A DNA stretch of 63,403 nucleotides from Desulfatiglandales bacterium (GCA_035529575.1 DATKWM010000066.1:1-63403), one strand, 5' to 3'; positions 1-63,403 are shown, counted from the first letter of the stretch. Program-made: numbers and translations. The notes: generated by a model from the letters alone, not told the origin.

Positions 1-279
1 CCCGGAAATGATGATGCTATAAGATCCATCAGGCTATTAACCTCTATTATTGCTGATGCCTGTATTGAAGGACATAAGGAGAGAGAGGAAAAACTAAGGG
101 CTGAAGAGGAAGTTGAGATAAAGAAAGAAACTGAATTAGAAAAAATTAAGGAAGAAGCAATTACACCTACCGAAGAAAGTGCGGAAGGACCTGAAGTTAT
201 AGTAGTAACTAAGAAACATAAATCCGTTAAACCATCAAGGGCCAAAGAGCCTGAGAAAATTCAAACTCAAACGGAATAA
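1..279 (+). CDS. rpsB: 30S ribosomal protein S2, C-terminal fragment (runs off the 5' edge)
   Basis: Open frame from base 1 to TAA at 277-279. Translation starts PGNDDAIRSIRLLTSII, a conserved S2 C-terminal motif, followed by a Glu/Lys-rich tail. It lies directly upstream of tsf, as in the conserved rpsB-tsf operon. Confidence 0.8.
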   Translation, partial: PGNDDAIRSIRLLTSIIADACIEGHKEREEKLRAEEEVEIKKETELEKIKEEAITPTEESAEGPEVIVVTKKHKSVKPSRAKEPEKIQTQTE

Positions 280-456
280 TAAACTTTCTTAGCACATACG
301 GCCATTTATCCCGTGTTCACCCCGTTAAATAAATAGCTTACAAATGAAATCTCTTATCAGGGAACTTATTTAACGAGGCACGCAAAGAATTCTAACAATG
401 ATCCAGAGGCCCATAAAGGTAAATAAGCCTCGGGCTTATCAAAAGGAGAAGGCACA

Positions 457-1053
457 TTGAAAATATCAATTCAGTCGGTAAAAGAACTCAGAGAAACGAC
501 AGGTGTAGGCATAATGGATTGCAAAAATGCCCTTCGGGAGGCAGGTGGAGATAATAACAAGGCTATTGATATATTAAGAAAAAAAGGTATCGCAAAGTCC
601 CAGAAACGAGAGGGCAGGATTGCTTCAGAGGGCCAAATTCAGTCTTATGTGCATATGGGAGGAAAAATTGGTGTTCTTGTAGAGGTAAATTGTGAGACTG
701 ATTTCAGCGCCAAAACAGAAGATTTTACGAATTTTTCAAAAAATTTGGCCATGCATATAGCAGCAACAAATCCAATCTCTATCTCTCCTGAGGATCTGCC
801 CTCAGAGATAGTGGAAAGAGAGAAAGAAATATATAGTGATCAAGCTCTTCAATCAGGCAAGCCAGAAAAGGTTGTGGAAAAAATTGTTGAGGGAAAGTTA
901 AAGAAATTTTTCTCCGAAGCCTGTCTCTTAAATCAAGCCTATGTAAAAGACCCTGATATAACTATTCAAGACCTTCTTAATGAGTTGAAGGCTAAAACTG
1001 GTGAAAATATTATTATCAAAAGATTCATCAGGTTTAAGTTAGGGGCCGAGTGA
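457..1053 (+). CDS. tsf: Elongation factor Ts (short form)
   Basis: 198-aa ORF with a TTG start preceded by AAAGGAGAAGG. The N-terminal VKELRETTGVGIMDCKNAL motif is typical of EF-Ts. Confidence 0.95.
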   Translation: MKISIQSVKELRETTGVGIMDCKNALREAGGDNNKAIDILRKKGIAKSQKREGRIASEGQIQSYVHMGGKIGVLVEVNCETDFSAKTEDFTNFSKNLAMHIAATNPISISPEDLPSEIVEREKEIYSDQALQSGKPEKVVEKIVEGKLKKFFSEACLLNQAYVKDPDITIQDLLNELKAKTGENIIIKRFIRFKLGAE

Positions 1054-1234
1054 GCCCTTCGGTCTGAGACATGTCGACGAGCTCATGTCGAGTCGCTCTG
1101 GGTCGAAGACAATCGCAAAGATTATACTCATTAGAACACGTTATAGTATTTGCGAATCGAAGCACTTAGGATAAAGCATACCGATTTTAGGGGCTTACCC
1201 CGATTGCAATATTCGAGTAATGAGTTAACTTATC

Positions 1235-1282
1235 CTCCTTCACTTTGTTCAGGACAAGTTCTCTCAGTGAAGGAGAGGAATG
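1235..1282 (+). promoter_or_regulatory. Hairpin that sequesters the pyrH ribosome-binding site
   Basis: CTCCTTCACT (1235-1244) is perfectly complementary to AGTGAAGGAG (1266-1275). The second arm contains the AAGGAG Shine-Dalgarno sequence 5 nt upstream of the ATG at 1280. Confidence 0.4.
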
Positions 1283-2038
1283 AAAAACAATACCATGCCA
1301 AAATCTCAGAGGTCCACCCATTATAAAAGGATCCTATTAAAGTTAAGTGGCGAATCCCTGATGGGAGATAAAACAAGTGGTATAGATCCCCAGACTCTCA
1401 AGAATATTGCCTTTGATATCCATTCAACTCACACGCTTGGTGTACAGATAGGCATTGTAATAGGTGGTGGTAATATTTTCAGGGGAATAAAATCCTCTGA
1501 ATATAGTATTGAAAGGGTAACATCTGATTATATGGGGATGTTGGCTACTATTATAAATGCACTTGCCTTAAATGAAGCTCTAAACCAAGCTGGTTCTCCA
1601 TCTACTGTTATGACCGCTCTAGAAATAGAAAGAGTGGTAGAATCCTATACTCGGGAAAGAGCGCTTAGATATTTAGATCAAGGAAGGATTGTGATTTTTG
1701 GAGGAGGCACTGGAAATCCTTACTTCACTACAGATACTGCTGCCACCTTACGGGCTATGGAAATCAATGCTCAAGCTATTCTTAAGGCTACTCAAGTCGA
1801 TGGTGTATATAATCAGGATCCATCCAAAGAGCCAGATGCTAAGCTATTTAGCACAATTAGTTATGAGGAGGTATTAAAAAATAAGCTTGGGGTAATTGAC
1901 TTAACCGCCATATCTATGGCTATGGAACAGCAAGTCCCCATTATTGTTTTTAATATAGGCAAAAGGGGGAATATCAAAAAAATTGTCGCTGGTCACAAGG
2001 TGGGAACCCTGATAGCAGGAGAAAGCAATGAAGGATGA
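1280..2038 (+). CDS. pyrH: UMP kinase
   Basis: 252-aa ORF with the GGGNIFRG and FGGGTGNPYFTTD motifs of the amino-acid-kinase-fold UMP kinases. Conserved tsf-pyrH-frr gene order. Confidence 0.95.
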   Translation: MKNNTMPKSQRSTHYKRILLKLSGESLMGDKTSGIDPQTLKNIAFDIHSTHTLGVQIGIVIGGGNIFRGIKSSEYSIERVTSDYMGMLATIINALALNEALNQAGSPSTVMTALEIERVVESYTRERALRYLDQGRIVIFGGGTGNPYFTTDTAATLRAMEINAQAILKATQVDGVYNQDPSKEPDAKLFSTISYEEVLKNKLGVIDLTAISMAMEQQVPIIVFNIGKRGNIKKIVAGHKVGTLIAGESNEG

Positions 2039-2585
2039 GATCTTATCAGAGACGCGCCAAAAAATGGAAAAAACCGCTGAGTCCCTGAATCAAGAATTCA
2101 AAAAGATGAGAACAGGGAGGGCTTCGGTCTCTATTCTTGAGGGTATAAAAGCTGAATGCTATGGAACCCAGATGCGCTTAAATCAAATATCCTCTATTAG
2201 CATCCCGGAAAGCAGACTCTTAACTATCCAGCCCTGGGATCAATCCATCATAGGCAATATTGAGAAAAGCATACTGAAATCTGGACTTGGCCTCACACCT
2301 GTGAATGATGGAAAACTGATTAGGATCTCAATACCTCCATTAACAGAAGAGAGAAGAAAAGAGCTTGCGAAAATGGCCAAAAAAATGGCCGAGGAGAGTA
2401 AGGTGAGCATAAGGAACCAGCGCCGTGAGGCAAACGAGATGTTAAAAGAGTTAAAAAAGGAAAGCGAAATATCAGAAGACGAGATTTATAAATATCAGGA
2501 TAAAGTACAAAAGATTACTGATAAATTCATTGAAAAAATAGATGAAATCAGAAAAGAAAAAGAGCAGGAAATACTCGAATTTTGA
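2028..2585 (+). CDS. frr: Ribosome recycling factor
   Basis: 185-aa ORF that overlaps the pyrH 3' end. Contains RTGRASVSILEGI and LTEERRKELAK, which are typical of RRF. Confidence 0.95.
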   Translation: MKDEILSETRQKMEKTAESLNQEFKKMRTGRASVSILEGIKAECYGTQMRLNQISSISIPESRLLTIQPWDQSIIGNIEKSILKSGLGLTPVNDGKLIRISIPPLTEERRKELAKMAKKMAEESKVSIRNQRREANEMLKELKKESEISEDEIYKYQDKVQKITDKFIEKIDEIRKEKEQEILEF

Positions 2586-2645
2586 TTCTCACTATCTTTA
2601 AAATCATTACATTATCCTCTCACATTCTTACTATAAGCCCCACAA

Positions 2646-3401
2646 ATGGAACGATTAAACCCAGATAAATTACCTCAGCATGTGGCTATTATAATGGATG
2701 GTAACGGCCGATGGGCAAAGAGAAGAGGTCTTACCAGGATTATTGGCCATCAAAAAGGTATAGAATCTGTAAGGGATGTTGTCAAAACTAGTAGGGAATT
2801 AGGCATAAAATGGCTCACTCTCTATGCCTTTAGCGAGGAAAACTGGAAAAGGCCTCAATATGAAATCAAGGCCTTGATGAATCTTCTAACTCGCTACCTT
2901 ACGACTGAATCAAAGGAAATGCTCGATAATGGGATCAGGCTATTATCAATTGGGCAAACAGAAAAACTTCCACCAGAGGTTCAGAGAACCCTGTGGCAAA
3001 CAATAGAAAAAACTGCACACAATAAAGAGATGAACCTCACCCTTGCCTTGAGCTACGGAGGAAGACAGGAAATTGTATGGGCTGTAAAAAATATGCTAAA
3101 AGACATAGAAAAGGCTACATTAAATATCAAGCAGATTACAGAAGAACGTTTATCTCACTATCTTTATACCTCTAATATCCCAGACCCAGATTTACTTATA
3201 CGAACAAGTGGGGAATATAGAATAAGTAACTTTCTTCTGTGGCAAATAGCCTATACAGAGATCTTTATTAGTCCTGTTCTATGGCCAGATTTCCACAGGG
3301 AGCGATACCTGGAAGCCCTTCTTGATTACCAAAAACGTGAAAGACGTTTCGGGTCCACTGGAGAAGAGATAACTCCACCTAAAAAAAAGTATAAAATATG
3401 A
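2646..3401 (+). CDS. uppS: Undecaprenyl diphosphate synthase (cis-prenyltransferase)
   Basis: Contains the DGNGRWA and RTSGEYRISNFLLWQ signature motifs. Confidence 0.95.
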   Translation: MERLNPDKLPQHVAIIMDGNGRWAKRRGLTRIIGHQKGIESVRDVVKTSRELGIKWLTLYAFSEENWKRPQYEIKALMNLLTRYLTTESKEMLDNGIRLLSIGQTEKLPPEVQRTLWQTIEKTAHNKEMNLTLALSYGGRQEIVWAVKNMLKDIEKATLNIKQITEERLSHYLYTSNIPDPDLLIRTSGEYRISNFLLWQIAYTEIFISPVLWPDFHRERYLEALLDYQKRERRFGSTGEEITPPKKKYKI

Positions 3402-4189
3402 CAACGCATATGAAGAGGGTAATAACAGCCTTCATAGCAATCCTTTTTCTTATTGGAGTCATAGGGAAAGCCCCTTTATGGGTCTTTATCATTTTAATTC
3501 TGTTTGCAGCATTAATAAGTTTGAACGAATTTTATGCACTAATAAAGCCTAAGATAGCGGAAAAAATTGTCTTCTCTAATTATGTCTTAACCACCATCCT
3601 TTTTTTTTCTATCCTCATTAACAGTCACCACTATATTGCACTATTTCCCTTTTTTGTTATCTTTCCGTTAGCCTTTTTTATATTCACCTATCCGAAAAGT
3701 CACCACAAAATCGGTGATATTGCCAACGTAATTATGGGGCCATTTTATATCTGTCTACCTCTGGCCCTTCTTGCAATAATCGCGAGACTTCCTCAGGGCC
3801 GCATGTGGATCTTTTTCATCCTGGCTGTTATTTTTGCTGGTGATACTGGTTCCTTCTATTGTGGAAAATTTTTTGGAAAACATAAATTAACCCAGATCAG
3901 CCCTGGAAAGACCTGGGAAGGCACAATAGGAGGCCTGATAGGAAATATCGCATGTGCTGGTCTATTTGGTTATGTATTCTTTACTTCTTTGTCTGTTATC
4001 TCTATTATGATAGTAGGTATAGTACTAGGAATCAGTGGACAGATTGGCGACTTGGCAGAATCTATGCTAAAAAGAACATCAAATAAAAAGGATAGCGGTA
4101 AGATTTTACCGGGACATGGAGGTATGCTAGACAGAATAGACAGCCTACTTTTTGCAGTCCCAGTTCTGTACGTATATTTAAATTATTAG
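3398..4189 (+). CDS. cdsA: Phosphatidate cytidylyltransferase
   Basis: Polytopic membrane protein with the C-terminal GHGGMLDRIDS motif. Overlaps the uppS stop by 4 nt. Confidence 0.9.
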   Translation: MTTHMKRVITAFIAILFLIGVIGKAPLWVFIILILFAALISLNEFYALIKPKIAEKIVFSNYVLTTILFFSILINSHHYIALFPFFVIFPLAFFIFTYPKSHHKIGDIANVIMGPFYICLPLALLAIIARLPQGRMWIFFILAVIFAGDTGSFYCGKFFGKHKLTQISPGKTWEGTIGGLIGNIACAGLFGYVFFTSLSVISIMIVGIVLGISGQIGDLAESMLKRTSNKKDSGKILPGHGGMLDRIDSLLFAVPVLYVYLNY

Positions 4190-4268
4190 GGATTGCCTAA
4201 GACCGTCTGTTGTCCTTTGCAACAAATTACTAACCATTTACAACAGGTTTTCTAAGGAGCTATTTTCT

Positions 4269-5435
4269 TTGAAAAATATATGCCTGCTGGGCTCTACTGG
4301 TTATATAGGGACGAATGCACTCAAGATTATTAGAAATAATCCAGACAGATACCGGATTATTGCACTCGGTGGAGGAAGAAACATAGACCTTCTCCTTAAC
4401 CAAATAAAGGAATTTAAACCACTTTTTGCAGCAGTTATTAATTCTCATCTCGCCAATGAGCTAAAAAGCAAACTAAACAATGCCACAAACATAGAAATAC
4501 TCTATGGTACCAAAGGCTATAGTGAAATTGCCTCCCTTTCAGAGGTAAATATAGCTATAACAGCAATGACAGGATCTGCTGGTCTGCTTCCAACATTTTC
4601 CGCTATCACTGCTGGCAAGGACGTGGCGTTAGCCAATAAAGAAACATTGGTAATGGCAGGATCTTTGCTGATAAACGAATCAAAAAAGTCGGGTGTAAAT
4701 ATATTTCCTATTGACAGTGAACACAGTGCAATACAGCAATCTATCCAAGGACACAGCAGAGAAGATCTGAAAAAAATCATCCTAACGGGCTCTGGTGGTC
4801 CATTCAAAGATTCCCCTATAGAAAAATTGTCCACGGTTACCCCAAAAGAGGCATTAAAACATCCAAAATGGAAAATGGGTCGCAAAATAAGTATAGATTC
4901 AGCAACTATGATGAATAAGGGAATGGAGGCAATCGAAGCGAAATGGCTTTTTAATGTAGAGATGGATCAAATAGAAATCCTTCTCCACCCCCAAAGTATT
5001 ATTCATTCCATGGTTGAGTATATGGATGGCTCTATCATCGCACAGCTGGCCCCTACAGACATGAGAATACCAATATCCTATGCCCTCTCTTACCCTAGGC
5101 ATCTTAAAGTTGAGCTGCCATCATTGGACCTTATAGATATAGAAACATTGAGTTTTGGAAGACCTGATAAAAAGAGATTTAGATGTCTATGCCTAGCCCT
5201 TGCTGCAGGAAAAATAGGAGAAAGCATGCCAGCCGTATTAAATGGAGCTAATGAAATCGGTGTTAACGCCTTTTTGGAAGGAAAAATAGGTTTTTTGGAA
5301 ATTCCTCAACTTATTGAAAAAACAATGGAGAAACACGAAACCTTTCCCTTAAATAGCATTGAGCAAGCAATTGAGGCAGATCAATGGGCTAAATCGAGGG
5401 CAAAAGAAATCCTAAGGGAGATGGTGAGAAAATAA
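4269..5435 (+). CDS. dxr: 1-deoxy-D-xylulose 5-phosphate reductoisomerase
   Basis: GSTGYIG NADPH-binding motif plus LANKE and HPKWKMG motifs. TTG start preceded by a TAAGGAG RBS. Confidence 0.95.
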   Translation: MKNICLLGSTGYIGTNALKIIRNNPDRYRIIALGGGRNIDLLLNQIKEFKPLFAAVINSHLANELKSKLNNATNIEILYGTKGYSEIASLSEVNIAITAMTGSAGLLPTFSAITAGKDVALANKETLVMAGSLLINESKKSGVNIFPIDSEHSAIQQSIQGHSREDLKKIILTGSGGPFKDSPIEKLSTVTPKEALKHPKWKMGRKISIDSATMMNKGMEAIEAKWLFNVEMDQIEILLHPQSIIHSMVEYMDGSIIAQLAPTDMRIPISYALSYPRHLKVELPSLDLIDIETLSFGRPDKKRFRCLCLALAAGKIGESMPAVLNGANEIGVNAFLEGKIGFLEIPQLIEKTMEKHETFPLNSIEQAIEADQWAKSRAKEILREMVRK

Positions 5436-5713
5436 ACTCTGGAAATTTCAGCAACTATTTGATATTAAATAATTTATTACGCTTTTTAATTATCTACTTA
5501 AAATTTGAAGCAGTGTAAAATTTTCACCCTGTTAAATTTCTTAAAGTAGCCCTACTTAACAGGGCAGGCTAGATTTCAAACAATTCCCTTTTTTATTGCT
5601 TCACACATGCGATAATGGAGATTTGGCACAATGGAATGTGTAAAAAGAAAATGTCTTTTGATCCAATACCCTGTCATTGCCATTGCAAAGTAAAGTGGAG
5701 CGAAGCTTAAATT

Positions 5714-6790
5714 ATGAGCACCGTGTTATATTATATAATTCCATTTATCGTCGTGCTTGGTGTCTTGATCTTTTTCCACGAGTTAGGGCACTTTCTGATT
5801 GCCAAATTATGCAACGTGAAGGTCCTTAAGTTTTCCCTCGGCTTTGGTCCTAAAGTTATGGGAAAAAAAATGGGAGAAACTGAATATATCATCTCAGCCT
5901 TTCCTCTTGGTGGTTACATTAAGATGTTAGGAGAAGAGAATAATGAAGAAATAATCCTAGAAGAGGCACACAGATCCTTTTCTAAACAGCCTGTAGTAAC
6001 GAGAATTGCTATTGCAGCAGCTGGTCCTATCTTTAACTTCCTCTTGGCCTTCATTCTTTTTAGTGGCATTTTCCTGATATCAGGCTACCCTATCATGATC
6101 CCCGAAGTTGGCCAAGTAAGGCCCGACTCCCCTGCTGATAAATCCAGAATATTAAAAGGTGATATTATCGAATATATTGATGGCAAAAAAATAAATAAAT
6201 GGGGTGATATAAAAAAATTCATAGAAAAGAGTCCTCACAAGGACCTACACATGGTAATCATAAGAGGCAATAAAAGGATTTCAACAATCGTTTCTCCTAA
6301 AGAGGAAATTGTTAAAAACATTTTTGGCGAAGAGATTAAATCACCACTTATAGGAATTGTAGCCAGTGGAAACATTAATGAATTACAGTTAGGTCCCTTT
6401 CAAGCACTTATGGAAGGTGGTAAAAAGACTTGGGAATTAACAGCACTCACAGTCCTGACAGTTGTAAAGCTATTTCAAGGGGTTATTCCCCTTAAAACAC
6501 TTGGTGGGCCTATCATGATCGGACAGTTAACAGGAGATATAGCAAGAGAAAATTTAAGCTATCTCCTCCCTTTTATGGCTGTTATAAGTATTAATCTCGC
6601 TATACTAAACCTTCTTCCAGTACCAGTTCTAGATGGCGGTCTAATACTTTTATTTCTAATAGAAATTGTAATAAGGAAACCTTTAAGTATTAAAAAAAGG
6701 GAGATGGCCCAGAAGATAGGTTTTTTCCTTCTCATCCTACTAATGGCCGTCGTCTTTTACAACGATCTAGTAAGAATAATCACCAAATAA
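5714..6790 (+). CDS. rseP: RIP zinc metalloprotease (site-2 protease)
   Basis: HELGH zinc motif in the first TM helix, a central PDZ-like region, and a C-terminal NLLPVPVLDGG motif. Confidence 0.9.
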   Translation: MSTVLYYIIPFIVVLGVLIFFHELGHFLIAKLCNVKVLKFSLGFGPKVMGKKMGETEYIISAFPLGGYIKMLGEENNEEIILEEAHRSFSKQPVVTRIAIAAAGPIFNFLLAFILFSGIFLISGYPIMIPEVGQVRPDSPADKSRILKGDIIEYIDGKKINKWGDIKKFIEKSPHKDLHMVIIRGNKRISTIVSPKEEIVKNIFGEEIKSPLIGIVASGNINELQLGPFQALMEGGKKTWELTALTVLTVVKLFQGVIPLKTLGGPIMIGQLTGDIARENLSYLLPFMAVISINLAILNLLPVPVLDGGLILLFLIEIVIRKPLSIKKREMAQKIGFFLLILLMAVVFYNDLVRIITK

Positions 6791-6800
6791 ATGGAGCATT

Positions 6801-7490
6801 TTGAATCTACTTTCAATAAATACCTCAACCAAACAGTATAGTGTAGCAGTAATGAAGGATGAAATTGTTTCAGGTGAATACATCCTCCCTTCAAGTCCAA
6901 GTCACTTCAGCAATCTAATGCCTTCCATTGATGACCTGCTCGTTAAGGTTGGACTTGTGCCTCAAAACATAGACGGATTAATCGTTGCCTTGGGGCCGGG
7001 GAGCTTTACTGGGATTAGAATAGGTCTATCTGTTGCAAAAGGATTCTCTGAATGCCTGAACATACCAATAACTGGTATCCACACCTTAGTAGCCATGGCC
7101 AGCCAACTTCCTTACTTAAATGAAGATATCTGCCCTCTTGTAACTTCACGGAAAGGAGAGGTATTTACTGCTATATTTAAGTGGAGTGCTCATGGCTATT
7201 TATTAAGATGTAAAGAAGACACATGTCTAAAAATTAATGACCTTAGTTCAATAATTGAAAACAAAACAATTTTTATCGGAAATGACTTTAGTAATCAAGG
7301 GCCAATCTTAAAACAACAATTTAGGGAAAACCAGATATTAGCGCCTGCAAATTTGTGGAACCTTAAGGCCTCATCTTTGGGTATTCTGGGATTAAAAAAA
7401 CTTCAAAAAAGTGGTTCAGACAATGTAGACGAACTTGTTCCCATTTATCTCAGAGGGGCAGATATTCGCCTACCAAAGAAAGTGAGCTAA
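6801..7490 (+). CDS. tsaB: tRNA t6A biosynthesis protein TsaB (inactive M22 peptidase homologue)
   Basis: The N-terminal region carries GPGSFTGIRIG, typical of TsaB/YeaZ. Confidence 0.8.
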   Translation: MNLLSINTSTKQYSVAVMKDEIVSGEYILPSSPSHFSNLMPSIDDLLVKVGLVPQNIDGLIVALGPGSFTGIRIGLSVAKGFSECLNIPITGIHTLVAMASQLPYLNEDICPLVTSRKGEVFTAIFKWSAHGYLLRCKEDTCLKINDLSSIIENKTIFIGNDFSNQGPILKQQFRENQILAPANLWNLKASSLGILGLKKLQKSGSDNVDELVPIYLRGADIRLPKKVS

Positions 7491-7717
7491 AGACAAAAGG
7501 TATAGGTTTTTTAGTGTTCGTTTATGGGCCCCCGATGAAATAGGGATTCTGGACCACCATAAGTCTGGTGGGCAGGGTTCACTGAAAAAACATACCTGTC
7601 CCGATATAATCGGGAACCATATAAACGACTACATTAAATGTAATATTGACAAATACGTAAATTTATATTAAACGCTACAATCAAAAAGAGCACGTAATTT
7701 TACAGGAATTTTACTAA

Positions 7718-8395
7718 TTGAGCCACAAAAGCATAAACAATAAGCTGCCAGTTGCCTGGGAAGGAATTCCCTTTATACTTATTGGAATAGTATTGACATC
7801 TATACTTTTCATTCTTAATTGGAAATTATTAGCTATTCCTATGGCGGTAGCAACCTTGTTCACTATCTACTTTTTTCGAGATCCAGAGAGAACACATGTA
7901 GATGACGAAAGGGCAATTTTTACGCCAGCAGACGGAACAGTACTATCAATTGAGAATCTACATAATGGAGACTCTCGGCTGAAAGATAAGGCAATAAAGA
8001 TAAGTATATTCATGTCGATCTTTAATGCCCATATAAACAGGATCCCCATTAAAGGAAAAATCGCCCAATTATCCTACCACCCTGGAAAATTTTTTTCAGC
8101 TAATAGAGACAAAGCATCTGTCTACAATGAACATAATATTGTAACTTTAGAAACAGATAATAAGAAAAAGGTTATCTTTGTCCAAATCGCTGGCCTTGTT
8201 GCCAGAAGGATCGCCTGTTGGATTAAAAAGGGAGATTATGTAGAAACAGGTCAGAGGTTTGGCCTTATCAGATTCGGCTCACGGCTTGAAGTATATCTTC
8301 CCCCTGATTGCGAAATCAAGGTTAAAAAAGGTGAGAAAGTTAAGGCTAGTCAAACGATTATAGGATATCTTAGTGAGACTGAAAACAAAAAATAG
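7718..8395 (+). CDS. psd: Phosphatidylserine decarboxylase-related proenzyme (small Asd type)
   Basis: 225 aa with two N-terminal TM helices and an FGSRLE segment at the usual self-cleavage position. Overlaps and precedes pssA. Confidence 0.8.
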   Translation: MSHKSINNKLPVAWEGIPFILIGIVLTSILFILNWKLLAIPMAVATLFTIYFFRDPERTHVDDERAIFTPADGTVLSIENLHNGDSRLKDKAIKISIFMSIFNAHINRIPIKGKIAQLSYHPGKFFSANRDKASVYNEHNIVTLETDNKKKVIFVQIAGLVARRIACWIKKGDYVETGQRFGLIRFGSRLEVYLPPDCEIKVKKGEKVKASQTIIGYLSETENKK

Positions 8396-9179
8396 ATCAA
8401 AAAAGAGGAATAAAAAAGGAATATACATTCTTCCAAACCTATTCACCTCCTGTAGCCTATTTGGGGGGGTCTACGCCATCATTGCCGCTATCCAAGGCAG
8501 ATATGATGCCGCAGCCATTGCTATCCTTATCGCTTCTATATTCGATGGATTAGATGGGAAAATTGCTCGCTTTACCAATACAACGAGTCAATTTGGTATC
8601 GAGTATGATTCTCTATCAGATCTAGTTGCATTTGGTGTGGCTCCTGGATTGCTGGCCTTTGAGTGGTCCCTTAAATCATTTGGAAGATTTGGCTGGCTGG
8701 CTGTCTTTCTGTATGTTATCTGCGGCGCCTTAAGACTTGCCAGGTTCAACATTCAAAAAAACAATCTTGAATCTGATCACTTCAAAGGATTACCTATTCC
8801 TGGAGCAGCTATCTTTATTGCTACCTTTGTGCTTTTTATAAATTCCTTAGATGGCCTTACCGAAAACAAACATATTGTTATCATAAGTGCTATTTATTCT
8901 CTATCATTTCTTATGGTCAGCACAATTGATTATCTTAGTTTTAAAGAGCTCGAGCTTTTTAAGAAAAAACCCTTTAATGTTCTGGTAGCCACCATACTCC
9001 TCTTTATTGTTGTAGCGTATAAGCCAGCTTTGATGTTATTCCTTTTCTCTACTATGTATGTGATCTCAGGTCCTTTTATAACGCTCTATCATCTCACTCA
9101 TAGATCTACAAAGAGAGCTCATTCTATGATTGATTCCTCTCTCGAGAAAAGTGAAGAAAGCATAAAAAACAAATTATGA
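8373..9179 (+). CDS. pssA: CDP-diacylglycerol--serine O-phosphatidyltransferase
   Basis: CDP-alcohol phosphatidyltransferase motif DGLDGKIAR...G...D..SD in a polytopic membrane protein. Confidence 0.9.
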   Translation: MRLKTKNRSKKRNKKGIYILPNLFTSCSLFGGVYAIIAAIQGRYDAAAIAILIASIFDGLDGKIARFTNTTSQFGIEYDSLSDLVAFGVAPGLLAFEWSLKSFGRFGWLAVFLYVICGALRLARFNIQKNNLESDHFKGLPIPGAAIFIATFVLFINSLDGLTENKHIVIISAIYSLSFLMVSTIDYLSFKELELFKKKPFNVLVATILLFIVVAYKPALMLFLFSTMYVISGPFITLYHLTHRSTKRAHSMIDSSLEKSEESIKNKL

Positions 9180-9256
9180 AAATTTGGGTAATTTCAGTAA
9201 ATTGTTGCCCTCAGACTTACGTTAACTCATTTTAGCTACTAATAACTTTAAACATC

Positions 9257-9826
9257 ATGAGAATAACTGGCGGTATGATCAGGGGCCGCCGGCTGGCAAA
9301 CGTCAAAGGAGTTACTATACGGCCTACCTCAGATATAGTGAGAGGATCTATATTTGACATATTGGGCCAGACATTAACTGATCTTAGAGTATTAGATCTA
9401 TTTGCTGGCACAGGTAGTTTAGGGATAGAATCCCTAAGCAGAGGTGCCAAAAACGCTGTGTTTGTAGATAACTCACACAGGGCCCTTGCTATAATAAAAA
9501 ATAACCTCATTATGTGCGGCTATGAAGGGCTTTCAATGATTATAAGAGCGAAATTGCCGAATGGTTTGCTCCATATTCAGGATCTTGGGTGCGGTCAATT
9601 CGATGTGGTATTTATTGATCCTCCCTATGGAAAAGGATACATTAGGCCCACGATTCATAAATTACTAGATAAAAAACTATTGGCGAAAGATAGCAGGATA
9701 GTTGTTGAATCATCAAAAAATGCCAATGATCCATTTCCTATCGATCTTTATAACCTTCAGCTAAAATTAACGAAATCGTATGGCTCAACAGTAATAGGTT
9801 TTTACTCCAATTATGAGGAAAGATAA
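9257..9826 (+). CDS. rsmD: 16S rRNA (guanine966-N2)-methyltransferase
   Basis: LDLFAGTGSLGIE SAM-binding motif and DPPY catalytic motif. The size and the rsmD-coaD pairing are typical. Confidence 0.85.
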   Translation: MRITGGMIRGRRLANVKGVTIRPTSDIVRGSIFDILGQTLTDLRVLDLFAGTGSLGIESLSRGAKNAVFVDNSHRALAIIKNNLIMCGYEGLSMIIRAKLPNGLLHIQDLGCGQFDVVFIDPPYGKGYIRPTIHKLLDKKLLAKDSRIVVESSKNANDPFPIDLYNLQLKLTKSYGSTVIGFYSNYEER

Positions 9827-10313
9827 AATGGGCAAAATGGTCATATATCCTGGCTCGTTTGATCCTATAACAAACGGTCATCTCAGTATCGTGAGAAGGG
9901 CTCTTACCATGTTTGATTCTATTACCATTGCCGTTGCCTCCAAGCCCATGAAAAAAACTCTTTTTACATTGGATGAGAGGGTGGATCTTATACAGGAATC
10001 AATTAAAAACGATGACAGGATTTTTGTCGACTCCTTTAATGGTTTACTTGTTGACTACGTGGACGGCAAAAAAACCAATATAGTTTTAAGAGGAATGAGA
10101 GCCCTCTCAGACTTTGAGTATGAATTTCAGATGTCATTAATGAACAGGAAGTTAAATAAAAATATACAAACAATTTTCATGATGACTGACTACAAATGGC
10201 TCTATACTAGTTCTACTATAATAAAAGAGGCAGCCAGTTATGGGGGGGCTGTTGGCGGTCTTGTCCCTGATGTTGTCTGCCAGAAACTAAAAGAAAAATT
10301 TGGCTTTCAATAA
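9813..10313 (+). CDS. coaD: Phosphopantetheine adenylyltransferase
   Basis: YPGSFDPITNGH nucleotidyltransferase motif. The true start is probably the ATG a few codons in (MGKMVIYPG). Confidence 0.95.
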   Translation: MRKDKMGKMVIYPGSFDPITNGHLSIVRRALTMFDSITIAVASKPMKKTLFTLDERVDLIQESIKNDDRIFVDSFNGLLVDYVDGKKTNIVLRGMRALSDFEYEFQMSLMNRKLNKNIQTIFMMTDYKWLYTSSTIIKEAASYGGAVGGLVPDVVCQKLKEKFGFQ

Positions 10314-10384
10314 TAAAGAATCCACATCCAGAGGACGTGGTTTTACAAATTAATACAAACCAGAAAATTAAGGAGGAATATTGC

Positions 10385-10672
10385 ATGACCTTAACCAAAG
10401 AAAAGATCATAGATAATATTTACAATCAGGTGGGTCTAAGCAAAAACCAATCAAGAAGGATTGTAGAAAGTTTGTTAGAAATAATCAAGCAAACACTTGC
10501 AAAAAAAGAAAATCTCCTCATAAGCGGCTTTGGGAAATTCATTGTCAAAGATAAAGCAGCTCGAAAAGGAAGAAATCCTCAAACCAAAGAAGACCTAAAG
10601 TTACGAGCAAGAAAAGTTGTTGTGTTTCGGACCTCTGGTGTTCTCCGGAAAAAAATCAATCATGAGGGCTAA
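10385..10672 (+). CDS. ihfA: HU/IHF-family DNA-binding protein (IHF alpha-like)
   Basis: The ATG at 10385 is preceded by AAGGAGGA. The sequence MTLTKEKII...GFGKF.V.DKAARKGRNPQT.E...ARKVV.F resembles IHF alpha. The longer GTG start at 10337 is less likely. Confidence 0.8.
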   Translation: MTLTKEKIIDNIYNQVGLSKNQSRRIVESLLEIIKQTLAKKENLLISGFGKFIVKDKAARKGRNPQTKEDLKLRARKVVVFRTSGVLRKKINHEG

Positions 10673-11445
10673 AGCGCTACAATAAAAGTCTCTGAAAATC
10701 CAAGATATTTCAATTTATCAACCATTTTATTGGCCTCGGTTAAATCATTAGAAAGGGATACCCTCACCCTGTAAAGAGCTTTTTCTTGAGGCGACACATA
10801 CGTTGTGATAGTAACGTAACTAAAGATAATTCTAAGGCGATCTACTAATCTTAGTGCATTATCTTTATTTTCAAAGGCGCCAACCTGTATAGTAAATTCC
10901 CCTTTCCTAAAATCCGCTGCCTCTACGAGTGGCACATAGTCATTACCTGATTTAATCCGTCCAATCTTCCTTGATAAGGCGACCAGACGTACTTTTGCTA
11001 CTCCTGGGCCAACCAATCCTATCTGTCTACCAGCACCATACGATAGATCAATAATCCTCCCTGTAACAAAAGGGCCTCTATCGTTAATCCTTACGATAAC
11101 CTCTTTTAGGTTCGATAGATTTTCCACCCTTACATACGTTCCAAAGGGTAATGTTTTATGTGCGGCAGTCTTATCATACATATTATAAATCTCACCATTG
11201 GAAGTTTTCTTTCCATGAAAATCCTTTCCATACCATGAAGCCATGCCTTCGTGAACAAACCCTTCTCCACTCAGAAGAGGATAATATACTACCCCGTTTA
11301 CCGAATATGATTTAGGTACACGGCCATCCATTGTTTTTGGCAATACTATAGCCGGTTTTTTATAACTGCTAACTCTTATCTGTTCTTTACTACCAGCGCA
11401 GCCAAAAATACCTATAATAAGAAGTAAAGAAATAAATCTTTTCAT
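10669..11445 (-). CDS. rlpA: Septal ring lytic transglycosylase RlpA-family lipoprotein with SPOR domain
   Basis: Lipobox IFGCAG, a DPBB core (ASWYG..FHGKKTSNGE.Y...TAAHKTLPFGT.VRV.N...VRINDRGPF), and a C-terminal SPOR-like repeat. Confidence 0.85.
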   Translation of the reverse strand: MKRFISLLLIIGIFGCAGSKEQIRVSSYKKPAIVLPKTMDGRVPKSYSVNGVVYYPLLSGEGFVHEGMASWYGKDFHGKKTSNGEIYNMYDKTAAHKTLPFGTYVRVENLSNLKEVIVRINDRGPFVTGRIIDLSYGAGRQIGLVGPGVAKVRLVALSRKIGRIKSGNDYVPLVEAADFRKGEFTIQVGAFENKDNALRLVDRLRIIFSYVTITTYVSPQEKALYRVRVSLSNDLTEANKMVDKLKYLGFSETFIVAL

Positions 11446-11815
11446 GATTCACTGGATACTTGGTACCCCGATAAATCGGGATTACAAGTTTCAAGCCCGC
11501 CCTGCCTGCCCTGGCGCGACTTCCTCGGCAAATATCGCAATGTCTATATTATTTATAAGTCCTGGCAATACAGCCTAAGCATTGCATGCCAGGTCTGGGC
11601 CAAGGGCGCGACGTCACAGGAAAATGATCCTGTTTCGGAAATATTTTTGGAGCTTGGAGTCTACAACTAATCCTTGCATGCCAGCCCGCCCTGGCGCGAC
11701 AACACAGGAACAGTATCATGCCTTGTAAAGATTACGGTATCTGTAGAAATAAACCTACTCTTTCAAAGCCAGGTCTGGGCCAGGGGTCTGGGCCAGGGTT
11801 TCGAGTTTCAAGCAA
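11446..11815. repeat. Cluster of GC-rich palindromic (REP-like) repeats
   Basis: Contains GCCCGCCCTGGCGCGAC-type units (about 11497, 11605, 11683), CCAGGTCTGGGCCAGGG-type units (about 11590, 11768, 11778) and a CCCCGATAAATCGGGA hairpin (about 11466). The same units recur at 24770-25345. Confidence 0.8.
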
Positions 11816-12583
11816 TCAACAGTTCTTCCACTCAGGAGTCCTCTTCTCCAAAAAAGCCTTTAATCCTTCCTGAGCATCGGTTGTCCTCATCAATTCATTT
11901 AAATATATCTCTTCAATAACCTTTAATGAAGGTTCAAAGTCATCTCTCAGACCAGCCTTGATAGTCTTTTTTGTAATGCTTATAACCTCAGCACTAAGAG
12001 ATAGATAAGGCTTTATGAATTCATCGGTTTCCTGAGATAAATCACCTTTTGCAACTACCTTGTTTATGAGTCCCATACCCATTGACTCCTGTGCAGAGAC
12101 AATCCGGCCTGAAAGAATCAAATCCATAGCAGCCTTTCTTCCAATAATCCGCGGCATTATCTGGGCAGCAATCGGGGGAAGTACTCCCACCTGGATCTCA
12201 GGCTGTCCAAATTTTGCGGTATCATCGGCAATTACCAGATCACAAAAAACTGCCAGCTCACACCCCCCGCCTAAGCAAGATCCGTAGACAGAAGCTACAG
12301 TGACCGCACCTAATTGATCCATCAGCCGGAACATGCCGTGGAAGCTCTCTATCATCTTAGGTGCCAAATCACCCATATGCTCTCCTACGTCCACACCGGC
12401 GGAAAAACATTTTCCCTCTGTATTAAATAAAACTACGTTAAGATCCCTCTTTTCTACCCAATCTTTAAGTATATCATTTATTTCGTTCATCATTTCAATA
12501 TTAAGAACATTCACAGGAGGCCTGTTAAGGGTAATCGTTCCCAGTCCCCCTTCAATGCGGACATTAATATTTTTATAGGACAT
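11816..12583 (-). CDS. Enoyl-CoA hydratase/isomerase (crotonase) family, candidate cyclohexa-1,5-dienecarbonyl-CoA hydratase
   Basis: 255-aa crotonase fold with CFSAGVD and GGGCELA oxyanion-hole segments. The specific Dch role is inferred only from its position next to the bamA- and had-like genes. Confidence 0.75.
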   Translation of the reverse strand: MSYKNINVRIEGGLGTITLNRPPVNVLNIEMMNEINDILKDWVEKRDLNVVLFNTEGKCFSAGVDVGEHMGDLAPKMIESFHGMFRLMDQLGAVTVASVYGSCLGGGCELAVFCDLVIADDTAKFGQPEIQVGVLPPIAAQIMPRIIGRKAAMDLILSGRIVSAQESMGMGLINKVVAKGDLSQETDEFIKPYLSLSAEVISITKKTIKAGLRDDFEPSLKVIEEIYLNELMRTTDAQEGLKAFLEKRTPEWKNC

Positions 12584-12818
12584 CGCTTTCTCCTTTCTAA
12601 GGTATCTATAATAAACCTTATTAGTTAGCCCAAAAACCCTTTTCAGTAATCCGCCTTACAGGTTTAGCAATTATCTTTATACTTAAATTTGCACGTCAGT
12701 TCAACTGCGGATTTACATGCCTTCAGATATCTATTTAGCATCTAATTCTCAAAGAAAAAATCCAGAAGTCACCTTCTGGATTTTTTCTTTTCCCATCTCT
12801 ACTATTTATTGTTTTTAT

Positions 12819-13955
12819 TTATTCTTTGGGCGTCCCAAGCACTTCTGCGAACATATCCATATCCCAGGTTTTCATATCAGCAATGTTCTGACGGAACTTG
12901 ATAAAGTCGATGGTATCTTTACCAGTGATTCTCTTAGTATTGAAGGCGCCGAAGCCTAAGAAGGCCTCACCGGTCATATTAGCGGCCAGCCAGTGCCTGT
13001 TGTAGTTCTTGGAGTAATCCCAGAAGAACTTCTTTTTGGCACGGACACTGTCAATGGACTTGATCAGGCATGCAGGGAAGAGGTTTGCAAAGGTCCATAT
13101 AATCTTGTCAACTTCTTTGTCTAATAGCTCAAAGTCCGCATTTGGTTGATGCTCTTTTACGAAAGCTCTTGCCTCTTTGCCCTTTTCCCCAGTCTTGAAC
13201 TCGCCATAGACGATTTCTCCATCTTCGACGTATTTGTCGGTAATGATCATGGGGTTTCGAACCCATTTCCCATCCACCTTCAAGACCGGTACGCATTTGC
13301 TAATGAGGGTTTTCATCTTCATCTTATAGGCAGACCACATCTCGCAGGAGACGCAGTTCCACATGGCATCCTCCATGCCGAGAAACCAGGGTAGAAAGTC
13401 AGATGAGCCGCCGTCAGGGGCAGAACCGTGCCTGGGGCCAGCCTGTCCAAAAATGGCCAGATCAGAGGCAATGGCAAGATCGCAGGCCATTCCAATTTCC
13501 TGGCCACCTGCCACTCTCATGCCGTTCACCCTGCAAACGACTGGTTTTTTACAGGCAAGGATGGAGTCCACCATGTGGTTAAAGAGCTCCATGTACTGGC
13601 CGTATTCATCCGGTCTCATGCTGTAGAATTCACTATATTCTGCGGTATTGCCTCCGGTGCAAAAGGAATAGGGTCCAGTACCTGTAAAGACAGCCGCCAC
13701 AACGCTCCTGTCTAATGAGACATTTTCAAAACCAGCGATTACACCCTTTACCATCTCTGTGGTGTAAGAGTTGTACTGTTTGGGATTGTTTAACTGAATC
13801 CAGGATACAAAAAGCCCATCCATCACATTCCCGTTTGGGTCCTTCAGGGGGCGCTTTTCGTAAACTACACATGGGGGTTCCGTACCCCAGTGAACATCTG
13901 TATGCAACAAATGATCTTTCTTTTCGTTGTCTCTTGGCATCCATTCTAAAGCCAT
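12819..13955 (-). CDS. bamA: 6-oxocyclohex-1-ene-1-carbonyl-CoA hydrolase (ring-cleaving, BamA/Oah type)
   Basis: 378-aa extended crotonase. The length, the N-terminal MALEWMPRD...VHWGTEPP segment and the pairing with a Zn-ADH (Had) and a hydratase match the anaerobic benzoyl-CoA pathway operon. Confidence 0.75.
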   Translation of the reverse strand: MALEWMPRDNEKKDHLLHTDVHWGTEPPCVVYEKRPLKDPNGNVMDGLFVSWIQLNNPKQYNSYTTEMVKGVIAGFENVSLDRSVVAAVFTGTGPYSFCTGGNTAEYSEFYSMRPDEYGQYMELFNHMVDSILACKKPVVCRVNGMRVAGGQEIGMACDLAIASDLAIFGQAGPRHGSAPDGGSSDFLPWFLGMEDAMWNCVSCEMWSAYKMKMKTLISKCVPVLKVDGKWVRNPMIITDKYVEDGEIVYGEFKTGEKGKEARAFVKEHQPNADFELLDKEVDKIIWTFANLFPACLIKSIDSVRAKKKFFWDYSKNYNRHWLAANMTGEAFLGFGAFNTKRITGKDTIDFIKFRQNIADMKTWDMDMFAEVLGTPKE

Positions 13956-13997
13956 AATTTTCCTCCTTTTTTTGGTTAAAATTTACTATTTTCTTGC

Positions 13998-15104
13998 CTA
14001 AAAATCGGGCGTTAAAACGATTCGTTTCATTGGGGGCGTCTTGTGGGCCTCGGCAAAGGTTTCAGCTATAGTGCTCATGGGGCGAGTTACCACAAATTCC
14101 TCCATGTTGATCTTCCCGCTTAAGGCCATATCCAAGACAATCGGATAGTATTCAGGGAGGCATCCCCATGTACCGATAATATCGGCATCAAAGGCCATAA
14201 GGCGACCGATTGCATACTCCGTCTTAGCAAGTCCGTATCCCACAACGATCAGTTTTCCGGTAAACCCCAGTAAGGCCAATGCGATCTCTTGCCCGGCTTT
14301 GACGCCTGTTACCTCGAATATCTTCCAACCGGTGTTTGGGAGCCCGTTTTCCTTGCAGTATCCCCTGAACTCCTTGGAGACTGCCCTTGCATCCTTGTCG
14401 GTTGAGTTAATATAAAAATCGGCGCCGAATTTAAGTGCCTTTTCCAATTTTTCTTTGTTGCGCGCGATCCCGATAACGGTCTTTGCGCCCAGGGCCTTGG
14501 TTATTTGTCCTACGTACTGACCTACACCGCCTGTGATACCTACCACCACAACGCTATCTCCAGGCTGCAAATCAGCCCTCTTAGCTGCCTGGTACGGGGT
14601 GGTCGCAGCATCGGCTATAACGGCGAAATGGGAGAGTGGAATACCTGCCCTATCTTTGACCTCACACAGATCAACACTTGGAACAGGTATGTGGCTTGAG
14701 AAACCACCATAAAGACCCAGGCTGTTGCCCGGCATTTTCTGGCCAAGACATCTGTTGCCCCGGCCTGTTTTGCACAGGATGCACTTCCTGCATGGCATAA
14801 CAGCCGGGATGATAACCTCTTTCCCAATCCATTTTTCGTCCCCGGCCACCACAGTGCCAGATATTTCGTGGCCTAATGTTAGGGGGGGGGTTGAAACGGT
14901 GAGAACTCCATCATAGAAATACCCCAAGTCTGTATGACATACCCCACAACCCGCAACTTCCACCAGCACATCACCTGGTGCCAGTTCGGGTACCGGTATT
15001 TCTGTCTTTTCAAGCTTCCCTGGCGTAACCTCCCCTGTTTCTTTGTCCCTTGATGTAGGTTGAACCATTTGCCATGTTTGTATTTTATCCGGTATATCTG
15101 CCAT
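13998..15104 (-). CDS. had: Zn-dependent alcohol dehydrogenase family, candidate 6-hydroxycyclohex-1-ene-1-carbonyl-CoA dehydrogenase
   Basis: GCGVCHTD and GHE zinc ligands, a structural-zinc CxxCxxC...C cluster and a GxGGVG NAD motif. Operon context with the bamA-like gene. Confidence 0.7.
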   Translation of the reverse strand: MADIPDKIQTWQMVQPTSRDKETGEVTPGKLEKTEIPVPELAPGDVLVEVAGCGVCHTDLGYFYDGVLTVSTPPLTLGHEISGTVVAGDEKWIGKEVIIPAVMPCRKCILCKTGRGNRCLGQKMPGNSLGLYGGFSSHIPVPSVDLCEVKDRAGIPLSHFAVIADAATTPYQAAKRADLQPGDSVVVVGITGGVGQYVGQITKALGAKTVIGIARNKEKLEKALKFGADFYINSTDKDARAVSKEFRGYCKENGLPNTGWKIFEVTGVKAGQEIALALLGFTGKLIVVGYGLAKTEYAIGRLMAFDADIIGTWGCLPEYYPIVLDMALSGKINMEEFVVTRPMSTIAETFAEAHKTPPMKRIVLTPDF

Positions 15105-15339
15105 CTTAATCCTCCTTATTTGTTAGTAGTTAGTTGTCAGTTGTTCGTAGTATTTTTCTTTTAAGCATTTACTATAAAAAATATAATTTAGTGTCTCTTG
15201 AAAAATCCCATCTGCCCTCCCTTTTTAGCTATACCCAGCTTTTATAGTTATTGCTATAAGGTTGGATAAATAGATCTTTTCTGCTGATCTTGAAATAGGA
15301 GTTCAATGGACAACGGACAACAGGCAACGGGCATAATAA

Positions 15340-16104
15340 TTATATCATCCCGTATCCGCCATCGACACAAAGTAGCTGACCGGTTATATAACTACTTTCA
15401 TCGGATCCTAAAAAAATAAATGCCGGAGAAATATCATCTGGTTCAGCAAAGCGTTTCAGAAGAATTCTGTTCATGTAGATCTCCTTGAGTTTTTCATCTG
15501 TCCGTATTTTTTCCGTCATATCCGTGGCCACAATACCGAGAGAGATAACATTTACGCATATATTGTACCTTGCAAGCTCTCTTGCGGCTGATTTTGTAAA
15601 ACTCAAAAGGCCGCCCTTGGCAGCGCTATAGTTTATTTGACCTACTGTGCCGACAATACCCGCCACTGAGGTTACGTTAATAATCTTTCCCTTGTTTTGC
15701 TCTTTCATATGCCTTGCAGCAAACTGAGAACACAAAAAGGCGCCCTTAAGATGAATATCCAATACCTGATCCCATTGATCTTCACTCATTTTTAGTAACA
15801 TAGCAGGCCTACTAAATCCCGCATTATTTACCAAAATATCTAAACTACCAAACTCCTCGATTCCCTTTTGAACCAATGCTTCAGCCTCAACCGCTTTTGC
15901 AACATCAGCCTTCACGAGGATCGCCTTGCCTCCCCCATTCTCGATTTCCTTGACTACCTCTTCACCTGCTCCCTTGTTGGTTGAATAATTCACCACCACA
16001 CTGGCTCCCGCCTTCGCATAAGCCAGCGCTATGGCCCTTCCAACACCTCTACTGCTCCCTGTGATTAATGCTACCTTTTCTTTGAGTTTCACATCATCCT
16101 CCAT
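15340..16104 (-). CDS. Short-chain dehydrogenase/reductase (FabG-like, possible 3-hydroxyacyl-CoA dehydrogenase)
   Basis: TGSSRGVG cofactor motif, NNAG, and the catalytic YSAAK motif. Confidence 0.85.
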   Translation of the reverse strand: MEDDVKLKEKVALITGSSRGVGRAIALAYAKAGASVVVNYSTNKGAGEEVVKEIENGGGKAILVKADVAKAVEAEALVQKGIEEFGSLDILVNNAGFSRPAMLLKMSEDQWDQVLDIHLKGAFLCSQFAARHMKEQNKGKIINVTSVAGIVGTVGQINYSAAKGGLLSFTKSAARELARYNICVNVISLGIVATDMTEKIRTDEKLKEIYMNRILLKRFAEPDDISPAFIFLGSDESSYITGQLLCVDGGYGMI

Positions 16105-16351
16105 CCTCTATTTATAACGAATATAGCTACATTGTAACTACATCATAGTTACTAATTACTGTCAAGGTAAATTTTACCACCATAAAGCATTTGGTTAAAT
16201 GATGTATTTCACTCAAAAATAACAAAACCACACTCATTTATAGATGGGTGTAGTTTTATTTTGTACTTATTGCCTATCCCTCATAGGTAAATATACCTAT
16301 GTGATAGTCCCTGCCATAGTTATGAAAAGTATCAATACTAAAAAGAACTTA

Positions 16352-17491
16352 CTAATGCCTTTCCTTTAGCATTTCCCTGGCAATAATCAGCCTCTGAATC
16401 TGATTGGTGCCTTCAAAAATCTGGGTCAGCTTTGCATCCCGAAATAGCCTTTCTACCGGATAATCCTTCATATACCCATAGCCACCAAAAATTTGAACAG
16501 CATCTGTTGTTATCTTCATGGCCATGTCACTACAGAAGCATTTAGCCATCGATGCCAATTTTATGTTCGATTTCTTTTTATCGTGCTGTTTGGCAGCCTC
16601 TATCATAAGGCTTCTGCCCGCCTCTATCTGCATGGCTGCATCTGCAAGCATAAAACTGATGGCCTGACGTCCAATCAATGCCTTTCCGAATGTCTCCCTC
16701 TCGCAGGCATAATTAAAGGAAAAATCAAGGGCAGCCTCTGCTATTCCCAGGGCAAGGGCGGCAATGCCTGGTCTCGACATATCAAAGTCCTTCATGGCAA
16801 TGACAAAGCCCTCCCCTTCTTGCCCAAGTCTGTTTTCTTCAGAAACCCTCACATCCTCCAGTATAACCTCTGAGGTATCGCTGGCCCTAAAGCCAAGTTT
16901 ATCCTCTTGCTTTCCAATAAAGATACCGTTTTGATCTCTCTCGACGACAAAAAAGGTTAATTCCTTCTCCCCTGTTTTGGCCAACACAGTATAGAGGGAG
17001 GCAACTCCCCCGTTCGTTGAAAAAAGCTTATGTCCGTTTAAGATATATTCACTGCCTGCCTTTTCTGCCTTAGCCTTAATGCCTGCTACATCGGAACCTG
17101 CATAAGGTTCTGTTACCAGGTAGGCTATGAGTTCCTCACCTTTTGAAAGACGAGGGAAAAAGCGATCCCTCTGGCTCTGGTTTCCTGCGACTATTATAGG
17201 AAAACTAGCAACTGCCTGAATAATAAGCATCAATGCTGAAGATGCACATGCCTTTGCTATCTCCTCAACACATAGGCAAAACATAAAGGTTTTGCCCTCT
17301 TCAAGTCCACCATAAGATGGGGGAAGAAATATCTGAAAGAGACCCATTTCCCCAAAAAGGCGGGCAATATCCCATCGAAAGACACCTTCTCTGTCCATCT
17401 CAGCTGCAATAGGTGCTATCCGCTCCTTTACAACCTTCTTTACATTATCAATAATAATTTTTTGCTCGTAATTAATCTCATCCAAAATCAT
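16352..17491 (-). CDS. Acyl-CoA dehydrogenase (butyryl-CoA dehydrogenase-like)
   Basis: 379 aa. The C-terminal QIFGGYGY...[16 protein letters not shown] segment is typical of short/medium-chain ACADs. Confidence 0.9.
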
Positions 17492-17533
17492 TTTACAAAG
17501 CCTATATTACTTTTTCTTGTAAAAAATACTACT

Positions 17534-17935
17534 TTAGCGCTTCAGATTATTTTTTATATAGGCGACAATATCATCTGTGTAGGTGCCAGGACCAAAAACC
17601 TCTGCTATTCCTATTTCTTTAAGAGAAGGAATATCCTCATCTGGAATAATACCGCCCCCAATAACCAATACATCATCTACTCCCTTTTCCTTTACCAATT
17701 CCATTATCCTGGGAAAAAGGAAGTCATGGGCACCAGAGAGGATACTCAAGGCAATAACATCTACATCCTCCTGGATGGATGTCTCCACAATCTGTTCAGG
17801 GCTCTGCCTTAAACCGGTGTATATTACCTCCATTCCCGCATCCATTAATGCATTGGCAATAACCTTTATGCCTCTATCATGGCCATCCAGACCAGGTTTA
17901 GTAGCTAAAACTCTAATTTTTCTTTTATTATCCAT
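17534..17935 (-). CDS. Methylmalonyl-CoA mutase small subunit (B12-binding domain)
   Basis: 133 aa with the base-off/His-on cobalamin motif GLDGHDRG. Confidence 0.85.
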
Positions 17936-18000
17936 CCTTGATCACCCCCAATAGTGAATAAAGTGTCTAATATTTTATTTGTCATTGGTCATTTGTAATT

Positions 18001-18050
18001 AATATTGACGATTTTCAATTGAAGATTGAAAACTTTTAATTGTCAATATT
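18001..18050. repeat. AT-rich imperfect palindrome between the two mutase subunit genes
   Basis: AATATTGAC (18001-18009) pairs with GTCAATATT (18042-18050). The inner arms GATTTTCAAT and ATTGAAAAC match at 9 of 10 positions. Confidence 0.6.
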
Positions 18051-18078
18051 CGATAGTCATTTGTTATTTCCATTGGCA

Positions 18079-19758
18079 TTACCCAATAGTACTTACTGGC
18101 TGATATTCTCCAAAAACATCCCTTAATACGTCGCAGATTTCTCCCAAAGTGGCGTAAGCCTTCACTGCATCTAAAATGATGGGCATCAGGTTGTCTTTCC
18201 CTTCCGCAGCATTTCGTAACTGACTGAGTATATCCTTCACCCTTGCGTTGTCTCGCTCGGATTTTAGCCTTTTCAGCCTTTCCATCTGAGAAATCCTCAC
18301 GGCAGGATCTACCCTTAATAGATCTTTTGGAGATTCCTCTTCTACCTGAAATTTATTTACGCCAACAACCACCCTCTCGTCCTTCTCAATCTCTCTCTGG
18401 TAGCGATAGGCGCTATCCTGAATTTCCCTTTGAATAAAGCCCTTCTCAATTGCGGATACTGCTCCGCCAAGTTCGTCAATCTTATCAATATATTCTTTAG
18501 CCCTATCAAAAATCTCTTCCGTTAACTCTTCAATATAATATGAGCCACCTAATGGGTCTACCGTATCAGCAACACCAGACTCATAACCAATAAGCTGTTG
18601 GGTTCTTAGGGCAATCTGAACCGCCTCCTCACTGGGTAAGGCAAAGGCCTCATCCATTGAATTTGTATGGAGTGATTGTGTGCCACCCAAAACGGCAGAA
18701 AGCGCCTGAAAGGCAACCCTTACTATATTATTCTTCGGTTGCTGTGCAGTGAGGGTGCAGCCAGCTGTCTGGGTATGAAACCTTATCATCATTGACCTTG
18801 GATCCTGGGCCTTGAATCTGTCCCGCATAATTGTTGCCCATAGCCTTCTTGCAGCCCTAAACTTTGCAATCTCCTCTAAAAAATCAAGGTGGGCATTAAA
18901 AAAGAACGAAAGTCGTGGACCGAACTCATCTACACCTAATCCGGCTTCTAATGCCGCCTCCACATAGGCAATACCATTGACTAAAGTAAAGGCAACCTCC
19001 TGAACCGCAGTGGAACCTGCTTCCCTGATATGATAACCACTAATACTGATTGTATTCCATTGGGGAACCTCTCGTGAACAAAATGAAAAGATATCTGTGA
19101 TAATCCTCATGGATGGTTTAGGAGGAAAGATATACGTGCCCCTGGCAGAATACTCTTTTAATATATCATTCTGAATAGTTCCCCTCAAATCCTTTGATGC
19201 GACACCCTGATTTTCAGCCACTGCCATATACATGGCCAAAAGCACGGATGCTGGAGCATTTATGGTCATTGATGTACTGACCTTGCCAAGTGGTATCTGG
19301 TCAAAGAGGATCTTCATATCTTTTAATGAATCAATGGCCACCCCCACCTTTCCTACCTCCCCTTGAGCCAGTGGGTGATCTGAATCATACCCTATCTGTG
19401 TAGGAAGATCAAAGGCAACTGACAGTCCTGTCTGGCCCTGGTCTAAAAGGAACCGGTATCGTCTATTCGTGTCCTCAGCCGTACCAAAACCAGCATATTG
19501 ACGCATAGTCCATAACCTCCCCCGGTACATAGTTGGCTGAACACCTCTTGTAAATGGATACTCCCCTGGCAAGCCAAGCTCTTTCATATAATCAAAATCA
19601 GCCACATCTAAAGGTGTACACACTCTCTTTAAAGGAATGCCTGAGGTATTAGTAAATTCAGCCTTTCTTTCAGGTCTCTTTGCTAATGTTCCTTCCAGTT
19701 TGTCAGACCATGTTTTGTATTCCTCTTTTATTTCTTTAATCTCTTTTTCGTCAAACAT
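18079..19758 (-). CDS. Methylmalonyl-CoA mutase large (catalytic TIM-barrel) subunit
   Basis: 559 aa containing [27 protein letters not shown] and [21 protein letters not shown]. As I recall them, the Tyr in TMY and the Arg in ARGTY match the methylmalonyl-type rather than the isobutyryl-type signature. Confidence 0.8.
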
Positions 19759-19778
19759 ATCTTCTTACCTCTCTTTCA

Positions 19779-20885
19779 TCACCCTGCAAGTGCAAGGAAT
19801 ACTCCTGCAGCAACGACTGTACCGATAACACCTGCCACATTGGGACCCATGGCATGCATAAGTAAAAAGTTCTTTGGATCATACTTTGCACCCATTATTT
19901 GGCTTACCCTGGCGGCCATAGGAACAGCAGATACACCAGCAGAGCCAATCAAAGGATTTATCTTTTCCTTGAAAAAAAGATTCATAAATTTTGCCAGAAG
20001 TATCCCAGCAGCTGTAGAAAAGGCGAAGGCCACAAGGCCCATAATGAATACGAAAATAACCTGCGGTTTTAAGAAGGCCTCAGCTGACATGGTTGCGCCA
20101 ACGCTAATACCAAGAAGTATGGTGACAATATTCATGAGCTCATTGGCCGCGGTATCTGAAAGCCTTTTTACTACACCACACTCTTTAAAAAGGTTCCCCA
20201 GCATAAACATTGCCATGAGTGGTGCAGAGGCTGGTACGATAAGACAGATAACCAATACCGTCACTAAGGGAAAAAGGATCTTCTCTTTCTTTGAAACCGG
20301 CCGTAACTGTCTCATTTTTATTTTTCGTTCTTTCTCTGTGGTAAGGAGTCTCATGATAGGAGGCTGAATGATTGGAACAAGTGACATATACGAGTAAGCA
20401 GCAACAGCCGTTGCCCCTAATAGGTGGGGGGCAAGGTGGACTGTTGTATAGATTGTTGTTGGACCATCAGCACCGCCAATTATACCTATTGAACACGCCT
20501 CTGGTATTTTAAAACCAAGGATGAGAGCTCCAAAAAAGGCAACATACACACCGAATTGGGCCCCTGCGCCTAATATGAGGGTTTTAGGATTGGCGATCAT
20601 AGGTCCAAAATCTGTCATGGCCCCTAAACCTAAAAATATAAGGGGCGGGATTACCTCCCATTCTAATCCATAATGATAAAATTTCCATAAAAGCCCCTCA
20701 CCTTCCTGCATAAGAAATGTCAGGGGTAAATTTACAACTAATATGCCAAAACCAATAGGTATCAATAGAAGAGGTTCGTAATTTTTTGTTATGGCCAAAT
20801 AGATAAATAAAAAGGCAATAAGCCACATAACAAGGTTACCTATAGTCAGGTGCACAACGCCGGTGGTTAAAACCATGTCAAGCAT
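19779..20885 (-). CDS. Na+-transporting biotin-dependent decarboxylase, beta (membrane pump) subunit
   Basis: 368-aa polytopic protein of the OadB/GcdB/MmdB family, recognised by overall sequence character and motifs such as GAMTDFGP and GGADGPT. Confidence 0.8.
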
Positions 20886-20898
20886 AATTTCCCCTTTC

Positions 20899-21033
20899 TA
20901 ATCAGCTTTTTTTTCTATACTCTTTAAAATCTTCCCAAATGCATATATTACCGCTATCAGTATTGCAAGGGAGGAAAAAACAGCACCTAAGCCAAAAGAA
21001 AATATCTTTACTGCAAGATTCCAATCAATCATG
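20899..21033 (-). CDS. Possible small single-TM decarboxylase subunit (OadG/GcdD-like)
   Basis: Hand-translated 44-aa ORF MIDWNLAVKIFSFGLGAVFSSLAILIAVIYAFGKILKSIEKKAD, below the cutoff of the ORF track. One TM helix. Positioned immediately upstream of the beta subunit gene. Confidence 0.4.
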
Positions 21034-21146
21034 ATAATAGGCTCCCTTTAAATTTAATACTATATGTTAGAAATTTTAAACCATGCTGAAATTATGAAGT
21101 TTTTAGAGGATTGATATATTTTTTTGAAGGTATTTCAGATAAAACT

Positions 21147-21170
21147 GCCCTGTCGATACTCAGACAGGGC
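21147..21170 (-). terminator. Possible intrinsic terminator or attenuator after the biotin-carrier gene
   Basis: GCCCTGTC (21147-21154) pairs with GACAGGGC (21163-21170). On the minus strand the stem is followed by AGTTTTATCT, a weak U tract. Confidence 0.35.
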
Positions 21171-21202
21171 AATTAATGCACACTCGTTAAAAAAACATGT
21201 GT

Positions 21203-21415
21203 CTATTCGATCACCACTAACACATCATCAGCCCCAACTGAATCTCCTTTCTTACATTTTATCTCCTTCACCGTTCCTGACGTTAAAGCTACTATAGGCA
21301 TCTCCATCTTCATTGCCTCAAGAATAATAAGATCATCATCTTCATTAACCGTGTCACCAACATTAACCTTCACATCCATTACCTTTCCCGCCATGGGAGC
21401 TGTTACGTCACTCAC
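21203..21415 (-). CDS. Biotin carboxyl carrier (biotinyl domain) subunit
   Basis: 70 aa with the EAMKME biotinylation motif. Confidence 0.85.
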   Translation of the reverse strand: MSDVTAPMAGKVMDVKVNVGDTVNEDDDLIILEAMKMEMPIVALTSGTVKEIKCKKGDSVGADDVLVVIE

Positions 21416-21527
21416 TTTTCATACCTCCTTCTCTTTTATATAAAATAAGAATCTCAATGAAAAACCTTGGGTAACTATTAGCCTTTTTTTATTGACTGGC
21501 TTTGTATAATTTTATTTTAGAGCTTTG

Positions 21528-23312
21528 TCAAGGGTAAAGTAGAGAAATACCCAACTCAGCAAGCTGCTCATCCTTCACCTTTGAGGGCGCATCAGTCACA
21601 GCACAGGTTGCCCTTTGAGTCTTAGGAAAGGCAATTACATCCCTTAAAGATTCTGCACCAGTCATAATAGCTACCAATCTGTCAAAACCAAGTGCTATGC
21701 CTGCATGGGGAGGTGCACCATAGCTTAGCGCCTCAAGGAAAAACCCAAACTTTTCTTTTATCTCTTCCTTTCCCAATCCCAATAAACGGAAGATTTGGTT
21801 TTGCAATTCAATGGTATGTATTCTGACACTGCCTCCTCCTATCTCTGCACCGTTAAGCACCAAATCATAGCTTCGTGCCCTTGCTGCCTCTGGTCTTTTC
21901 ATAAGCAATGGTATATCTTCTTCAAGAGGAGAGGTAAATGGATGGTGAACCGCTACATATCTCTTTTCATCACTGTCGTACTCAAGCAAAGGAAATCGTG
22001 TTACCCATACAAATGAGTATGTTTCATCTTTCACCAAACCAAGTCTCTTGCTTATTTCAGTCCTTAATAACCCTAATGCTTTATTTGCTGTTTGCAGCTT
22101 ATCAGGCACAAATAAAATAAGATCTCCCTCTTTTGTACCAAGTCTCTGTTCAACTGCACTTCTTATATCTGGGGCCAAAAATTTATTCAGGGTTGATTGC
22201 CAGCCATCAGATTTAACCTTAGCCCAGAAAAATCCCCTGGCTCCAGAATCGGGCACAATGGAGTTTAATTCATCCAGCTCCTTCCGAGAAAAAGAGGCTC
22301 CTTTCTCTACATTTATTGCCTTCACAACCCCTCCTTGCTCTATCACCTCCTTAAAGACCCTGAAGTCTGATGATCTAAGAAGATCAGAGAGATCCATCAA
22401 TTCCATGCCAAATCTGATATCTGGTCTGTCTGAGCCATATAGGTTCACTGCTTTATTATATTCAATTACTGGAAAAGGTGTGGAAACAGGGTGGTCAAGA
22501 ATTTTTGAGAATACGTCTACCATCATTGCTTCAAGAACATCCATAACCCCACATTCATCGACAAATGACAATTCAAGGTCAACTTGAGTAAATTCTGGTT
22601 GTCTGTCTGCCCTGAGATCTTCATCCCGAAAACATCTCACAATTTGAAAATAGCGATCAAAGCCAGCCATCATTATGAGCTGTTTAAACAATTGCGGAGA
22701 TTGGGGTAAGGCATAAAAAGATCCTTTACTAATCCTGCTCGGAACAAGGTAGTCCCGTGCCCCTTCAGGGGTGCTTTTTGTTAAAAAAGGAGTCTCTACT
22801 TCTAAGAATCCCGCACTGCTTAAAAAGTTTCTTATACATAAGGCTATTCTGTGCCTCATAACAAGGTTATGAAAAAGAGCCGGCCTTCTAAGCTCCAAGT
22901 ATCTGTATTTCAGGCGCAAATTCTCTGATGCGTCGATTTTTCCATCAACCTGAAATGGAGGAATATTTGTTTCATTAAAAACCTTCAATTCCTTCACCTT
23001 CACCTCAATATCTCCGGTAGGCATATCAGGGTTTTCCTGACCGGCCAGGCGTGGCATAACTTTTCCTTTCACACCTATAACCCATTCGTTCCTTAAGATA
23101 CCTGCCTTCGCATGACTAGTCTTGTCAAATTCCTCATCAAAGACAATTTGAGTCAAGCCAAACCTATCCCTGAGATCAATAAATATCAATTTACCCAGAT
23201 CCCTGCGTCTGTTGACCCACCCCATAAGAACGACCTCGCGATCAATATCATCCCTTCCTAAGCTACCGCAATTGTTCGTCCTTTTCCAATCTCTAATAGT
23301 ATCTATATTCAA
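21528..23312 (-). CDS. aspS: Aspartate--tRNA ligase
   Basis: 594-aa class II aaRS with an N-terminal OB anticodon-binding domain and the motifs FRDEDLRADRQPEFTQ and GGGSVRIH. Confidence 0.95.
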   Translation of the reverse strand: MNIDTIRDWKRTNNCGSLGRDDIDREVVLMGWVNRRRDLGKLIFIDLRDRFGLTQIVFDEEFDKTSHAKAGILRNEWVIGVKGKVMPRLAGQENPDMPTGDIEVKVKELKVFNETNIPPFQVDGKIDASENLRLKYRYLELRRPALFHNLVMRHRIALCIRNFLSSAGFLEVETPFLTKSTPEGARDYLVPSRISKGSFYALPQSPQLFKQLIMMAGFDRYFQIVRCFRDEDLRADRQPEFTQVDLELSFVDECGVMDVLEAMMVDVFSKILDHPVSTPFPVIEYNKAVNLYGSDRPDIRFGMELMDLSDLLRSSDFRVFKEVIEQGGVVKAINVEKGASFSRKELDELNSIVPDSGARGFFWAKVKSDGWQSTLNKFLAPDIRSAVEQRLGTKEGDLILFVPDKLQTANKALGLLRTEISKRLGLVKDETYSFVWVTRFPLLEYDSDEKRYVAVHHPFTSPLEEDIPLLMKRPEAARARSYDLVLNGAEIGGGSVRIHTIELQNQIFRLLGLGKEEIKEKFGFFLEALSYGAPPHAGIALGFDRLVAIMTGAESLRDVIAFPKTQRATCAVTDAPSKVKDEQLAELGISLLYP

Positions 23313-23396
23313 CTTCTTTCCCCTATCTTTGTTGAGTAGTTAAATGGTTACGTGAGTTACCTGGTGAAAAATTCAAAGATTTAAAAGATCGACTAT

Positions 23397-24662
23397 TTAA
23401 CTATTCAACGAATTAACACGTATGAGCTCATCAACAATATTGTTCAAGGGAATCTCTATCTGCTCTTTAGAAATCATATCCCTTACAATTCCCTTGCCTT
23501 TAATGAGTTCATCGTCCCCTACAATCAACACCTTCCTGGCCTTTAGTCGATCTGCATGCCTCATCTGAGTCTTTAGGCCTAATGATCTGTATTCCATCTC
23601 ACATTTAAGACCGCTTTTTCTCAGCTCCTGCAACCAGATAAATGCCTTGTCTTCTGCCTCTTTGCCCAGAGGAGCCAGAAAAATATCAGGTCCCTCTTCT
23701 TTTTGGACAGCATTCTCCTCTAAAAGTTCGACTACCCTTTCTACGCCTATGGCAAATCCGATTGCTGGAGTATCTGGACCGCCAAACTCTTTCATTAGAT
23801 TGTCATATCTGCCTCCACCAGCTACAGCATTCTGGGCCCCTAACTCCTTTGTCTGCACCTCAAAGGTAGTCCTCGTATAATAATCAAGGCCCCTCATTAG
23901 ATGAGAATTTACCACAAAATTCACGCCTAACTGCTTAAGATATAACCTAACAGAATCAAAATGATTAGCGCAATCATTGCATAAAAAATCAAGCATGGAT
24001 GGAGCATCTTTTATTATCTGATTACACGTCTCCACTTTACAATCAAACACCCTTAAGGGATTTGTCTCCATCCTTATCTGGCAATCAGGACAAAGGTGTG
24101 AAAAATATCTCTTAAGGTAACCTTTAAGTTCAGTTCGGAATGGTCCCCTGCATTTCAAACAACCCAAAGAGTTGACATTGAGGATGAGATCATTGAGTCC
24201 GAGCGAAGAAAAAAAGTACATAATCATAGCTATCAGTTCACTATCCGATCTGGGGCCGGGGTCTCCAATAATCTCAACATTTATCTGATGAAATTGTCTT
24301 CTTCTCCCCTTTTGTGGCCTCTCATATCGAAACATTGGCCCTATGGTAAATAACTTCTGTACCTGATACACATTATAAAGTTTGTGCTCTATATAGGCCC
24401 TTATTACGGAGGCTGTTGCCTCCGGTCTCATCGCCAGAAAGTTACCCTTCCTGTCCTTCAATGTATACATCTCCTTAGAGACGATATCCGTGTCCTGACC
24501 TATTCCCCGAGCAAAAAGTTCTGCCTTTTCTATCACTGGTATTCTAATTTCATTAAATCCAAAAAGTTCGAATATTCGTTTTGCCTCTGATTCAATCCTA
24601 TTCCAGGTTCCTACCTGATAAGGAAGTATATCCTTAAATCCTTTTACTGCCTTGTATTGCAC
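23397..24662 (-). CDS. hisS: Histidine--tRNA ligase
   Basis: 421 aa containing VKGFKDILP, MFRYERPQKGRRRQFHQ and GGGRYD motifs. Confidence 0.95.
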   Translation of the reverse strand: MQYKAVKGFKDILPYQVGTWNRIESEAKRIFELFGFNEIRIPVIEKAELFARGIGQDTDIVSKEMYTLKDRKGNFLAMRPEATASVIRAYIEHKLYNVYQVQKLFTIGPMFRYERPQKGRRRQFHQINVEIIGDPGPRSDSELIAMIMYFFSSLGLNDLILNVNSLGCLKCRGPFRTELKGYLKRYFSHLCPDCQIRMETNPLRVFDCKVETCNQIIKDAPSMLDFLCNDCANHFDSVRLYLKQLGVNFVVNSHLMRGLDYYTRTTFEVQTKELGAQNAVAGGGRYDNLMKEFGGPDTPAIGFAIGVERVVELLEENAVQKEEGPDIFLAPLGKEAEDKAFIWLQELRKSGLKCEMEYRSLGLKTQMRHADRLKARKVLIVGDDELIKGKGIVRDMISKEQIEIPLNNIVDELIRVNSLNS

Positions 24663-24769
24663 AAGAGTCTCCCTTCTAATAATGTCCGTTGCACGTTGTT
24701 CGTTGTCATTTGAGAGATAACAAAAAAACTATTCATAGAATTCGAGCTTTGCCTTCCTCAAAAACCATT

Positions 24770-25440
24770 ATTCCCTGGCCCAGACCTGATTTATCATACT
24801 CTGATGCAAAATAAATAGTTCCTGAAATACTCAAATGGCAACAGCGTATACCAAACAAGTCGCACCAGGGCGGGCCAGCATTCCATAACTCCAACCCGCC
24901 CGCCTCGCCTGAGCGAGAGCGATGGCGGGCAGGTACTCTAATTGGGGCGAAGCCCCTCAGTCCTGATTTTCCCTTCTATCAGAGCCTTTTCTTACAGTCA
25001 ACAATTTTACATTTATCCGCCAGACCCGCCTGCCGTCCGGCGGGCAGGCTTATGGCGGATTTATCTCAAATTTTTTTGGCGTTCAGTATAAAATGATGAT
25101 TAGGTTGAGTAAAACGCTTATCGGCCCGCCCTGGAGCGACTTGGTCGAAAAAGTCTGTTGGTGCTGTAATACAAACATAGGCGAAAGCTAGAGAAATCAG
25201 TCTCCCTTAGTCAGGTCTGGGCCAGGGTTACGCAGCCTTGGCCCAGACCTGGTTTATAAGCTTATTGACTTGATTCATGGTTCAGGCTTGACCTATATCC
25301 TCCATATTATCACTCAAACCCGTCGCACCAGGGCGGGCACGAATCGGTTAACGGTTAATCCCGGCATGTTGGGAAAACCAGCAGCCTCTCGGCCCTGAGC
25401 AGCTCGAGGCCGAAGGGCGAAACCGTAGAACGTTAGACGA
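24770..25440. repeat. Dense array of GC-rich palindromic (REP-like) repeats of several families
   Basis: GTCGCACCAGGGCGGGC-type units at about 24859, 25124 and 25320. CCCTGGCCCAGACCTG-type units at about 24776 and a palindromic pair at about 25210-25255. CCCGCC...GGCGGG hairpins at about 24895 and 25018. GGCGGATAAAT units at about 25010 and 25060, also seen at 62745 and 62790. A CCTCTCGGCC...GGCCGAAGGG hairpin at about 25385. Confidence 0.8.
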
Positions 25441-25523
25441 AATCAACATCGATTCATCTAAATTAATTGATATTTATTCCATCGACTGGTCGATTTGAGG
25501 CAAAGATTCGGTAGAATCTTTAT

Positions 25524-25781
25524 CTAGACCTGCTCTGTTTTCAAGCGTGTCGCAACCTTCTTCTCTATGTCTTGTATGATAGTCCTTAAAGCAGTGCTTT
25601 CAGTGACCGGCCCCAAGTTATTCCAACCCTTTAGCAGGAAACCTTTTTTCTTCTCCCTAAATTGTTCAAGTCTGGTAACCAGCGATTCCCAGGCAAACAG
25701 CTTTTGGACTATATGCCGTTCAGCTTCAGTCAAATCTTTATCTGTATCAAAGGATTTCCCATTCCAGGTGGTGATAATCAT
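25524..25781 (-). CDS. Hypothetical protein
   Basis: 85-aa ORF with no motif I recognise. An antisense ORF of similar length overlaps it, so coding status is uncertain. Confidence 0.45.
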   Translation of the reverse strand: MIITTWNGKSFDTDKDLTEAERHIVQKLFAWESLVTRLEQFREKKKGFLLKGWNNLGPVTESTALRTIIQDIEKKVATRLKTEQV

Positions 25782-25834
25782 GCCCCTATACCTCTCTTCA
25801 TATTAGATGGCACATAGACCATAGAAATAAAAAC

Positions 25835-26428
25835 TTACCTCTTGACACCATTGACTGCTCGTTTTGTAACGCGTTGAACTAATCGTGGAATCAAGATTCC
25901 TTCTACGTTAATGTGATCAAGCTCAGGAAGCATCTCACCATTGTAAAGAAACACTAATCCATCCACTAAAGGTGGGTTCAAATGGGGCTGCATAAAGGTT
26001 GCACCAATCATATAAAACGTGGTCCGTGCACCAGCAGAGCCTTGAAAGAAATACCGCATTGCATCCCTATCAGGATCAACCATATTCACAGTGGCAATGC
26101 GTAAGGGGCGAGAAGAGATGATTATCTCATTTACTCCTACGACCTCGAAATGGATTTTTGTTGCCTTGCCTGTATATGTTTTTTGAAAATACGTCTCAGC
26201 CAGGCGTTGGCCAAGACTGTTGAGTGCATCTTTAAGCGATGTATGAGGAGATAATAGAAATGGCTGAGCATTGCTTAAAAGATACTGCTGGTCAGGTGAG
26301 AAAGTATAAAGCTCCACCTCTCCAAGGATTTGAGATGGTTCTTGAGCAACCTTTTCAGAACTATCGAAACATCCGAAAGTCAGCGCTGTTGCCACCATTA
26401 CCAGTGAAAAAAAGATCACACGTACCAT
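25835..26428 (-). CDS. Hypothetical lipoprotein
   Basis: 197 aa. N-terminal signal sequence with the lipobox LTFGC. Confidence 0.6.
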   Translation of the reverse strand: MVRVIFFSLVMVATALTFGCFDSSEKVAQEPSQILGEVELYTFSPDQQYLLSNAQPFLLSPHTSLKDALNSLGQRLAETYFQKTYTGKATKIHFEVVGVNEIIISSRPLRIATVNMVDPDRDAMRYFFQGSAGARTTFYMIGATFMQPHLNPPLVDGLVFLYNGEMLPELDHINVEGILIPRLVQRVTKRAVNGVKR

Positions 26429-26530
26429 ATTCCCATCTCCTTAAAGTATCTAAAAATAACTTTACCCCAAGGAAAAAACTAATCTTTAGGTATGGAGTGT
26501 AGCGAAATATTGGCCAAATAGAGAAATCAA

Positions 26531-27226
26531 TTACGCTTTCCCAAGTGCTTTTCTTAAAGCTGCCCGTGCAAGTAAACGCGTGGAATCCAATGTTGGCAAT
26601 GGACAATCATTTGGGTCTACAATCAAGGGAATTTCTGTACATCCAAGAACAACTGCATTGCAACCGCAATGTTTGAACGCTTGAATGACGCTGTTGAAAA
26701 AGAGTCGAGATTTTTCAGGAAAAATACCATTTACAAGTTCCTTAAATATTATTGTGTCAATTTCCTCCCGATCTTGTTCCTCCGGTATCTCAGTGACAAC
26801 ACCGAACTTCTTAAGGGAATCAGGATACACCGGACCTGTCATAAGATACTTTGTTCCTAATATTCCAAGATGTGTAAATTCCTTCTTTTTGGCTTGTTCT
26901 CCAACTGCTTCTGCAATATGCAGCCAAGGGATTGGTGATTTGGGTATTACAAGATTAAAGGCCTGATGAATCGTGTTGTCAGGACAAATTGCAAAGTCAG
27001 CTCCTGCTTGCGCAACTTTGCGAGCCGAGGAAAGCATAATTTGTGCAACCATATCCCAGTTTCCTGCACGTATATGTACCATATATTCAGAAAGCGGGTG
27101 AGTGTGCATAGTTATCTCTGGATGTCTATGTTCACCCATTTCACTTGGCGCCTCTACACAAATAGTTCTATAACAGAGAGCTGCTCCCTCAGCACTGCAC
27201 GCTACAATTCCGATATGTTTTGCCAT
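26531..27226 (-). CDS. Aspartate/glutamate/hydantoin racemase family protein
   Basis: 231 aa with an IGIVACSAEGAALCY start and a second Cys segment VVLGCTEIP, typical of the two-cysteine racemases. Confidence 0.75.
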   Translation of the reverse strand: MAKHIGIVACSAEGAALCYRTICVEAPSEMGEHRHPEITMHTHPLSEYMVHIRAGNWDMVAQIMLSSARKVAQAGADFAICPDNTIHQAFNLVIPKSPIPWLHIAEAVGEQAKKKEFTHLGILGTKYLMTGPVYPDSLKKFGVVTEIPEEQDREEIDTIIFKELVNGIFPEKSRLFFNSVIQAFKHCGCNAVVLGCTEIPLIVDPNDCPLPTLDSTRLLARAALRKALGKA

Positions 27227-27348
27227 TTCCTATGTATCCTCGTATTTCTTAAAGCCTATTCGACACCGCTCAGGTAACACAAACAAAATGATTGGTTATC
27301 TTCGGCACAACCTTACTAATGAGAGCATCAAATAGTTTGTAATATCGG

Positions 27349-27577
27349 GATGGTCATGAGGTCTTTTCTAAAGTGACTGGTGGCCAGCGACGAGCCTCTC
27401 GGCCTAGAGCTCGAGGCCGAAAGGCTCGGCCGAGTCGGAGGCCGCTGTTCTTTTCACGACTTATCAGTTGGGGAAATCCCGCCGGAAGCTGGAAGAGGGC
27501 AAAACTCCCCTGCAGATAAGTCGTAGAAAAGACCAGGCCGAAAGCCTTGGAACGACAGATAAGACTTCATGACCATC
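27349..27577. mobile_element. MITE-like GC-rich structured element with 17-bp terminal inverted repeats
   Basis: GATGGTCATGAGGTCTT (27349-27365) matches the reverse complement of AAGACTTCATGACCATC (27561-27577) at 16 of 17 positions. It has internal nested stems, for example CGACTTATC...GATAAGTCG. A degenerate paralogue lies at about 31918-32105. Confidence 0.55.
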
Positions 27578-27627
27578 ATAGATCCTTCTCGGTTATGTCC
27601 GACGCAAACAATAAGATGCTCTGCTTA

Positions 27628-28413
27628 TTAAGTGTTTATAGTAATACTGCCTTCCATAAACTGAACAGCTCTGCCAGATATGATAACTCTATTACCACAA
27701 TCTTTGCAAAATAATTCTCCACCCCGTTGTGACACCTGATGAGCATGCAAATCTTTCTTATTCAGCTTATTGGCCCAATATGGGGTTAAAGCACAGTGAG
27801 CAGATCCTGTAACAGGATCTTCATTGACACCAAATTTTGGCGCAAAAAAGCGTGATACAAAATCCACATTCTTTCCTTGAGCAGTTACAATAACCCCTCG
27901 CAAATCTAACTTTTTGAGTATTGCCATATCCGGATCCAGCTCTATAATATCATTCTCACTTGAAAACACAGCGACATAGTCTTCTGAACACAACACCTCT
28001 AATGCCTCTTTACCAATACCATCAAGTAACTCCTTGGGCGCTTCGCATAGTACAGGTGGTTGCGATGGAAAATCCATGGATAGCAATTCTTCCTCTTTAA
28101 CGACAGTAAGCCTTCCGCTCTTTGAATGAAAGCTCACATGACTACTTGATGTATCAAAATAGTTAAAAATCACAAACGCTGTGGCCAAGGTAGCATGTCC
28201 ACATAAATCAACCTCAGCAACAGGGGTAAACCAGCGAATATGGTAGCCATTTCCCTCAGGAACAAAGAAGGCTGTTTCAGAAAGATTGTTTTCCTGAGCA
28301 ATTGTCTGCAATAGGGAATCTTCTAACCATTCTTTAAGAGGGCATACAGCAGCAGGATTACCTGAAAAAATGTGGTTTGAAAATGCATCAATTTGGTAAA
28401 GAGGAATCTTCAT
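27628..28413 (-). CDS. PhzF-family isomerase
   Basis: 261 aa containing MKIPLYQIDAF...GNPAAV, E..F, a CGHATLA segment and DPVTGSAH, all PhzF-family hallmarks. Confidence 0.85.
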   Translation of the reverse strand: MKIPLYQIDAFSNHIFSGNPAAVCPLKEWLEDSLLQTIAQENNLSETAFFVPEGNGYHIRWFTPVAEVDLCGHATLATAFVIFNYFDTSSSHVSFHSKSGRLTVVKEEELLSMDFPSQPPVLCEAPKELLDGIGKEALEVLCSEDYVAVFSSENDIIELDPDMAILKKLDLRGVIVTAQGKNVDFVSRFFAPKFGVNEDPVTGSAHCALTPYWANKLNKKDLHAHQVSQRGGELFCKDCGNRVIISGRAVQFMEGSITINT

Positions 28414-28432
28414 TTCTCACATAAATATCTAC

Positions 28433-28912
28433 TTATGGAATGGAACTATAGTTAACCTCCGGCGAAAGCGGAATTGTGCTTCGCATAAAAGTTCCACTTC
28501 CCCGGGCGATTTCCCGTCCATTGGAATCAACTACCTCGGACTCAGCCACAAAGACACGTTGTGAGCGATGAACAACTCGACCAATCGATTTCATTTTTCC
28601 TTCTGAGATAGGGCGAGTGAGATATATGTTGAACGAAACAGTTAATACAAAGACATCATCCACCAATGAGCTTACAGCGAAAAAAGCAGCATCATCGAGC
28701 GCCTTAAAATAGGCTGCACCATGCACAGAACCGGCTGAATGGCAAAAATCGCTTCGTATAGGAATAATCAGCTCTGTGCGCCCATTACCCACGCGTAATG
28801 TCGGTGCATAGTATTTGTTGCACGGTGCAGAGGCATACATGCGCTCTAATTTTCGATAATGTTCTTCGTTAGACACAATTCGTATCTCTCCTTTCAGTAA
28901 TCGGTTGGCCAT
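28433..28912 (-). CDS. Hotdog-fold thioesterase (PaaI/YbgC-like)
   Basis: 159 aa. The central HGAAYFKALDDA segment resembles the PaaI-type active-site region. Confidence 0.65.
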   Translation of the reverse strand: MANRLLKGEIRIVSNEEHYRKLERMYASAPCNKYYAPTLRVGNGRTELIIPIRSDFCHSAGSVHGAAYFKALDDAAFFAVSSLVDDVFVLTVSFNIYLTRPISEGKMKSIGRVVHRSQRVFVAESEVVDSNGREIARGSGTFMRSTIPLSPEVNYSSIP

Positions 28913-28925
28913 TTAAAGGTTGGGG

Positions 28926-29684
28926 TCAGCTGTCGTTGCTTATAGACGTCGCCTGGATTTCCTTCTCATGCGATTGCCGTAACGCCTTATTAGCTAAATC
29001 ATAAAAACGAAAAAATAGTATAGTAAAGGTTGACCACAAAATAATAATCAATAATTCAGTAATCATGAATGTAAATATATTCTCTAAAGAAAGCGTTACT
29101 ATTGCAAGATGGATGAGGAGCTGAAATCCTAATAGTATTATTGAAAGAAGCAGGGCACTGGTAATGATTTGCCATGTAAAATTCCTACTCATCTTGTTGC
29201 TGTGCAATAAGGCCTCCATAGGGCTGAGCCTATCAAGCACCACGCAGAATTCTGCTAATGATAATCTTGCAAAAATAAATAGCCCGGGAATTATAAAAGC
29301 GAAGAGTCCAAGGATGACCATCAATGAGCTAATAATATTAACAAGTAATAGGTTTACCCAACAACTTAACCCGACCGATAGACATCCTTTTATATCCCAT
29401 TTCTCTCCTACAACTATCTTGGAAATAAGGTAGATCAGACCCCCAGTGTAAATGGGTTGATAGAGGAAATGTACAATAATAGGAAGATGTTTAATCTGAA
29501 AGGGAAAATTGTAATTAATCGCGTAGTAGGAAATAAAATTTTCAATAATTATCACGGGAACTGTAGCATATAAAAGGAAAGTTACTATATCTCGCGCATA
29601 TGCCCGAAAGAAGCTAAAGGTTTCGATCAAGGGTTTTATTGTGAAATTTTCCTTAAATCTATCACTGAGAGTACGATCCATCAT
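28926..29684 (-). CDS. Hypothetical polytopic membrane protein
   Basis: 252 aa with multiple hydrophobic helices and no family motif I recognise. Confidence 0.6.
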   Translation of the reverse strand: MMDRTLSDRFKENFTIKPLIETFSFFRAYARDIVTFLLYATVPVIIIENFISYYAINYNFPFQIKHLPIIVHFLYQPIYTGGLIYLISKIVVGEKWDIKGCLSVGLSCWVNLLLVNIISSLMVILGLFAFIIPGLFIFARLSLAEFCVVLDRLSPMEALLHSNKMSRNFTWQIITSALLLSIILLGFQLLIHLAIVTLSLENIFTFMITELLIIILWSTFTILFFRFYDLANKALRQSHEKEIQATSISNDS

Positions 29685-30005
29685 ATTTAACCTTCGGTTT
29701 CGACGGTTACCCTTAAGAGAATTAATTTGGTGCGCTGCAGTCAGAGTTTAGGTTGATCTTTTTTGATTTCACTTCCTAATATTTTACGTCTCTACAACGC
29801 AGTATTTCCAAAATCTATAAGAAAATGAAGCAGTTAATAACTTCACATAAAAGGTTATGCCTCAGCAAATAAGGCGTTTTGTTCATTATGTCATAAGGCA
29901 TAATACGTTACGCCTTTAACAGGGACACGCATCAAAAAAAGCTTTCAACTTTCATGAATCAAATCATGATGAGATGTAAACAGAAGGAGTTCGTCATTCA
30001 GATTG

Positions 30006-30446
30006 CTACGCCTGAAACGCCAGATATGTCTTTTTCACCTTGGCCAGCTCTTCCACAAAATGCCAGCTTCCCCTTTCTACAAATGTTGCTGTGAGAGAAG
30101 TGCCGATTTTAATATTTTCTGGATGGGCAACATCAACACCAAGAATCTGAGCGCTAATCCTTGGCCCTTCCTCCAGCTCAACAATACCGGAGCAATAGGG
30201 ATTTTCCCTGTTATACCCTGCATCTATCATTGGGATAGGGCCCACACCGATAACCGTGAATGCAACAAGTTTCCCTTTCCCATTAAGCTCTGTCCATTTT
30301 AATTCATCACTTTTACATGTAAGGCATATCGGGCGTGGAGGCAACCATAATGCACTGCACCTCACACATTTGGAGGCCATCAGTTTCTTTTCTTCTATAA
30401 ATTTGTCAAATGAGGCAATGGTAAATGGTATCTCTTTCATCTGCAC
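30006..30446 (-). CDS. Zn-ribbon/OB-fold protein (DUF35 family), partner of an SCP-x type thiolase
   Basis: 146 aa with a CxxC...CxxC ribbon (CVRC..., CLTC). Its start overlaps the stop of the upstream thiolase gene. Confidence 0.8.
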   Translation of the reverse strand: MQMKEIPFTIASFDKFIEEKKLMASKCVRCSALWLPPRPICLTCKSDELKWTELNGKGKLVAFTVIGVGPIPMIDAGYNRENPYCSGIVELEEGPRISAQILGVDVAHPENIKIGTSLTATFVERGSWHFVEELAKVKKTYLAFQA

Positions 30447-31720
30447 TATCTCCTTTCATAGATTTGGACAACTGCGGTAGTTCCATGGGCCCCAATATTA
30501 TGATTCAGAGCGAGATTAATATCCATATTCTTGACTTGCCGAGCGCCTGCTTCTCCTCTCATCTGTTGAAATATCTCTACCACCTGTGCAGCACCGGTAG
30601 CACCCACAGGATGCCCCTTACACTTCAGTCCGCCAGAAACATTAATTGGTTTTACACCGTCTCTGGCAGTCTTACCCTCCCCGGCTGCGGTCGCTGCTTC
30701 TTTACCTTCCTTGAAAAAACCAAGGTCGGCAATCGCCATTATTTCGGCAATAGTAAAGCAATCGTGAACCTCAGCTATGTTTATATCCTGAGGGCCAACA
30801 CCAGCCATTTCATACGCCTGCTGTGCTGCGAGCTTTGCTGCGGGCACAGATGTGAGGGTTTCCCTGTCATAGAGGTTATGGCCACTGGCCTGTCCTGAGC
30901 CGATGATATAAAGAGGTATATTAGTGAAGTTTTTAGCGATCTCCTCAGCCACCAAAAGGATACAGGCTGCTCCGTCTGTCACAGGGCAACAATCAAACAA
31001 TGTATTTGGCCATGCAATGACTGGATTATATCGTGGATCATGAAGGAATTCCATTTCATCAGCCCAGTTTGGAACGGGTCTCCCCTTTTTTTCAGCCTGA
31101 GCCTTGCGCATATCCATAACATCCTTAATAGTCTTAGGAAAATGCGCCTTGGGATTCAGGGCTCCATTACTATGATTCTTTATCGCTACCCGCAACATGT
31201 CATCATGAGTGGTTCCATATCTTTCCATGTGTGCAGTTGCCATAGAGGCATAAAGCCCCGGAAAGGTAAATCCGGCTGCACTTTCATAGGTTGTATCAGA
31301 ACCACAGGCAAGAGCCATTGTGGTCCAGTTAGTTGGCAAAATGCTCATCTTTTCTGTGCCGCCAACTAAAACCATATCATATATGCCCGAGGCTATCCCT
31401 ATAATCCCTTCTCTCACAGCAACTGAACTGCTCGCACATGCATCCTCAACCTTAAGTGCTGGACGAGGGGTAAGACCAGTTATATCAGCACATAACACTC
31501 CTATCACTGATTGTGACTCCCACATCTCAGCGCCACAATTTCCTACATATAAGGCCTCGATCTCCTGAGGATCAAACCCTCTATCCACAGAGCTCACCAT
31601 ATCAAGGAAGGCCTCTGCAAATAATTCGCGGTTCGTCACATCGGGCCTGATGCCAAAGGCCGACATCCCAGCTCCTACCATAGCAACCCCTCTACCCAGT
31701 TTCTTTTTTCTTTGAGTCAT
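30446..31720 (-). CDS. Thiolase-like protein (SCP-x / BbsB-type)
   Basis: 424 aa with an active-site Cys segment VEDACASS and the C-terminal NVSGGLKCKGHPVGATG. Confidence 0.85.
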   Translation of the reverse strand: MTQRKKKLGRGVAMVGAGMSAFGIRPDVTNRELFAEAFLDMVSSVDRGFDPQEIEALYVGNCGAEMWESQSVIGVLCADITGLTPRPALKVEDACASSSVAVREGIIGIASGIYDMVLVGGTEKMSILPTNWTTMALACGSDTTYESAAGFTFPGLYASMATAHMERYGTTHDDMLRVAIKNHSNGALNPKAHFPKTIKDVMDMRKAQAEKKGRPVPNWADEMEFLHDPRYNPVIAWPNTLFDCCPVTDGAACILLVAEEIAKNFTNIPLYIIGSGQASGHNLYDRETLTSVPAAKLAAQQAYEMAGVGPQDINIAEVHDCFTIAEIMAIADLGFFKEGKEAATAAGEGKTARDGVKPINVSGGLKCKGHPVGATGAAQVVEIFQQMRGEAGARQVKNMDINLALNHNIGAHGTTAVVQIYERR

Positions 31721-31917
31721 TATTCTTCATCCAAAAATAAATTAGCGGTTATTTGAAGAGTAATTTTATACATTAGCTTCATTACATTGTTAAACACGAA
31801 GTGTTTCATACATAGCATTTCCACACTAGACAATCAATGCTTCATTCATGGGTAACGTATTAGTAACAATCGCGTAATGTGTAACAATTTAGTTTTTAAA
31901 AGACAAACTAAAAAAAA

Positions 31918-32105
31918 GGGATGATATCTTTTTTTGATGTTACTGGTGGCCCGCGACGAGCTCGGCCGAGTCGAAGGAAGCTATTTTTTCGTGATTCATC
32001 TGTGGGGGAAACTGTAATCCTGCCATCGGCGGGAACCGCGGAACCCCGTCCTCAGTCGCGATATAGATATATCTATAAAAAGACCATTCCATGAGACATG
32101 GAACA
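31918..32105. repeat. Degenerate paralogue of the 27349-27577 element
   Basis: Shares ACTGGTGGCC(A/C)GCGACGAGC, GGCCGAGTCG(A/G)AGG, TTTTC..GA.T.ATC.GT.GGGG and AAAAGACCA blocks in the same order. The right terminal repeat is not recognisable. Confidence 0.5.
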
Positions 32106-32305
32106 AAAAAGCATCCTTTTCTCTTTAAACAGAATTTTTTACTCAATGAGGCATTCTATATCCAGGTTATATTTCACAAGTCTTCTGTCCATTATTACAT
32201 ACCCTAAAAAAAGCATGTTGATTTCCTGGAACTTCTTGGCTACATTACATTGAGAACATTTGGTTCCCATTCTGAGCAAAAAACCTTTTTTTCTAAAATC
32301 CAAAT

Positions 32306-34984
32306 ATGAAAAGTCCCAATAAAACAATCTACATTGTAGATGGAAGTTCATATATTCACAGGGCCTTTCATGCAATTAGAAATCTCTCTAATTCTAAAGG
32401 TCTCCCTACCAATGCCATATTTGGCTTCACAAAGATGCTTATAAAACTCCTTGATGATAAATCGCCTGATTATGTGGCTGTTGCCTTTGATGTGAAAGGG
32501 CCAACCTTTAGACATAAAATATTTAAAGATTATAAGGCTACCAGACCACCTATGCCGAAGGATATGGCTGTACAAATCCCCTACATTAAAGATGTGGTCG
32601 CTAACCTAAGTGTTACAATTTTTGAAAAGGAAGGATATGAGGCAGATGATATCATTGGAACCGTAGCCATACTAGCCAGCAATCAGGGTTTCAATGTAGT
32701 CATTGTGAGTAGCGACAAGGATTTTAGGCAAACTCTGTCAGAAAATACAGTTATGTGGGACTCAATGAGTGAAAAACTAACGGATTATACAGCGATAAAG
32801 CGGGATTATGGGATTGAACCTGAACAGATAATTGAAGTAATGGCCCTATCAGGAGATTCAGCAGATAATATCCCCGGCATTCCCGGTGTTGGTGAAAAAA
32901 CCGCCCTCAGCCTTATTCAACAATTTCACTCAATAGAAAACCTTTTTCAAAATCTCAATAAAGTCACTAAGGTCTCGCTTAAGAAAAAACTTGAGGAATT
33001 CAAGGAGCAAGCCTTCTTAAGTAAAAAACTGGTCACCATTAAAAATTCTGTACCAGTCGACGTAACCTTTGATGATCTCAGGCTCGGCTCCCCCAAAAAA
33101 GAGAAGCTTTTAGAGATATTCCGGGAATTGGAATTTAAATCACTTATAAATAAATTCTCCGAGCATGCAGAACTCAGTAAAAAGGATTATAGACTTATCC
33201 TCACCAAAGAAGAACTGGTATCTCTTATTGAAAATATAAGAAAGAAAGGAATATTCTGCTTTGATACAGAGACTACCAGTACAAACCATCTTGAGGCAGA
33301 ACTGATAGGCATATCGTTCTGTATTGAACCAGGAATTGCCTACTATTTACCTTTAGGCCATGCGTATAGAGGTGTGGGTCAACAATTACGTGTAAACGAG
33401 GCCCTTGATCTCCTAAAAGACACCTTCTGCGATGAGAGAATAAAAAAGATAGGACAAAATATAAAATATGACGCTGAGGTCCTGGCTAGATACGATGTCA
33501 CTGTGAGGGGATTATTTTTTGATACCATGATAGCCTCATATGTTATTGACCCAACACTACGTCAGCATAATCTGGACTATCTGGCTCAACATTATTTGAG
33601 CTACAAAATGGTAAGCTACGATGAGGTAACCGGCCATGATAAGCACAAAAGTTTTGCCTATGTGGATATTATCAAGGCCAAGGAGTATTCCTGTGAGGAT
33701 GCAGAGATCACTGTACGATTAAAATCCATTTTGGAAGAAAAACTTAAATCTGATGATAACTATACACTTTTTCAAGATCTGGAGATGAATCTGGTACCGG
33801 TGTTAATGGATATGGAAACGGCTGGAATAAAGATAGATGTGTCTTTTTTTAAAGAAATGTCAGAAAGATTTGCCGATGAGCTTGTATCCATTGAACAGAG
33901 GGTCTTTCATCTCACTGGAGAAGAGTTCAATATCAACTCACCTCAACAGATAGGCTATATTCTCTTTGAAAAGTTGAACCTACCAGGCAAAAAGAAGACA
34001 AAAAAAAAGACTGGATACTCTACAGATGTTGAGGTGCTTACAGAGCTCGCACGCCAACATGAAATACCTTCTCTTCTTTTGCGCTTTCGGACTATTAGTA
34101 AGCTCAAATCTACCTATCTGGATGCATTGGTGAGCCTGGTAAATCCCAGCACAAAAAGGGTGCACACCTCATACAACCAGACAGTGACTGCAACCGGAAG
34201 GTTAAGTAGCAGCAATCCGAATCTTCAAAACATACCCATCAGAACTGAAGAAGGAAGACAGATCAGAAAGGGATTTATTGCAGAAGATGGTCATCTTCTG
34301 CTATCTGCTGATTACTCACAGATTGAGTTACGGGTATTTGCCCATTATTCTGATGACCCAGTTCTTCTTCACGCCTTTGACAAGGGAGAAGATATACATT
34401 CCAGAACAGCTGCAGAGGTATTTGGCCTGGACCCAAGAATGATCACAGAAGACATGCGCCGAATGGCAAAAACCATTAATTTTGGAATCATCTATGGTAT
34501 GGGTCCTATCAAATTAGCCAAGGAACTCGGCATAAGCAAGAAGGTGGCGCAGGCCTATCTTGATAATTATTATGAGCGGTATAAAGGGGTGAAAAATTTT
34601 AAAGAAAAGATACTATCGCAGGCTCGGGTAAATCAATACGTGAGTACACTTTTCAAAAGAAGACGATATCTCACTCATATAAACAGTGATAACGGACATC
34701 TTAAAAGTGAGGCAGAAAGAGCAGCAATTAACACACCTATTCAGGGAACCGCTGCCGACCTTATCAAGATGGCTATGATAAAAATTTCGGAACGATTTCA
34801 TAAAGAACATTTACAAACAAAAATGCTTCTACAGGTTCATGATGAGTTGGTTTTTGAGGTGCCTCAAAATGAGCTTGATATTGCAACTAATTTAGTAAAA
34901 GATGAAATGGAGGGTGTTTATCCCTTGAAAATCCCCCTTCGAGTAGATATAAACTGGGGTAAGAATTGGAACGAGGCTCACTGA
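32306..34984 (+). CDS. polA: DNA polymerase I
   Basis: 892 aa with a 5'-3' exonuclease N-terminus, a 3'-5' exonuclease DTET motif (FDTETT) and pol A motifs (DYSQIELR, KTINFGIIYG, QVHDELVFE). Confidence 0.97.
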   Translation: MKSPNKTIYIVDGSSYIHRAFHAIRNLSNSKGLPTNAIFGFTKMLIKLLDDKSPDYVAVAFDVKGPTFRHKIFKDYKATRPPMPKDMAVQIPYIKDVVANLSVTIFEKEGYEADDIIGTVAILASNQGFNVVIVSSDKDFRQTLSENTVMWDSMSEKLTDYTAIKRDYGIEPEQIIEVMALSGDSADNIPGIPGVGEKTALSLIQQFHSIENLFQNLNKVTKVSLKKKLEEFKEQAFLSKKLVTIKNSVPVDVTFDDLRLGSPKKEKLLEIFRELEFKSLINKFSEHAELSKKDYRLILTKEELVSLIENIRKKGIFCFDTETTSTNHLEAELIGISFCIEPGIAYYLPLGHAYRGVGQQLRVNEALDLLKDTFCDERIKKIGQNIKYDAEVLARYDVTVRGLFFDTMIASYVIDPTLRQHNLDYLAQHYLSYKMVSYDEVTGHDKHKSFAYVDIIKAKEYSCEDAEITVRLKSILEEKLKSDDNYTLFQDLEMNLVPVLMDMETAGIKIDVSFFKEMSERFADELVSIEQRVFHLTGEEFNINSPQQIGYILFEKLNLPGKKKTKKKTGYSTDVEVLTELARQHEIPSLLLRFRTISKLKSTYLDALVSLVNPSTKRVHTSYNQTVTATGRLSSSNPNLQNIPIRTEEGRQIRKGFIAEDGHLLLSADYSQIELRVFAHYSDDPVLLHAFDKGEDIHSRTAAEVFGLDPRMITEDMRRMAKTINFGIIYGMGPIKLAKELGISKKVAQAYLDNYYERYKGVKNFKEKILSQARVNQYVSTLFKRRRYLTHINSDNGHLKSEAERAAINTPIQGTAADLIKMAMIKISERFHKEHLQTKMLLQVHDELVFEVPQNELDIATNLVKDEMEGVYPLKIPLRVDINWGKNWNEAH

Positions 34985-35062
34985 GTGTGGAACTGGATAC
35001 TGGTTGCTTGATGCTGGATATAAGAATGTTAATTACGATATGTTGAAATCTACGAACTGTAG

Positions 35063-35100
35063 GTCTGCCCGTCCCGCATTGCGGGACGAGGCGGGCGGGC
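35063..35100. repeat. GC-rich palindromic repeat, possibly the polA terminator
   Basis: GTCCCGC-ATT-GCGGGAC hairpin (35071-35087) nested within CTGCCCG...CGGGCGGGC. Same family as the CCCGCC/GGCGGG hairpins at 24895 and 25018. Confidence 0.5.
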
Positions 35101-35133
35101 ACTTTAGCTCACTTTTAAATTTAGGCACTTAAA

Positions 35134-38100
35134 ATGGAAGACTATTACATTGGTATTGATGCTGGCTCTGTAAGTGTAAATGCTGTTGTTATCAGCAACA
35201 AGGGGGATATAATATACGAGTATCCTTATAAAAGACATTTTGGCGGAGTGGAGACAAGCGTATTTGAGGTCGTCAGCGAACTCTACGACCGCCTCGACAT
35301 TGAGAACATAAAGGCAATTGCCTTTACAGGAAATCATGGGAGAATCATAAGCGAGAAGCTTGGCGGATTTTATGAGTTTGAATCCATTGCCCAAATCCTT
35401 GGCTCCGTAAATTTGCAGCCTGATGTACGATCCATCATAAGCATGGGGGGGCAGGATACAGCCCTGTATATCCTCAACCATCATGGGAGTACATGGCAGC
35501 TCAATGACTTCAATGCGAATACCCCCTGCGCCTCTGGCACAGGGTCCTTTATCGATCAACAGGCAGAAAGACTGGCATCATCTATCTATGGAAAAGATAT
35601 CGATACCTCGGAGGAGCACCTCATCAAGATAATGGAGGATTTCATCTCCCTCGGTCTCAAGAGCAAAAATCCCGTAAGGGTGGCCTGTCGATGTACCGTA
35701 TTTACCAAGTCCGATATGATACACCTCCAAAACAAGGGTGAAAGACTTGAAGATATCATCGCCGGCTTACACATTGGAAATGCCTCTAATTACCTCAGTA
35801 CTATTGTCTCAAACCGGGTGCTGTCAGAGCCTATATTGTTTATCGGCGGACTCACCTTGAACGAACTGCAAGTGAGGGCATTTAGGCAGCACTTTGCCAA
35901 CCTGACTGTCCCTAAACACGCTACCTCTGTTGGTGCCTTAGGAGTGGCCCTCCAGGCAAAAGAACAGGATATCGCTCACAAGCCCACATTAGAGAAACTC
36001 AAATCCATTACTAAAAAGGATACATTCTCATTCTTGTCTGCTCCAAAACTGGAGCTTATTAAAACGGATTTCCCCGAGGATAATAAGGTAAAACGAGTGG
36101 GCAAGAAAAATAAAAAGATTATAGTATTCTTAGGGGTTGATATAGGCTCCACTACCACGAAATATGCTCTCATCAATGAGAAAAGAGAAATTATTGACAA
36201 GGAATACCGCCAAACAATGGGAAAGCCAATAGAGGTAACACAAGCGCTTTTGAGGATACTGAAAGACAGACTTGGAGACACGATTGATATAAAGGGAGTG
36301 GCCACTACTGGCTCAGGCAGAATGGTGGTTGGTGATTTCCTCAATGCGGACTTGATTATTGATGAAATTACCGCTCATGCACGTGGTGCAGTTGAAATCG
36401 ATCCCTTGATAGACACCGTTTTCGAGATAGGTGGGCAGGACAGCAAGTATGTTTCTATTTCCAATACCTACCCCCTTGACTTCGACATGAACAAGGTATG
36501 TGCAGCTGGAACAGGGAGTTTTCTCCATGAGCTTGCAAGCAAAAATGGCATCAACATCGTGAAAGAATTTCAGCAGATAGCCCTTTCCTCGGAAAAACCG
36601 ATCAAGCTGACCGAACGGTGTACCGTGTTTATGGAATCTGATCTTGTATCGTATGCGCAAAAAGGTGGGCAAAAAAATGACCTTGTCGCTGGCCTTTGCT
36701 ATGCAATTGTCTACAACTACTTACACAGGGTGGTTGAAAATAAGAAGATAGGCGAGAGGATCATGTTTTTAGGGGGCCCATCCCTTAATAAGGCAATAGT
36801 GGCAGCCTTTGAGGCAGTGCTTGGCAAGGGTATCTTGATACCTAAGCACCGTGAAGTGCTCGGAGGATTCGGCGCTGGCATCAGTGTGCAGGAAAAGATA
36901 GCAAAGGAAAAAAAGAAAGAATCCTCATTCAGAGGTATAGATGAGGCAATTAATGACACGCTCGAGTTTAAGGAAGCTATATGTCATGCAGACCCCAACT
37001 GCCACAATGAGTGTAAGTTAAAGATCTACAATTTCAGCGGAAGAAAAAGTGTGTGGGGAGGAGAATGCGGCAGGTATGAGATACGAGGCCACTATGGCGA
37101 GAAGAAAGAGGATTACTTTAAACTGAGGGATATAATCTGGGAAAGCCACCTTATGGGACTCTACCATGATCTGGGAGATTTAAAAAGGGATGGTGAGGAC
37201 AACAGGGCCATCTTTGAGATTGATGGAAGGCAGACTGTGGGGATGCAGAGGGCCTTATACAGTCATCAGATCGCCATTTTCTGGGCAGGTTTCTTCGACG
37301 CACTCGGATATAGGGTGGTATTGACACCAAAAACCAACGACCGTATTACAAAATTAGGGATTGAGTCGATGACAACCGAGACATGCTTTCCAGTCAAGGT
37401 CTCACATGGCCACATCATAGATCTTCTCGGCAAGACCCAATACCTTTTCCTGCCCTCTATCATTGATCTTCCCTCTCAGATTAAAAATACGAACAATTTC
37501 TATTGTCCTATGGTTCAGGGAAATCAGTACATGCTCAAAGCTGCATTAGGGCTAAAGGATAGCGAGATCTTAAACCCTACTGTCCATCTCAAATATAGCC
37601 CGGATCTGTTGAGTACAGAGCTGCACGCACAAATCGGAAGGACATTGGGAAAAAACCTGCGCCAAATCAGGGAAGCAATCGATATTGGTTTTAGCAGACA
37701 ACAGGGCTTCGAAAATGAGCTCCACGAGCACGGTACCAGAATTACATCTTCCTTAGGAGAAAAAGAGCCCTTAGTGATCGTCACTGGCAGGCACTATAAC
37801 CTCTTTGATGAAAAGCTGAACCTTAGGCTCGGGCAAAACCTGGCAAAAATAGGCTTAAGCGCTGTTCCAATGGACTTTATTGCCACCAAAGATATTGATC
37901 TCTCTGACTTCCCGAATATGTACTGGGGCTATGGTGTACAGATACTAAAGATTGCCAAATTAATAAAGCTCACACCGAAATTCTTTGGCCTTCATCTTAC
38001 CAACTTTAGTTGCGGCCCGGACTCCTTTAATGAGCACTTCTACAAATACATTATGGGAGACAAACCCTACCTCATTCTGGAATTAGATGAACACAGCGCA

Positions 38101-38211
38101 GTGGCAGGTGCAATGACACGGCTCGAGGCATTTAAAAACGTAATACAATCTGTGCAAAAAATGGAATCTATAGAATCTCAAGCCACCAAAGTTATTGCTA
38201 TAGGAACCTAA
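35134..38211 (+). CDS. Fused double BcrAD/BadFG-type ATPase (CoA-enzyme activase) with a C-terminal dehydratase-related domain
   Basis: 1025 aa. Two acetate/sugar-kinase-fold modules, each starting with a G(I/V)D(A/I)GS phosphate-1 motif (YIGIDAGSVS, FLGVDIGSTTTKY) and each carrying GGQD and CAAGTGSF/CASGTGSF segments. Confidence 0.8.
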   Translation: MEDYYIGIDAGSVSVNAVVISNKGDIIYEYPYKRHFGGVETSVFEVVSELYDRLDIENIKAIAFTGNHGRIISEKLGGFYEFESIAQILGSVNLQPDVRSIISMGGQDTALYILNHHGSTWQLNDFNANTPCASGTGSFIDQQAERLASSIYGKDIDTSEEHLIKIMEDFISLGLKSKNPVRVACRCTVFTKSDMIHLQNKGERLEDIIAGLHIGNASNYLSTIVSNRVLSEPILFIGGLTLNELQVRAFRQHFANLTVPKHATSVGALGVALQAKEQDIAHKPTLEKLKSITKKDTFSFLSAPKLELIKTDFPEDNKVKRVGKKNKKIIVFLGVDIGSTTTKYALINEKREIIDKEYRQTMGKPIEVTQALLRILKDRLGDTIDIKGVATTGSGRMVVGDFLNADLIIDEITAHARGAVEIDPLIDTVFEIGGQDSKYVSISNTYPLDFDMNKVCAAGTGSFLHELASKNGINIVKEFQQIALSSEKPIKLTERCTVFMESDLVSYAQKGGQKNDLVAGLCYAIVYNYLHRVVENKKIGERIMFLGGPSLNKAIVAAFEAVLGKGILIPKHREVLGGFGAGISVQEKIAKEKKKESSFRGIDEAINDTLEFKEAICHADPNCHNECKLKIYNFSGRKSVWGGECGRYEIRGHYGEKKEDYFKLRDIIWESHLMGLYHDLGDLKRDGEDNRAIFEIDGRQTVGMQRALYSHQIAIFWAGFFDALGYRVVLTPKTNDRITKLGIESMTTETCFPVKVSHGHIIDLLGKTQYLFLPSIIDLPSQIKNTNNFYCPMVQGNQYMLKAALGLKDSEILNPTVHLKYSPDLLSTELHAQIGRTLGKNLRQIREAIDIGFSRQQGFENELHEHGTRITSSLGEKEPLVIVTGRHYNLFDEKLNLRLGQNLAKIGLSAVPMDFIATKDIDLSDFPNMYWGYGVQILKIAKLIKLTPKFFGLHLTNFSCGPDSFNEHFYKYIMGDKPYLILELDEHSAVAGAMTRLEAFKNVIQSVQKMESIESQATKVIAIGT

Positions 38212-38214
38212 AAA

Positions 38215-39567
38215 ATGGAAAAGGTTACTCAATTAGACACCTTCAGAGTCATATCAGAGCGGGTGGGAAGATTTAATGTCCAGGGAAAAAGATTCTTGAT
38301 TCCGGAGATGAATCCCTCCAGCAGTCATCTTTTGGCGAGCATCTTCCGCAGCTTTGGAGTCAATGCATCCGTCATGGATACCTATGAGGGCCTCGATCTG
38401 GGAAAGAAATTCACATCGGGCAAGGAATGCTTTCCCTGTATAGTAACCCTGGGTGATATTCTTTATTTTATGGAAAAAGAAAGGGAGAGGCTTGGAGATA
38501 AATTTCACCCCGAGAATTATATGTATTTTATGCCCGAGGCGAGCGGTCCATGCAGGTTTGGTATGTATAACAAGTTACACAGGATAATCCTTGATTCCAT
38601 TCCTGGTTTAGACAAGGTAAATATTGCCATACTTAGCTCAGATGATGCATACGATCTCAAGGGATTGATACCGAAGGAAAAAATACAAGCCTTTAGGAAG
38701 GCAGGATATCTCTCCATTGTGGTGGGGGATATCCTTGACAGGTTGCTGTGGAGGGTACGGCCATATGAGAAAGCAGAAGGAATGGCAGATACCTTTATTC
38801 TCGATGCGAGAAACAGGATGAGTGAATTATTTTCCATACACTCATCTAATGGAAATTTTTCTGCAATTCTCAGCGATCTAGAGAAGATCGTCAAAGAGGC
38901 AAGGAATATCATTGACCTCACTATGCCAAGAAAGCCACTCATTGGTGTGGTGGGCGAAATCTATGTAAGGACGCATGTAAAATCCAACCAGGATGCCATT
39001 AGAACGTTAGAGAAATATGGGGCTGAGGTCGTAAACGCCTCCGTAGGGGAGTGGATAAACTACACTACCTATGATCAGGTAAGATTAGCCAAAATTGCCC
39101 TCAGATTAAACCTTAAAAAATTCCAGCTTAAAGAGGTAAAGAAATATCTCCTACAGTATCTAAAGTATAACCTCACCCTCTTCTACCAGTACATGCAACA
39201 GAGGAAGATGTACCAGATAGTATGGAAATATATTGATATTGAGGAAGATCATAAGATAGGCCACTTAGAAAAGGTATTAAAAAAGACCAATACCTTCTCC
39301 TTTGCAATAGGCACTGAGGCATGCCTTAGCATCTCCTCAGCCTTAGGACTTGCCAGAAGAGGATATAACGGAGTTATAAACATATTTCCCTTTACCTGCA
39401 TGCCGAGTAATCTGACTGCCTCCATTACCAAGCCCTTAATGGGCAAGCTTAATGTCCCCTATATTGATGTTTCCTATGATGGCTCATTTCAACCAGGAAG
39501 GGAGGCGGCCTTACGAACATTTATGTATCAAGCAACTCAACACTTTAAAGCACACGGTAGACCTTAA
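38215..39567 (+). CDS. Activase-associated protein (DUF2229-like, HgdB-related fold)
   Basis: 450 aa, starts 4 nt after the previous stop. The family call relies on the usual pairing with double-ATPase activases and is weaker than the ORF call. Confidence 0.6.
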   Translation: MEKVTQLDTFRVISERVGRFNVQGKRFLIPEMNPSSSHLLASIFRSFGVNASVMDTYEGLDLGKKFTSGKECFPCIVTLGDILYFMEKERERLGDKFHPENYMYFMPEASGPCRFGMYNKLHRIILDSIPGLDKVNIAILSSDDAYDLKGLIPKEKIQAFRKAGYLSIVVGDILDRLLWRVRPYEKAEGMADTFILDARNRMSELFSIHSSNGNFSAILSDLEKIVKEARNIIDLTMPRKPLIGVVGEIYVRTHVKSNQDAIRTLEKYGAEVVNASVGEWINYTTYDQVRLAKIALRLNLKKFQLKEVKKYLLQYLKYNLTLFYQYMQQRKMYQIVWKYIDIEEDHKIGHLEKVLKKTNTFSFAIGTEACLSISSALGLARRGYNGVINIFPFTCMPSNLTASITKPLMGKLNVPYIDVSYDGSFQPGREAALRTFMYQATQHFKAHGRP

Positions 39568-41064
39568 ATGTATAAAATGCTTATAAATGCTGTAGATCCA
39601 GAAGAGTACCGGATTGCCATACTCAAGGATGGTGAACTGGATGCGTTCTACATTGCCACCTCTACAAGAGAAGAAATCAAAGGAAATATCTATAAAGGTA
39701 CGGTTGCCAGGATTGAACCATCGCTTCAGGCCGCCTTTATAAATTATGGAGCCGACAAAAATGGTTTCTTGCCAATAGGAGAGATCCATCCTGAGTATTA
39801 TGAATCGCAGGGCTTCGTTTCTAACGGCAAATCTGCTCCTCAGATAGAAAAAGCACTCAAGAAAGGAAATGAGATTCTGGTCCAGGTCACGAAAGAGAGA
39901 GAAGGAAAAAAAGGAGCATATCTCACCACCTATATATCTTTGGCAGGCCGCTATCTTGTCTTAACCCCAGGGAGACCGAACAGTGGTATCTCTCAAAAAA
40001 TAGAGGATGAAGAGGAACGCCAAAGGCTAAAATCCTTGATGAATCAACTCAAGCTGCCGGAAGAAATAGGATATATCGTAAGAACCGCTGCCTCGGGTCA
40101 GAAAAAACGCACAATAGATAGAGATTTGAGAAATCTCTTGAGAATGTGGCAGGATATCAAAAAAAGGGCTGAAGCAGAACCAACTCAATCCATTCTCTTT
40201 AAAGAAGAAGATCTTGGTGTAAGAACCCTAAGGGATTACTTTAGTGCCGAGGTAGATGAAGTCATTGTTGACGACAAGGAAACCTGGTTAGAGATAAAGG
40301 ATTTCATGAAGGTTATATCTCCCAGACATCAAAATAGAGTCAGACTTTACAAGGAAAAGGCCCCTATATTCTCTGAATATGGAATTGAAAAACAGATCGA
40401 ACAGATTTATAGTAATAGGGTTCCTTTAACAAGTGGCGGCTCGATTGTGATCGACTCCACTGAGGCCCTGATTTCAATCGACGTGAATAGCGGCAGATCC
40501 ACAAGGTCCAGAGGGGTAGAGACCACAGCATATAAAACCAATCTGGAAGCAGCCAGGGAAATCGCCAGGCACTTGAGACTGAGGGATATAGGTGGTTTGG
40601 TAGTCATAGACTTTATTGATATGAAAGACCCCAAGCATGCACGGGACCTGATAAAACAGGTAAAAGAAGAAACCAAGAGGGACAGGGCAAAGATGAGTTT
40701 CTCCAACATCTCTAAATTTGGATTAATGGAACTCTCCAGACAAAGATTGAGGCCATCAATAGAATCAAAGAGTTACCAGATCTGTGAATTCTGTCAGGGT
40801 AGAGGAATCGTGAAATCTGTTGAGGCTGCAGCAGTGTCTTTCTTGCGCCAGATATGGCTTGGTGTATCAAAAGGGGATATTGAGACAGTAACGTGTATGC
40901 TACCAAGTAATGTAACCAACTATCTGTTGAATAAAAAACGGGTAGAGTTAGCTGAGCTTGAAAAACGCTATGGTGTTAACATTGAAATTCAAGCAAACCC
41001 TAACCTCTCCCCATGGGAAGGTGATATAAAGGTCACAGAGAAAAGTAAGTCAAAAGAGGCATAG
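39568..41064 (+). CDS. rng: Ribonuclease G/E family endoribonuclease
   Basis: 498 aa with an S1 domain (GNIYKGTVARIEPSLQAAFINYG), the catalytic segment IDSTEALISIDVNSG and a CxxCxG zinc link. Confidence 0.85.
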   Translation: MYKMLINAVDPEEYRIAILKDGELDAFYIATSTREEIKGNIYKGTVARIEPSLQAAFINYGADKNGFLPIGEIHPEYYESQGFVSNGKSAPQIEKALKKGNEILVQVTKEREGKKGAYLTTYISLAGRYLVLTPGRPNSGISQKIEDEEERQRLKSLMNQLKLPEEIGYIVRTAASGQKKRTIDRDLRNLLRMWQDIKKRAEAEPTQSILFKEEDLGVRTLRDYFSAEVDEVIVDDKETWLEIKDFMKVISPRHQNRVRLYKEKAPIFSEYGIEKQIEQIYSNRVPLTSGGSIVIDSTEALISIDVNSGRSTRSRGVETTAYKTNLEAAREIARHLRLRDIGGLVVIDFIDMKDPKHARDLIKQVKEETKRDRAKMSFSNISKFGLMELSRQRLRPSIESKSYQICEFCQGRGIVKSVEAAAVSFLRQIWLGVSKGDIETVTCMLPSNVTNYLLNKKRVELAELEKRYGVNIEIQANPNLSPWEGDIKVTEKSKSKEA

Positions 41065-41072
41065 GATGCAGT

Positions 41073-41108
41073 GTTTACTTTGTTTATTGGGTTTATTGAG
41101 TTTATTGA
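41073..41108 (+). repeat. Short tandem 9-mer repeat (GTTTATTGA-like, about 4 units)
   Basis: GTTTACTTT GTTTATTGG GTTTATTGA GTTTATTGA read directly, between the rng stop and the tRNA remnant. Confidence 0.6.
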
Positions 41109-41243
41109 GTTATGTAGCTATTGAGTTCGTAAGATTTTTATGCGAACAACTCAACAAACGTAAAAAATATCTAAGCAATGCTATAAGTGCAGCACGAAAA
41201 AACGTAGCATATATTTGAAGATCTTAGCTTTACGAGAAGTTTT

Positions 41244-41282
41244 GCGCCTGTAGCTCAGATGGATAGAGCAGCGGACTTCTAA
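41244..41282 (+). pseudogene. Displaced 5' half of tRNA-Arg(UCU), serving as attL of the integrative element
   Basis: The 39 nt GCGCCTGTAGCTCAGATGGATAGAGCAGCGGACTTCTAA match 62584-62622 except for one D-loop base (A versus C). Identity stops in the anticodon loop. Confidence 0.85.
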
Positions 41283-41308
41283 ACCTTAAAAGCTAAATTT
41301 AACAATCA

Positions 41309-41345
41309 GGGGAGAGCCTTATTGATAGGGCTTCTCCCCTTTTCT
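41309..41345 (+). terminator. Intrinsic terminator-like hairpin just inside attL
   Basis: GGGGAGAGCC (41309-41318) pairs with GGGCTTCTCCCC (41328-41339) as 7 bp, a one-base bulge and 3 bp, followed by TTTTCT. Confidence 0.5.
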
Positions 41346-41521
41346 ATTGAGGGTTTGCGCTTAATTTAAACTTTTGATAGAGTTTGATTAAATTAGCTTA
41401 ATTTTGATGCTGGCGGTTACAAAACGGTTACAATTAGATAAAGTGTTTTTTAGTTAGAGAACGGTAACATGACACAGTTAAACAAATGTAAGAAAAATCG
41501 GTTGATGTTTTGATTAGTGTA

Positions 41522-41629
41522 GAGACTGTCGAAAAAGTCCAAATATTGCTTTTTATTGAAATACATATCTAATAAAATCAACTACTTACAAGCCCCAAAT
41601 CTATGGCTTTAGGGTTTTTCGACAGTCTC
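41522..41629. repeat. 15-bp perfect inverted repeat pair separated by 78 nt
   Basis: GAGACTGTCGAAAAA (41522-41536) and TTTTTCGACAGTCTC (41615-41629). Confidence 0.7.
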
Positions 41630-42012
41630 GTATGTAAGCTATACTTTATAGATATTTCAGATTATGGCACGTAGTATGAAATTTCCGACTGTGTAGACCT
41701 ATCGCAATATATTGTTTTTTTAATAATAATGAGGGTGGTCACTCGAACTCTCTCTACCCAGGCCCAACGATCCACCAGTGCATGTCCCCTCTACCAAGGG
41801 AGTAATTCTCCAGGATCTCTCGTGCATGTCAATGCCGATATTACCATTTTCCCTTTACAATTAATCTTATTTTCCTTTATTTTTGTTTAATGGAAAGTTC
41901 TTTCTTTGTTAAAGATTTTTCTCAGTGGGCTTAATAGCCCAAGAGGAACTTCCTTACAAATTAAAATCTATCATAGTCTCTAACAATTGTTGAGATAAAG
42001 AATTGTACTCTT

Positions 42013-42267
42013 GTGATCGATTGCGTGGCCTGTTTTCCCGATGCAGTGACATCACGGGGGCTCAAACATCTGGTGGAGCTTCAACAACAGGTGCGTTTGG
42101 GCGATCGGTCTGTGATGCTTTTCCTGGTCCAACGCATGGATGTAAAGGTGTTCAAGCCCGCGGATCATATTGATCCTGCCTATGGCAAAGAACTCAGAAA
42201 GGCGGTCAGAAAAGGCGTAGAGATCATGATTAACGATGTTTTTTGGATCTCAAAGGGATCAGGGTGA
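42013..42267 (+). pseudogene. sfsA: C-terminal fragment of an sfsA-like (sugar fermentation stimulation protein) gene
   Basis: The 84-aa ORF aligns by eye with the last third of SfsA (PDAVTSRG.KHL.EL...HIDP.Y...LR.A...GVEI). The N-terminal two thirds are missing. The region is locally more GC-rich. Confidence 0.65.
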
Positions 42268-42379
42268 ATCGGCGACTGTTTTATGTGGTTTGACAGGAAC
42301 AGGAGAGTTTTTGATTTTACGGAATGAAATGGGTTACAATATTCTTTGATTTGAAAGTTAACGACAGGTATTTTGAAAG

Positions 42380-43366
42380 ATGGTTAGTGCAATTTTATTG
42401 GCAGGTTATAACAATAAGCGTGAAGTTAAGAAGTACAGCCGAACTGTGGCGAAATACTACGGTGAGAAATTTATAGAGGCCGGTTACAAGCCTTTAAGAG
42501 AATTTAAGACCGTTAAAAATGGCAGGGAAGAAAGCAAGCCCATGATGCAATATACACTTGAAAGGCTTTTTGAGAACGAATTCATTGATGAAATTGTTAT
42601 CGTCGGCCATCGAATGCTGCTTGAGCAACGACTGGGCAGTTTTATTAAGCAATTCGAAAAGCCCTGTTGCATTGTAAACCAGAACTTAAAAATACCTGAT
42701 GATGTCATCCGCCTTTTCAACATCACCCCCAAAAAAGTTAAATACAACTCCATCTCGGGGAACTTCATCAAAGGGTATGCGGCCAGCAATGCTTGCAAAG
42801 AAAAAAAACACGCATTATTTATGGCCTCGGATTCACCGTTGACGACGAATGAATTTATTAATCGTTTCATTAAGTTTGTAAAACAATATCAGGATAAGTT
42901 CGCTATCATTGTCCCTGCAATTCTTATTGATGAAAAAAAAGATAGGCTTGGCAGATCACCCATTCGCCTTCAGAACGACTCAAAATTTCAGCTCACCGGC
43001 AAAAAAGACAAATACGGCCGGCAGGGTTTCAGGCTTTCCGCCTTGATATCTGCAAATCCGCACCGTTTTGATGTGAATACGGCCAACACGGCCTATAGCC
43101 TTCGCAAATGGATGAGTCCGAATGTTCAACTAAAAGTATTCCGGATTACACGCAGCCTGGGATACTCGAATATGTTTTCCAAATATTTTTTGAGGAAGGA
43201 TCTGAGCGTAAATGAAGTGGCGAACATTGTTTCCGAATTTTTCAACGGCAGGCTTGAAATAATTCCTATGACGGGTGAAGAGGCAACGTATGACTATGAT
43301 GGTACCGACCGGGAGTACCGCATGATAACTAAGATGCTTAAATCCGATCAGAAGGATATGGTTTAG
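42380..43366 (+). CDS. GT-A fold nucleotidyltransferase-like protein (MobA/CofC-like N-terminus)
   Basis: 328 aa. The N-terminal AILLAGY...KPL and the later FMASDSPL segments resemble MobA-like NTP transferases. The C-terminal half is unrecognised. Confidence 0.45.
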   Translation: MVSAILLAGYNNKREVKKYSRTVAKYYGEKFIEAGYKPLREFKTVKNGREESKPMMQYTLERLFENEFIDEIVIVGHRMLLEQRLGSFIKQFEKPCCIVNQNLKIPDDVIRLFNITPKKVKYNSISGNFIKGYAASNACKEKKHALFMASDSPLTTNEFINRFIKFVKQYQDKFAIIVPAILIDEKKDRLGRSPIRLQNDSKFQLTGKKDKYGRQGFRLSALISANPHRFDVNTANTAYSLRKWMSPNVQLKVFRITRSLGYSNMFSKYFLRKDLSVNEVANIVSEFFNGRLEIIPMTGEEATYDYDGTDREYRMITKMLKSDQKDMV

Positions 43367-43462
43367 GCATAGTCTTTTAATAGGAAAAACTTTACTTTCA
43401 TATTAAAAGTATTATTATAAAACAGTTTTTATGAATATCACTAGATAACGGGTGAAAATTAT

Positions 43463-44257
43463 ATGCGATTTCTTTTGTACAACATACGTTACGCAACAGG
43501 GATTGGGAGGCATTTCCACCTTCCGGTGCCATACAGCGGCTATTTGAAACACACCAACGGGAATTTGAAAAAGATATTGAATTTCATAAAATTGGTGAGT
43601 CCGGATATTACCGGATTAATCGAGGTTGACGGCGGGTCTTTTCGCTCCGAAAAAAACAACCAGGCTGAAACCGTAGCCTGGGAATTGCAACACGATCACA
43701 TCTACCAGTCACAATATTCCGCCTCTTCTATGGCCCGGAAAGTGCCGCTACTGAATAAACAGGGAAATGCTATTTTAACCAACCAGGAGATTGTATCCCA
43801 AAAGTTTCATTATTTTCGCGAGGGTGTCAAGCGTCTCGTGATTGAGATGGAACTGGCGGATTTATCGGTTTTTCTGGTACATCTGTCTCTTAAATTCCGC
43901 CATCGTCAGTACCAGCTCCAGGACCTTTATACCATGACAAATAACGTAAAAAAGCCGGTCATTGTGGCCGGGGATTTTAATGCTTTTAAGGGCGATCGGG
44001 AACTGGAATTATTTTTGGCTGCTACAGGGTTAAAAAATGCCAACGGTAACGGACAACCTTCCCATCCCAGCCGGGCCCCGCGCCGCCAACTCGATTACAT
44101 CTTCCACAGTCCGCAAATACAAATCACCGATTTTCAGATCCCTCAGATCAAATTATCCGATCATACACCCCTGGTTTGCGAATTTGAAATCGTCTCGAAA
44201 AAAAGCCCTGAACCGGAGCCCGCTGACTGGCGGGAGAACCAAACAAGGTTTAACTGA
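43463..44257 (+). CDS. Endonuclease/exonuclease/phosphatase (EEP) family protein
   Basis: 264 aa with an N-terminal YNIRY, a central GDFN and a C-terminal LSDHTPL, matching the EEP catalytic motifs. Confidence 0.8.
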   Translation: MRFLLYNIRYATGIGRHFHLPVPYSGYLKHTNGNLKKILNFIKLVSPDITGLIEVDGGSFRSEKNNQAETVAWELQHDHIYQSQYSASSMARKVPLLNKQGNAILTNQEIVSQKFHYFREGVKRLVIEMELADLSVFLVHLSLKFRHRQYQLQDLYTMTNNVKKPVIVAGDFNAFKGDRELELFLAATGLKNANGNGQPSHPSRAPRRQLDYIFHSPQIQITDFQIPQIKLSDHTPLVCEFEIVSKKSPEPEPADWRENQTRFN

Positions 44258-45457
44258 GATCTGCAGTGTAATGATTCCTATGTTGCCTTGAAAGATCTTC
44301 TATGCGTGTCGATTTCTCTCTGCCAAAGCACCTTATGCTCTGTTCGTGCAAGGGCAAAGATTATCGAGTCCTAACTGAAATATAGTATCCTTCCACCTCA
44401 CTGGATTTATCGATTAGTGGAAGAACTAATCATCTATGACCTACCTCATTGGTGCTCATTTGAAGGCATCTTTCCCCTATCACTTTGGAATTGAGAAGGA
44501 GAGTAATGTCAGGACCCTACTAGATGTTGTGTTGCCACTCTCTCGCTTTGAATTAAAGTATTCTGCTATGATTGCGAACTTTACAAAACCCAAAAAACTT
44601 ATGACTACTAAACGAAACCTTGAATAGAATCTAATTTGGCTGTACGATCGATTATGTCACGCTAACCTGAATTTTCCACCAAAGCCAAATTATGCATAAT
44701 CATGTTAAAATGTTATACTTTTCAGATGCCTGATATGTGCAGAGTGCAACCCCGAACAAAACTTGGATATTTTTTCGATAACACAACATTATGAAAATTG
44801 AAGGTACTGGCAAGATAACGCAGGTTCAGAAGGCATTATTTCTGTAGCATATTATTCTCTTATCGCAGGGTTAGGTTGGGCTGTGATCTCTAATAGGTAT
44901 CCAAAGGTCAACGGTGCCAAAAGCCAGAACTATGACAGCTATATCAATCCCGACATTACAGTTTTCCTCCTTTAGCCTTGCTCTCTTTATCTTGGCCCCC
45001 TACTTAACAAGCATGACCTATCTTTTTTCAATTTACTTTTTTAACAGCGCCTCTTTTCATGAGGCTTATCATTGTTAATTGACTGTTGTAATTCTTCTCT
45101 TTTTTTGATAAAAATACCCAATCTATTAAAAACAACACAAACCATACTAATTTAGTATTAAATTGCTATTTCCTTAACAAAATTGATGTCCGTTTCTCCT
45201 GTTTTCATTTTCAACCATTCGAATCAGTACTCTGCCATCTGGCGTTTCTATAGTGTTTATTAATAATTGTTCATTGCCCGTTGTTCATTATAAAATTTAG
45301 TCAACGAAATCAAAAACTTCTCTAATATTTCTAATTAATAATGGTATAGCAAATTAATTCAACAAAAGCCAGAACGTCCCCAAAGCCACTTTTTGTTTTT
45401 ATTTAGCTGGGTTCAAAGGCATCATCTAAGCTCATACAAATCATTGGAGGACAAAAT

Positions 45458-46864
45458 ATGCGTATTAATGATCAAATTACTCGAACAGCTCTAAGAGAAA
45501 TAATTGAAGATTTTGCTGGTGAAATAAATAATAAAAAAGATTTAGGGCCTAAACCTTCAAAAGCAGTAATAAATTATAGGAGAGAGCATATTGATGGAAA
45601 AGAAAGAGATGTCTATCAAGTTCCAATTGAATGTTTAAGGTTCAGAAAAGACAATGGGCGAATTACATCCGACATTAAAAGTTACGAAAAGTTACAAGAA
45701 CCGTTGTTAGAGAGGAGTGATAATGCGCAATCAGTCATTAGAAAATTATTAAAAGACAAGGATCCTGAGTTAACTAAAATCTTAAAAAATTCTATTCTAC
45801 ATTCTGGTCAACGTGACCCAGCGATTATAACATGTGATGGTTTTTTAATTAATGGTAATAGAAGAAAACTTGTATTGGAAGAACTATCTAAGCAAAAGAA
45901 AGAGTTCCAATTTATGAAGGTGGTTATTTTACCTGGGAAGAATGATCCTGGAGGTCCTCCTACATTACTTGAAATTGAACAAATAGAAAATAGATATCAG
46001 CTACAAAGTGAAGGTAAGGCAGAATATTATAAATTTGATCGAGCTTTATCAATTAGAAGAAAAATAGAACGAGGGATGAGCTTGGAGGAACAACTGCGAG
46101 ATGATCCCAACTATATAAATTTACCAACAAATGAATTTAGAAAAAAATTGAAAGAATATGAGGAAGAATATTTAAAACCATTAGATTGCATTGATAGATA
46201 TTTGGAATATTTAGGAAGGGATGGTCTTTACAATAGTATTTCTAAGGGTATTTCGGATAGAGAGGGGAGATGGCAGGCTTTCCTTGATTATTATAAATAT
46301 GTCTATACAAAATTGGAAGATGATAGAAAAAGAATGAATCTTGGGATTGAGGAGGATGAAAGTGGTGATGTCGAAGAAATAGCCTTTAAAATCATAAGGC
46401 AAAGAGATTTTCCAAATCTGCCAAAGGTTCATAAAATCATGAGGGATTTACCGAAATGGATTGGGGATAAGGATGCTAAAAAGGAATTATTTAAGCTCTT
46501 AGATATCGATTTAAAATTGTCCCCAGAAGAATGTTTTGATGATGAAGGTAATGAAATAGATGAGAGGAGAAAGGACTTAATATGGAACACTAAGCATCGT
46601 TCAACCTTGATCAATCAAGTAAAAAAAGCAAGGAGACTTTATGAGCGTGATAAAGAGAAGGAAACACCTATAACATTGTTAGAAGATGCTTTAAAGAAAC
46701 TCGAACATGAAAATATGCAACCTGACAGAATCAATATTACCGATCAACCTAGGGCGATGAAGTTGGCAAAGCAAATAAAAGAGGTGGCAAATCAATTAGA
46801 ATCAGAATTTTTTAGATGCATGAAGAACGTTAAAACGCTAAAGGATAAATATTCCAAGAAATAA
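45458..46864 (+). CDS. ParB/sulfiredoxin-fold N-terminal domain protein with a long helical C-terminal region
   Basis: 468 aa with a GGAGG RBS. VPIECLRFRKDNGR (aa 55-68) and GQRDPAIITCDGFLINGNRR (aa 117-136) fit ParB N-domain boxes, including the GxRR arginine patch. The remainder is Lys/Glu-rich and helical. Confidence 0.7.
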   Translation: MRINDQITRTALREIIEDFAGEINNKKDLGPKPSKAVINYRREHIDGKERDVYQVPIECLRFRKDNGRITSDIKSYEKLQEPLLERSDNAQSVIRKLLKDKDPELTKILKNSILHSGQRDPAIITCDGFLINGNRRKLVLEELSKQKKEFQFMKVVILPGKNDPGGPPTLLEIEQIENRYQLQSEGKAEYYKFDRALSIRRKIERGMSLEEQLRDDPNYINLPTNEFRKKLKEYEEEYLKPLDCIDRYLEYLGRDGLYNSISKGISDREGRWQAFLDYYKYVYTKLEDDRKRMNLGIEEDESGDVEEIAFKIIRQRDFPNLPKVHKIMRDLPKWIGDKDAKKELFKLLDIDLKLSPEECFDDEGNEIDERRKDLIWNTKHRSTLINQVKKARRLYERDKEKETPITLLEDALKKLEHENMQPDRINITDQPRAMKLAKQIKEVANQLESEFFRCMKNVKTLKDKYSKK

Positions 46865-46878
46865 TTAACAACTCTGTA

Positions 46879-48807
46879 GTGACTTATGTGGAATTAACCC
46901 CTTGGAGATTAAAGACAGAAATGATTGTGGATATTACAGAAGATAAGTTGTCTATCAAACAAAGTAAACATGCTCTTAAGCTAAGGCATATAAGTCAATT
47001 AGGTCACTGGGGGTTCTCAAGGAGTCCGGATGAGGACTATTTATTGCTTAATGATAATATTGAGTTTCTTCTGCCCAAAGTCCTTAGATATTTTAACAAA
47101 TCAAAAATTGAATATACGTTATCTCCTTCTTGTCAGAATCTAATAAAAGAAATTCAAGTCAAAGCAGATATATTAAAAAAAATATTAGAAGCAGGAAAGA
47201 ATTTTAAGGATGGGATTTATGATAAAGAGAGCTTTGATGAGCATGTACAATTTCTTAGTAATAATATCATAAGAAACCTTAAAGACCATCAGATAAAAGC
47301 ATCCTTCCATCTTTATTTAATTGGTAACGGTGCAAATTTTTCGGTTCCGGGTAGCGGAAAAACCACTGTCGTTTTAAGTGTATATGAAAAACTACGACTG
47401 CAGGAAAAAGTTAATACGTTATTTGTAGTTGGGCCTCCTGCTTGTTTCGGGCCGTGGAAAGCAGAATTTAAATCTGTTTTAGGTCGTGATCCAAATTATA
47501 GTATTTTAGCAGGTGGTAATCGAATAGTCCGAAAATCTGAATATTATAGACGTGATAATATTTATGATCTATATCTGACCACGTTTCAGACATTATTAAA
47601 TGATTTAGATGAGGTATGCATTTTTTTAAGTAACAAAAATGTTAATGCCTATTTTATTATTGATGAAGCACATTATATTAAACAGATTGACGGAAATTGG
47701 GCAAACGCCGTTCTTAAAGCAGCAGTATATTCAGAGTACAGATGTGTATTAACAGGTACTCCTATTCCAAAAAGTTATTCAGATCTATATAATCTATTCG
47801 ATTTCTTAGTGCCAGATAATCCACCTATAGGGCCAGCACATAAGATAAAGTTGCAACTCTTAGAAGAAGAAAAAGATTATGAGCATGCAAACGCTCTATT
47901 GGAGTCAAATATTGGTCCTCTTTTTTATAGGGTTAGGAAATCGGAATTAGGTTTGCAACCACAAGTTTTTCACGAGCCCGAAATTATTCGTATGAACCCA
48001 TATGAGAGGAAAATATATGATGCTATCATTCAAAAAATTAGCACTTATGCAAAAGATGACTTTTTAAAAAATATAGAGTTAGTTGTTAAATTAAGACGTG
48101 GCAGGATGATAAGATTAAGACAATGTCTATCATATACAAAGTTGTTAGATACAGCAATCGATGATTATGATGAGGATGTCCTAATAGAGGAGAATGATTT
48201 AAAATATTCAATAATAAATTATGATGAATTAGAAGCGCCAGCCAAATTAAACTATTTGATTGATATGGTGAAAAAATTTCAGAGAATAGAAGAAAAAATT
48301 GTTATATGGGCACATTTTATTGGAGCCATAAAGCTAATTGAGAGAAAATTAAAAGAGGAAGGATTTTATTGTAAAAAAATCATTGGAGAAACACCAGTAG
48401 AGAAAACATTAATAAGCGAGGAAGAGACAAGGGAAAAGATTATCAATGAATTTGTGAATAGTAAGAGCGGACTTGATATTTTATTGGCTAATCCTGCAGC
48501 CTGTTCTGAATCAATCTCGTTACATAAAACCTGTCATAACGCAGTTTATTACGACTTATCCTATAATTGTGCACAATATTTACAGTCCCTTGATAGGATT
48601 CATAGGGTAGGCGGATCAGAAGAATATCCAGCACATTATTATTTCCTTCACTATGCAGATACTATAGATCCGGATATCTTGTTAAATTTGAAAACGAAAG
48701 CTAGGAAAATGTATCAAGTCATAGAAGGCGACTATAATATTTATTCATTGGATATGTTTGAAGATAGTGATGAATTGGCTGCATATGAAAGAATATTCTA
48801 TGAGTAA
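46879..48807 (+). CDS. SNF2-family (SF2) helicase/translocase with an uncharacterised ~130-aa N-terminal domain
   Basis: Contains LKDHQ (Q-like), PGSGKT (motif I), DEAH (aa 262-265), LTGTP (III) and QSLDRIHRVGG (VI). The start is uncertain: either the GTG at 46879 or the ATG at 46921, which has GGAG upstream. Confidence 0.85.
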   Translation: MTYVELTPWRLKTEMIVDITEDKLSIKQSKHALKLRHISQLGHWGFSRSPDEDYLLLNDNIEFLLPKVLRYFNKSKIEYTLSPSCQNLIKEIQVKADILKKILEAGKNFKDGIYDKESFDEHVQFLSNNIIRNLKDHQIKASFHLYLIGNGANFSVPGSGKTTVVLSVYEKLRLQEKVNTLFVVGPPACFGPWKAEFKSVLGRDPNYSILAGGNRIVRKSEYYRRDNIYDLYLTTFQTLLNDLDEVCIFLSNKNVNAYFIIDEAHYIKQIDGNWANAVLKAAVYSEYRCVLTGTPIPKSYSDLYNLFDFLVPDNPPIGPAHKIKLQLLEEEKDYEHANALLESNIGPLFYRVRKSELGLQPQVFHEPEIIRMNPYERKIYDAIIQKISTYAKDDFLKNIELVVKLRRGRMIRLRQCLSYTKLLDTAIDDYDEDVLIEENDLKYSIINYDELEAPAKLNYLIDMVKKFQRIEEKIVIWAHFIGAIKLIERKLKEEGFYCKKIIGETPVEKTLISEEETREKIINEFVNSKSGLDILLANPAACSESISLHKTCHNAVYYDLSYNCAQYLQSLDRIHRVGGSEEYPAHYYFLHYADTIDPDILLNLKTKARKMYQVIEGDYNIYSLDMFEDSDELAAYERIFYE

Positions 48808-49769
48808 TGGATTCTTCATTTGAACATATTACATTTAAAAAAATTCAGATCTTATTAGAAATCATTTTTTCTTCTTCAGACCAAGATTATGAATTCATAA
48901 AACAAAAATTTCAATTAAGCGTAGATAAATTTGAAGCAGTAATGGAATTCTTAAATGCTTTAAGGTTGGTAAAAGTGAAAAGTGGAATTATAATATTATC
49001 AAATGATTTAAATAATATTTTTAGAAAGAATATTTTAAAAGATGATCTGATTAAGAGTTATTTATTAGAGAAAATTATGATTTCTTCTCATTCTTTTTCA
49101 CAAGAAGTCGCCGAATATTTAAGCAAGTTTAAAGTAAATGGCGATTCTTATGAGTACAAGCCTGCAACAAAGCAACGACTCAAAGAAAGCGGTATTCGAA
49201 ATTTATTTATTGAGCTGGATTTAGTCAATTATGATAAGATAAACGAAATTTATCGAATAGATGAAAAATACTTTTATATCTTTAGTGATTATGCTCTAGA
49301 AAGTAGCCTTACCCCCGAGGGGCTTTCTTGTTTACTTGCAAAGCGCGAAGAACTGGGAATGGTCGCTGAGTTAGTGATAGTTGAATATGAGCGAAAAAGG
49401 CTTGAAGGTTTTTCGGAATTACAAGATCAAATAGAACATACGGCTTCCTTAGATGTAAAAGCAGGTTATGATATAAAAAGTTTTGAAATTGAACCTTATA
49501 GTGAAGTAAAAATAATTCCCAGATATATTGAAGTCAAGGCTGTATCTAATTTTAATTTCAAATTTAGTTGGTCTAGAAATGAAATAGAAAGATCGAAATT
49601 ATTAGGGGAACAATATTATCTATATCTCTTGCCTGTTATTAGTGATAGACGGTTTGACTTAAAAAATATGAAAATAATCTCAAACCCTTACGAAAAAATA
49701 TTTAATAATTACGTAGACTGGAATAAACAAGAAGAGCAATATACAATTTGGCAGAGGATCCAAAATTGA
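48807..49769 (+). CDS. DUF3883-like (NO VEIN C-terminal type) PD-(D/E)xK-fold protein with an unknown N-terminal domain
   Basis: The ATG overlaps the TAA of the helicase gene (TAATG). The C-terminal half contains ELVIVEYERKRL, GYDIKS (D222), IEVKAV (E242-x-K244) and a following FSWSRNEIERS...YYLYLL segment, matching the DUF3883 pattern as I remember it. Confidence 0.6.
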   Translation: MDSSFEHITFKKIQILLEIIFSSSDQDYEFIKQKFQLSVDKFEAVMEFLNALRLVKVKSGIIILSNDLNNIFRKNILKDDLIKSYLLEKIMISSHSFSQEVAEYLSKFKVNGDSYEYKPATKQRLKESGIRNLFIELDLVNYDKINEIYRIDEKYFYIFSDYALESSLTPEGLSCLLAKREELGMVAELVIVEYERKRLEGFSELQDQIEHTASLDVKAGYDIKSFEIEPYSEVKIIPRYIEVKAVSNFNFKFSWSRNEIERSKLLGEQYYLYLLPVISDRRFDLKNMKIISNPYEKIFNNYVDWNKQEEQYTIWQRIQN

Positions 49770-49926
49770 AATAAGCAATATTTCCATAAAAAGGAAAGTT
49801 TAATGTAAATTAGTTTAAAATATACATTCAATATTTATTACTTCTTAATTCTTATTAACATCATTATTATTGTATTATCTGGAACTCCAACGGGGACAAT
49901 AAATTTTTATAAAAGATAAATATAAA

Positions 49927-50856
49927 ATGTCATCTCTTCAGGATTCAAAATCACAAGTAGGTAAAATTAAGCCACCATTCGGATATTATGGGGCCAAACA
50001 GAGGATCGCACGAAGAATTATTAATTCTCTCCCACCACATAATGCTTGGGTGGAAGCGTTCTGTGGTTCCGCAGCTATTACATTGGCAAAACCAATAGTG
50101 CCAATTGAAGTAATAAATGACATGGATAATCAGATTGTCAATTTATTTGTACAATTGAGAAATAACCCTACAGAACTCTGTAAAGCAATAAAATTAACCC
50201 CATACGCTCGTGCTGAGTTCCAACAAGCTCGTGTAAAAAGTGAAACGGTGATTGAACCCTTAGAAAAAGCACGTAGATTTCTTGTAGCAACAATGATGAC
50301 GGTAAATGGAACATATGGAGGAACTAATTCTGGTTTTTCATTCTCCCAGTCGTATGCACGTGAGAATAAGGAAGCAAGGGTAAACCGATGGTATAATCTA
50401 CCTAAACGCCTTGAAGATGTTGTAGATCGCCTTAGAAAAGTAAGAGTCGAAAATCGCGATGCTAGAGAGCTTATGGAAATGTTCATTGATAGACCAGCGA
50501 CTCTAGTCTATCTTGATCCACCATATTTTGTAAAACGTGGCCATAAATATTTTATCGATGCAAGTGATCAGGACTTCCACACAGATTTGCTGTCAATATG
50601 TAAAAAAGCGAAGTGTATGATTTTAATAAGTGGTTACGACAACGACCTCTATAATGGCCTATTAGACCCTAACGATGGATGGACTAAAGTTACAATCGCA
50701 ACTCAAACTCGGGATACAACAGGGAAAGATTTTGCACGTAGTGAAGTATTGTGGAAGAATAAATATTTTACAAGAGCAAAGGAGACTGGCAAAGTCCCGA
50801 TACGCTTATCAGCAAAAGAAAAGAAAAATAATAAAATAAACCCTCCCAGGAAATAG
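49927..50856 (+). CDS. Dam-class (D12, alpha-type) N6-adenine DNA methyltransferase
   Basis: 309 aa. FGYYGAKQRIA and EAFCGSAAI (FxGxG-type SAM motif) come first, followed by VYLDPPY (motif IV), which is the alpha-class order. Has a Lys-rich tail. Confidence 0.85.
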   Translation: MSSLQDSKSQVGKIKPPFGYYGAKQRIARRIINSLPPHNAWVEAFCGSAAITLAKPIVPIEVINDMDNQIVNLFVQLRNNPTELCKAIKLTPYARAEFQQARVKSETVIEPLEKARRFLVATMMTVNGTYGGTNSGFSFSQSYARENKEARVNRWYNLPKRLEDVVDRLRKVRVENRDARELMEMFIDRPATLVYLDPPYFVKRGHKYFIDASDQDFHTDLLSICKKAKCMILISGYDNDLYNGLLDPNDGWTKVTIATQTRDTTGKDFARSEVLWKNKYFTRAKETGKVPIRLSAKEKKNNKINPPRK

Positions 50857-50935
50857 TAAAGAGGACCATTAAAAGGCCCTGTCAAAGAAAAACACCGCTC
50901 CATAGCAAATAATCTTGCTTTTTTGTCAAAATTAA

Positions 50936-51115
50936 CCTTGTTCCGAGCACAGACCTTACTTGATTGGGAAGTATGTTTGGGTTATCGATGTGGGCAGGAC
51001 TCCTGATCCTGTTTATTTAAAAGGCGCCAAAGGAAAGGAGTTCTTCATTAGTGTAGGGAACATAAGCAGGGCCTTAAATCCTGAGGAGACAGTTGGTTAT
51101 GTGAGCATGCGTTAG
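50936..51115 (+). pseudogene. Possible C-terminal remnant of an AlbA_2/Schlafen-type DNA-binding domain gene
   Basis: A stop-bounded frame reads ...VWVIDVGRTPDPVYLKGAKGKEFFISVGNISRALNPEETVGYVSMR*. This resembles the end of the AlbA_2 (divergent AAA_4) domain. There is no start codon or N-terminal part. Confidence 0.3.
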
Positions 51116-51498
51116 GAATAGAACAACAATATTATGAAAGGAGACATTAGTTCCAAAACGACTTGTGATAGTGCAATCGATACATGTTTGATAAACTCTA
51201 ATCTGTGATATCCATCCATCAGGCAAAAATATCATCTTCCTCAAAATCCTGTGATATGTCTGACAGATCCACACCTGGATCTAATTGCAGGTATCTGCTA
51301 TGTATCCGTAATTCCAGTAATATCAGAAATGTTGTGATATTCAAATCGTAACCCAACAGCCTATTCGGTTTTCTTATTTCTCGGTCCCAACGCGGATCAG
51401 AAATGCACAATAGCGGATGAAACCTGAAAAATCCTCTGATTAAATGTTTCTGCTATAAATCATAAGCCAGCCCACCACCGAATACTTTCCAATACAAT

Positions 51499-52284
51499 TT
51501 GAATACTGAAATAAAATCAGTTAAGATCCCTGTCATGGCACGATTAAGCTCTCTCGAAAAACGTTATAGGCGCAGACGAAAGGTTCTCCAGGGATTCCCC
51601 TGGGAGGGTAAATTTCAGGCCAAAGAGGAGGTCTATAAGTATTTTTCAGGCGATAGGATCCAGTGCCTACTGTGCGGAAAATGGTTTAAGAGGCTTCCCA
51701 CCCATTTAACAGCGATACACGACATGACCTCTGATGAATACAGGGAACTTTATGGCCTGCCCTGGAAGCGTGGATTGTGCAGCAGAGACCATAGTCTGAA
51801 GCTCAGTGAAAACTTGAAAAAAAGGCACGCCAATGGATTCCGACCGGATTTAGAAACCGCACGAGCGAGCATCAACCATTCAAAGCGAAGGCCTGATCAA
51901 CCGTTTTTTACAAAAATCAGGGCTGAGAATGTCATATCAGGTAACAAGAGAAGGAAAAAATATTTCCCTGAAGATTTTCAAAACGTTTTAAAAAGAATAC
52001 TGGATGAGCATAAAACCCTTGCTGAAGTCTATAGAGATCCTGACATGCCTACTGAAAATGCAATTTATCGCTATTGTAAAAGAAATCAAGAATTCAGAAA
52101 AGCGCTTGATGTAATATACGAAAAGCTTCCCTTTTCTGTACAGGCACGAGCAAACAAGCTATCTGAAGACAAATTTAGAAAAGCAATATTAAGCCTTCAG
52201 CAATCTGGTTTTTCAATTTCTGAAATCTCAAGATTTTTAGGGGTGGGTGACAATACGATTAGACGTAGGTTGAATTCAAAATGA
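51499..52284 (+). CDS. MucR/Ros-family zinc-finger regulator with an extra C-terminal HTH
   Basis: CLLCGKWFKRLPTHLTAIHDMTSDEYRELYGLPWKRGL matches the Ros/MucR C2H2 finger and its flanking motif. The C-terminal ISEISRFLGVGDNTIRRRL looks like an HTH. The start (TTG at 51499 or an internal ATG) is uncertain. Confidence 0.65.
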   Translation: MNTEIKSVKIPVMARLSSLEKRYRRRRKVLQGFPWEGKFQAKEEVYKYFSGDRIQCLLCGKWFKRLPTHLTAIHDMTSDEYRELYGLPWKRGLCSRDHSLKLSENLKKRHANGFRPDLETARASINHSKRRPDQPFFTKIRAENVISGNKRRKKYFPEDFQNVLKRILDEHKTLAEVYRDPDMPTENAIYRYCKRNQEFRKALDVIYEKLPFSVQARANKLSEDKFRKAILSLQQSGFSISEISRFLGVGDNTIRRRLNSK

Positions 52285-52432
52285 AGCAGTGGCCAAATGT
52301 TAACCATTCGACCATAACTTTTTTAAGGAAAGAAGTTACAATTTTCCAGGGGATAGGGTGATATCCCCGAAAGCCGATTTTCCTGGCCGGTTTCCCCTGG
52401 ATTAATTACCAGGCCGCTACAGGAGGCGGGAA

Positions 52433-53368
52433 ATGATACAACTAAAAAAATTTATAACAGGGAAGGAAGTTTTAGGGATTTTAGATATAAAACCCTTTCA
52501 ACTTTTTGAGCTGGTCAAGGGGGTACACCTTCAAATTTATAACGAAATAGGAAGGCTTACGGCTCCCCCAAATGCCCAAAAAAATATAGATGAGCTTGGT
52601 AATAGGCTGCAAAAAGAAGAAAACGAATTAGAAAGACTTAAAAATGCTTGGCCTTTGTTGCGCCTTAGGGACAAGGTTAAATCTAAAAAAACATGGGAAT
52701 CTAAATTGAGCGAGGGTCCAGTTAAGGGCATTTTCGTATTCAAAGATATGTCATTAGCACAAGAAGACTTGGACTACTGTCATATACGGGAAAAAAGGAT
52801 TGAAAAAACAAAATCAAAGATATCAAATATTGATCGTTCATGGAGAGATTTTGAATTGCCAGTATCCGGGGCAACAGAGGTTTTGAATTATGTTGTTGAC
52901 TCTTTTTATCTGGAAGAGGAGGTTCAAAAACATCAAAGGTTTTTACCAGAAGGTAGTTATGTATCCCAACCAAAAGATGTTGAGCAATCTGAAAAATTTC
53001 CTGATTTGAAATTGAAAAAGGAAGAACATTTCAAAAATCCGTTTTTGATGGAATTACTTAGAGAAGTCAAACCAGAAATGGAATTTCTTTTTAATGAGTT
53101 ACAGGACGCTGTAGGATTTCAATATGCTAATAACCCAGATCGTGAAAAAAATTTGCAAAAAGAAGCAGAAAGTCTTTTAGCTGATCCGGAAAATAAACTT
53201 AACAGGTACTTTATAAAGGAATATTTCCAAGATCAAAAAATTTACAGCACAGATCCTAAACAAACACGCCGAGATTTTATAGGACCTTTACTGAGAAAGA
53301 TTGTTAAAGATCAAATCAAAATAAAGATTGGAGGACAAAGACTTTACGAGAGATACAAGGAAATTTAA
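52433..53368 (+). CDS. Hypothetical protein (element-encoded)
   Basis: 311-aa ORF with a GGAGG RBS and no recognised motif. Confidence 0.55.
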   Translation: MIQLKKFITGKEVLGILDIKPFQLFELVKGVHLQIYNEIGRLTAPPNAQKNIDELGNRLQKEENELERLKNAWPLLRLRDKVKSKKTWESKLSEGPVKGIFVFKDMSLAQEDLDYCHIREKRIEKTKSKISNIDRSWRDFELPVSGATEVLNYVVDSFYLEEEVQKHQRFLPEGSYVSQPKDVEQSEKFPDLKLKKEEHFKNPFLMELLREVKPEMEFLFNELQDAVGFQYANNPDREKNLQKEAESLLADPENKLNRYFIKEYFQDQKIYSTDPKQTRRDFIGPLLRKIVKDQIKIKIGGQRLYERYKEI

Positions 53369-53535
53369 GAATCCTCTACTAATTTCCTCTACTAATTTTT
53401 TATCTACTTTAAAATATTAATGAATACAGTTAGTTATAACCTCACCGACTAACCCGCCTAATAGTAGCCAAAGTATTTACAGGGCAAAGCATATCAATTA
53501 AGCTTGTAGATAACCGCAAGAGAAAGCGGATATTT

Positions 53536-53766
53536 ATGAGCTTTTTTTATGGGAGCAAAGGCATGCAAAAACAATATCTGACAGAAAGGGAGGTTTCCAA
53601 GTTAACTGGCAGGGCTTTGAGCACTTTAAGAAATGACCGTCAAAATGGAGTTGGATTTCCTTATGTGAAATGGGGCCGATTCGTAAGGTATAGGAAGCAA
53701 GATGTCATTGAATTTATGGAAGCACGGAAGGTTATACCTGAAAATGAGGGACCTAAAAATGAATAA
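53536..53766 (+). CDS. AlpA/excisionase-family HTH protein
   Basis: YLTEREVSKLTGRALSTLRNDRQNGVGFPYVKWGRFVRYRKQDVIEF matches the Xis/AlpA/MerR-type HTH pattern. The probable true start is the internal ATG (MQKQYL). Confidence 0.6.
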   Translation: MSFFYGSKGMQKQYLTEREVSKLTGRALSTLRNDRQNGVGFPYVKWGRFVRYRKQDVIEFMEARKVIPENEGPKNE

Positions 53767-53983
53767 AAAAGAAGAAAAGGTGCGAAAGAGAGACCTATCA
53801 CTTCAATCTTTCTATCTGAAAGTGCATGGGCTGGTTAAAGGACTTGAGTCTAAATATCCAGAATTAAAGTTAGTTAATGATGAACCCAGCAACAAGCCTT
53901 TAGCAAGGAGTAATATCCTTTACCTACATAGAATAGGAGAGGCTAAAAATGCAGAATCAGGCAAGGCTAAAAACCGTGGATAA
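53759..53983 (+). CDS. Hypothetical small protein
   Basis: The ATG at 53759 overlaps the preceding stop codon region. It is the 74-aa version of the tracked 53702-53983 ORF, and its 3' end overlaps the start of the next gene. Confidence 0.35.
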   Translation: MNKKEEKVRKRDLSLQSFYLKVHGLVKGLESKYPELKLVNDEPSNKPLARSNILYLHRIGEAKNAESGKAKNRG

Positions 53984-54980
53984 GCCAAAAACAGCGGAAG
54001 AGGCAAGCCGGAACTTTGAAGAGCATTTGAGGCTTACATGTCCGAATTGGACTGAAAGGCAGATTATAGTTGCCTTGGATGATCATCGAGTTAAAAACCT
54101 TGGGCTCCCGCCATTAGCTGAATCAAATCTTACAAAAGAAATTGAAGAGTGGATCTCACGTCTTGATGGTGAATTTCAAACAAGGGAAGTCTTTGACGAG
54201 CTGGCAATTCCCATCAACAAAAAAGGTACTGTCTCAAAGATCCTGGCACGCCTTATTGAGAAACGGATTATTGAACGAAGCGGTAAACAGAGGGGCCGCT
54301 TTCGACGTGTTGAAACAGAATTAGACTTAATAGACATCTTTAACTGTGATGAAAAGACGGTCAATATTCAACTGCCTTTAGGGATTCACGAGTTTGCAGA
54401 GATCATGCCTGGAAATATTATCATAGTGGCCGGTGAGCCCAATATGGGAAAGACAGCACTCTTACTCAACATAGCTGCAAGCAATATGTATGATTTTGAT
54501 GTCTCTTACTTCTCATCTGAAATGGGGGACCGGGAGCTAAAAAAACGGCTCAAGCTATTTGAGGATGTTCCTTTTAAGGACTGGCGAAAATTCAAACCTT
54601 ATGCCAGGAGCGAGAACTTTGCAGATGTTGTTAAATCAGGAGAAGGCAGTTTAAATCTTATTGATTTTTTAGAAATCCATGACGAATTTTACCTTGTAGC
54701 AAAATACATCTATGAAATTTATCGAAAGCTCAATGGCGCCGTGGCAGTAATCGCTTTACAGAAAAACCCGGGCACACCCTACCCATTAGGAGGCGTGAGG
54801 AGCTTGGAAAAAGCACGGCTGGCAATAACCCTTGAAAGGCACAATAAAACTAATGTGGCCGTCATTCGTAAACTCAAGAATTGGAAAGGCAAGGAAAATC
54901 CAAACGGTAAACAGATACAATTCAAGCTCGTACAGGGGTACAAATTCATTACTTCGGATGTTTGGTCAACTATAGAATGA
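53949..54980 (+). CDS. Replication protein with a DnaB-C-terminal/RecA-like ATPase domain
   Basis: Walker A segment GEPNMGKTALLLNIA, followed by YFSSEM (compare DnaB FSLEM), IDFLEI and IALQKN segments. The N-terminal region looks wHTH-like. Confidence 0.65.
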   Translation: MQNQARLKTVDKPKTAEEASRNFEEHLRLTCPNWTERQIIVALDDHRVKNLGLPPLAESNLTKEIEEWISRLDGEFQTREVFDELAIPINKKGTVSKILARLIEKRIIERSGKQRGRFRRVETELDLIDIFNCDEKTVNIQLPLGIHEFAEIMPGNIIIVAGEPNMGKTALLLNIAASNMYDFDVSYFSSEMGDRELKKRLKLFEDVPFKDWRKFKPYARSENFADVVKSGEGSLNLIDFLEIHDEFYLVAKYIYEIYRKLNGAVAVIALQKNPGTPYPLGGVRSLEKARLAITLERHNKTNVAVIRKLKNWKGKENPNGKQIQFKLVQGYKFITSDVWSTIE

Positions 54981-55118
54981 AAATGTCAACTCATGTCAAC
55001 TAATTTGAATAGTAGACATCAAATGTCAACTGTGTCAACTAAAGCTAAAAATATAGTAATTAGGGGTATTTAAATAATGTCAACTAAGGAAAAAGAGGGG
55101 CGAAAAACAGAGTTGACA
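54964..55118. repeat. Iteron cluster (putative replication origin of the element)
   Basis: (A/G)TGTCAACT occurs at 54983, 54993, 55023, 55032 and 55077. There is a near copy, GGTCAACT, at 54964 and an inverted copy, AGTTGACA, at 55111. The cluster lies directly downstream of the DnaB-like gene. Confidence 0.7.
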
Positions 55119-55266
55119 GTAGTTACTCACTCTTACCCCCCCTTAAACCCCCCCGTAAGAGTAAGAGTATAAGAGAATACTTAAAGAGACACGCGCGGGA
55201 GTACATCATTTTGTGACAATCGTTATCACAAAAATAAAGGGTAATTCATAGTTACAATAAGGTTAC

Positions 55267-55506
55267 ATGGCGGCTAAAAACCATAACACCAAAGGCTTAA
55301 AAAAGGCGCAAGGGATATACAATCCTTTGACCAAGAGGCTTTTTGATTTGAAAGAGGCGAGTGTTTACCTGGGAAGGCCGGTCTTTAGTGTGCGTACCCT
55401 TATATGGAAAGGAGTTTTACCTTGCGTCAAAGATGGGAGGAAACTCTATTTAGATATCCATGACATGGATGCTTATATCGAAATAAACAAAGAGCGGATG
55501 GTGTGA
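55267..55506 (+). CDS. Excisionase-family HTH protein
   Basis: 79 aa. LFDLKEASVYLGRPVFSVRTLIWKGVLPCVKDGRKLYLDIHDMDAYI fits the Xis-type HTH. An imperfect palindrome, TTTTGTGACAA/TTATCACAAAA, lies upstream at about 55210-55235. Confidence 0.6.
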   Translation: MAAKNHNTKGLKKAQGIYNPLTKRLFDLKEASVYLGRPVFSVRTLIWKGVLPCVKDGRKLYLDIHDMDAYIEINKERMV

Positions 55507-55694
55507 GAGGGGCAATGAGCGAGGGAAGGATAAAAAAGGTACTTGCAAAATATATTTTTTCAAAGCCGTTTCCGTCAGCTCGATATTCGCCTACTTGTAA
55601 CAATAAATTCGAGGTACACAATACACAATTCAACGCTCAGGTGAGAGATAATGATATTTATCGGAAAACCTTTAAATTTATAGAGGCATTATAA
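55503..55694 (+). CDS. Hypothetical small protein
   Basis: 63-aa ORF with a GTG start. It overlaps both neighbours by a few nt (its stop TAA shares its last base with the next ATG, TAATG). No motif recognised. Confidence 0.25.
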   Translation: MRGAMSEGRIKKVLAKYIFSKPFPSARYSPTCNNKFEVHNTQFNAQVRDNDIYRKTFKFIEAL

Positions 55695-57310
55695 TGCAAT
55701 CAGCATCCGCAAATTTTTTAACAAAAAACGCTCTTGCGTATAAAAGCCCTGTATATCTAATTCATTTCGATGGTGAATCTACAGATTATGTGACCTCTGC
55801 ACAAATAGGGAATCCTGATAATACCTTGGATTCATGCATCAAAAAAATAGCTGGGGCTTCTCAGAAAATAACGCCAGAAGAAGGCCGTTCATCTATAGGG
55901 GAAATCACTGTATCAATATTGGATTATGATGATGAAATTACCGCTTTGATTGCAGGCGATACCTATAATCTCCATAGAAAAAAGACAACCATAAAAGCTG
56001 GGTATGCCGGAAATGATGAGGCCGATATGCTGACCATTTTTACCGGCTGGGTCACGGATATTCAATTATGGAGTGATGGTCTTGGATATGACATTACAAT
56101 TACGGACCTTCAGCGATGGATGCAAAGAAAAATATTCCGGGATTCAGAAACAACGCCGGTAGTTTTTGGTGGCAATCCCATGACGATATTACTCAGGATT
56201 CTTACCTCTACCGGGGCCGGAACAAATGGAGATTATGATACTCTTGCCGCTAAAAATGCCCTGGGTATAGATGATGATCTCATAGCTGTCAATCATATAG
56301 AAGCTGAGCGCGATAAATGGTTCGCGGGCGTAAATTTATCTTTTGATATTCGGGAAAGAATCACGGCAAAAAAGTTTCTTGAAGAGGAAATCTTTAAGCC
56401 TTGCAATATCTATCCAATCATAAAGGGAGATGGCACATTCGATATAAAAGTTTTCCGGCCACCATTGCCTGAAGAGTGGGGAGATGTTCAAACCTTTGAT
56501 GAGGATACAATAATTGGGATTCCGAAATGGAACCAAAATTTGAGCGGGATGATAAATGAATGTGAATTTGATTATGATTATGATGCAGACAATGAGGAAT
56601 TTGATACACAAACATTTTTCCTGGATAGCACTTCCATTACAAACCGTGGGCCTGGTAAGAAAGCTCTTAAAATAGAATCAAAGGGAATTACCACAGCAAA
56701 AAGCGGATTGGAATTTATCACGAGAAGAAAAAAGAGGGTATTCAATCGATACGCTAATGGTCCACCTCCTGAATTAAGTTTTTCTACCTTTTTCAATAGG
56801 CAACTTTCTGAGGCTGGTGATGTTGTGCCTATTACCCATTTCCTTGTACCAAATTTAGAGACAGGTGCAAGAGGAATTACAAGAAAATATCTTGAAATCA
56901 TAAATCGTTCTATCGATTGGCAAAAAGGCCAATGTAAATTTACCATGCTTCATACTCAATATGATGGGAAAAAATATGCAGTTATTAGTCCAGCAGGAAC
57001 GGTTTTATCTGGTGCAAGTACAACTATTTTTACCCTCGAAACCGATGAAGGGGCAAAGTTTGAGGAAGGCTGGGTAATAGATATATTTTTTAAAAATATG
57101 GTGGCAGTGGCAACAAATTTGACGATTACCGATATTACAGGAGATCAAATAACCGTGGGCTCTTCTATAGGTGCAACACCGGCGGCAGGTTGGAAGATTA
57201 GCTTTTCGACTTACGATAATTGCACCACTGAGCAAAAGGATTTTGCTTTCATAGCTGATGGCTCAAACAATCTCGGGGCAGCAGATGATGATCCCTATTA
57301 TATCTATTAG
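55694..57310 (+). CDS. Hypothetical 538-aa protein (possibly phage-structural-like)
   Basis: Long uninterrupted ORF with moderate complexity. No catalytic motif recognised. The structural or tail-like idea is only an impression. Confidence 0.6.
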   Translation: MQSASANFLTKNALAYKSPVYLIHFDGESTDYVTSAQIGNPDNTLDSCIKKIAGASQKITPEEGRSSIGEITVSILDYDDEITALIAGDTYNLHRKKTTIKAGYAGNDEADMLTIFTGWVTDIQLWSDGLGYDITITDLQRWMQRKIFRDSETTPVVFGGNPMTILLRILTSTGAGTNGDYDTLAAKNALGIDDDLIAVNHIEAERDKWFAGVNLSFDIRERITAKKFLEEEIFKPCNIYPIIKGDGTFDIKVFRPPLPEEWGDVQTFDEDTIIGIPKWNQNLSGMINECEFDYDYDADNEEFDTQTFFLDSTSITNRGPGKKALKIESKGITTAKSGLEFITRRKKRVFNRYANGPPPELSFSTFFNRQLSEAGDVVPITHFLVPNLETGARGITRKYLEIINRSIDWQKGQCKFTMLHTQYDGKKYAVISPAGTVLSGASTTIFTLETDEGAKFEEGWVIDIFFKNMVAVATNLTITDITGDQITVGSSIGATPAAGWKISFSTYDNCTTEQKDFAFIADGSNNLGAADDDPYYIY

Positions 57311-57447
57311 GAGAAACTATGGCTCAGATTTCAAGGAAAAACAAAAGGTGAAGGTTCACCTACATGGGATATAGAGATCGTTGAAATTTGAGGGCAAAAT
57401 GGCGCTATTTGAGAGGTGTGGAGGGATAATTCGGAGACGGTCAATAT

Positions 57448-57669
57448 ATGGCAGAATTAATCCTTGATGCTGAGGTTCGGTTAGGGGAGTTGTTGGAAAA
57501 GATAACACCTAAAAGAGATAAGCAAAGTTCCACTCAAAGAACTTCCCTTCCTTCCCTCCCCCCTAACATAGACAAACGACAATCCCATTATGCCCAGCAG
57601 ATAGCGAAAATGGAGATTGGTTGCGCTGGCGCAACAGGCTTTATTTGTGAACTGATTAGGCTATTTTGA
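57448..57669 (+). CDS. Hypothetical small protein or gene remnant
   Basis: 73 aa. The N-terminal ELILDAEVRLGELLEKI resembles the start of a common phage/plasmid protein family, but the remainder looks truncated. Its flanks are related to the R1/R2 repeats. Confidence 0.3.
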   Translation: MAELILDAEVRLGELLEKITPKRDKQSSTQRTSLPSLPPNIDKRQSHYAQQIAKMEIGCAGATGFICELIRLF

Positions 57670-57748
57670 GGGCTTTTTAGCCTGATTGTTCTTTGAAAAT
57701 TAAATAAATTATGAGAACCGATGGCGGGATTAGTGTAAGCTAATGAAC

Positions 57749-58915
57749 TCAGCGGAGCTGAACATCCATCCAATCAGGAATTCCACTCTTCACAAAGCGC
57801 CTGATCGCATCCGCCACTAAAGAATAACCATTGTTTAGAGTTTCAGATATATCTTTACTCTTTAAAGCATCAGGAGGCACACGTCCAGTATGTATGGCTA
57901 TTGATCGTAGTTTATATAAATCGCCAATTAGACGAAACACTTCTTCTCGCTTGGTTATTTCTTTCTCTATATACTTAGCAACTCTCAATTTTAATCGAAA
58001 AGTGAGTTCACCACGATCATCAGACAGATCACTCAGGAAAAGGGATTCAAGAGCTATACCAAGATTAATTGCACTATCTACTTTGGATGATCTTCGAATA
58101 GCCATAGCCAAACGTTGCATAGGTAAACGAAGAGCATCCTTCTTATCCTCAGTTAATGATTCAAAATCACTAAATAACTTAGTTACGATTTGACAATGCT
58201 CAGTCGTCCACACAGCATCTCGTACATGCTCGGCAGGGTGTGGTAATGAGTAGCCTACGCCAATTGTAGGAGCCCATTGAGGAGGATCAAGCCACGTCAC
58301 TATAACTTCGGGTGAAAAAGGACCTGACGCTGCAACACATAAAACTGCATCATTTATCGCCACATGATCTATTGGAGTTAGTTTGTATTCATTCTGAGAG
58401 ACATGCACTTTAGGGAGCAGTCTTTCCTGAACAAGAGCGGCACGAGGCAATCTTCCTAATGAAAAAAGATTATCGAAGATAGTGGGCTTATGATACGACT
58501 CAGGAATATCCGTCCAAGACAGAAGAGAAATTCCACTTCCTAATTCACAACGATGTTTTACTTTTAGTCCACGTAATCCATAAGTCAGACGAAATGGGAT
58601 TTTATCGGATTCAATATATTGTATGAGATCAGAAACAGCTTGGACAGAACCTACTTCTTTTCCTCTTCGAAATAGCCAAACTGCTAAGTCACGTATTTCC
58701 ATGCGAGTGGCACTACCTGCAATTACCTGCATTTTGCCATTAAAAATCTGCAATTCATCTTGAGAGTGGAGGGATTCAAGCAAGGACCCAATTGTTGGTT
58801 CATACTTAGCAGGATCATTCACTTGGAAGAAATGGGCAAAATCTTCATTATTTTTATCGTTCTTACTTGCATTTAAGCAGGCTTGCAATTTACTTGCTAT
58901 TAGTTTCTTTTCCAT
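57749..58915 (-). CDS. HEPN-domain protein (ApeA-like candidate abortive-infection RNase)
   Basis: 388 aa. The C-terminal helical domain contains LYKLRSIAIHTG, an Rx4H HEPN motif (R337-H342, nt 57890-57907), preceded by LGIALESLF. The N-terminal domain is uncharacterised. Confidence 0.65.
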   Translation of the reverse strand: MEKKLIASKLQACLNASKNDKNNEDFAHFFQVNDPAKYEPTIGSLLESLHSQDELQIFNGKMQVIAGSATRMEIRDLAVWLFRRGKEVGSVQAVSDLIQYIESDKIPFRLTYGLRGLKVKHRCELGSGISLLSWTDIPESYHKPTIFDNLFSLGRLPRAALVQERLLPKVHVSQNEYKLTPIDHVAINDAVLCVAASGPFSPEVIVTWLDPPQWAPTIGVGYSLPHPAEHVRDAVWTTEHCQIVTKLFSDFESLTEDKKDALRLPMQRLAMAIRRSSKVDSAINLGIALESLFLSDLSDDRGELTFRLKLRVAKYIEKEITKREEVFRLIGDLYKLRSIAIHTGRVPPDALKSKDISETLNNGYSLVADAIRRFVKSGIPDWMDVQLR

Positions 58916-58989
58916 GAATCTTCTTTTTCTTCGGATAGGTGTTGAATTCTTTTAGACTTTTTATACTCTTCTAAGCTTATTACTTTCAT
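58900..58989 (-). CDS. Truncated paralogue of the small ORF at 60523-60702
   Basis: Hand-translated 29 aa, MKVISLEEYKKSKRIQHLSEEKEDSWKRN. It shares MKVI.L.EY.K.KRIQ with the 59-aa copy and overlaps the HEPN gene start out of frame. Confidence 0.25.
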   Translation of the reverse strand: MKVISLEEYKKSKRIQHLSEEKEDSWKRN

Positions 58990-59175
58990 GGGGTCTGCTA
59001 CCCCTCTTTTGGATATGTTGAGCTCCTTTTTTACAAGGTTAGAATAGCATTTGAGGCCTGAAATGCAACGAAAAAGATAAAATGAATGATTACCTACATA
59101 GGGGTATGGAGATCGTGCAGCCTGGGGCGGGAAATGGCGTTATTTATGGGGTGTGAAGAACTATTTTGAGGACTT
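58935..59175. repeat. Direct repeat R1 (about 240 bp), paired with R2
   Basis: Near-identical to 60650-60888 across TTATTACTTTCATGGGGTCTGCTACCCCTCTTTTGG...GAAGAACTATTTTGAGG. A partial third copy lies at 57358-57425 plus 57655-57676. Confidence 0.85.
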
Positions 59176-59208
59176 TGATTTAGATTTTTCATGGTGATTT
59201 GAGGAATA

Positions 59209-59721
59209 TCATTCGGAATTCCCCTGCGATCTTGTCGCTTCCCATGTTTTGTAATCAAAAAGGATAGATGCAACAATAGATTGCTCAACAGAAAATTGAT
59301 CTGAAATTCTTACAACTTCATTAAAATATGCAGTTTTATCGAGTGCTAAAGTATCATAAAAGGAGAGTTGCATCTTGTCTTTCATTTCATCGGATGAGAT
59401 TCCTTTCTTTTTTTTCTCATTCGCTAATTTCATTAAACTATATGATGTATCTGTCTTAGATAGATAACTATCTATAATGCTCTCAATGATTTGTACATCT
59501 TTATTATACTTTACTGCTAATAATGCAACGATTTCTTGATCCGGCTTCCCAAAAAGCGATTGGAATTTTTCTTTCAATTCTATGGCTTTTTTTTGACGTT
59601 GTGATTCTTCTTCTCTATTTTCGCATGAGGATATCAGACAAATGGTTCCCAACATAGCAATAAAGAAAATATAATTCCACATTATCAAATTTGAGGAATG
59701 AGGCCTTAATAGACGATTCAT
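59209..59721 (-). CDS. Hypothetical lipoprotein
   Basis: 170 aa with an N-terminal hydrophobic helix ending in the lipobox-like LISSC. Confidence 0.5.
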   Translation of the reverse strand: MNRLLRPHSSNLIMWNYIFFIAMLGTICLISSCENREEESQRQKKAIELKEKFQSLFGKPDQEIVALLAVKYNKDVQIIESIIDSYLSKTDTSYSLMKLANEKKKKGISSDEMKDKMQLSFYDTLALDKTAYFNEVVRISDQFSVEQSIVASILFDYKTWEATRSQGNSE

Positions 59722-59815
59722 AACACCTTCGATTAAGGGTTATTTGGCACTAATTGTTCTTTGAAAACGTGAATAGATGGGGAGATAGCAACCAATGTTG
59801 TTTGATGTATTGGAT

Positions 59816-60409
59816 TCACCAAATTTGGAGACATCTAACAATACCTTCTTCGTTGTAATGTAGAAGCCATATCTCTGCAAACCAATGTCCCAGTGGAATC
59901 CATTGTGAAAGTTGTCTATGCGTAGCATCTTCTTTGTCCTTTATGCCTAACCTCTTGTTTAATTGTTTATGTTCCTCAAGCATTTTATCTCTTTCAAGAC
60001 GATTCTTCTTATAAAATTCTGGGTCAGATATTCTTATGCGTCCAAAACCCCTACCATCGATTAATAAATGCCGAGAACAAACCACCTCTCCTAATGCTTG
60101 TCTTTCTACCGGGTCGATAATGTCTACTACTAATCGTGACCAGTTTATGTCTTTTACATCTTCTGCCCCTATGTTTGGCTCGACCACTTCTATTATTAAT
60201 CGTTTCTGAAGGCGAAGGAAAACCATCAGGTCGGCAAAAATAGGGTTCTGTTTCTTTCCTTCAGTAAAAGCCATTTGATAAATTTCAAGAGCTGGAAATT
60301 TGTGCTTTGGAATGCTAAACATACTCCTTCTTAAACATTCAAATTCATAGTGTGTACCTTTTCTAAGATTGTATTGCTCAACAAAAACCTGGACGATTCC
60401 TTTATCCAT
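59816..60409 (-). CDS. Hypothetical protein
   Basis: 197-aa ORF with no recognised motif. Confidence 0.5.
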   Translation of the reverse strand: MDKGIVQVFVEQYNLRKGTHYEFECLRRSMFSIPKHKFPALEIYQMAFTEGKKQNPIFADLMVFLRLQKRLIIEVVEPNIGAEDVKDINWSRLVVDIIDPVERQALGEVVCSRHLLIDGRGFGRIRISDPEFYKKNRLERDKMLEEHKQLNKRLGIKDKEDATHRQLSQWIPLGHWFAEIWLLHYNEEGIVRCLQIW

Positions 60410-60522
60410 TATCTAAGCCAGCCGCTTCTAAAGCATAAACCCCACCTCTCTACATGAGAAATGGGGTCTGATTTAAGACATAGTACCCTCTGTTAAGGGT
60501 TATTTTTAATGTTCTTTGGAAA

Positions 60523-60702
60523 TTAAATAGGTGTCTTTTTTGTAGGCGGCTCAGATTGCTTTTCTTTCAATTCTTCTAATCTCATCCTCTCGCGCAATCT
60601 TTGACGTAACTTCTCTTTGTATGCTTCTTTGTAAATCTCTCGCGCTGATACCCCTTGGATTCTCTTAGTTTTTCGATATTCCTGTAAGTTTATTACTTTC
60701 AT
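60523..60702 (-). CDS. Small basic protein (59 aa), conserved in duplicate
   Basis: Hand-translated MKVINLQEYRKTKRIQGVSAREIYKEAYKEKLRQRLRERMRLEELKEKQSEPPTKKTPI. It falls just below the ORF-track cutoff. A paralogous N-terminus is found at 58900-58989. Confidence 0.35.
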   Translation of the reverse strand: MKVINLQEYRKTKRIQGVSAREIYKEAYKEKLRQRLRERMRLEELKEKQSEPPTKKTPI

Positions 60703-60888
60703 GGGGTCTGCTACCCCTCTTTTGGGTATGTTGAGATACTTTTTTGCAAGGTTAGAATAGCATTTGTGGCCTGAAATGCAACGAAAAAGATAAAATGAAT
60801 GATTACCTACATAGGGGTATAGAGATCGTGCAGCCTGGGGCGGGAAATGGCGTTATTTTGGGGATGTGAAGAACTATTTTGAGGGCTT
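60650..60888. repeat. Direct repeat R2 (about 240 bp), paired with R1
   Basis: See R1. On the minus strand it contains a promoter-like TTGCAT...TATTCT followed by the small-ORF start. Confidence 0.85.
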
Positions 60889-61077
60889 AAAATTAAAGCA
60901 TTGAGAACAAATTTGATCTGCCTTTTCATAATCTGAGGGTGTAGGATAATCTATTTTGCCTAAAAATTCTTTTTTCTCAAACTTGTCAATAATCCATTTA
61001 TTACATTTATCAGGTATAAGGAAGTTATCGCAGTCACCACGCAAATGAAAATTGTCGCTTTGCTTTATTGTTGCCAT
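60874..61077 (-). CDS. Hypothetical Cys-containing small protein
   Basis: 67-aa ORF located downstream of the RHH gene on the same strand. Confidence 0.4.
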   Translation of the reverse strand: MATIKQSDNFHLRGDCDNFLIPDKCNKWIIDKFEKKEFLGKIDYPTPSDYEKADQICSQCFNFKPSK

Positions 61078-61105
61078 AATTCCCCCCTTGTTGTTTTAGA
61101 AGTGG

Positions 61106-61261
61106 TTATTTTTTAACCTTCTTTTCGTACTTTTTGAGAAGGTCCTGGATGGCTTGCTCAACTAACTCATATACGGATTTTTCAGCATCGACACTCAGGT
61201 GCTTTAATTTTTTTAGAACATCAGCGTCAATCCTTGTTGCGAACATCTTTTTTTCAGCCAT
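61106..61261 (-). CDS. Ribbon-helix-helix (CopG/Arc-like) small DNA-binding protein
   Basis: Hand-translated 51 aa, MAEKKMFATRIDADVLKKLKHLSVDAEKSVYELVEQAIQDLLKKYEKKVKK. The beta-strand-helix-helix pattern (FATRIDADVLKKLK...SVYELVEQAI) is typical of RHH proteins. Transcribed divergently from int. Confidence 0.5.
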   Translation of the reverse strand: MAEKKMFATRIDADVLKKLKHLSVDAEKSVYELVEQAIQDLLKKYEKKVKK

Positions 61262-61501
61262 GGGATACTATTATCAAATAAAAACGATGTTTGCAAAAGA
61301 AATAGTTTGACAAGTAAAAATATATTATGTTATCTTGTTAACATAGTATAAAGTTAATTTAGTAACCTCTAAACCACAAGCACATGACAACTAAAACAAA
61401 AAATAGACCGTTCAAGTTAGGCTATATCGCGAGGTATAGCCAGGGTGCTTGTACCCTTGAGTACAACTTGAGCGGTTTTACTTTAAGAAAGGAGATTAAT
61501 T

Positions 61502-62593
61502 ATGGGAACCATTTACAAGAGAGGCCAGACCTACTGGTTAAAGTATTATCGTAACGGCAAGCCTTATTATGAATCTTCAAAGGGTAATCAAATAACGAAA
61601 GCAGAGAAATTACTTAAAAAAAGAGAAGGCGAAATAGCAGAAGGCAAACTACCCGGTGTCTACTTTGACCGGGTAAAGTTTGACGAGCTTGCAGAAGATT
61701 TTCTGAGAGATTACCGGATTAATCAGAAAAAATCACTTAGAAAGGCTATGCAAGTGATTAAGCACCTCAAAGGATATTTCAGAGGCTTTAAGGTAACACA
61801 GATTACCACGCCCAAAATACAGAACTATATCGAGGATCGCCTCGGGGAAGGTGCGGCAAATGGTACTATCAACCGGGAATTGGCAGCATTAAAGCGTATG
61901 CTAAATTTAGGCGCCCAACAAACGCCACCCAAAGTTGACAGGGTCCCTTATATTCCTATGCTGAAAGAAAATAACATACGTAAAGGCTTTTTTGAACATG
62001 GGGACTTTATCGCGCTAAGGGATGCCCTCCCCTCTTATCTAAAGGGATTTGTTACATTTGCTTATAAGGAGGGATGGAGAGTATCAGAGATAGAAGGCCT
62101 CACATGGAATCAAGTTGACCGTGACCAGGGCATTGTAAGGCTCGAAGGAGACCAGGCAAAAAATGAGGAGGCACGGACAGTCTATCTTGATGAGGAATTG
62201 AGGAAAATATTTAACAATCAATGGGAGGAAAGGAAAAAAGAAGGGAAGATAACTCCCTATGTTTTTCTTGCCTGGAATGATAAAGATATGATAAAGGGAT
62301 TTAGGAAGACATGGGATAAGGCTTGTAAGGATGCTGGTATTGGTAAAAAACTCTTCCATGACCTTAGAAGGACAGCTGTCAGAAACATGGTAAGAGCAGG
62401 TATCCCTGAGAGAGTCGCTATGATGGTATCAGGACATAAGACACGATCAGTATTTGAGCGATATAATATTGTCAATGATACTGACTTGAAAATGGCAGCA
62501 CAAAAACAAGCCGCATATTTAGAGGCTCAGACAGTTACAAAAACGGTTACAGTCGAGAATTTGAAAGACAGGAAAGCCACATTGCGCCTGTAG
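61502..62593 (+). CDS. int: Tyrosine recombinase (phage-type integrase)
   Basis: 363 aa with an AAGGAG RBS. Catalytic residues fall in the expected context: R in EGWRVSE, HDLRRT, GHKT and the Tyr in FERYNIV. The last 10 nt, including the stop codon, lie inside the tRNA gene. Confidence 0.9.
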
Positions 62594-62660
62594 CTCAGCT
62601 GGATAGAGCAGCGGACTTCTAATCCGCAGGCCGGGGGTCCGAATCCCTCCAGGCGCACCA
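62584..62660 (+). tRNA. tRNA-Arg (anticodon UCU), containing attR
   Basis: Cloverleaf folded by hand. Acceptor GCGCCTG/CAGGCGC, D arm GCTC-AGCTGGATA-GAGC, anticodon stem GCGGA/TCCGC with loop CT-TCT-AA, T arm GGGGG-TCCGAAT-CCCTC, discriminator A, and an encoded CCA. Confidence 0.9.
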
Positions 62661-62865
62661 GTAATACCAAGGATTCAACCATTTCGACATTCTCATACTA
62701 ATCGTAAACCTATAAGGCGAGACTCCTTCTCTGGCAGGAAACATTTGCCTTAGGCGGATAAATCCACCGCAAATCTGACGGATAGATCTACCGTAAGTCC
62801 GGCGGATAAATGTTGCGATTGTAAATTTTGAAGAAATCGAGTAATGCCAGCAGAAAAACATTGCC

Positions 62866-63403
62866 CTAAATCTCTCCAATACCTCTCAGTAATATGCAGG
62901 ACACCGCTGTAACTACTCCCAGGAAAAGAATACCATACTGAAAATTCCAGATGTCGGCTATTGCACCCAAGGCAAATGGGGCAAAACCAAGTCCCACAAT
63001 CACCCCGATGGCTATGGTTGTTCCGGTAAAGATACTTCGTTCATTGAAACTCGTAATTTTGGAGATGGCCACGAAAGCAACCGGAAAAAACCCGGAACAA
63101 ACGGTTGCCTGAAGAATAAGCATCACAACCAGATGTGGAACGGTCTGAGCTAAAGCGAGGCCCACTGTTGTAAGTCCTGTAGTTAACAACAAAAGGAACA
63201 GAATCTTTTTAGCCCCATACCGATCCACGAGAAACCCTGCTAAGATAACAATAATAAAACCTCCTGTACGGGATATACCAAAGATTGTATTTGCCATTTC
63301 AATCGACATCCCCCTCTCTTTTACGAGAAATAAGGGAATCAAATTGTAGAGTCCGAGGCTGTTTGATGCAGCAAAAATCCAGAGGATAGCCACTATCCAA
63401 AAA
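62866..63403 (-). CDS. MFS-type transporter, C-terminal part (gene continues beyond the 3' edge)
   Basis: Hydrophobic multi-helix ORF with a DRYGAKK loop typical of MFS inter-helix motifs. The frame is open to the end of the window. Confidence 0.6.
   Translation of the reverse strand, partial: FWIVAILWIFAASNSLGLYNLIPLFLVKERGMSIEMANTIFGISRTGGFIIVILAGFLVDRYGAKKILFLLLLTTGLTTVGLALAQTVPHLVVMLILQATVCSGFFPVAFVAISKITSFNERSIFTGTTIAIGVIVGLGFAPFALGAIADIWNFQYGILFLGVVTAVSCILLRGIGEI

Follow-up and report, generated by a model that had tools for sequence, protein, structure and literature searches.

The window, i.e. the whole 63,403-nt stretch of Desulfatiglandales DNA analysed here, carries a compact four-gene cassette at positions 45,458 to 50,856. 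The ORF list contains exactly the four same-strand genes claimed in the earlier note, all on the plus strand. The first, gA (45458..46864), encodes an AbiRb-like protein of 468 aa and is followed by gB (46879..48807, GTG start), coding for an SNF2-family ATPase of the AbiRc type of 642 aa. The product of gC (48807..49769) is an effector of 320 aa made of winged helix-turn-helix (wHTH) and DUF3883/NOV_C nuclease domains, and gD (49927..50856) encodes a D12-class (Dam-like, DPPY) N6-adenine DNA methyltransferase of 309 aa. The first three genes are tightly packed, as had been described: 14 nt separate the gA stop codon from the gB start codon, and gB and gC share one base in the sequence TAATG. 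The methylase gene, placed about 160 nt downstream of gC in the note, is separated from it by an AT-rich spacer of 157 nt (49770..49926, plus strand). The GC content jumps from ~0.26 to 0.39 at this spacer and no terminator-like site was found inside it; it may permit separate expression of the methylase. All the motifs quoted previously are present in the translations, namely GQRDPAIITCDGFLINGNRR in gA, GSGKT, DEAH, LTGTP and QSLDRIHRVGG in gB, GYDIKS and IEVK in gC, and FCGSA and DPPY in the methylase. The region is also the most AT-rich one, with a GC content of 0.29-0.34 at 45-50 kb of the window versus ~0.40 elsewhere.

The assignment of the cassette to an integrative element was borne out by tRNA-Arg-derived direct repeats and a tyrosine integrase found at the ends of the element, which has a size of ~21.3 kb and is bounded by a 41-nt tRNA-Arg repeat. 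The left copy (41242..41282, plus strand), a partial tRNA-Arg 5' half and putative attL, was located by blastn and is 97.6% identical to positions 62582-62622. The integrase gene (61502-62593, plus strand; Phage_integrase 3e-24) is abutted by a tRNA-Arg(TCT) gene (62584-62660, plus strand) identified with ARAGORN and Rfam. The 5' half of this tRNA gene constitutes the right repeat copy, and the segment 61502..62660 therefore marks the right end of the element.

Gene linkage was analysed in 60 unique, unrelated loci whose flanking DNA extends over 1 kb or more on the upstream side and 4.3 kb or more on the downstream side. The SNF2 gene lies directly downstream of gA in all 60 (it is disrupted in about 7), and a DNA methyltransferase gene is adjacent in every locus, belonging to the D12 class in 41 and to PF01555 in 19. 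The effector is a DUF3883/NOV_C nuclease in 53 loci and a protein of the purine nucleoside phosphorylase (PNP) type in the other 7, with no locus devoid of both. The median distance from gA to gB is -4 nt, with values of at most 20 nt in 55/55 loci, the distance between gB and gC is at most 5 nt in 55/55, and the junction between gC and the methylase gene elsewhere has a median of 0 nt (at most 20 nt in 38/47 loci). gA and gB form a translationally coupled core pair, constantly accompanied by a DNA methyltransferase and one effector. The proposal that the four genes act as one functional unit is supported by their co-localisation in every locus examined, under ~20 phylum-level labels, and by a recurrence of the set in 60/60 independent loci that is far above chance. 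The cassette usually resides on the chromosome and travels as a 5.3-kb block that includes no replicon; one identical block of 5,285 bp was found in four different genomic contexts. It is a genuine unit, conserved closely and highly mobile, spread over many bacterial phyla, whose neighbours in other loci include TA modules, AbiEii, Mrr and Cas1.

The most conserved component is gA, with a mean identity of 0.51. More than 1560 homologues were found at 55-90% identity with invariant motifs (GNRR, NGRI and ENR). In the protein, a ParB/Srx-type N-domain (about residues 50-205) with the motifs FRKDNGRI, DGFLINGNRR and ENRYQLQ is followed by a middle region of helices and then by an extended coiled coil at the C-terminus. 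It is not recognized by Pfam, NCBIfam, PADLOC or PHROGs profiles, Pfam ParBc included. The ParB fold attributed to it is nevertheless supported by modeling and remote homology: the AF2 model (pLDDT 86.6) has pNOB8 ParB-N 5k5d (probability 0.99, E 0.024) and Spo0J 1vz0 as best PDB fold matches in Foldseek, and tblastn relates gA to plasmid genes annotated ParB/RepB/Spo0J by NCBI, down to an E-value of 6e-13. With the ParB CTPase clamps and the ParB/Srx-fold NTPases, which in defence include DndB and the DUF262 proteins of GmrSD, BrxU and SspE, gA shares the N-domain fold, the arginine-rich GxRR-type and E-N-x-Q-type motifs, a DNA-binding-like helical middle region and a dimerisation-like C-terminal coiled coil. 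It differs from the clamps and from the DndB/DUF262 group by the absence of a Pfam ParBc or DUF262 match, and its motif reads GNRR where the ParB type has GERR. Unlike partition ParB proteins, gA has no ParA or parS context and is tied to an SNF2 motor.

This motor, gB, matches the Pfam families SNF2-rel_dom (9e-19), ResIII (3e-11) and Helicase_C (4.5e-7). Its mean pairwise identity reaches 0.56 in the core and 0.28 in the variable residues 1-135. Its best PADLOC matches, to ZorD (5e-27), DpdE and DrmD, cover only the generic SNF2 core, and the match of gB to the HmaA model (3.4e-5) is limited to ~100 residues.

gC consists of two variable winged-helix domains (about residues 1-165) followed by a DUF3883/NOV_C PD-(D/E)xK nuclease domain (about 176-310), detected by Pfam NOV_C/DUF3883 (3.4e-12) and by PADLOC PDC-S36 (2.8e-11). 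Across 26 homologues there is no variation at the predicted catalytic residues D222, E242 and K244, nor at E188 and E195. The AF2 model (pLDDT 87) resembles the Hjc resolvase 2eo0 (probability 0.95), R.SwaI and wHTH regulators. The idea that this nuclease is the essential third of a split restriction enzyme is not supported: in a Bacteroidota branch, a PNP-family protein stands in for it, which PADLOC detects with its 'Effector, PN-superfamily' model (3e-19), and in AbiR the SNF2 protein itself carries a fused PLD nuclease in its stead. In view of these replacements, the conserved core is composed of the ParB-like protein, the SNF2 ATPase and the methylase, to which a plug-in effector is added. 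Whereas NOV_C of the window matches PDC-S36, the Javan191 homologue matches PD-T4-1. Since both the PNP and the NOV_C effectors carry domains known from defence, they were counted in favor of a defence function.

gD, the predicted self-protection component, matches Pfam MethyltransfD12 (6e-20) and PADLOC MTase_II (8e-53), scores 72 bits against TIGR00571 dam, under the cut-off of 114.85, and has DpnM 2dpm as best PDB relative (1.4e-7). The PF01555 methylases of sister loci contain SPPY, and their best PDB match is the N4C enzyme M.PvuII, m4C being the predicted product. Methylases of distant Streptococcus, Lactiplantibacillus and Lactococcus relatives are of the C5 type. The gene may be located downstream on the same strand, downstream in convergent orientation, or upstream, and no component co-varying in sequence with the methylase class was found. 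The methylase is tied to the cassette as an obligatory but exchangeable partner following an R-M-like logic. The overall architecture is likely that of a ParB-like/SNF2 surveillance core associated with exchangeable methylases and effectors.

The closest characterised system is AbiR, a long-known but poorly understood phage resistance of dairy lactococci that is lethal to the cell when a DNA methylase is lacking. The review PMC13064643, citing Twomey 2000 and Yang 2006, assigns to the Lactococcus lactis plasmid pKR223 the proteins AbiRa, AbiRb and AbiRc together with M.LlaKR2I, an m5C methylase belonging to an adjoining complete Type II system; it states that AbiR needs this methylase, is toxic without it and lowers phage DNA replication. 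One lactococcal locus agrees with the published AbiR/LlaKR2I description: it encodes proteins of 820, 398 and 850 aa, with a C5 MTase in convergent orientation and a REase of the MutH/Sau3AI type. AAF75618 and AAF75619 are presumed to be the pKR223 AbiR proteins, on the basis of the organism, the accession era, the gene order and the 820-aa length given in the review. gA matches AAF75618.1, the presumed AbiRb, at 1e-16 in BLASTP, and comparison of the two families with hhalign gives a probability of 99.8% (E 1.7e-29) over residues 47-453 and 368 columns. In BLASTP, residues 33-618 of gB align with the 850-aa PLDc_2+SNF2 protein (6e-62, 28% identity). The likeness thus covers the full length of the ParB-like protein and ~600 residues of an SNF2 protein of the same subfamily, those that precede the motor among them. 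It extends to the gene order, ParB-like then SNF2 with overlapping or abutting genes, to the presence of a nuclease module, to the carriage on mobile DNA and to the obligatory linkage with a methylase, based on genomics for the present cassette and on genetics for AbiR. There are also differences. No counterpart of AbiRa (820 aa, sigma-70/HTH-like) is present in this cassette; gB lacks the N-terminal PLD nuclease of AbiRc, the nuclease being here a separate wHTH + PD-(D/E)xK (NOV_C) protein; the methylase is a dedicated D12 (predicted m6A) or PF01555 (predicted m4C) enzyme instead of an m5C Type II one; identity to the AbiR proteins is only 26-31%; and the hosts are environmental bacteria of many phyla instead of lactic acid bacteria. 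The cassette is thus related to AbiR only distantly and is built in another way. The core genes of DISARM, BREX, Dpd, Dnd/Ssp and Hma are absent from it, but the earlier claim of an undescribed system goes too far, given the homology of gA and gB to AbiRb and AbiRc.

We consider, with a probability of about 0.65, that the cassette would be an AbiR-family, methylation-gated anti-phage/anti-MGE system carried as cargo by the integrative element. For this subfamily we infer defence, toxicity in the absence of the methylase, and the methylase target. The proposed mechanism can be summarized as follows. The methylase would mark the host DNA. A gA dimer would bind DNA via its ParB-type N-domain alongside the SNF2 motor, translocating on dsDNA; as the GNRR and E-N-x-Q motifs for nucleotide binding are kept in this domain, gA would probably act as an NTP-gated switch or clamp. 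Upon encounter with unmarked DNA, such as that of an entering phage or plasmid, the complex would license the effector, which in the window would cleave DNA and in the PNP variant would deplete a nucleotide pool. Loss of the methylase would turn the system against its host, so that the cassette would also act as an addiction module. The absence of AbiRa and of the AbiRc PLD domain implies that the mechanism may differ from that of AbiR. Also counting against this reading are the disrupted SNF2 gene of about 7 of the 60 loci and the fact that no component was found to follow the methylase class, although three chemically different marks would have to be read.

Other defence systems share parts of this design. 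DISARM (DrmD SNF2 with DrmMI/II), which is methylation-linked, and Zorya I (ZorD SNF2-nuclease) likewise employ an SNF2-family ATPase; none of DrmA, DrmB, DrmC, ZorA, ZorB and ZorC is found in or near the cassette. Hma, or 'Type-1 BREX-related', also combines an SNF2 motor, a DUF3883/NOV_C nuclease and a methylase. It is composed of HmaA, an SNF2-Helicase_C-NOV_C fusion, the DUF1156 methylase HmaB and the DUF499 ATPase HmaC (PMC11232893, PMC12839542). Joint action of motor and nuclease is a validated means of defence there, HmaA by itself being sufficient for protection from T4 (PMC11232893). These two functions are split in our cassette, which lacks the DUF499 ATPase and the DUF1156 methylase, whereas Hma has no ParB-like protein.

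Among the rival explanations, it is rather unlikely that the genes are pieces of a Type III-like R-M system, with the methylase providing Mod-type recognition, SNF2 and DUF3883 proteins forming a split Res that would cut target sites lacking methylation, and gA serving as accessory loader. An SF2 motor matching ResIII, a PD-(D/E)xK nuclease and a self-protecting methylase, adjacent in all 60 loci, do reproduce the R-M blueprint, and on plasmids of Enterococcus and Lactococcus, kindred pairs of ParB-like protein and helicase immediately follow Mod-Res genes of Type III. However, Type III Res is a single polypeptide directed by Mod, whereas the methylases of the cassette are small (~300 aa, the Type II size), come from two or three unrelated families and can sit upstream or on the opposite strand; AbiR even borrows its own from an adjoining complete Type II system. 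Replacement of the nuclease by a non-nuclease PNP would be incompatible with a restriction enzyme of defined sequence specificity, and the added ParB-like core protein, the best-conserved part, would be reduced to a mere accessory.

Clearly less probable is a counter-defence module of mobile elements, akin to the sets of ParB, SNF2 and methylase domains in phage and plasmid polyvalent proteins and to P1 Dar, that would methylate or remodel the DNA of the element on entry and so evade host restriction. Polyvalent proteins have ParB-like, SNF2 and N6A-methylase domains among their hub partners (PMC5512222), one gA homologue has a precomputed match to PF18763 (ddrB-ParB), gB and gD match phrog_62 (2e-62) and phrog_56 (1.5e-58), respectively, and the cassette is highly mobile. 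No relative of gA was nevertheless found in 2.9 million IMG/VR viral contigs, and the phage-collection records combining a gA-like protein with SNF2 are limited to one Streptococcus prophage, whose cassette has the same form (REase-like, ParB-like, SNF2, NOV_C, C5 MTase), and two unannotated Listeria records of ~5 kb; other phage SNF2 matches are generic helicases at ~25% identity. A destructive effector, nuclease or PNP, for which anti-restriction has no need, is always present, a virion or T4SS delivery context is absent, and AbiR, the homologue that has been characterised, makes cells resistant to phage and becomes toxic when its methylase is missing (PMC13064643). Very improbable, finally, is a role of gA as partition/segregation ParB of the integrative element, the rest being unrelated cargo. 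The ParB-type fold and the ParB/RepB/Spo0J partition annotations of distant plasmid relatives would suit this role; the SNF2 gene nevertheless follows gA in all 60 loci, its start codon in most cases overlapping the gA stop codon, and on this linkage the alternative of the earlier note, a maintenance ParB with an orphan methylase, was rejected. The usually chromosomal location and the replicon-free movement of the 5.3-kb block also argue against it. No ParA gene adjoins gA in any of the gA-family loci whose gene tables were read; the sole ParA-type gene in these tables lies ~4 kb upstream, in one locus. On an Exiguobacterium plasmid carrying a distant relative, the pair of ParB-like and SNF2 genes is preceded, at ~1-3 kb, by two ParA genes.

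The four same-strand genes described in the earlier note were recovered at their exact positions. They encode a ParB-like, or AbiRb-like, protein of 468 aa (gA, 45458-46864), an SNF2 ATPase of 642 aa with a GTG start (gB, 46879-48807), a DUF3883/NOV_C nuclease of 320 aa (gC, 48807-49769) and a D12-class methylase of 309 aa (gD, 49927-50856). The spacing is as claimed as well, with 14 nt between gA and gB, a TAATG overlap between gB and gC, and a 157-nt, AT-rich gap between gC and gD within which no terminator-like site is found. All the motifs quoted in the note are present in the translations, the GC content of the cassette stretch is indeed the lowest in the window (0.29-0.34 versus about 0.40), and three of the four functional assignments (gB, gC and gD) are confirmed by Pfam profiles. 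The gB protein matches SNF2-rel_dom (9e-19), ResIII and Helicase_C, with no PLDc match in the same Pfam search. The gD protein matches MethyltransfD12 (6e-20), carries the motif DPPY and has DpnM as its best solved relative. The gC protein matches NOV_C/DUF3883 (3.4e-12) and is composed of two poorly conserved winged-helix domains followed by a PD-(D/E)xK nuclease, the mean pairwise identity being 0.21 over residues 1-115 and 0.41 in the nuclease domain. Its AF2 model (pLDDT 87) matches the folds of the Hjc resolvase (probability 0.95), R.SwaI and wHTH regulators, and five residues do not vary among homologues: D222, E242 and K244, plus E188 and E195.

The gA protein is matched by no model in Pfam, NCBIfam, PADLOC v2 or PHROGs, and PDB sequence searches with gA, the gA family profile and the AbiRb profile returned nothing significant; faint indications of an HTH following the ParB domain were all that appeared. 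The family is nevertheless large and unusually conserved: more than 1560 protein clusters match, the best 120 being 55-90% identical, and in a library clustered at 50% identity 1647 clusters match at E<=1e-3 and 128 at <=1e-30. The invariant blocks are FRKDNGRI, AIIT-DGFLINGNRR, ENRYQLQ and GRWQAF, and the N-G-R box, GNRR and E-N-x-Q would correspond to the nucleotide-binding boxes of ParB CTPases. Residues of approximately 50-205 also match plasmid genes by tblastn, down to 6e-13, which are named ParB/RepB/Spo0J or 'ParB N-terminal domain-containing' by NCBI. The best PDB fold matches of the AF2 model (pLDDT 86.6) obtained with Foldseek are the pNOB8 ParB-N structure 5k5d (probability 0.99) and Spo0J 1vz0 (0.98); the full-length model comprises several domains, which accounts for its weak E-values (0.02-0.06). 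Membership of the ParB/Srx fold superfamily is accordingly proposed at the level of the predicted fold. The C-terminal 100 residues or so are modeled as two long helices that look like a dimerisation element.

Relatives of the cassette were mapped by tblastn, and counts were made on 60 unique loci with at least 1 kb of DNA upstream and 4.3 kb downstream. The same cassette was encountered in every context retrieved via gA homologues. The SNF2 gene directly follows gA in 60/60 unique loci, about 7 of these copies being disrupted, and a DNA methyltransferase gene is adjacent in all 60. gC is the effector in 53 of them and none is devoid of both effector types. The junctions are operon-like: gA to gB, median -4 nt and at most 20 nt in 55/55; gB to gC, at most 5 nt in 55/55; gC to methylase, median 0 nt. 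Co-localisation in other genomes, on which the earlier note had staked its proposal, is decisively borne out by these linkage counts and operon-like junctions. In a scan of one genome per species, covering about 185,000 genomes, at least 154 carried a gA relative. The 80 retrieved loci, almost all from MAGs, bear about 20 phylum-level labels as recorded, including Bacteroidota, Chloroflexota, Nitrospirota, Planctomycetota, Omnitrophota, Patescibacteria, Acidobacteriota, Verrucomicrobiota, Thermodesulfobacteriota and Pseudomonadota, and some gA matches in the protein database bear archaeal names, again as recorded.

The methylase is always there and varies in kind. Among the 60 unique loci, the partner is D12-class in 41 and belongs to PF01555 in 19; it lies downstream on the same strand in 53 loci, downstream and convergent in 3 and upstream in 4. 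The PF01555 partners are probably m4C enzymes, to judge from their SPPY motif and from the N4-cytosine enzyme M.PvuII being the best solved relative (3e-28). Pairs of loci sharing the same methylase class are hardly more similar than pairs of different class, with mean identities of 0.525 versus 0.492 for gA, 0.293 versus 0.258 for gB residues 1-135 and 0.224 versus 0.200 for gC residues 1-115. Methylase class therefore barely tracks the similarity of gA, gB and gC, which indicates repeated exchange, and no variable domain that could act as a specificity reader co-varies with it, the gain being no larger than that of the conserved cores. The GC content steps sharply at window 49770-50100, from 0.25-0.36 in gA-gC to 0.38-0.40 in the methylase gene (about 0.30 and 0.39 overall), as would be expected if the methylase had been acquired as a module of its own. 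A common GATC target for the methylases was considered on account of DpnII-like and Sau3AI/MutH-like REases in distant loci; this idea is unsupported, the SPPY-bearing PF01555 partner being closest to the N4C enzyme.

The effector is exchangeable too. Eight Bacteroidota loci (L048, L069, L071, L076, L079, L081, L087 and L090), 7 of which belong to the 60 counted, are devoid of gC. All eight carry instead, at about 7150-7990 of the locus, a gene for a PNP_UDP_1 protein of about 257 aa (1e-23 to 1e-26) ending 3-4 nt before gA. Identity among these proteins is 67-85% within the branch, and PADLOC assigns them to its model 'Effector, PN-superfamily' (3e-19). In CBASS and Detocs, domains of the PNP type serve as ATP nucleosidase effectors. 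Gene content in the Bacteroidota branch shows an effector swap to a probable nucleotide-degrading enzyme.

The closest described relative of the cassette is AbiR, the lactococcal phage-resistance system. On plasmid pKR223, AbiRa/i is a sigma-70-like protein of 820 aa, AbiRb/ii is ParB-like and most closely matches 5K5D in structure, and AbiRc/iii consists of an N-terminal nuclease and Snf2 (PMC13064643). AbiR depends on the LlaKR2I methylase, in the absence of which it is toxic, and it lowers phage DNA replication by a mechanism reported as unknown (PMC13064643); its association with R-M systems had already been noted by Makarova et al. (2013). Contigs of L. lactis encode proteins of 820 aa, 398 aa (ParB-like) and 850 aa (PLDc_2 + SNF2), accompanied by a C5 methylase in convergent orientation and by a MutH/Sau3AI-type REase, an arrangement that fits the published AbiR and LlaKR2I of pKR223. 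The records AAF75618.1 and AAF75619.1, both labeled 'unknown [L. lactis subsp. lactis bv. diacetylactis]', are cluster members of the 398-aa and 820-aa proteins, respectively, and we infer that they are almost certainly the original pKR223 ORFs. No PADLOC v2 model matches the lactococcal 820-aa or 398-aa protein. gA matches AAF75618.1 by BLASTP at 1e-16, and the gA and AbiRb families align by hhalign with a probability of 99.8% (E 1.7e-29, 368 columns, gA 47-453). gB matches the lactococcal 850-aa protein at 6e-62 (28% identity, gB 33-618), far better than its PADLOC matches to ZorD, DpdE and DrmD.

The cassette thus possesses counterparts of AbiRb (ParB-like, about 400 aa), which shares with gA 5k5d as top fold match, and of AbiRc, the SNF2-type ATPase, represented by gB. 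It differs from AbiR in several respects. The N-terminal PLD-type nuclease of AbiRc is missing from the 642-aa gB, the alignment starting at AbiRc residue 255, and the nuclease is instead a separate NOV_C protein, gC. AbiRa, the 820-aa sigma-70/HTH-like first gene product, has no counterpart in the cassette, and neither the window nor any of the gA-family loci gave a tblastn match; gC was considered as an AbiRa remnant and discarded, there being no sequence similarity between the two. The methylase is a dedicated D12-class enzyme (predicted m6A), replaced in sister loci by one predicted to be m4C, whereas AbiR borrows an m5C Type II methylase. The methylase requirement established genetically for AbiR has as its genomic correlate here the adjacent methylase of every unique locus. 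The cassette, a candidate undescribed system in the earlier note, is not supported as wholly undescribed, gA and gB being homologous to AbiRb and AbiRc; it is a widespread new architectural variant of the AbiR kind, and the literature searched contained no account of either the four-gene architecture or the PNP variant.

Distant relatives of the gA-gB pair are found in Firmicutes in other arrangements. The Streptococcus prophage Javan191 carries an REase-like gene, ParB-like, SNF2 and NOV_C genes and a convergent C5 methylase, with identities of 26% (2e-19) for the ParB-like protein, 31.5% for SNF2 and 25% over the full length of NOV_C (4e-10). A Lactiplantibacillus conjugative plasmid carries dcm, a ParB-like gene, SNF2 (862 aa), an REase fragment and vsr. 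On conjugative plasmids of Enterococcus (Enterococcus sp. DA9, locus L096, 2029-10019) and Lactococcus (L. lactis pIBB109_AgSa_3, locus L098, 3005-11019), a ParB-like protein of 423 aa and a DEAD/SNF2-type helicase of 620 aa are appended to a complete Type III Mod-Res operon, the genes overlapping, and this is another way of coupling the ParB-like/helicase core to a methylase.

The earlier note was right that the core genes of the named systems are absent; PADLOC returns generic SNF2-core matches for gB and none for gA. In Hma, a Type-1 BREX-related system, HmaA is an SNF2-NOV_C fusion accompanied by the DUF499 ATPase HmaC and the DUF1156 methylase HmaB. The HmaA model matches gB at only 3.4e-5 over about 100 residues, and neither DUF499 nor DUF1156 is matched among the four cassette proteins or their neighbours. 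The DISARM core of DrmA (DUF1998-associated helicase), DrmB and DrmC is not in the element, the partial PADLOC matches to DrmD and DrmA being confined to the helicase C-lobe of gB. PglZ and BrxC of BREX, the TGT DpdA of Dpd, DndACDE/SspABCD and ZorAB were not found either, the gB matches to DpdE, BrxH and ZorD covering the generic SNF2 core only.

A split Type III-like enzyme is a less likely reading of the cassette: Type III R-M has a single Res protein uniting SF2 and PD-(D/E)xK domains, whereas motor and nuclease are encoded here by separate genes, and the large Type III Mod with its target-recognition domain contrasts with a 309-aa D12 methylase whose family and position vary across loci. 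A counter-defence module of the Dar/polyvalent type has a low probability. This lead to ddrB-ParB, polyvalent proteins and P1 Dar comes from one precomputed PF18763 match in a single gA homologue; against it, no relatives were found among IMG/VR viral contigs, and the phage SNF2 matches comprise one prophage with the same type of cassette, short records lacking annotation, and helicases of a generic kind. Full-length relatives are likewise absent from the phage and plasmid collections searched. The alternative put forward in the note itself, a ParB serving element maintenance beside an orphan methylase, is contradicted by the linkage data and rejected on the 60/60 counts and the operon-like junctions. 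As regards ParABS, no ParA gene is present in the element or beside gA in the gene tables read, and no Pfam ParBc match was obtained.

The defence/methylation interpretation of the cassette is well supported. Gene content across the loci shows an invariant ParB-like and SNF2 pair, an obligatory and exchangeable methylase and exactly one exchangeable, predicted destructive effector; methylase dependence and toxicity have been shown by published genetics for the homologue AbiR. In the proposed mechanism, the methylase would mark self DNA and gA would serve as an NTP-gated DNA-binding switch or clamp partnered with the SNF2 translocase. Unmarked DNA would then license the effector, whose step would be DNA cleavage by gC in the window and nucleotide depletion, with an Abi-type outcome, in the PNP branch. 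At its broadest, the ParB-like/SNF2 pair could be the sensor core of a pan-prokaryotic immunity lying between R-M and abortive infection, in which an NTP-gated clamp and a dsDNA translocase survey for a missing methyl mark and fire whichever effector is plugged in, a tentative reading to which we give roughly one chance in three. The mark, set by the plugged-in methylase, would be m6A, m4C or m5C, and the effector would be a nuclease of the PD-(D/E)xK or PLD type or else a PNP enzyme that degrades ATP.

If true, this sensor-core reading would imply generic methylation reading without a dedicated sequence-specific restriction subunit and would explain the 25-year-old puzzle of the methylase need of AbiR. 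The orphan and mechanistically unsolved lactococcal system (2000/2006) is in any case linked to a compact, extremely conserved cassette that goes unrecognised by the annotation libraries tried. The three methylase chemistries and three effector types arranged around an invariant pair define sensor, self-marker and effector, and these natural module swaps make the logic of the family unusually legible. The PNP variant predicts that lack of methylation is coupled to nucleotide depletion rather than DNA cleavage, which would blur the boundary between R-M and Abi. At 5.3 kb, the cassette is also a small and portable system for the study of a ParB-type NTPase switch in immunity.

A block of 5,285 bp comprising exactly the four-gene cassette, with about 40 nt ahead of gA and about 75 nt past the methylase stop, is 99.8-100% identical in four unrelated genomic contexts (L003, L004, L005 and L007, at about 9960-15245). 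A 317-aa tyrosine recombinase is encoded divergently just upstream in several of the four. The pattern suggests that the cassette moves site-specifically, possibly in the manner of an integron. From the 3' end of the block, a 144-nt piece occurs again in L005 (21013-21155), about 6 kb downstream and with 90% identity. The SNF2 gene is truncated or interrupted in about seven cassette copies (L038, L043, L054, L055, L063, L083 and L092), with about 2.4 kb inserted between gA and the SNF2 remainder in L083. The methylase is still intact in most of these loci, as if the toxic part were decaying while the methylase is kept.

The integrative element postulated in the earlier note is real and spans about 21.3 kb. 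A housekeeping protein with a match of >90% identity labels its host as a MAG of Deltaproteobacteria type. The element is delimited by a 41-nt direct repeat (41242-41282 and 62582-62622), the second copy being the 5' half of tRNA-Arg(TCT), and by a tyrosine integrase gene (61502-62593) that abuts this tRNA and whose last codons overlap the tRNA start. Integration appears to have taken place in the 5' half of the tRNA gene and not at the more usual 3' end. Directly 5' of the cassette, ORFs in the 1.2 kb at 44258-45457 do not exceed 63 aa; this segment gives neither an Rfam nor a tRNA match, and the GC content drops across it from 0.41-0.49 to 0.30. Neighbouring genes in the element encode a regulator, a DnaB-like ATPase, HTH proteins resembling excisionases and unknown proteins. 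Downstream are found a Ros/MucR-type zinc-finger regulator fused to HTH (51499-52284), two HTH_17 excisionase-like proteins (53536-53766 and 55267-55506), a DnaB_C-like P-loop ATPase (53949-54980) and a 538-aa protein with a faint baseplate-hub match (55694-57310), modules reminiscent of a satellite or integrative mobilisable element. A 241-nt direct repeat (58942-59182 and 60655-60895) is present with 90% identity and a spacing of 1713 nt, and its 58-nt core occurs three times, a partial copy lying at 57366-57423. Each copy of the 241-nt repeat lies upstream of minus-strand ORFs (57749-58915 and 59209-60409) that have no Pfam match, and the repeat could represent a repeated regulatory region or duplicated gene modules.
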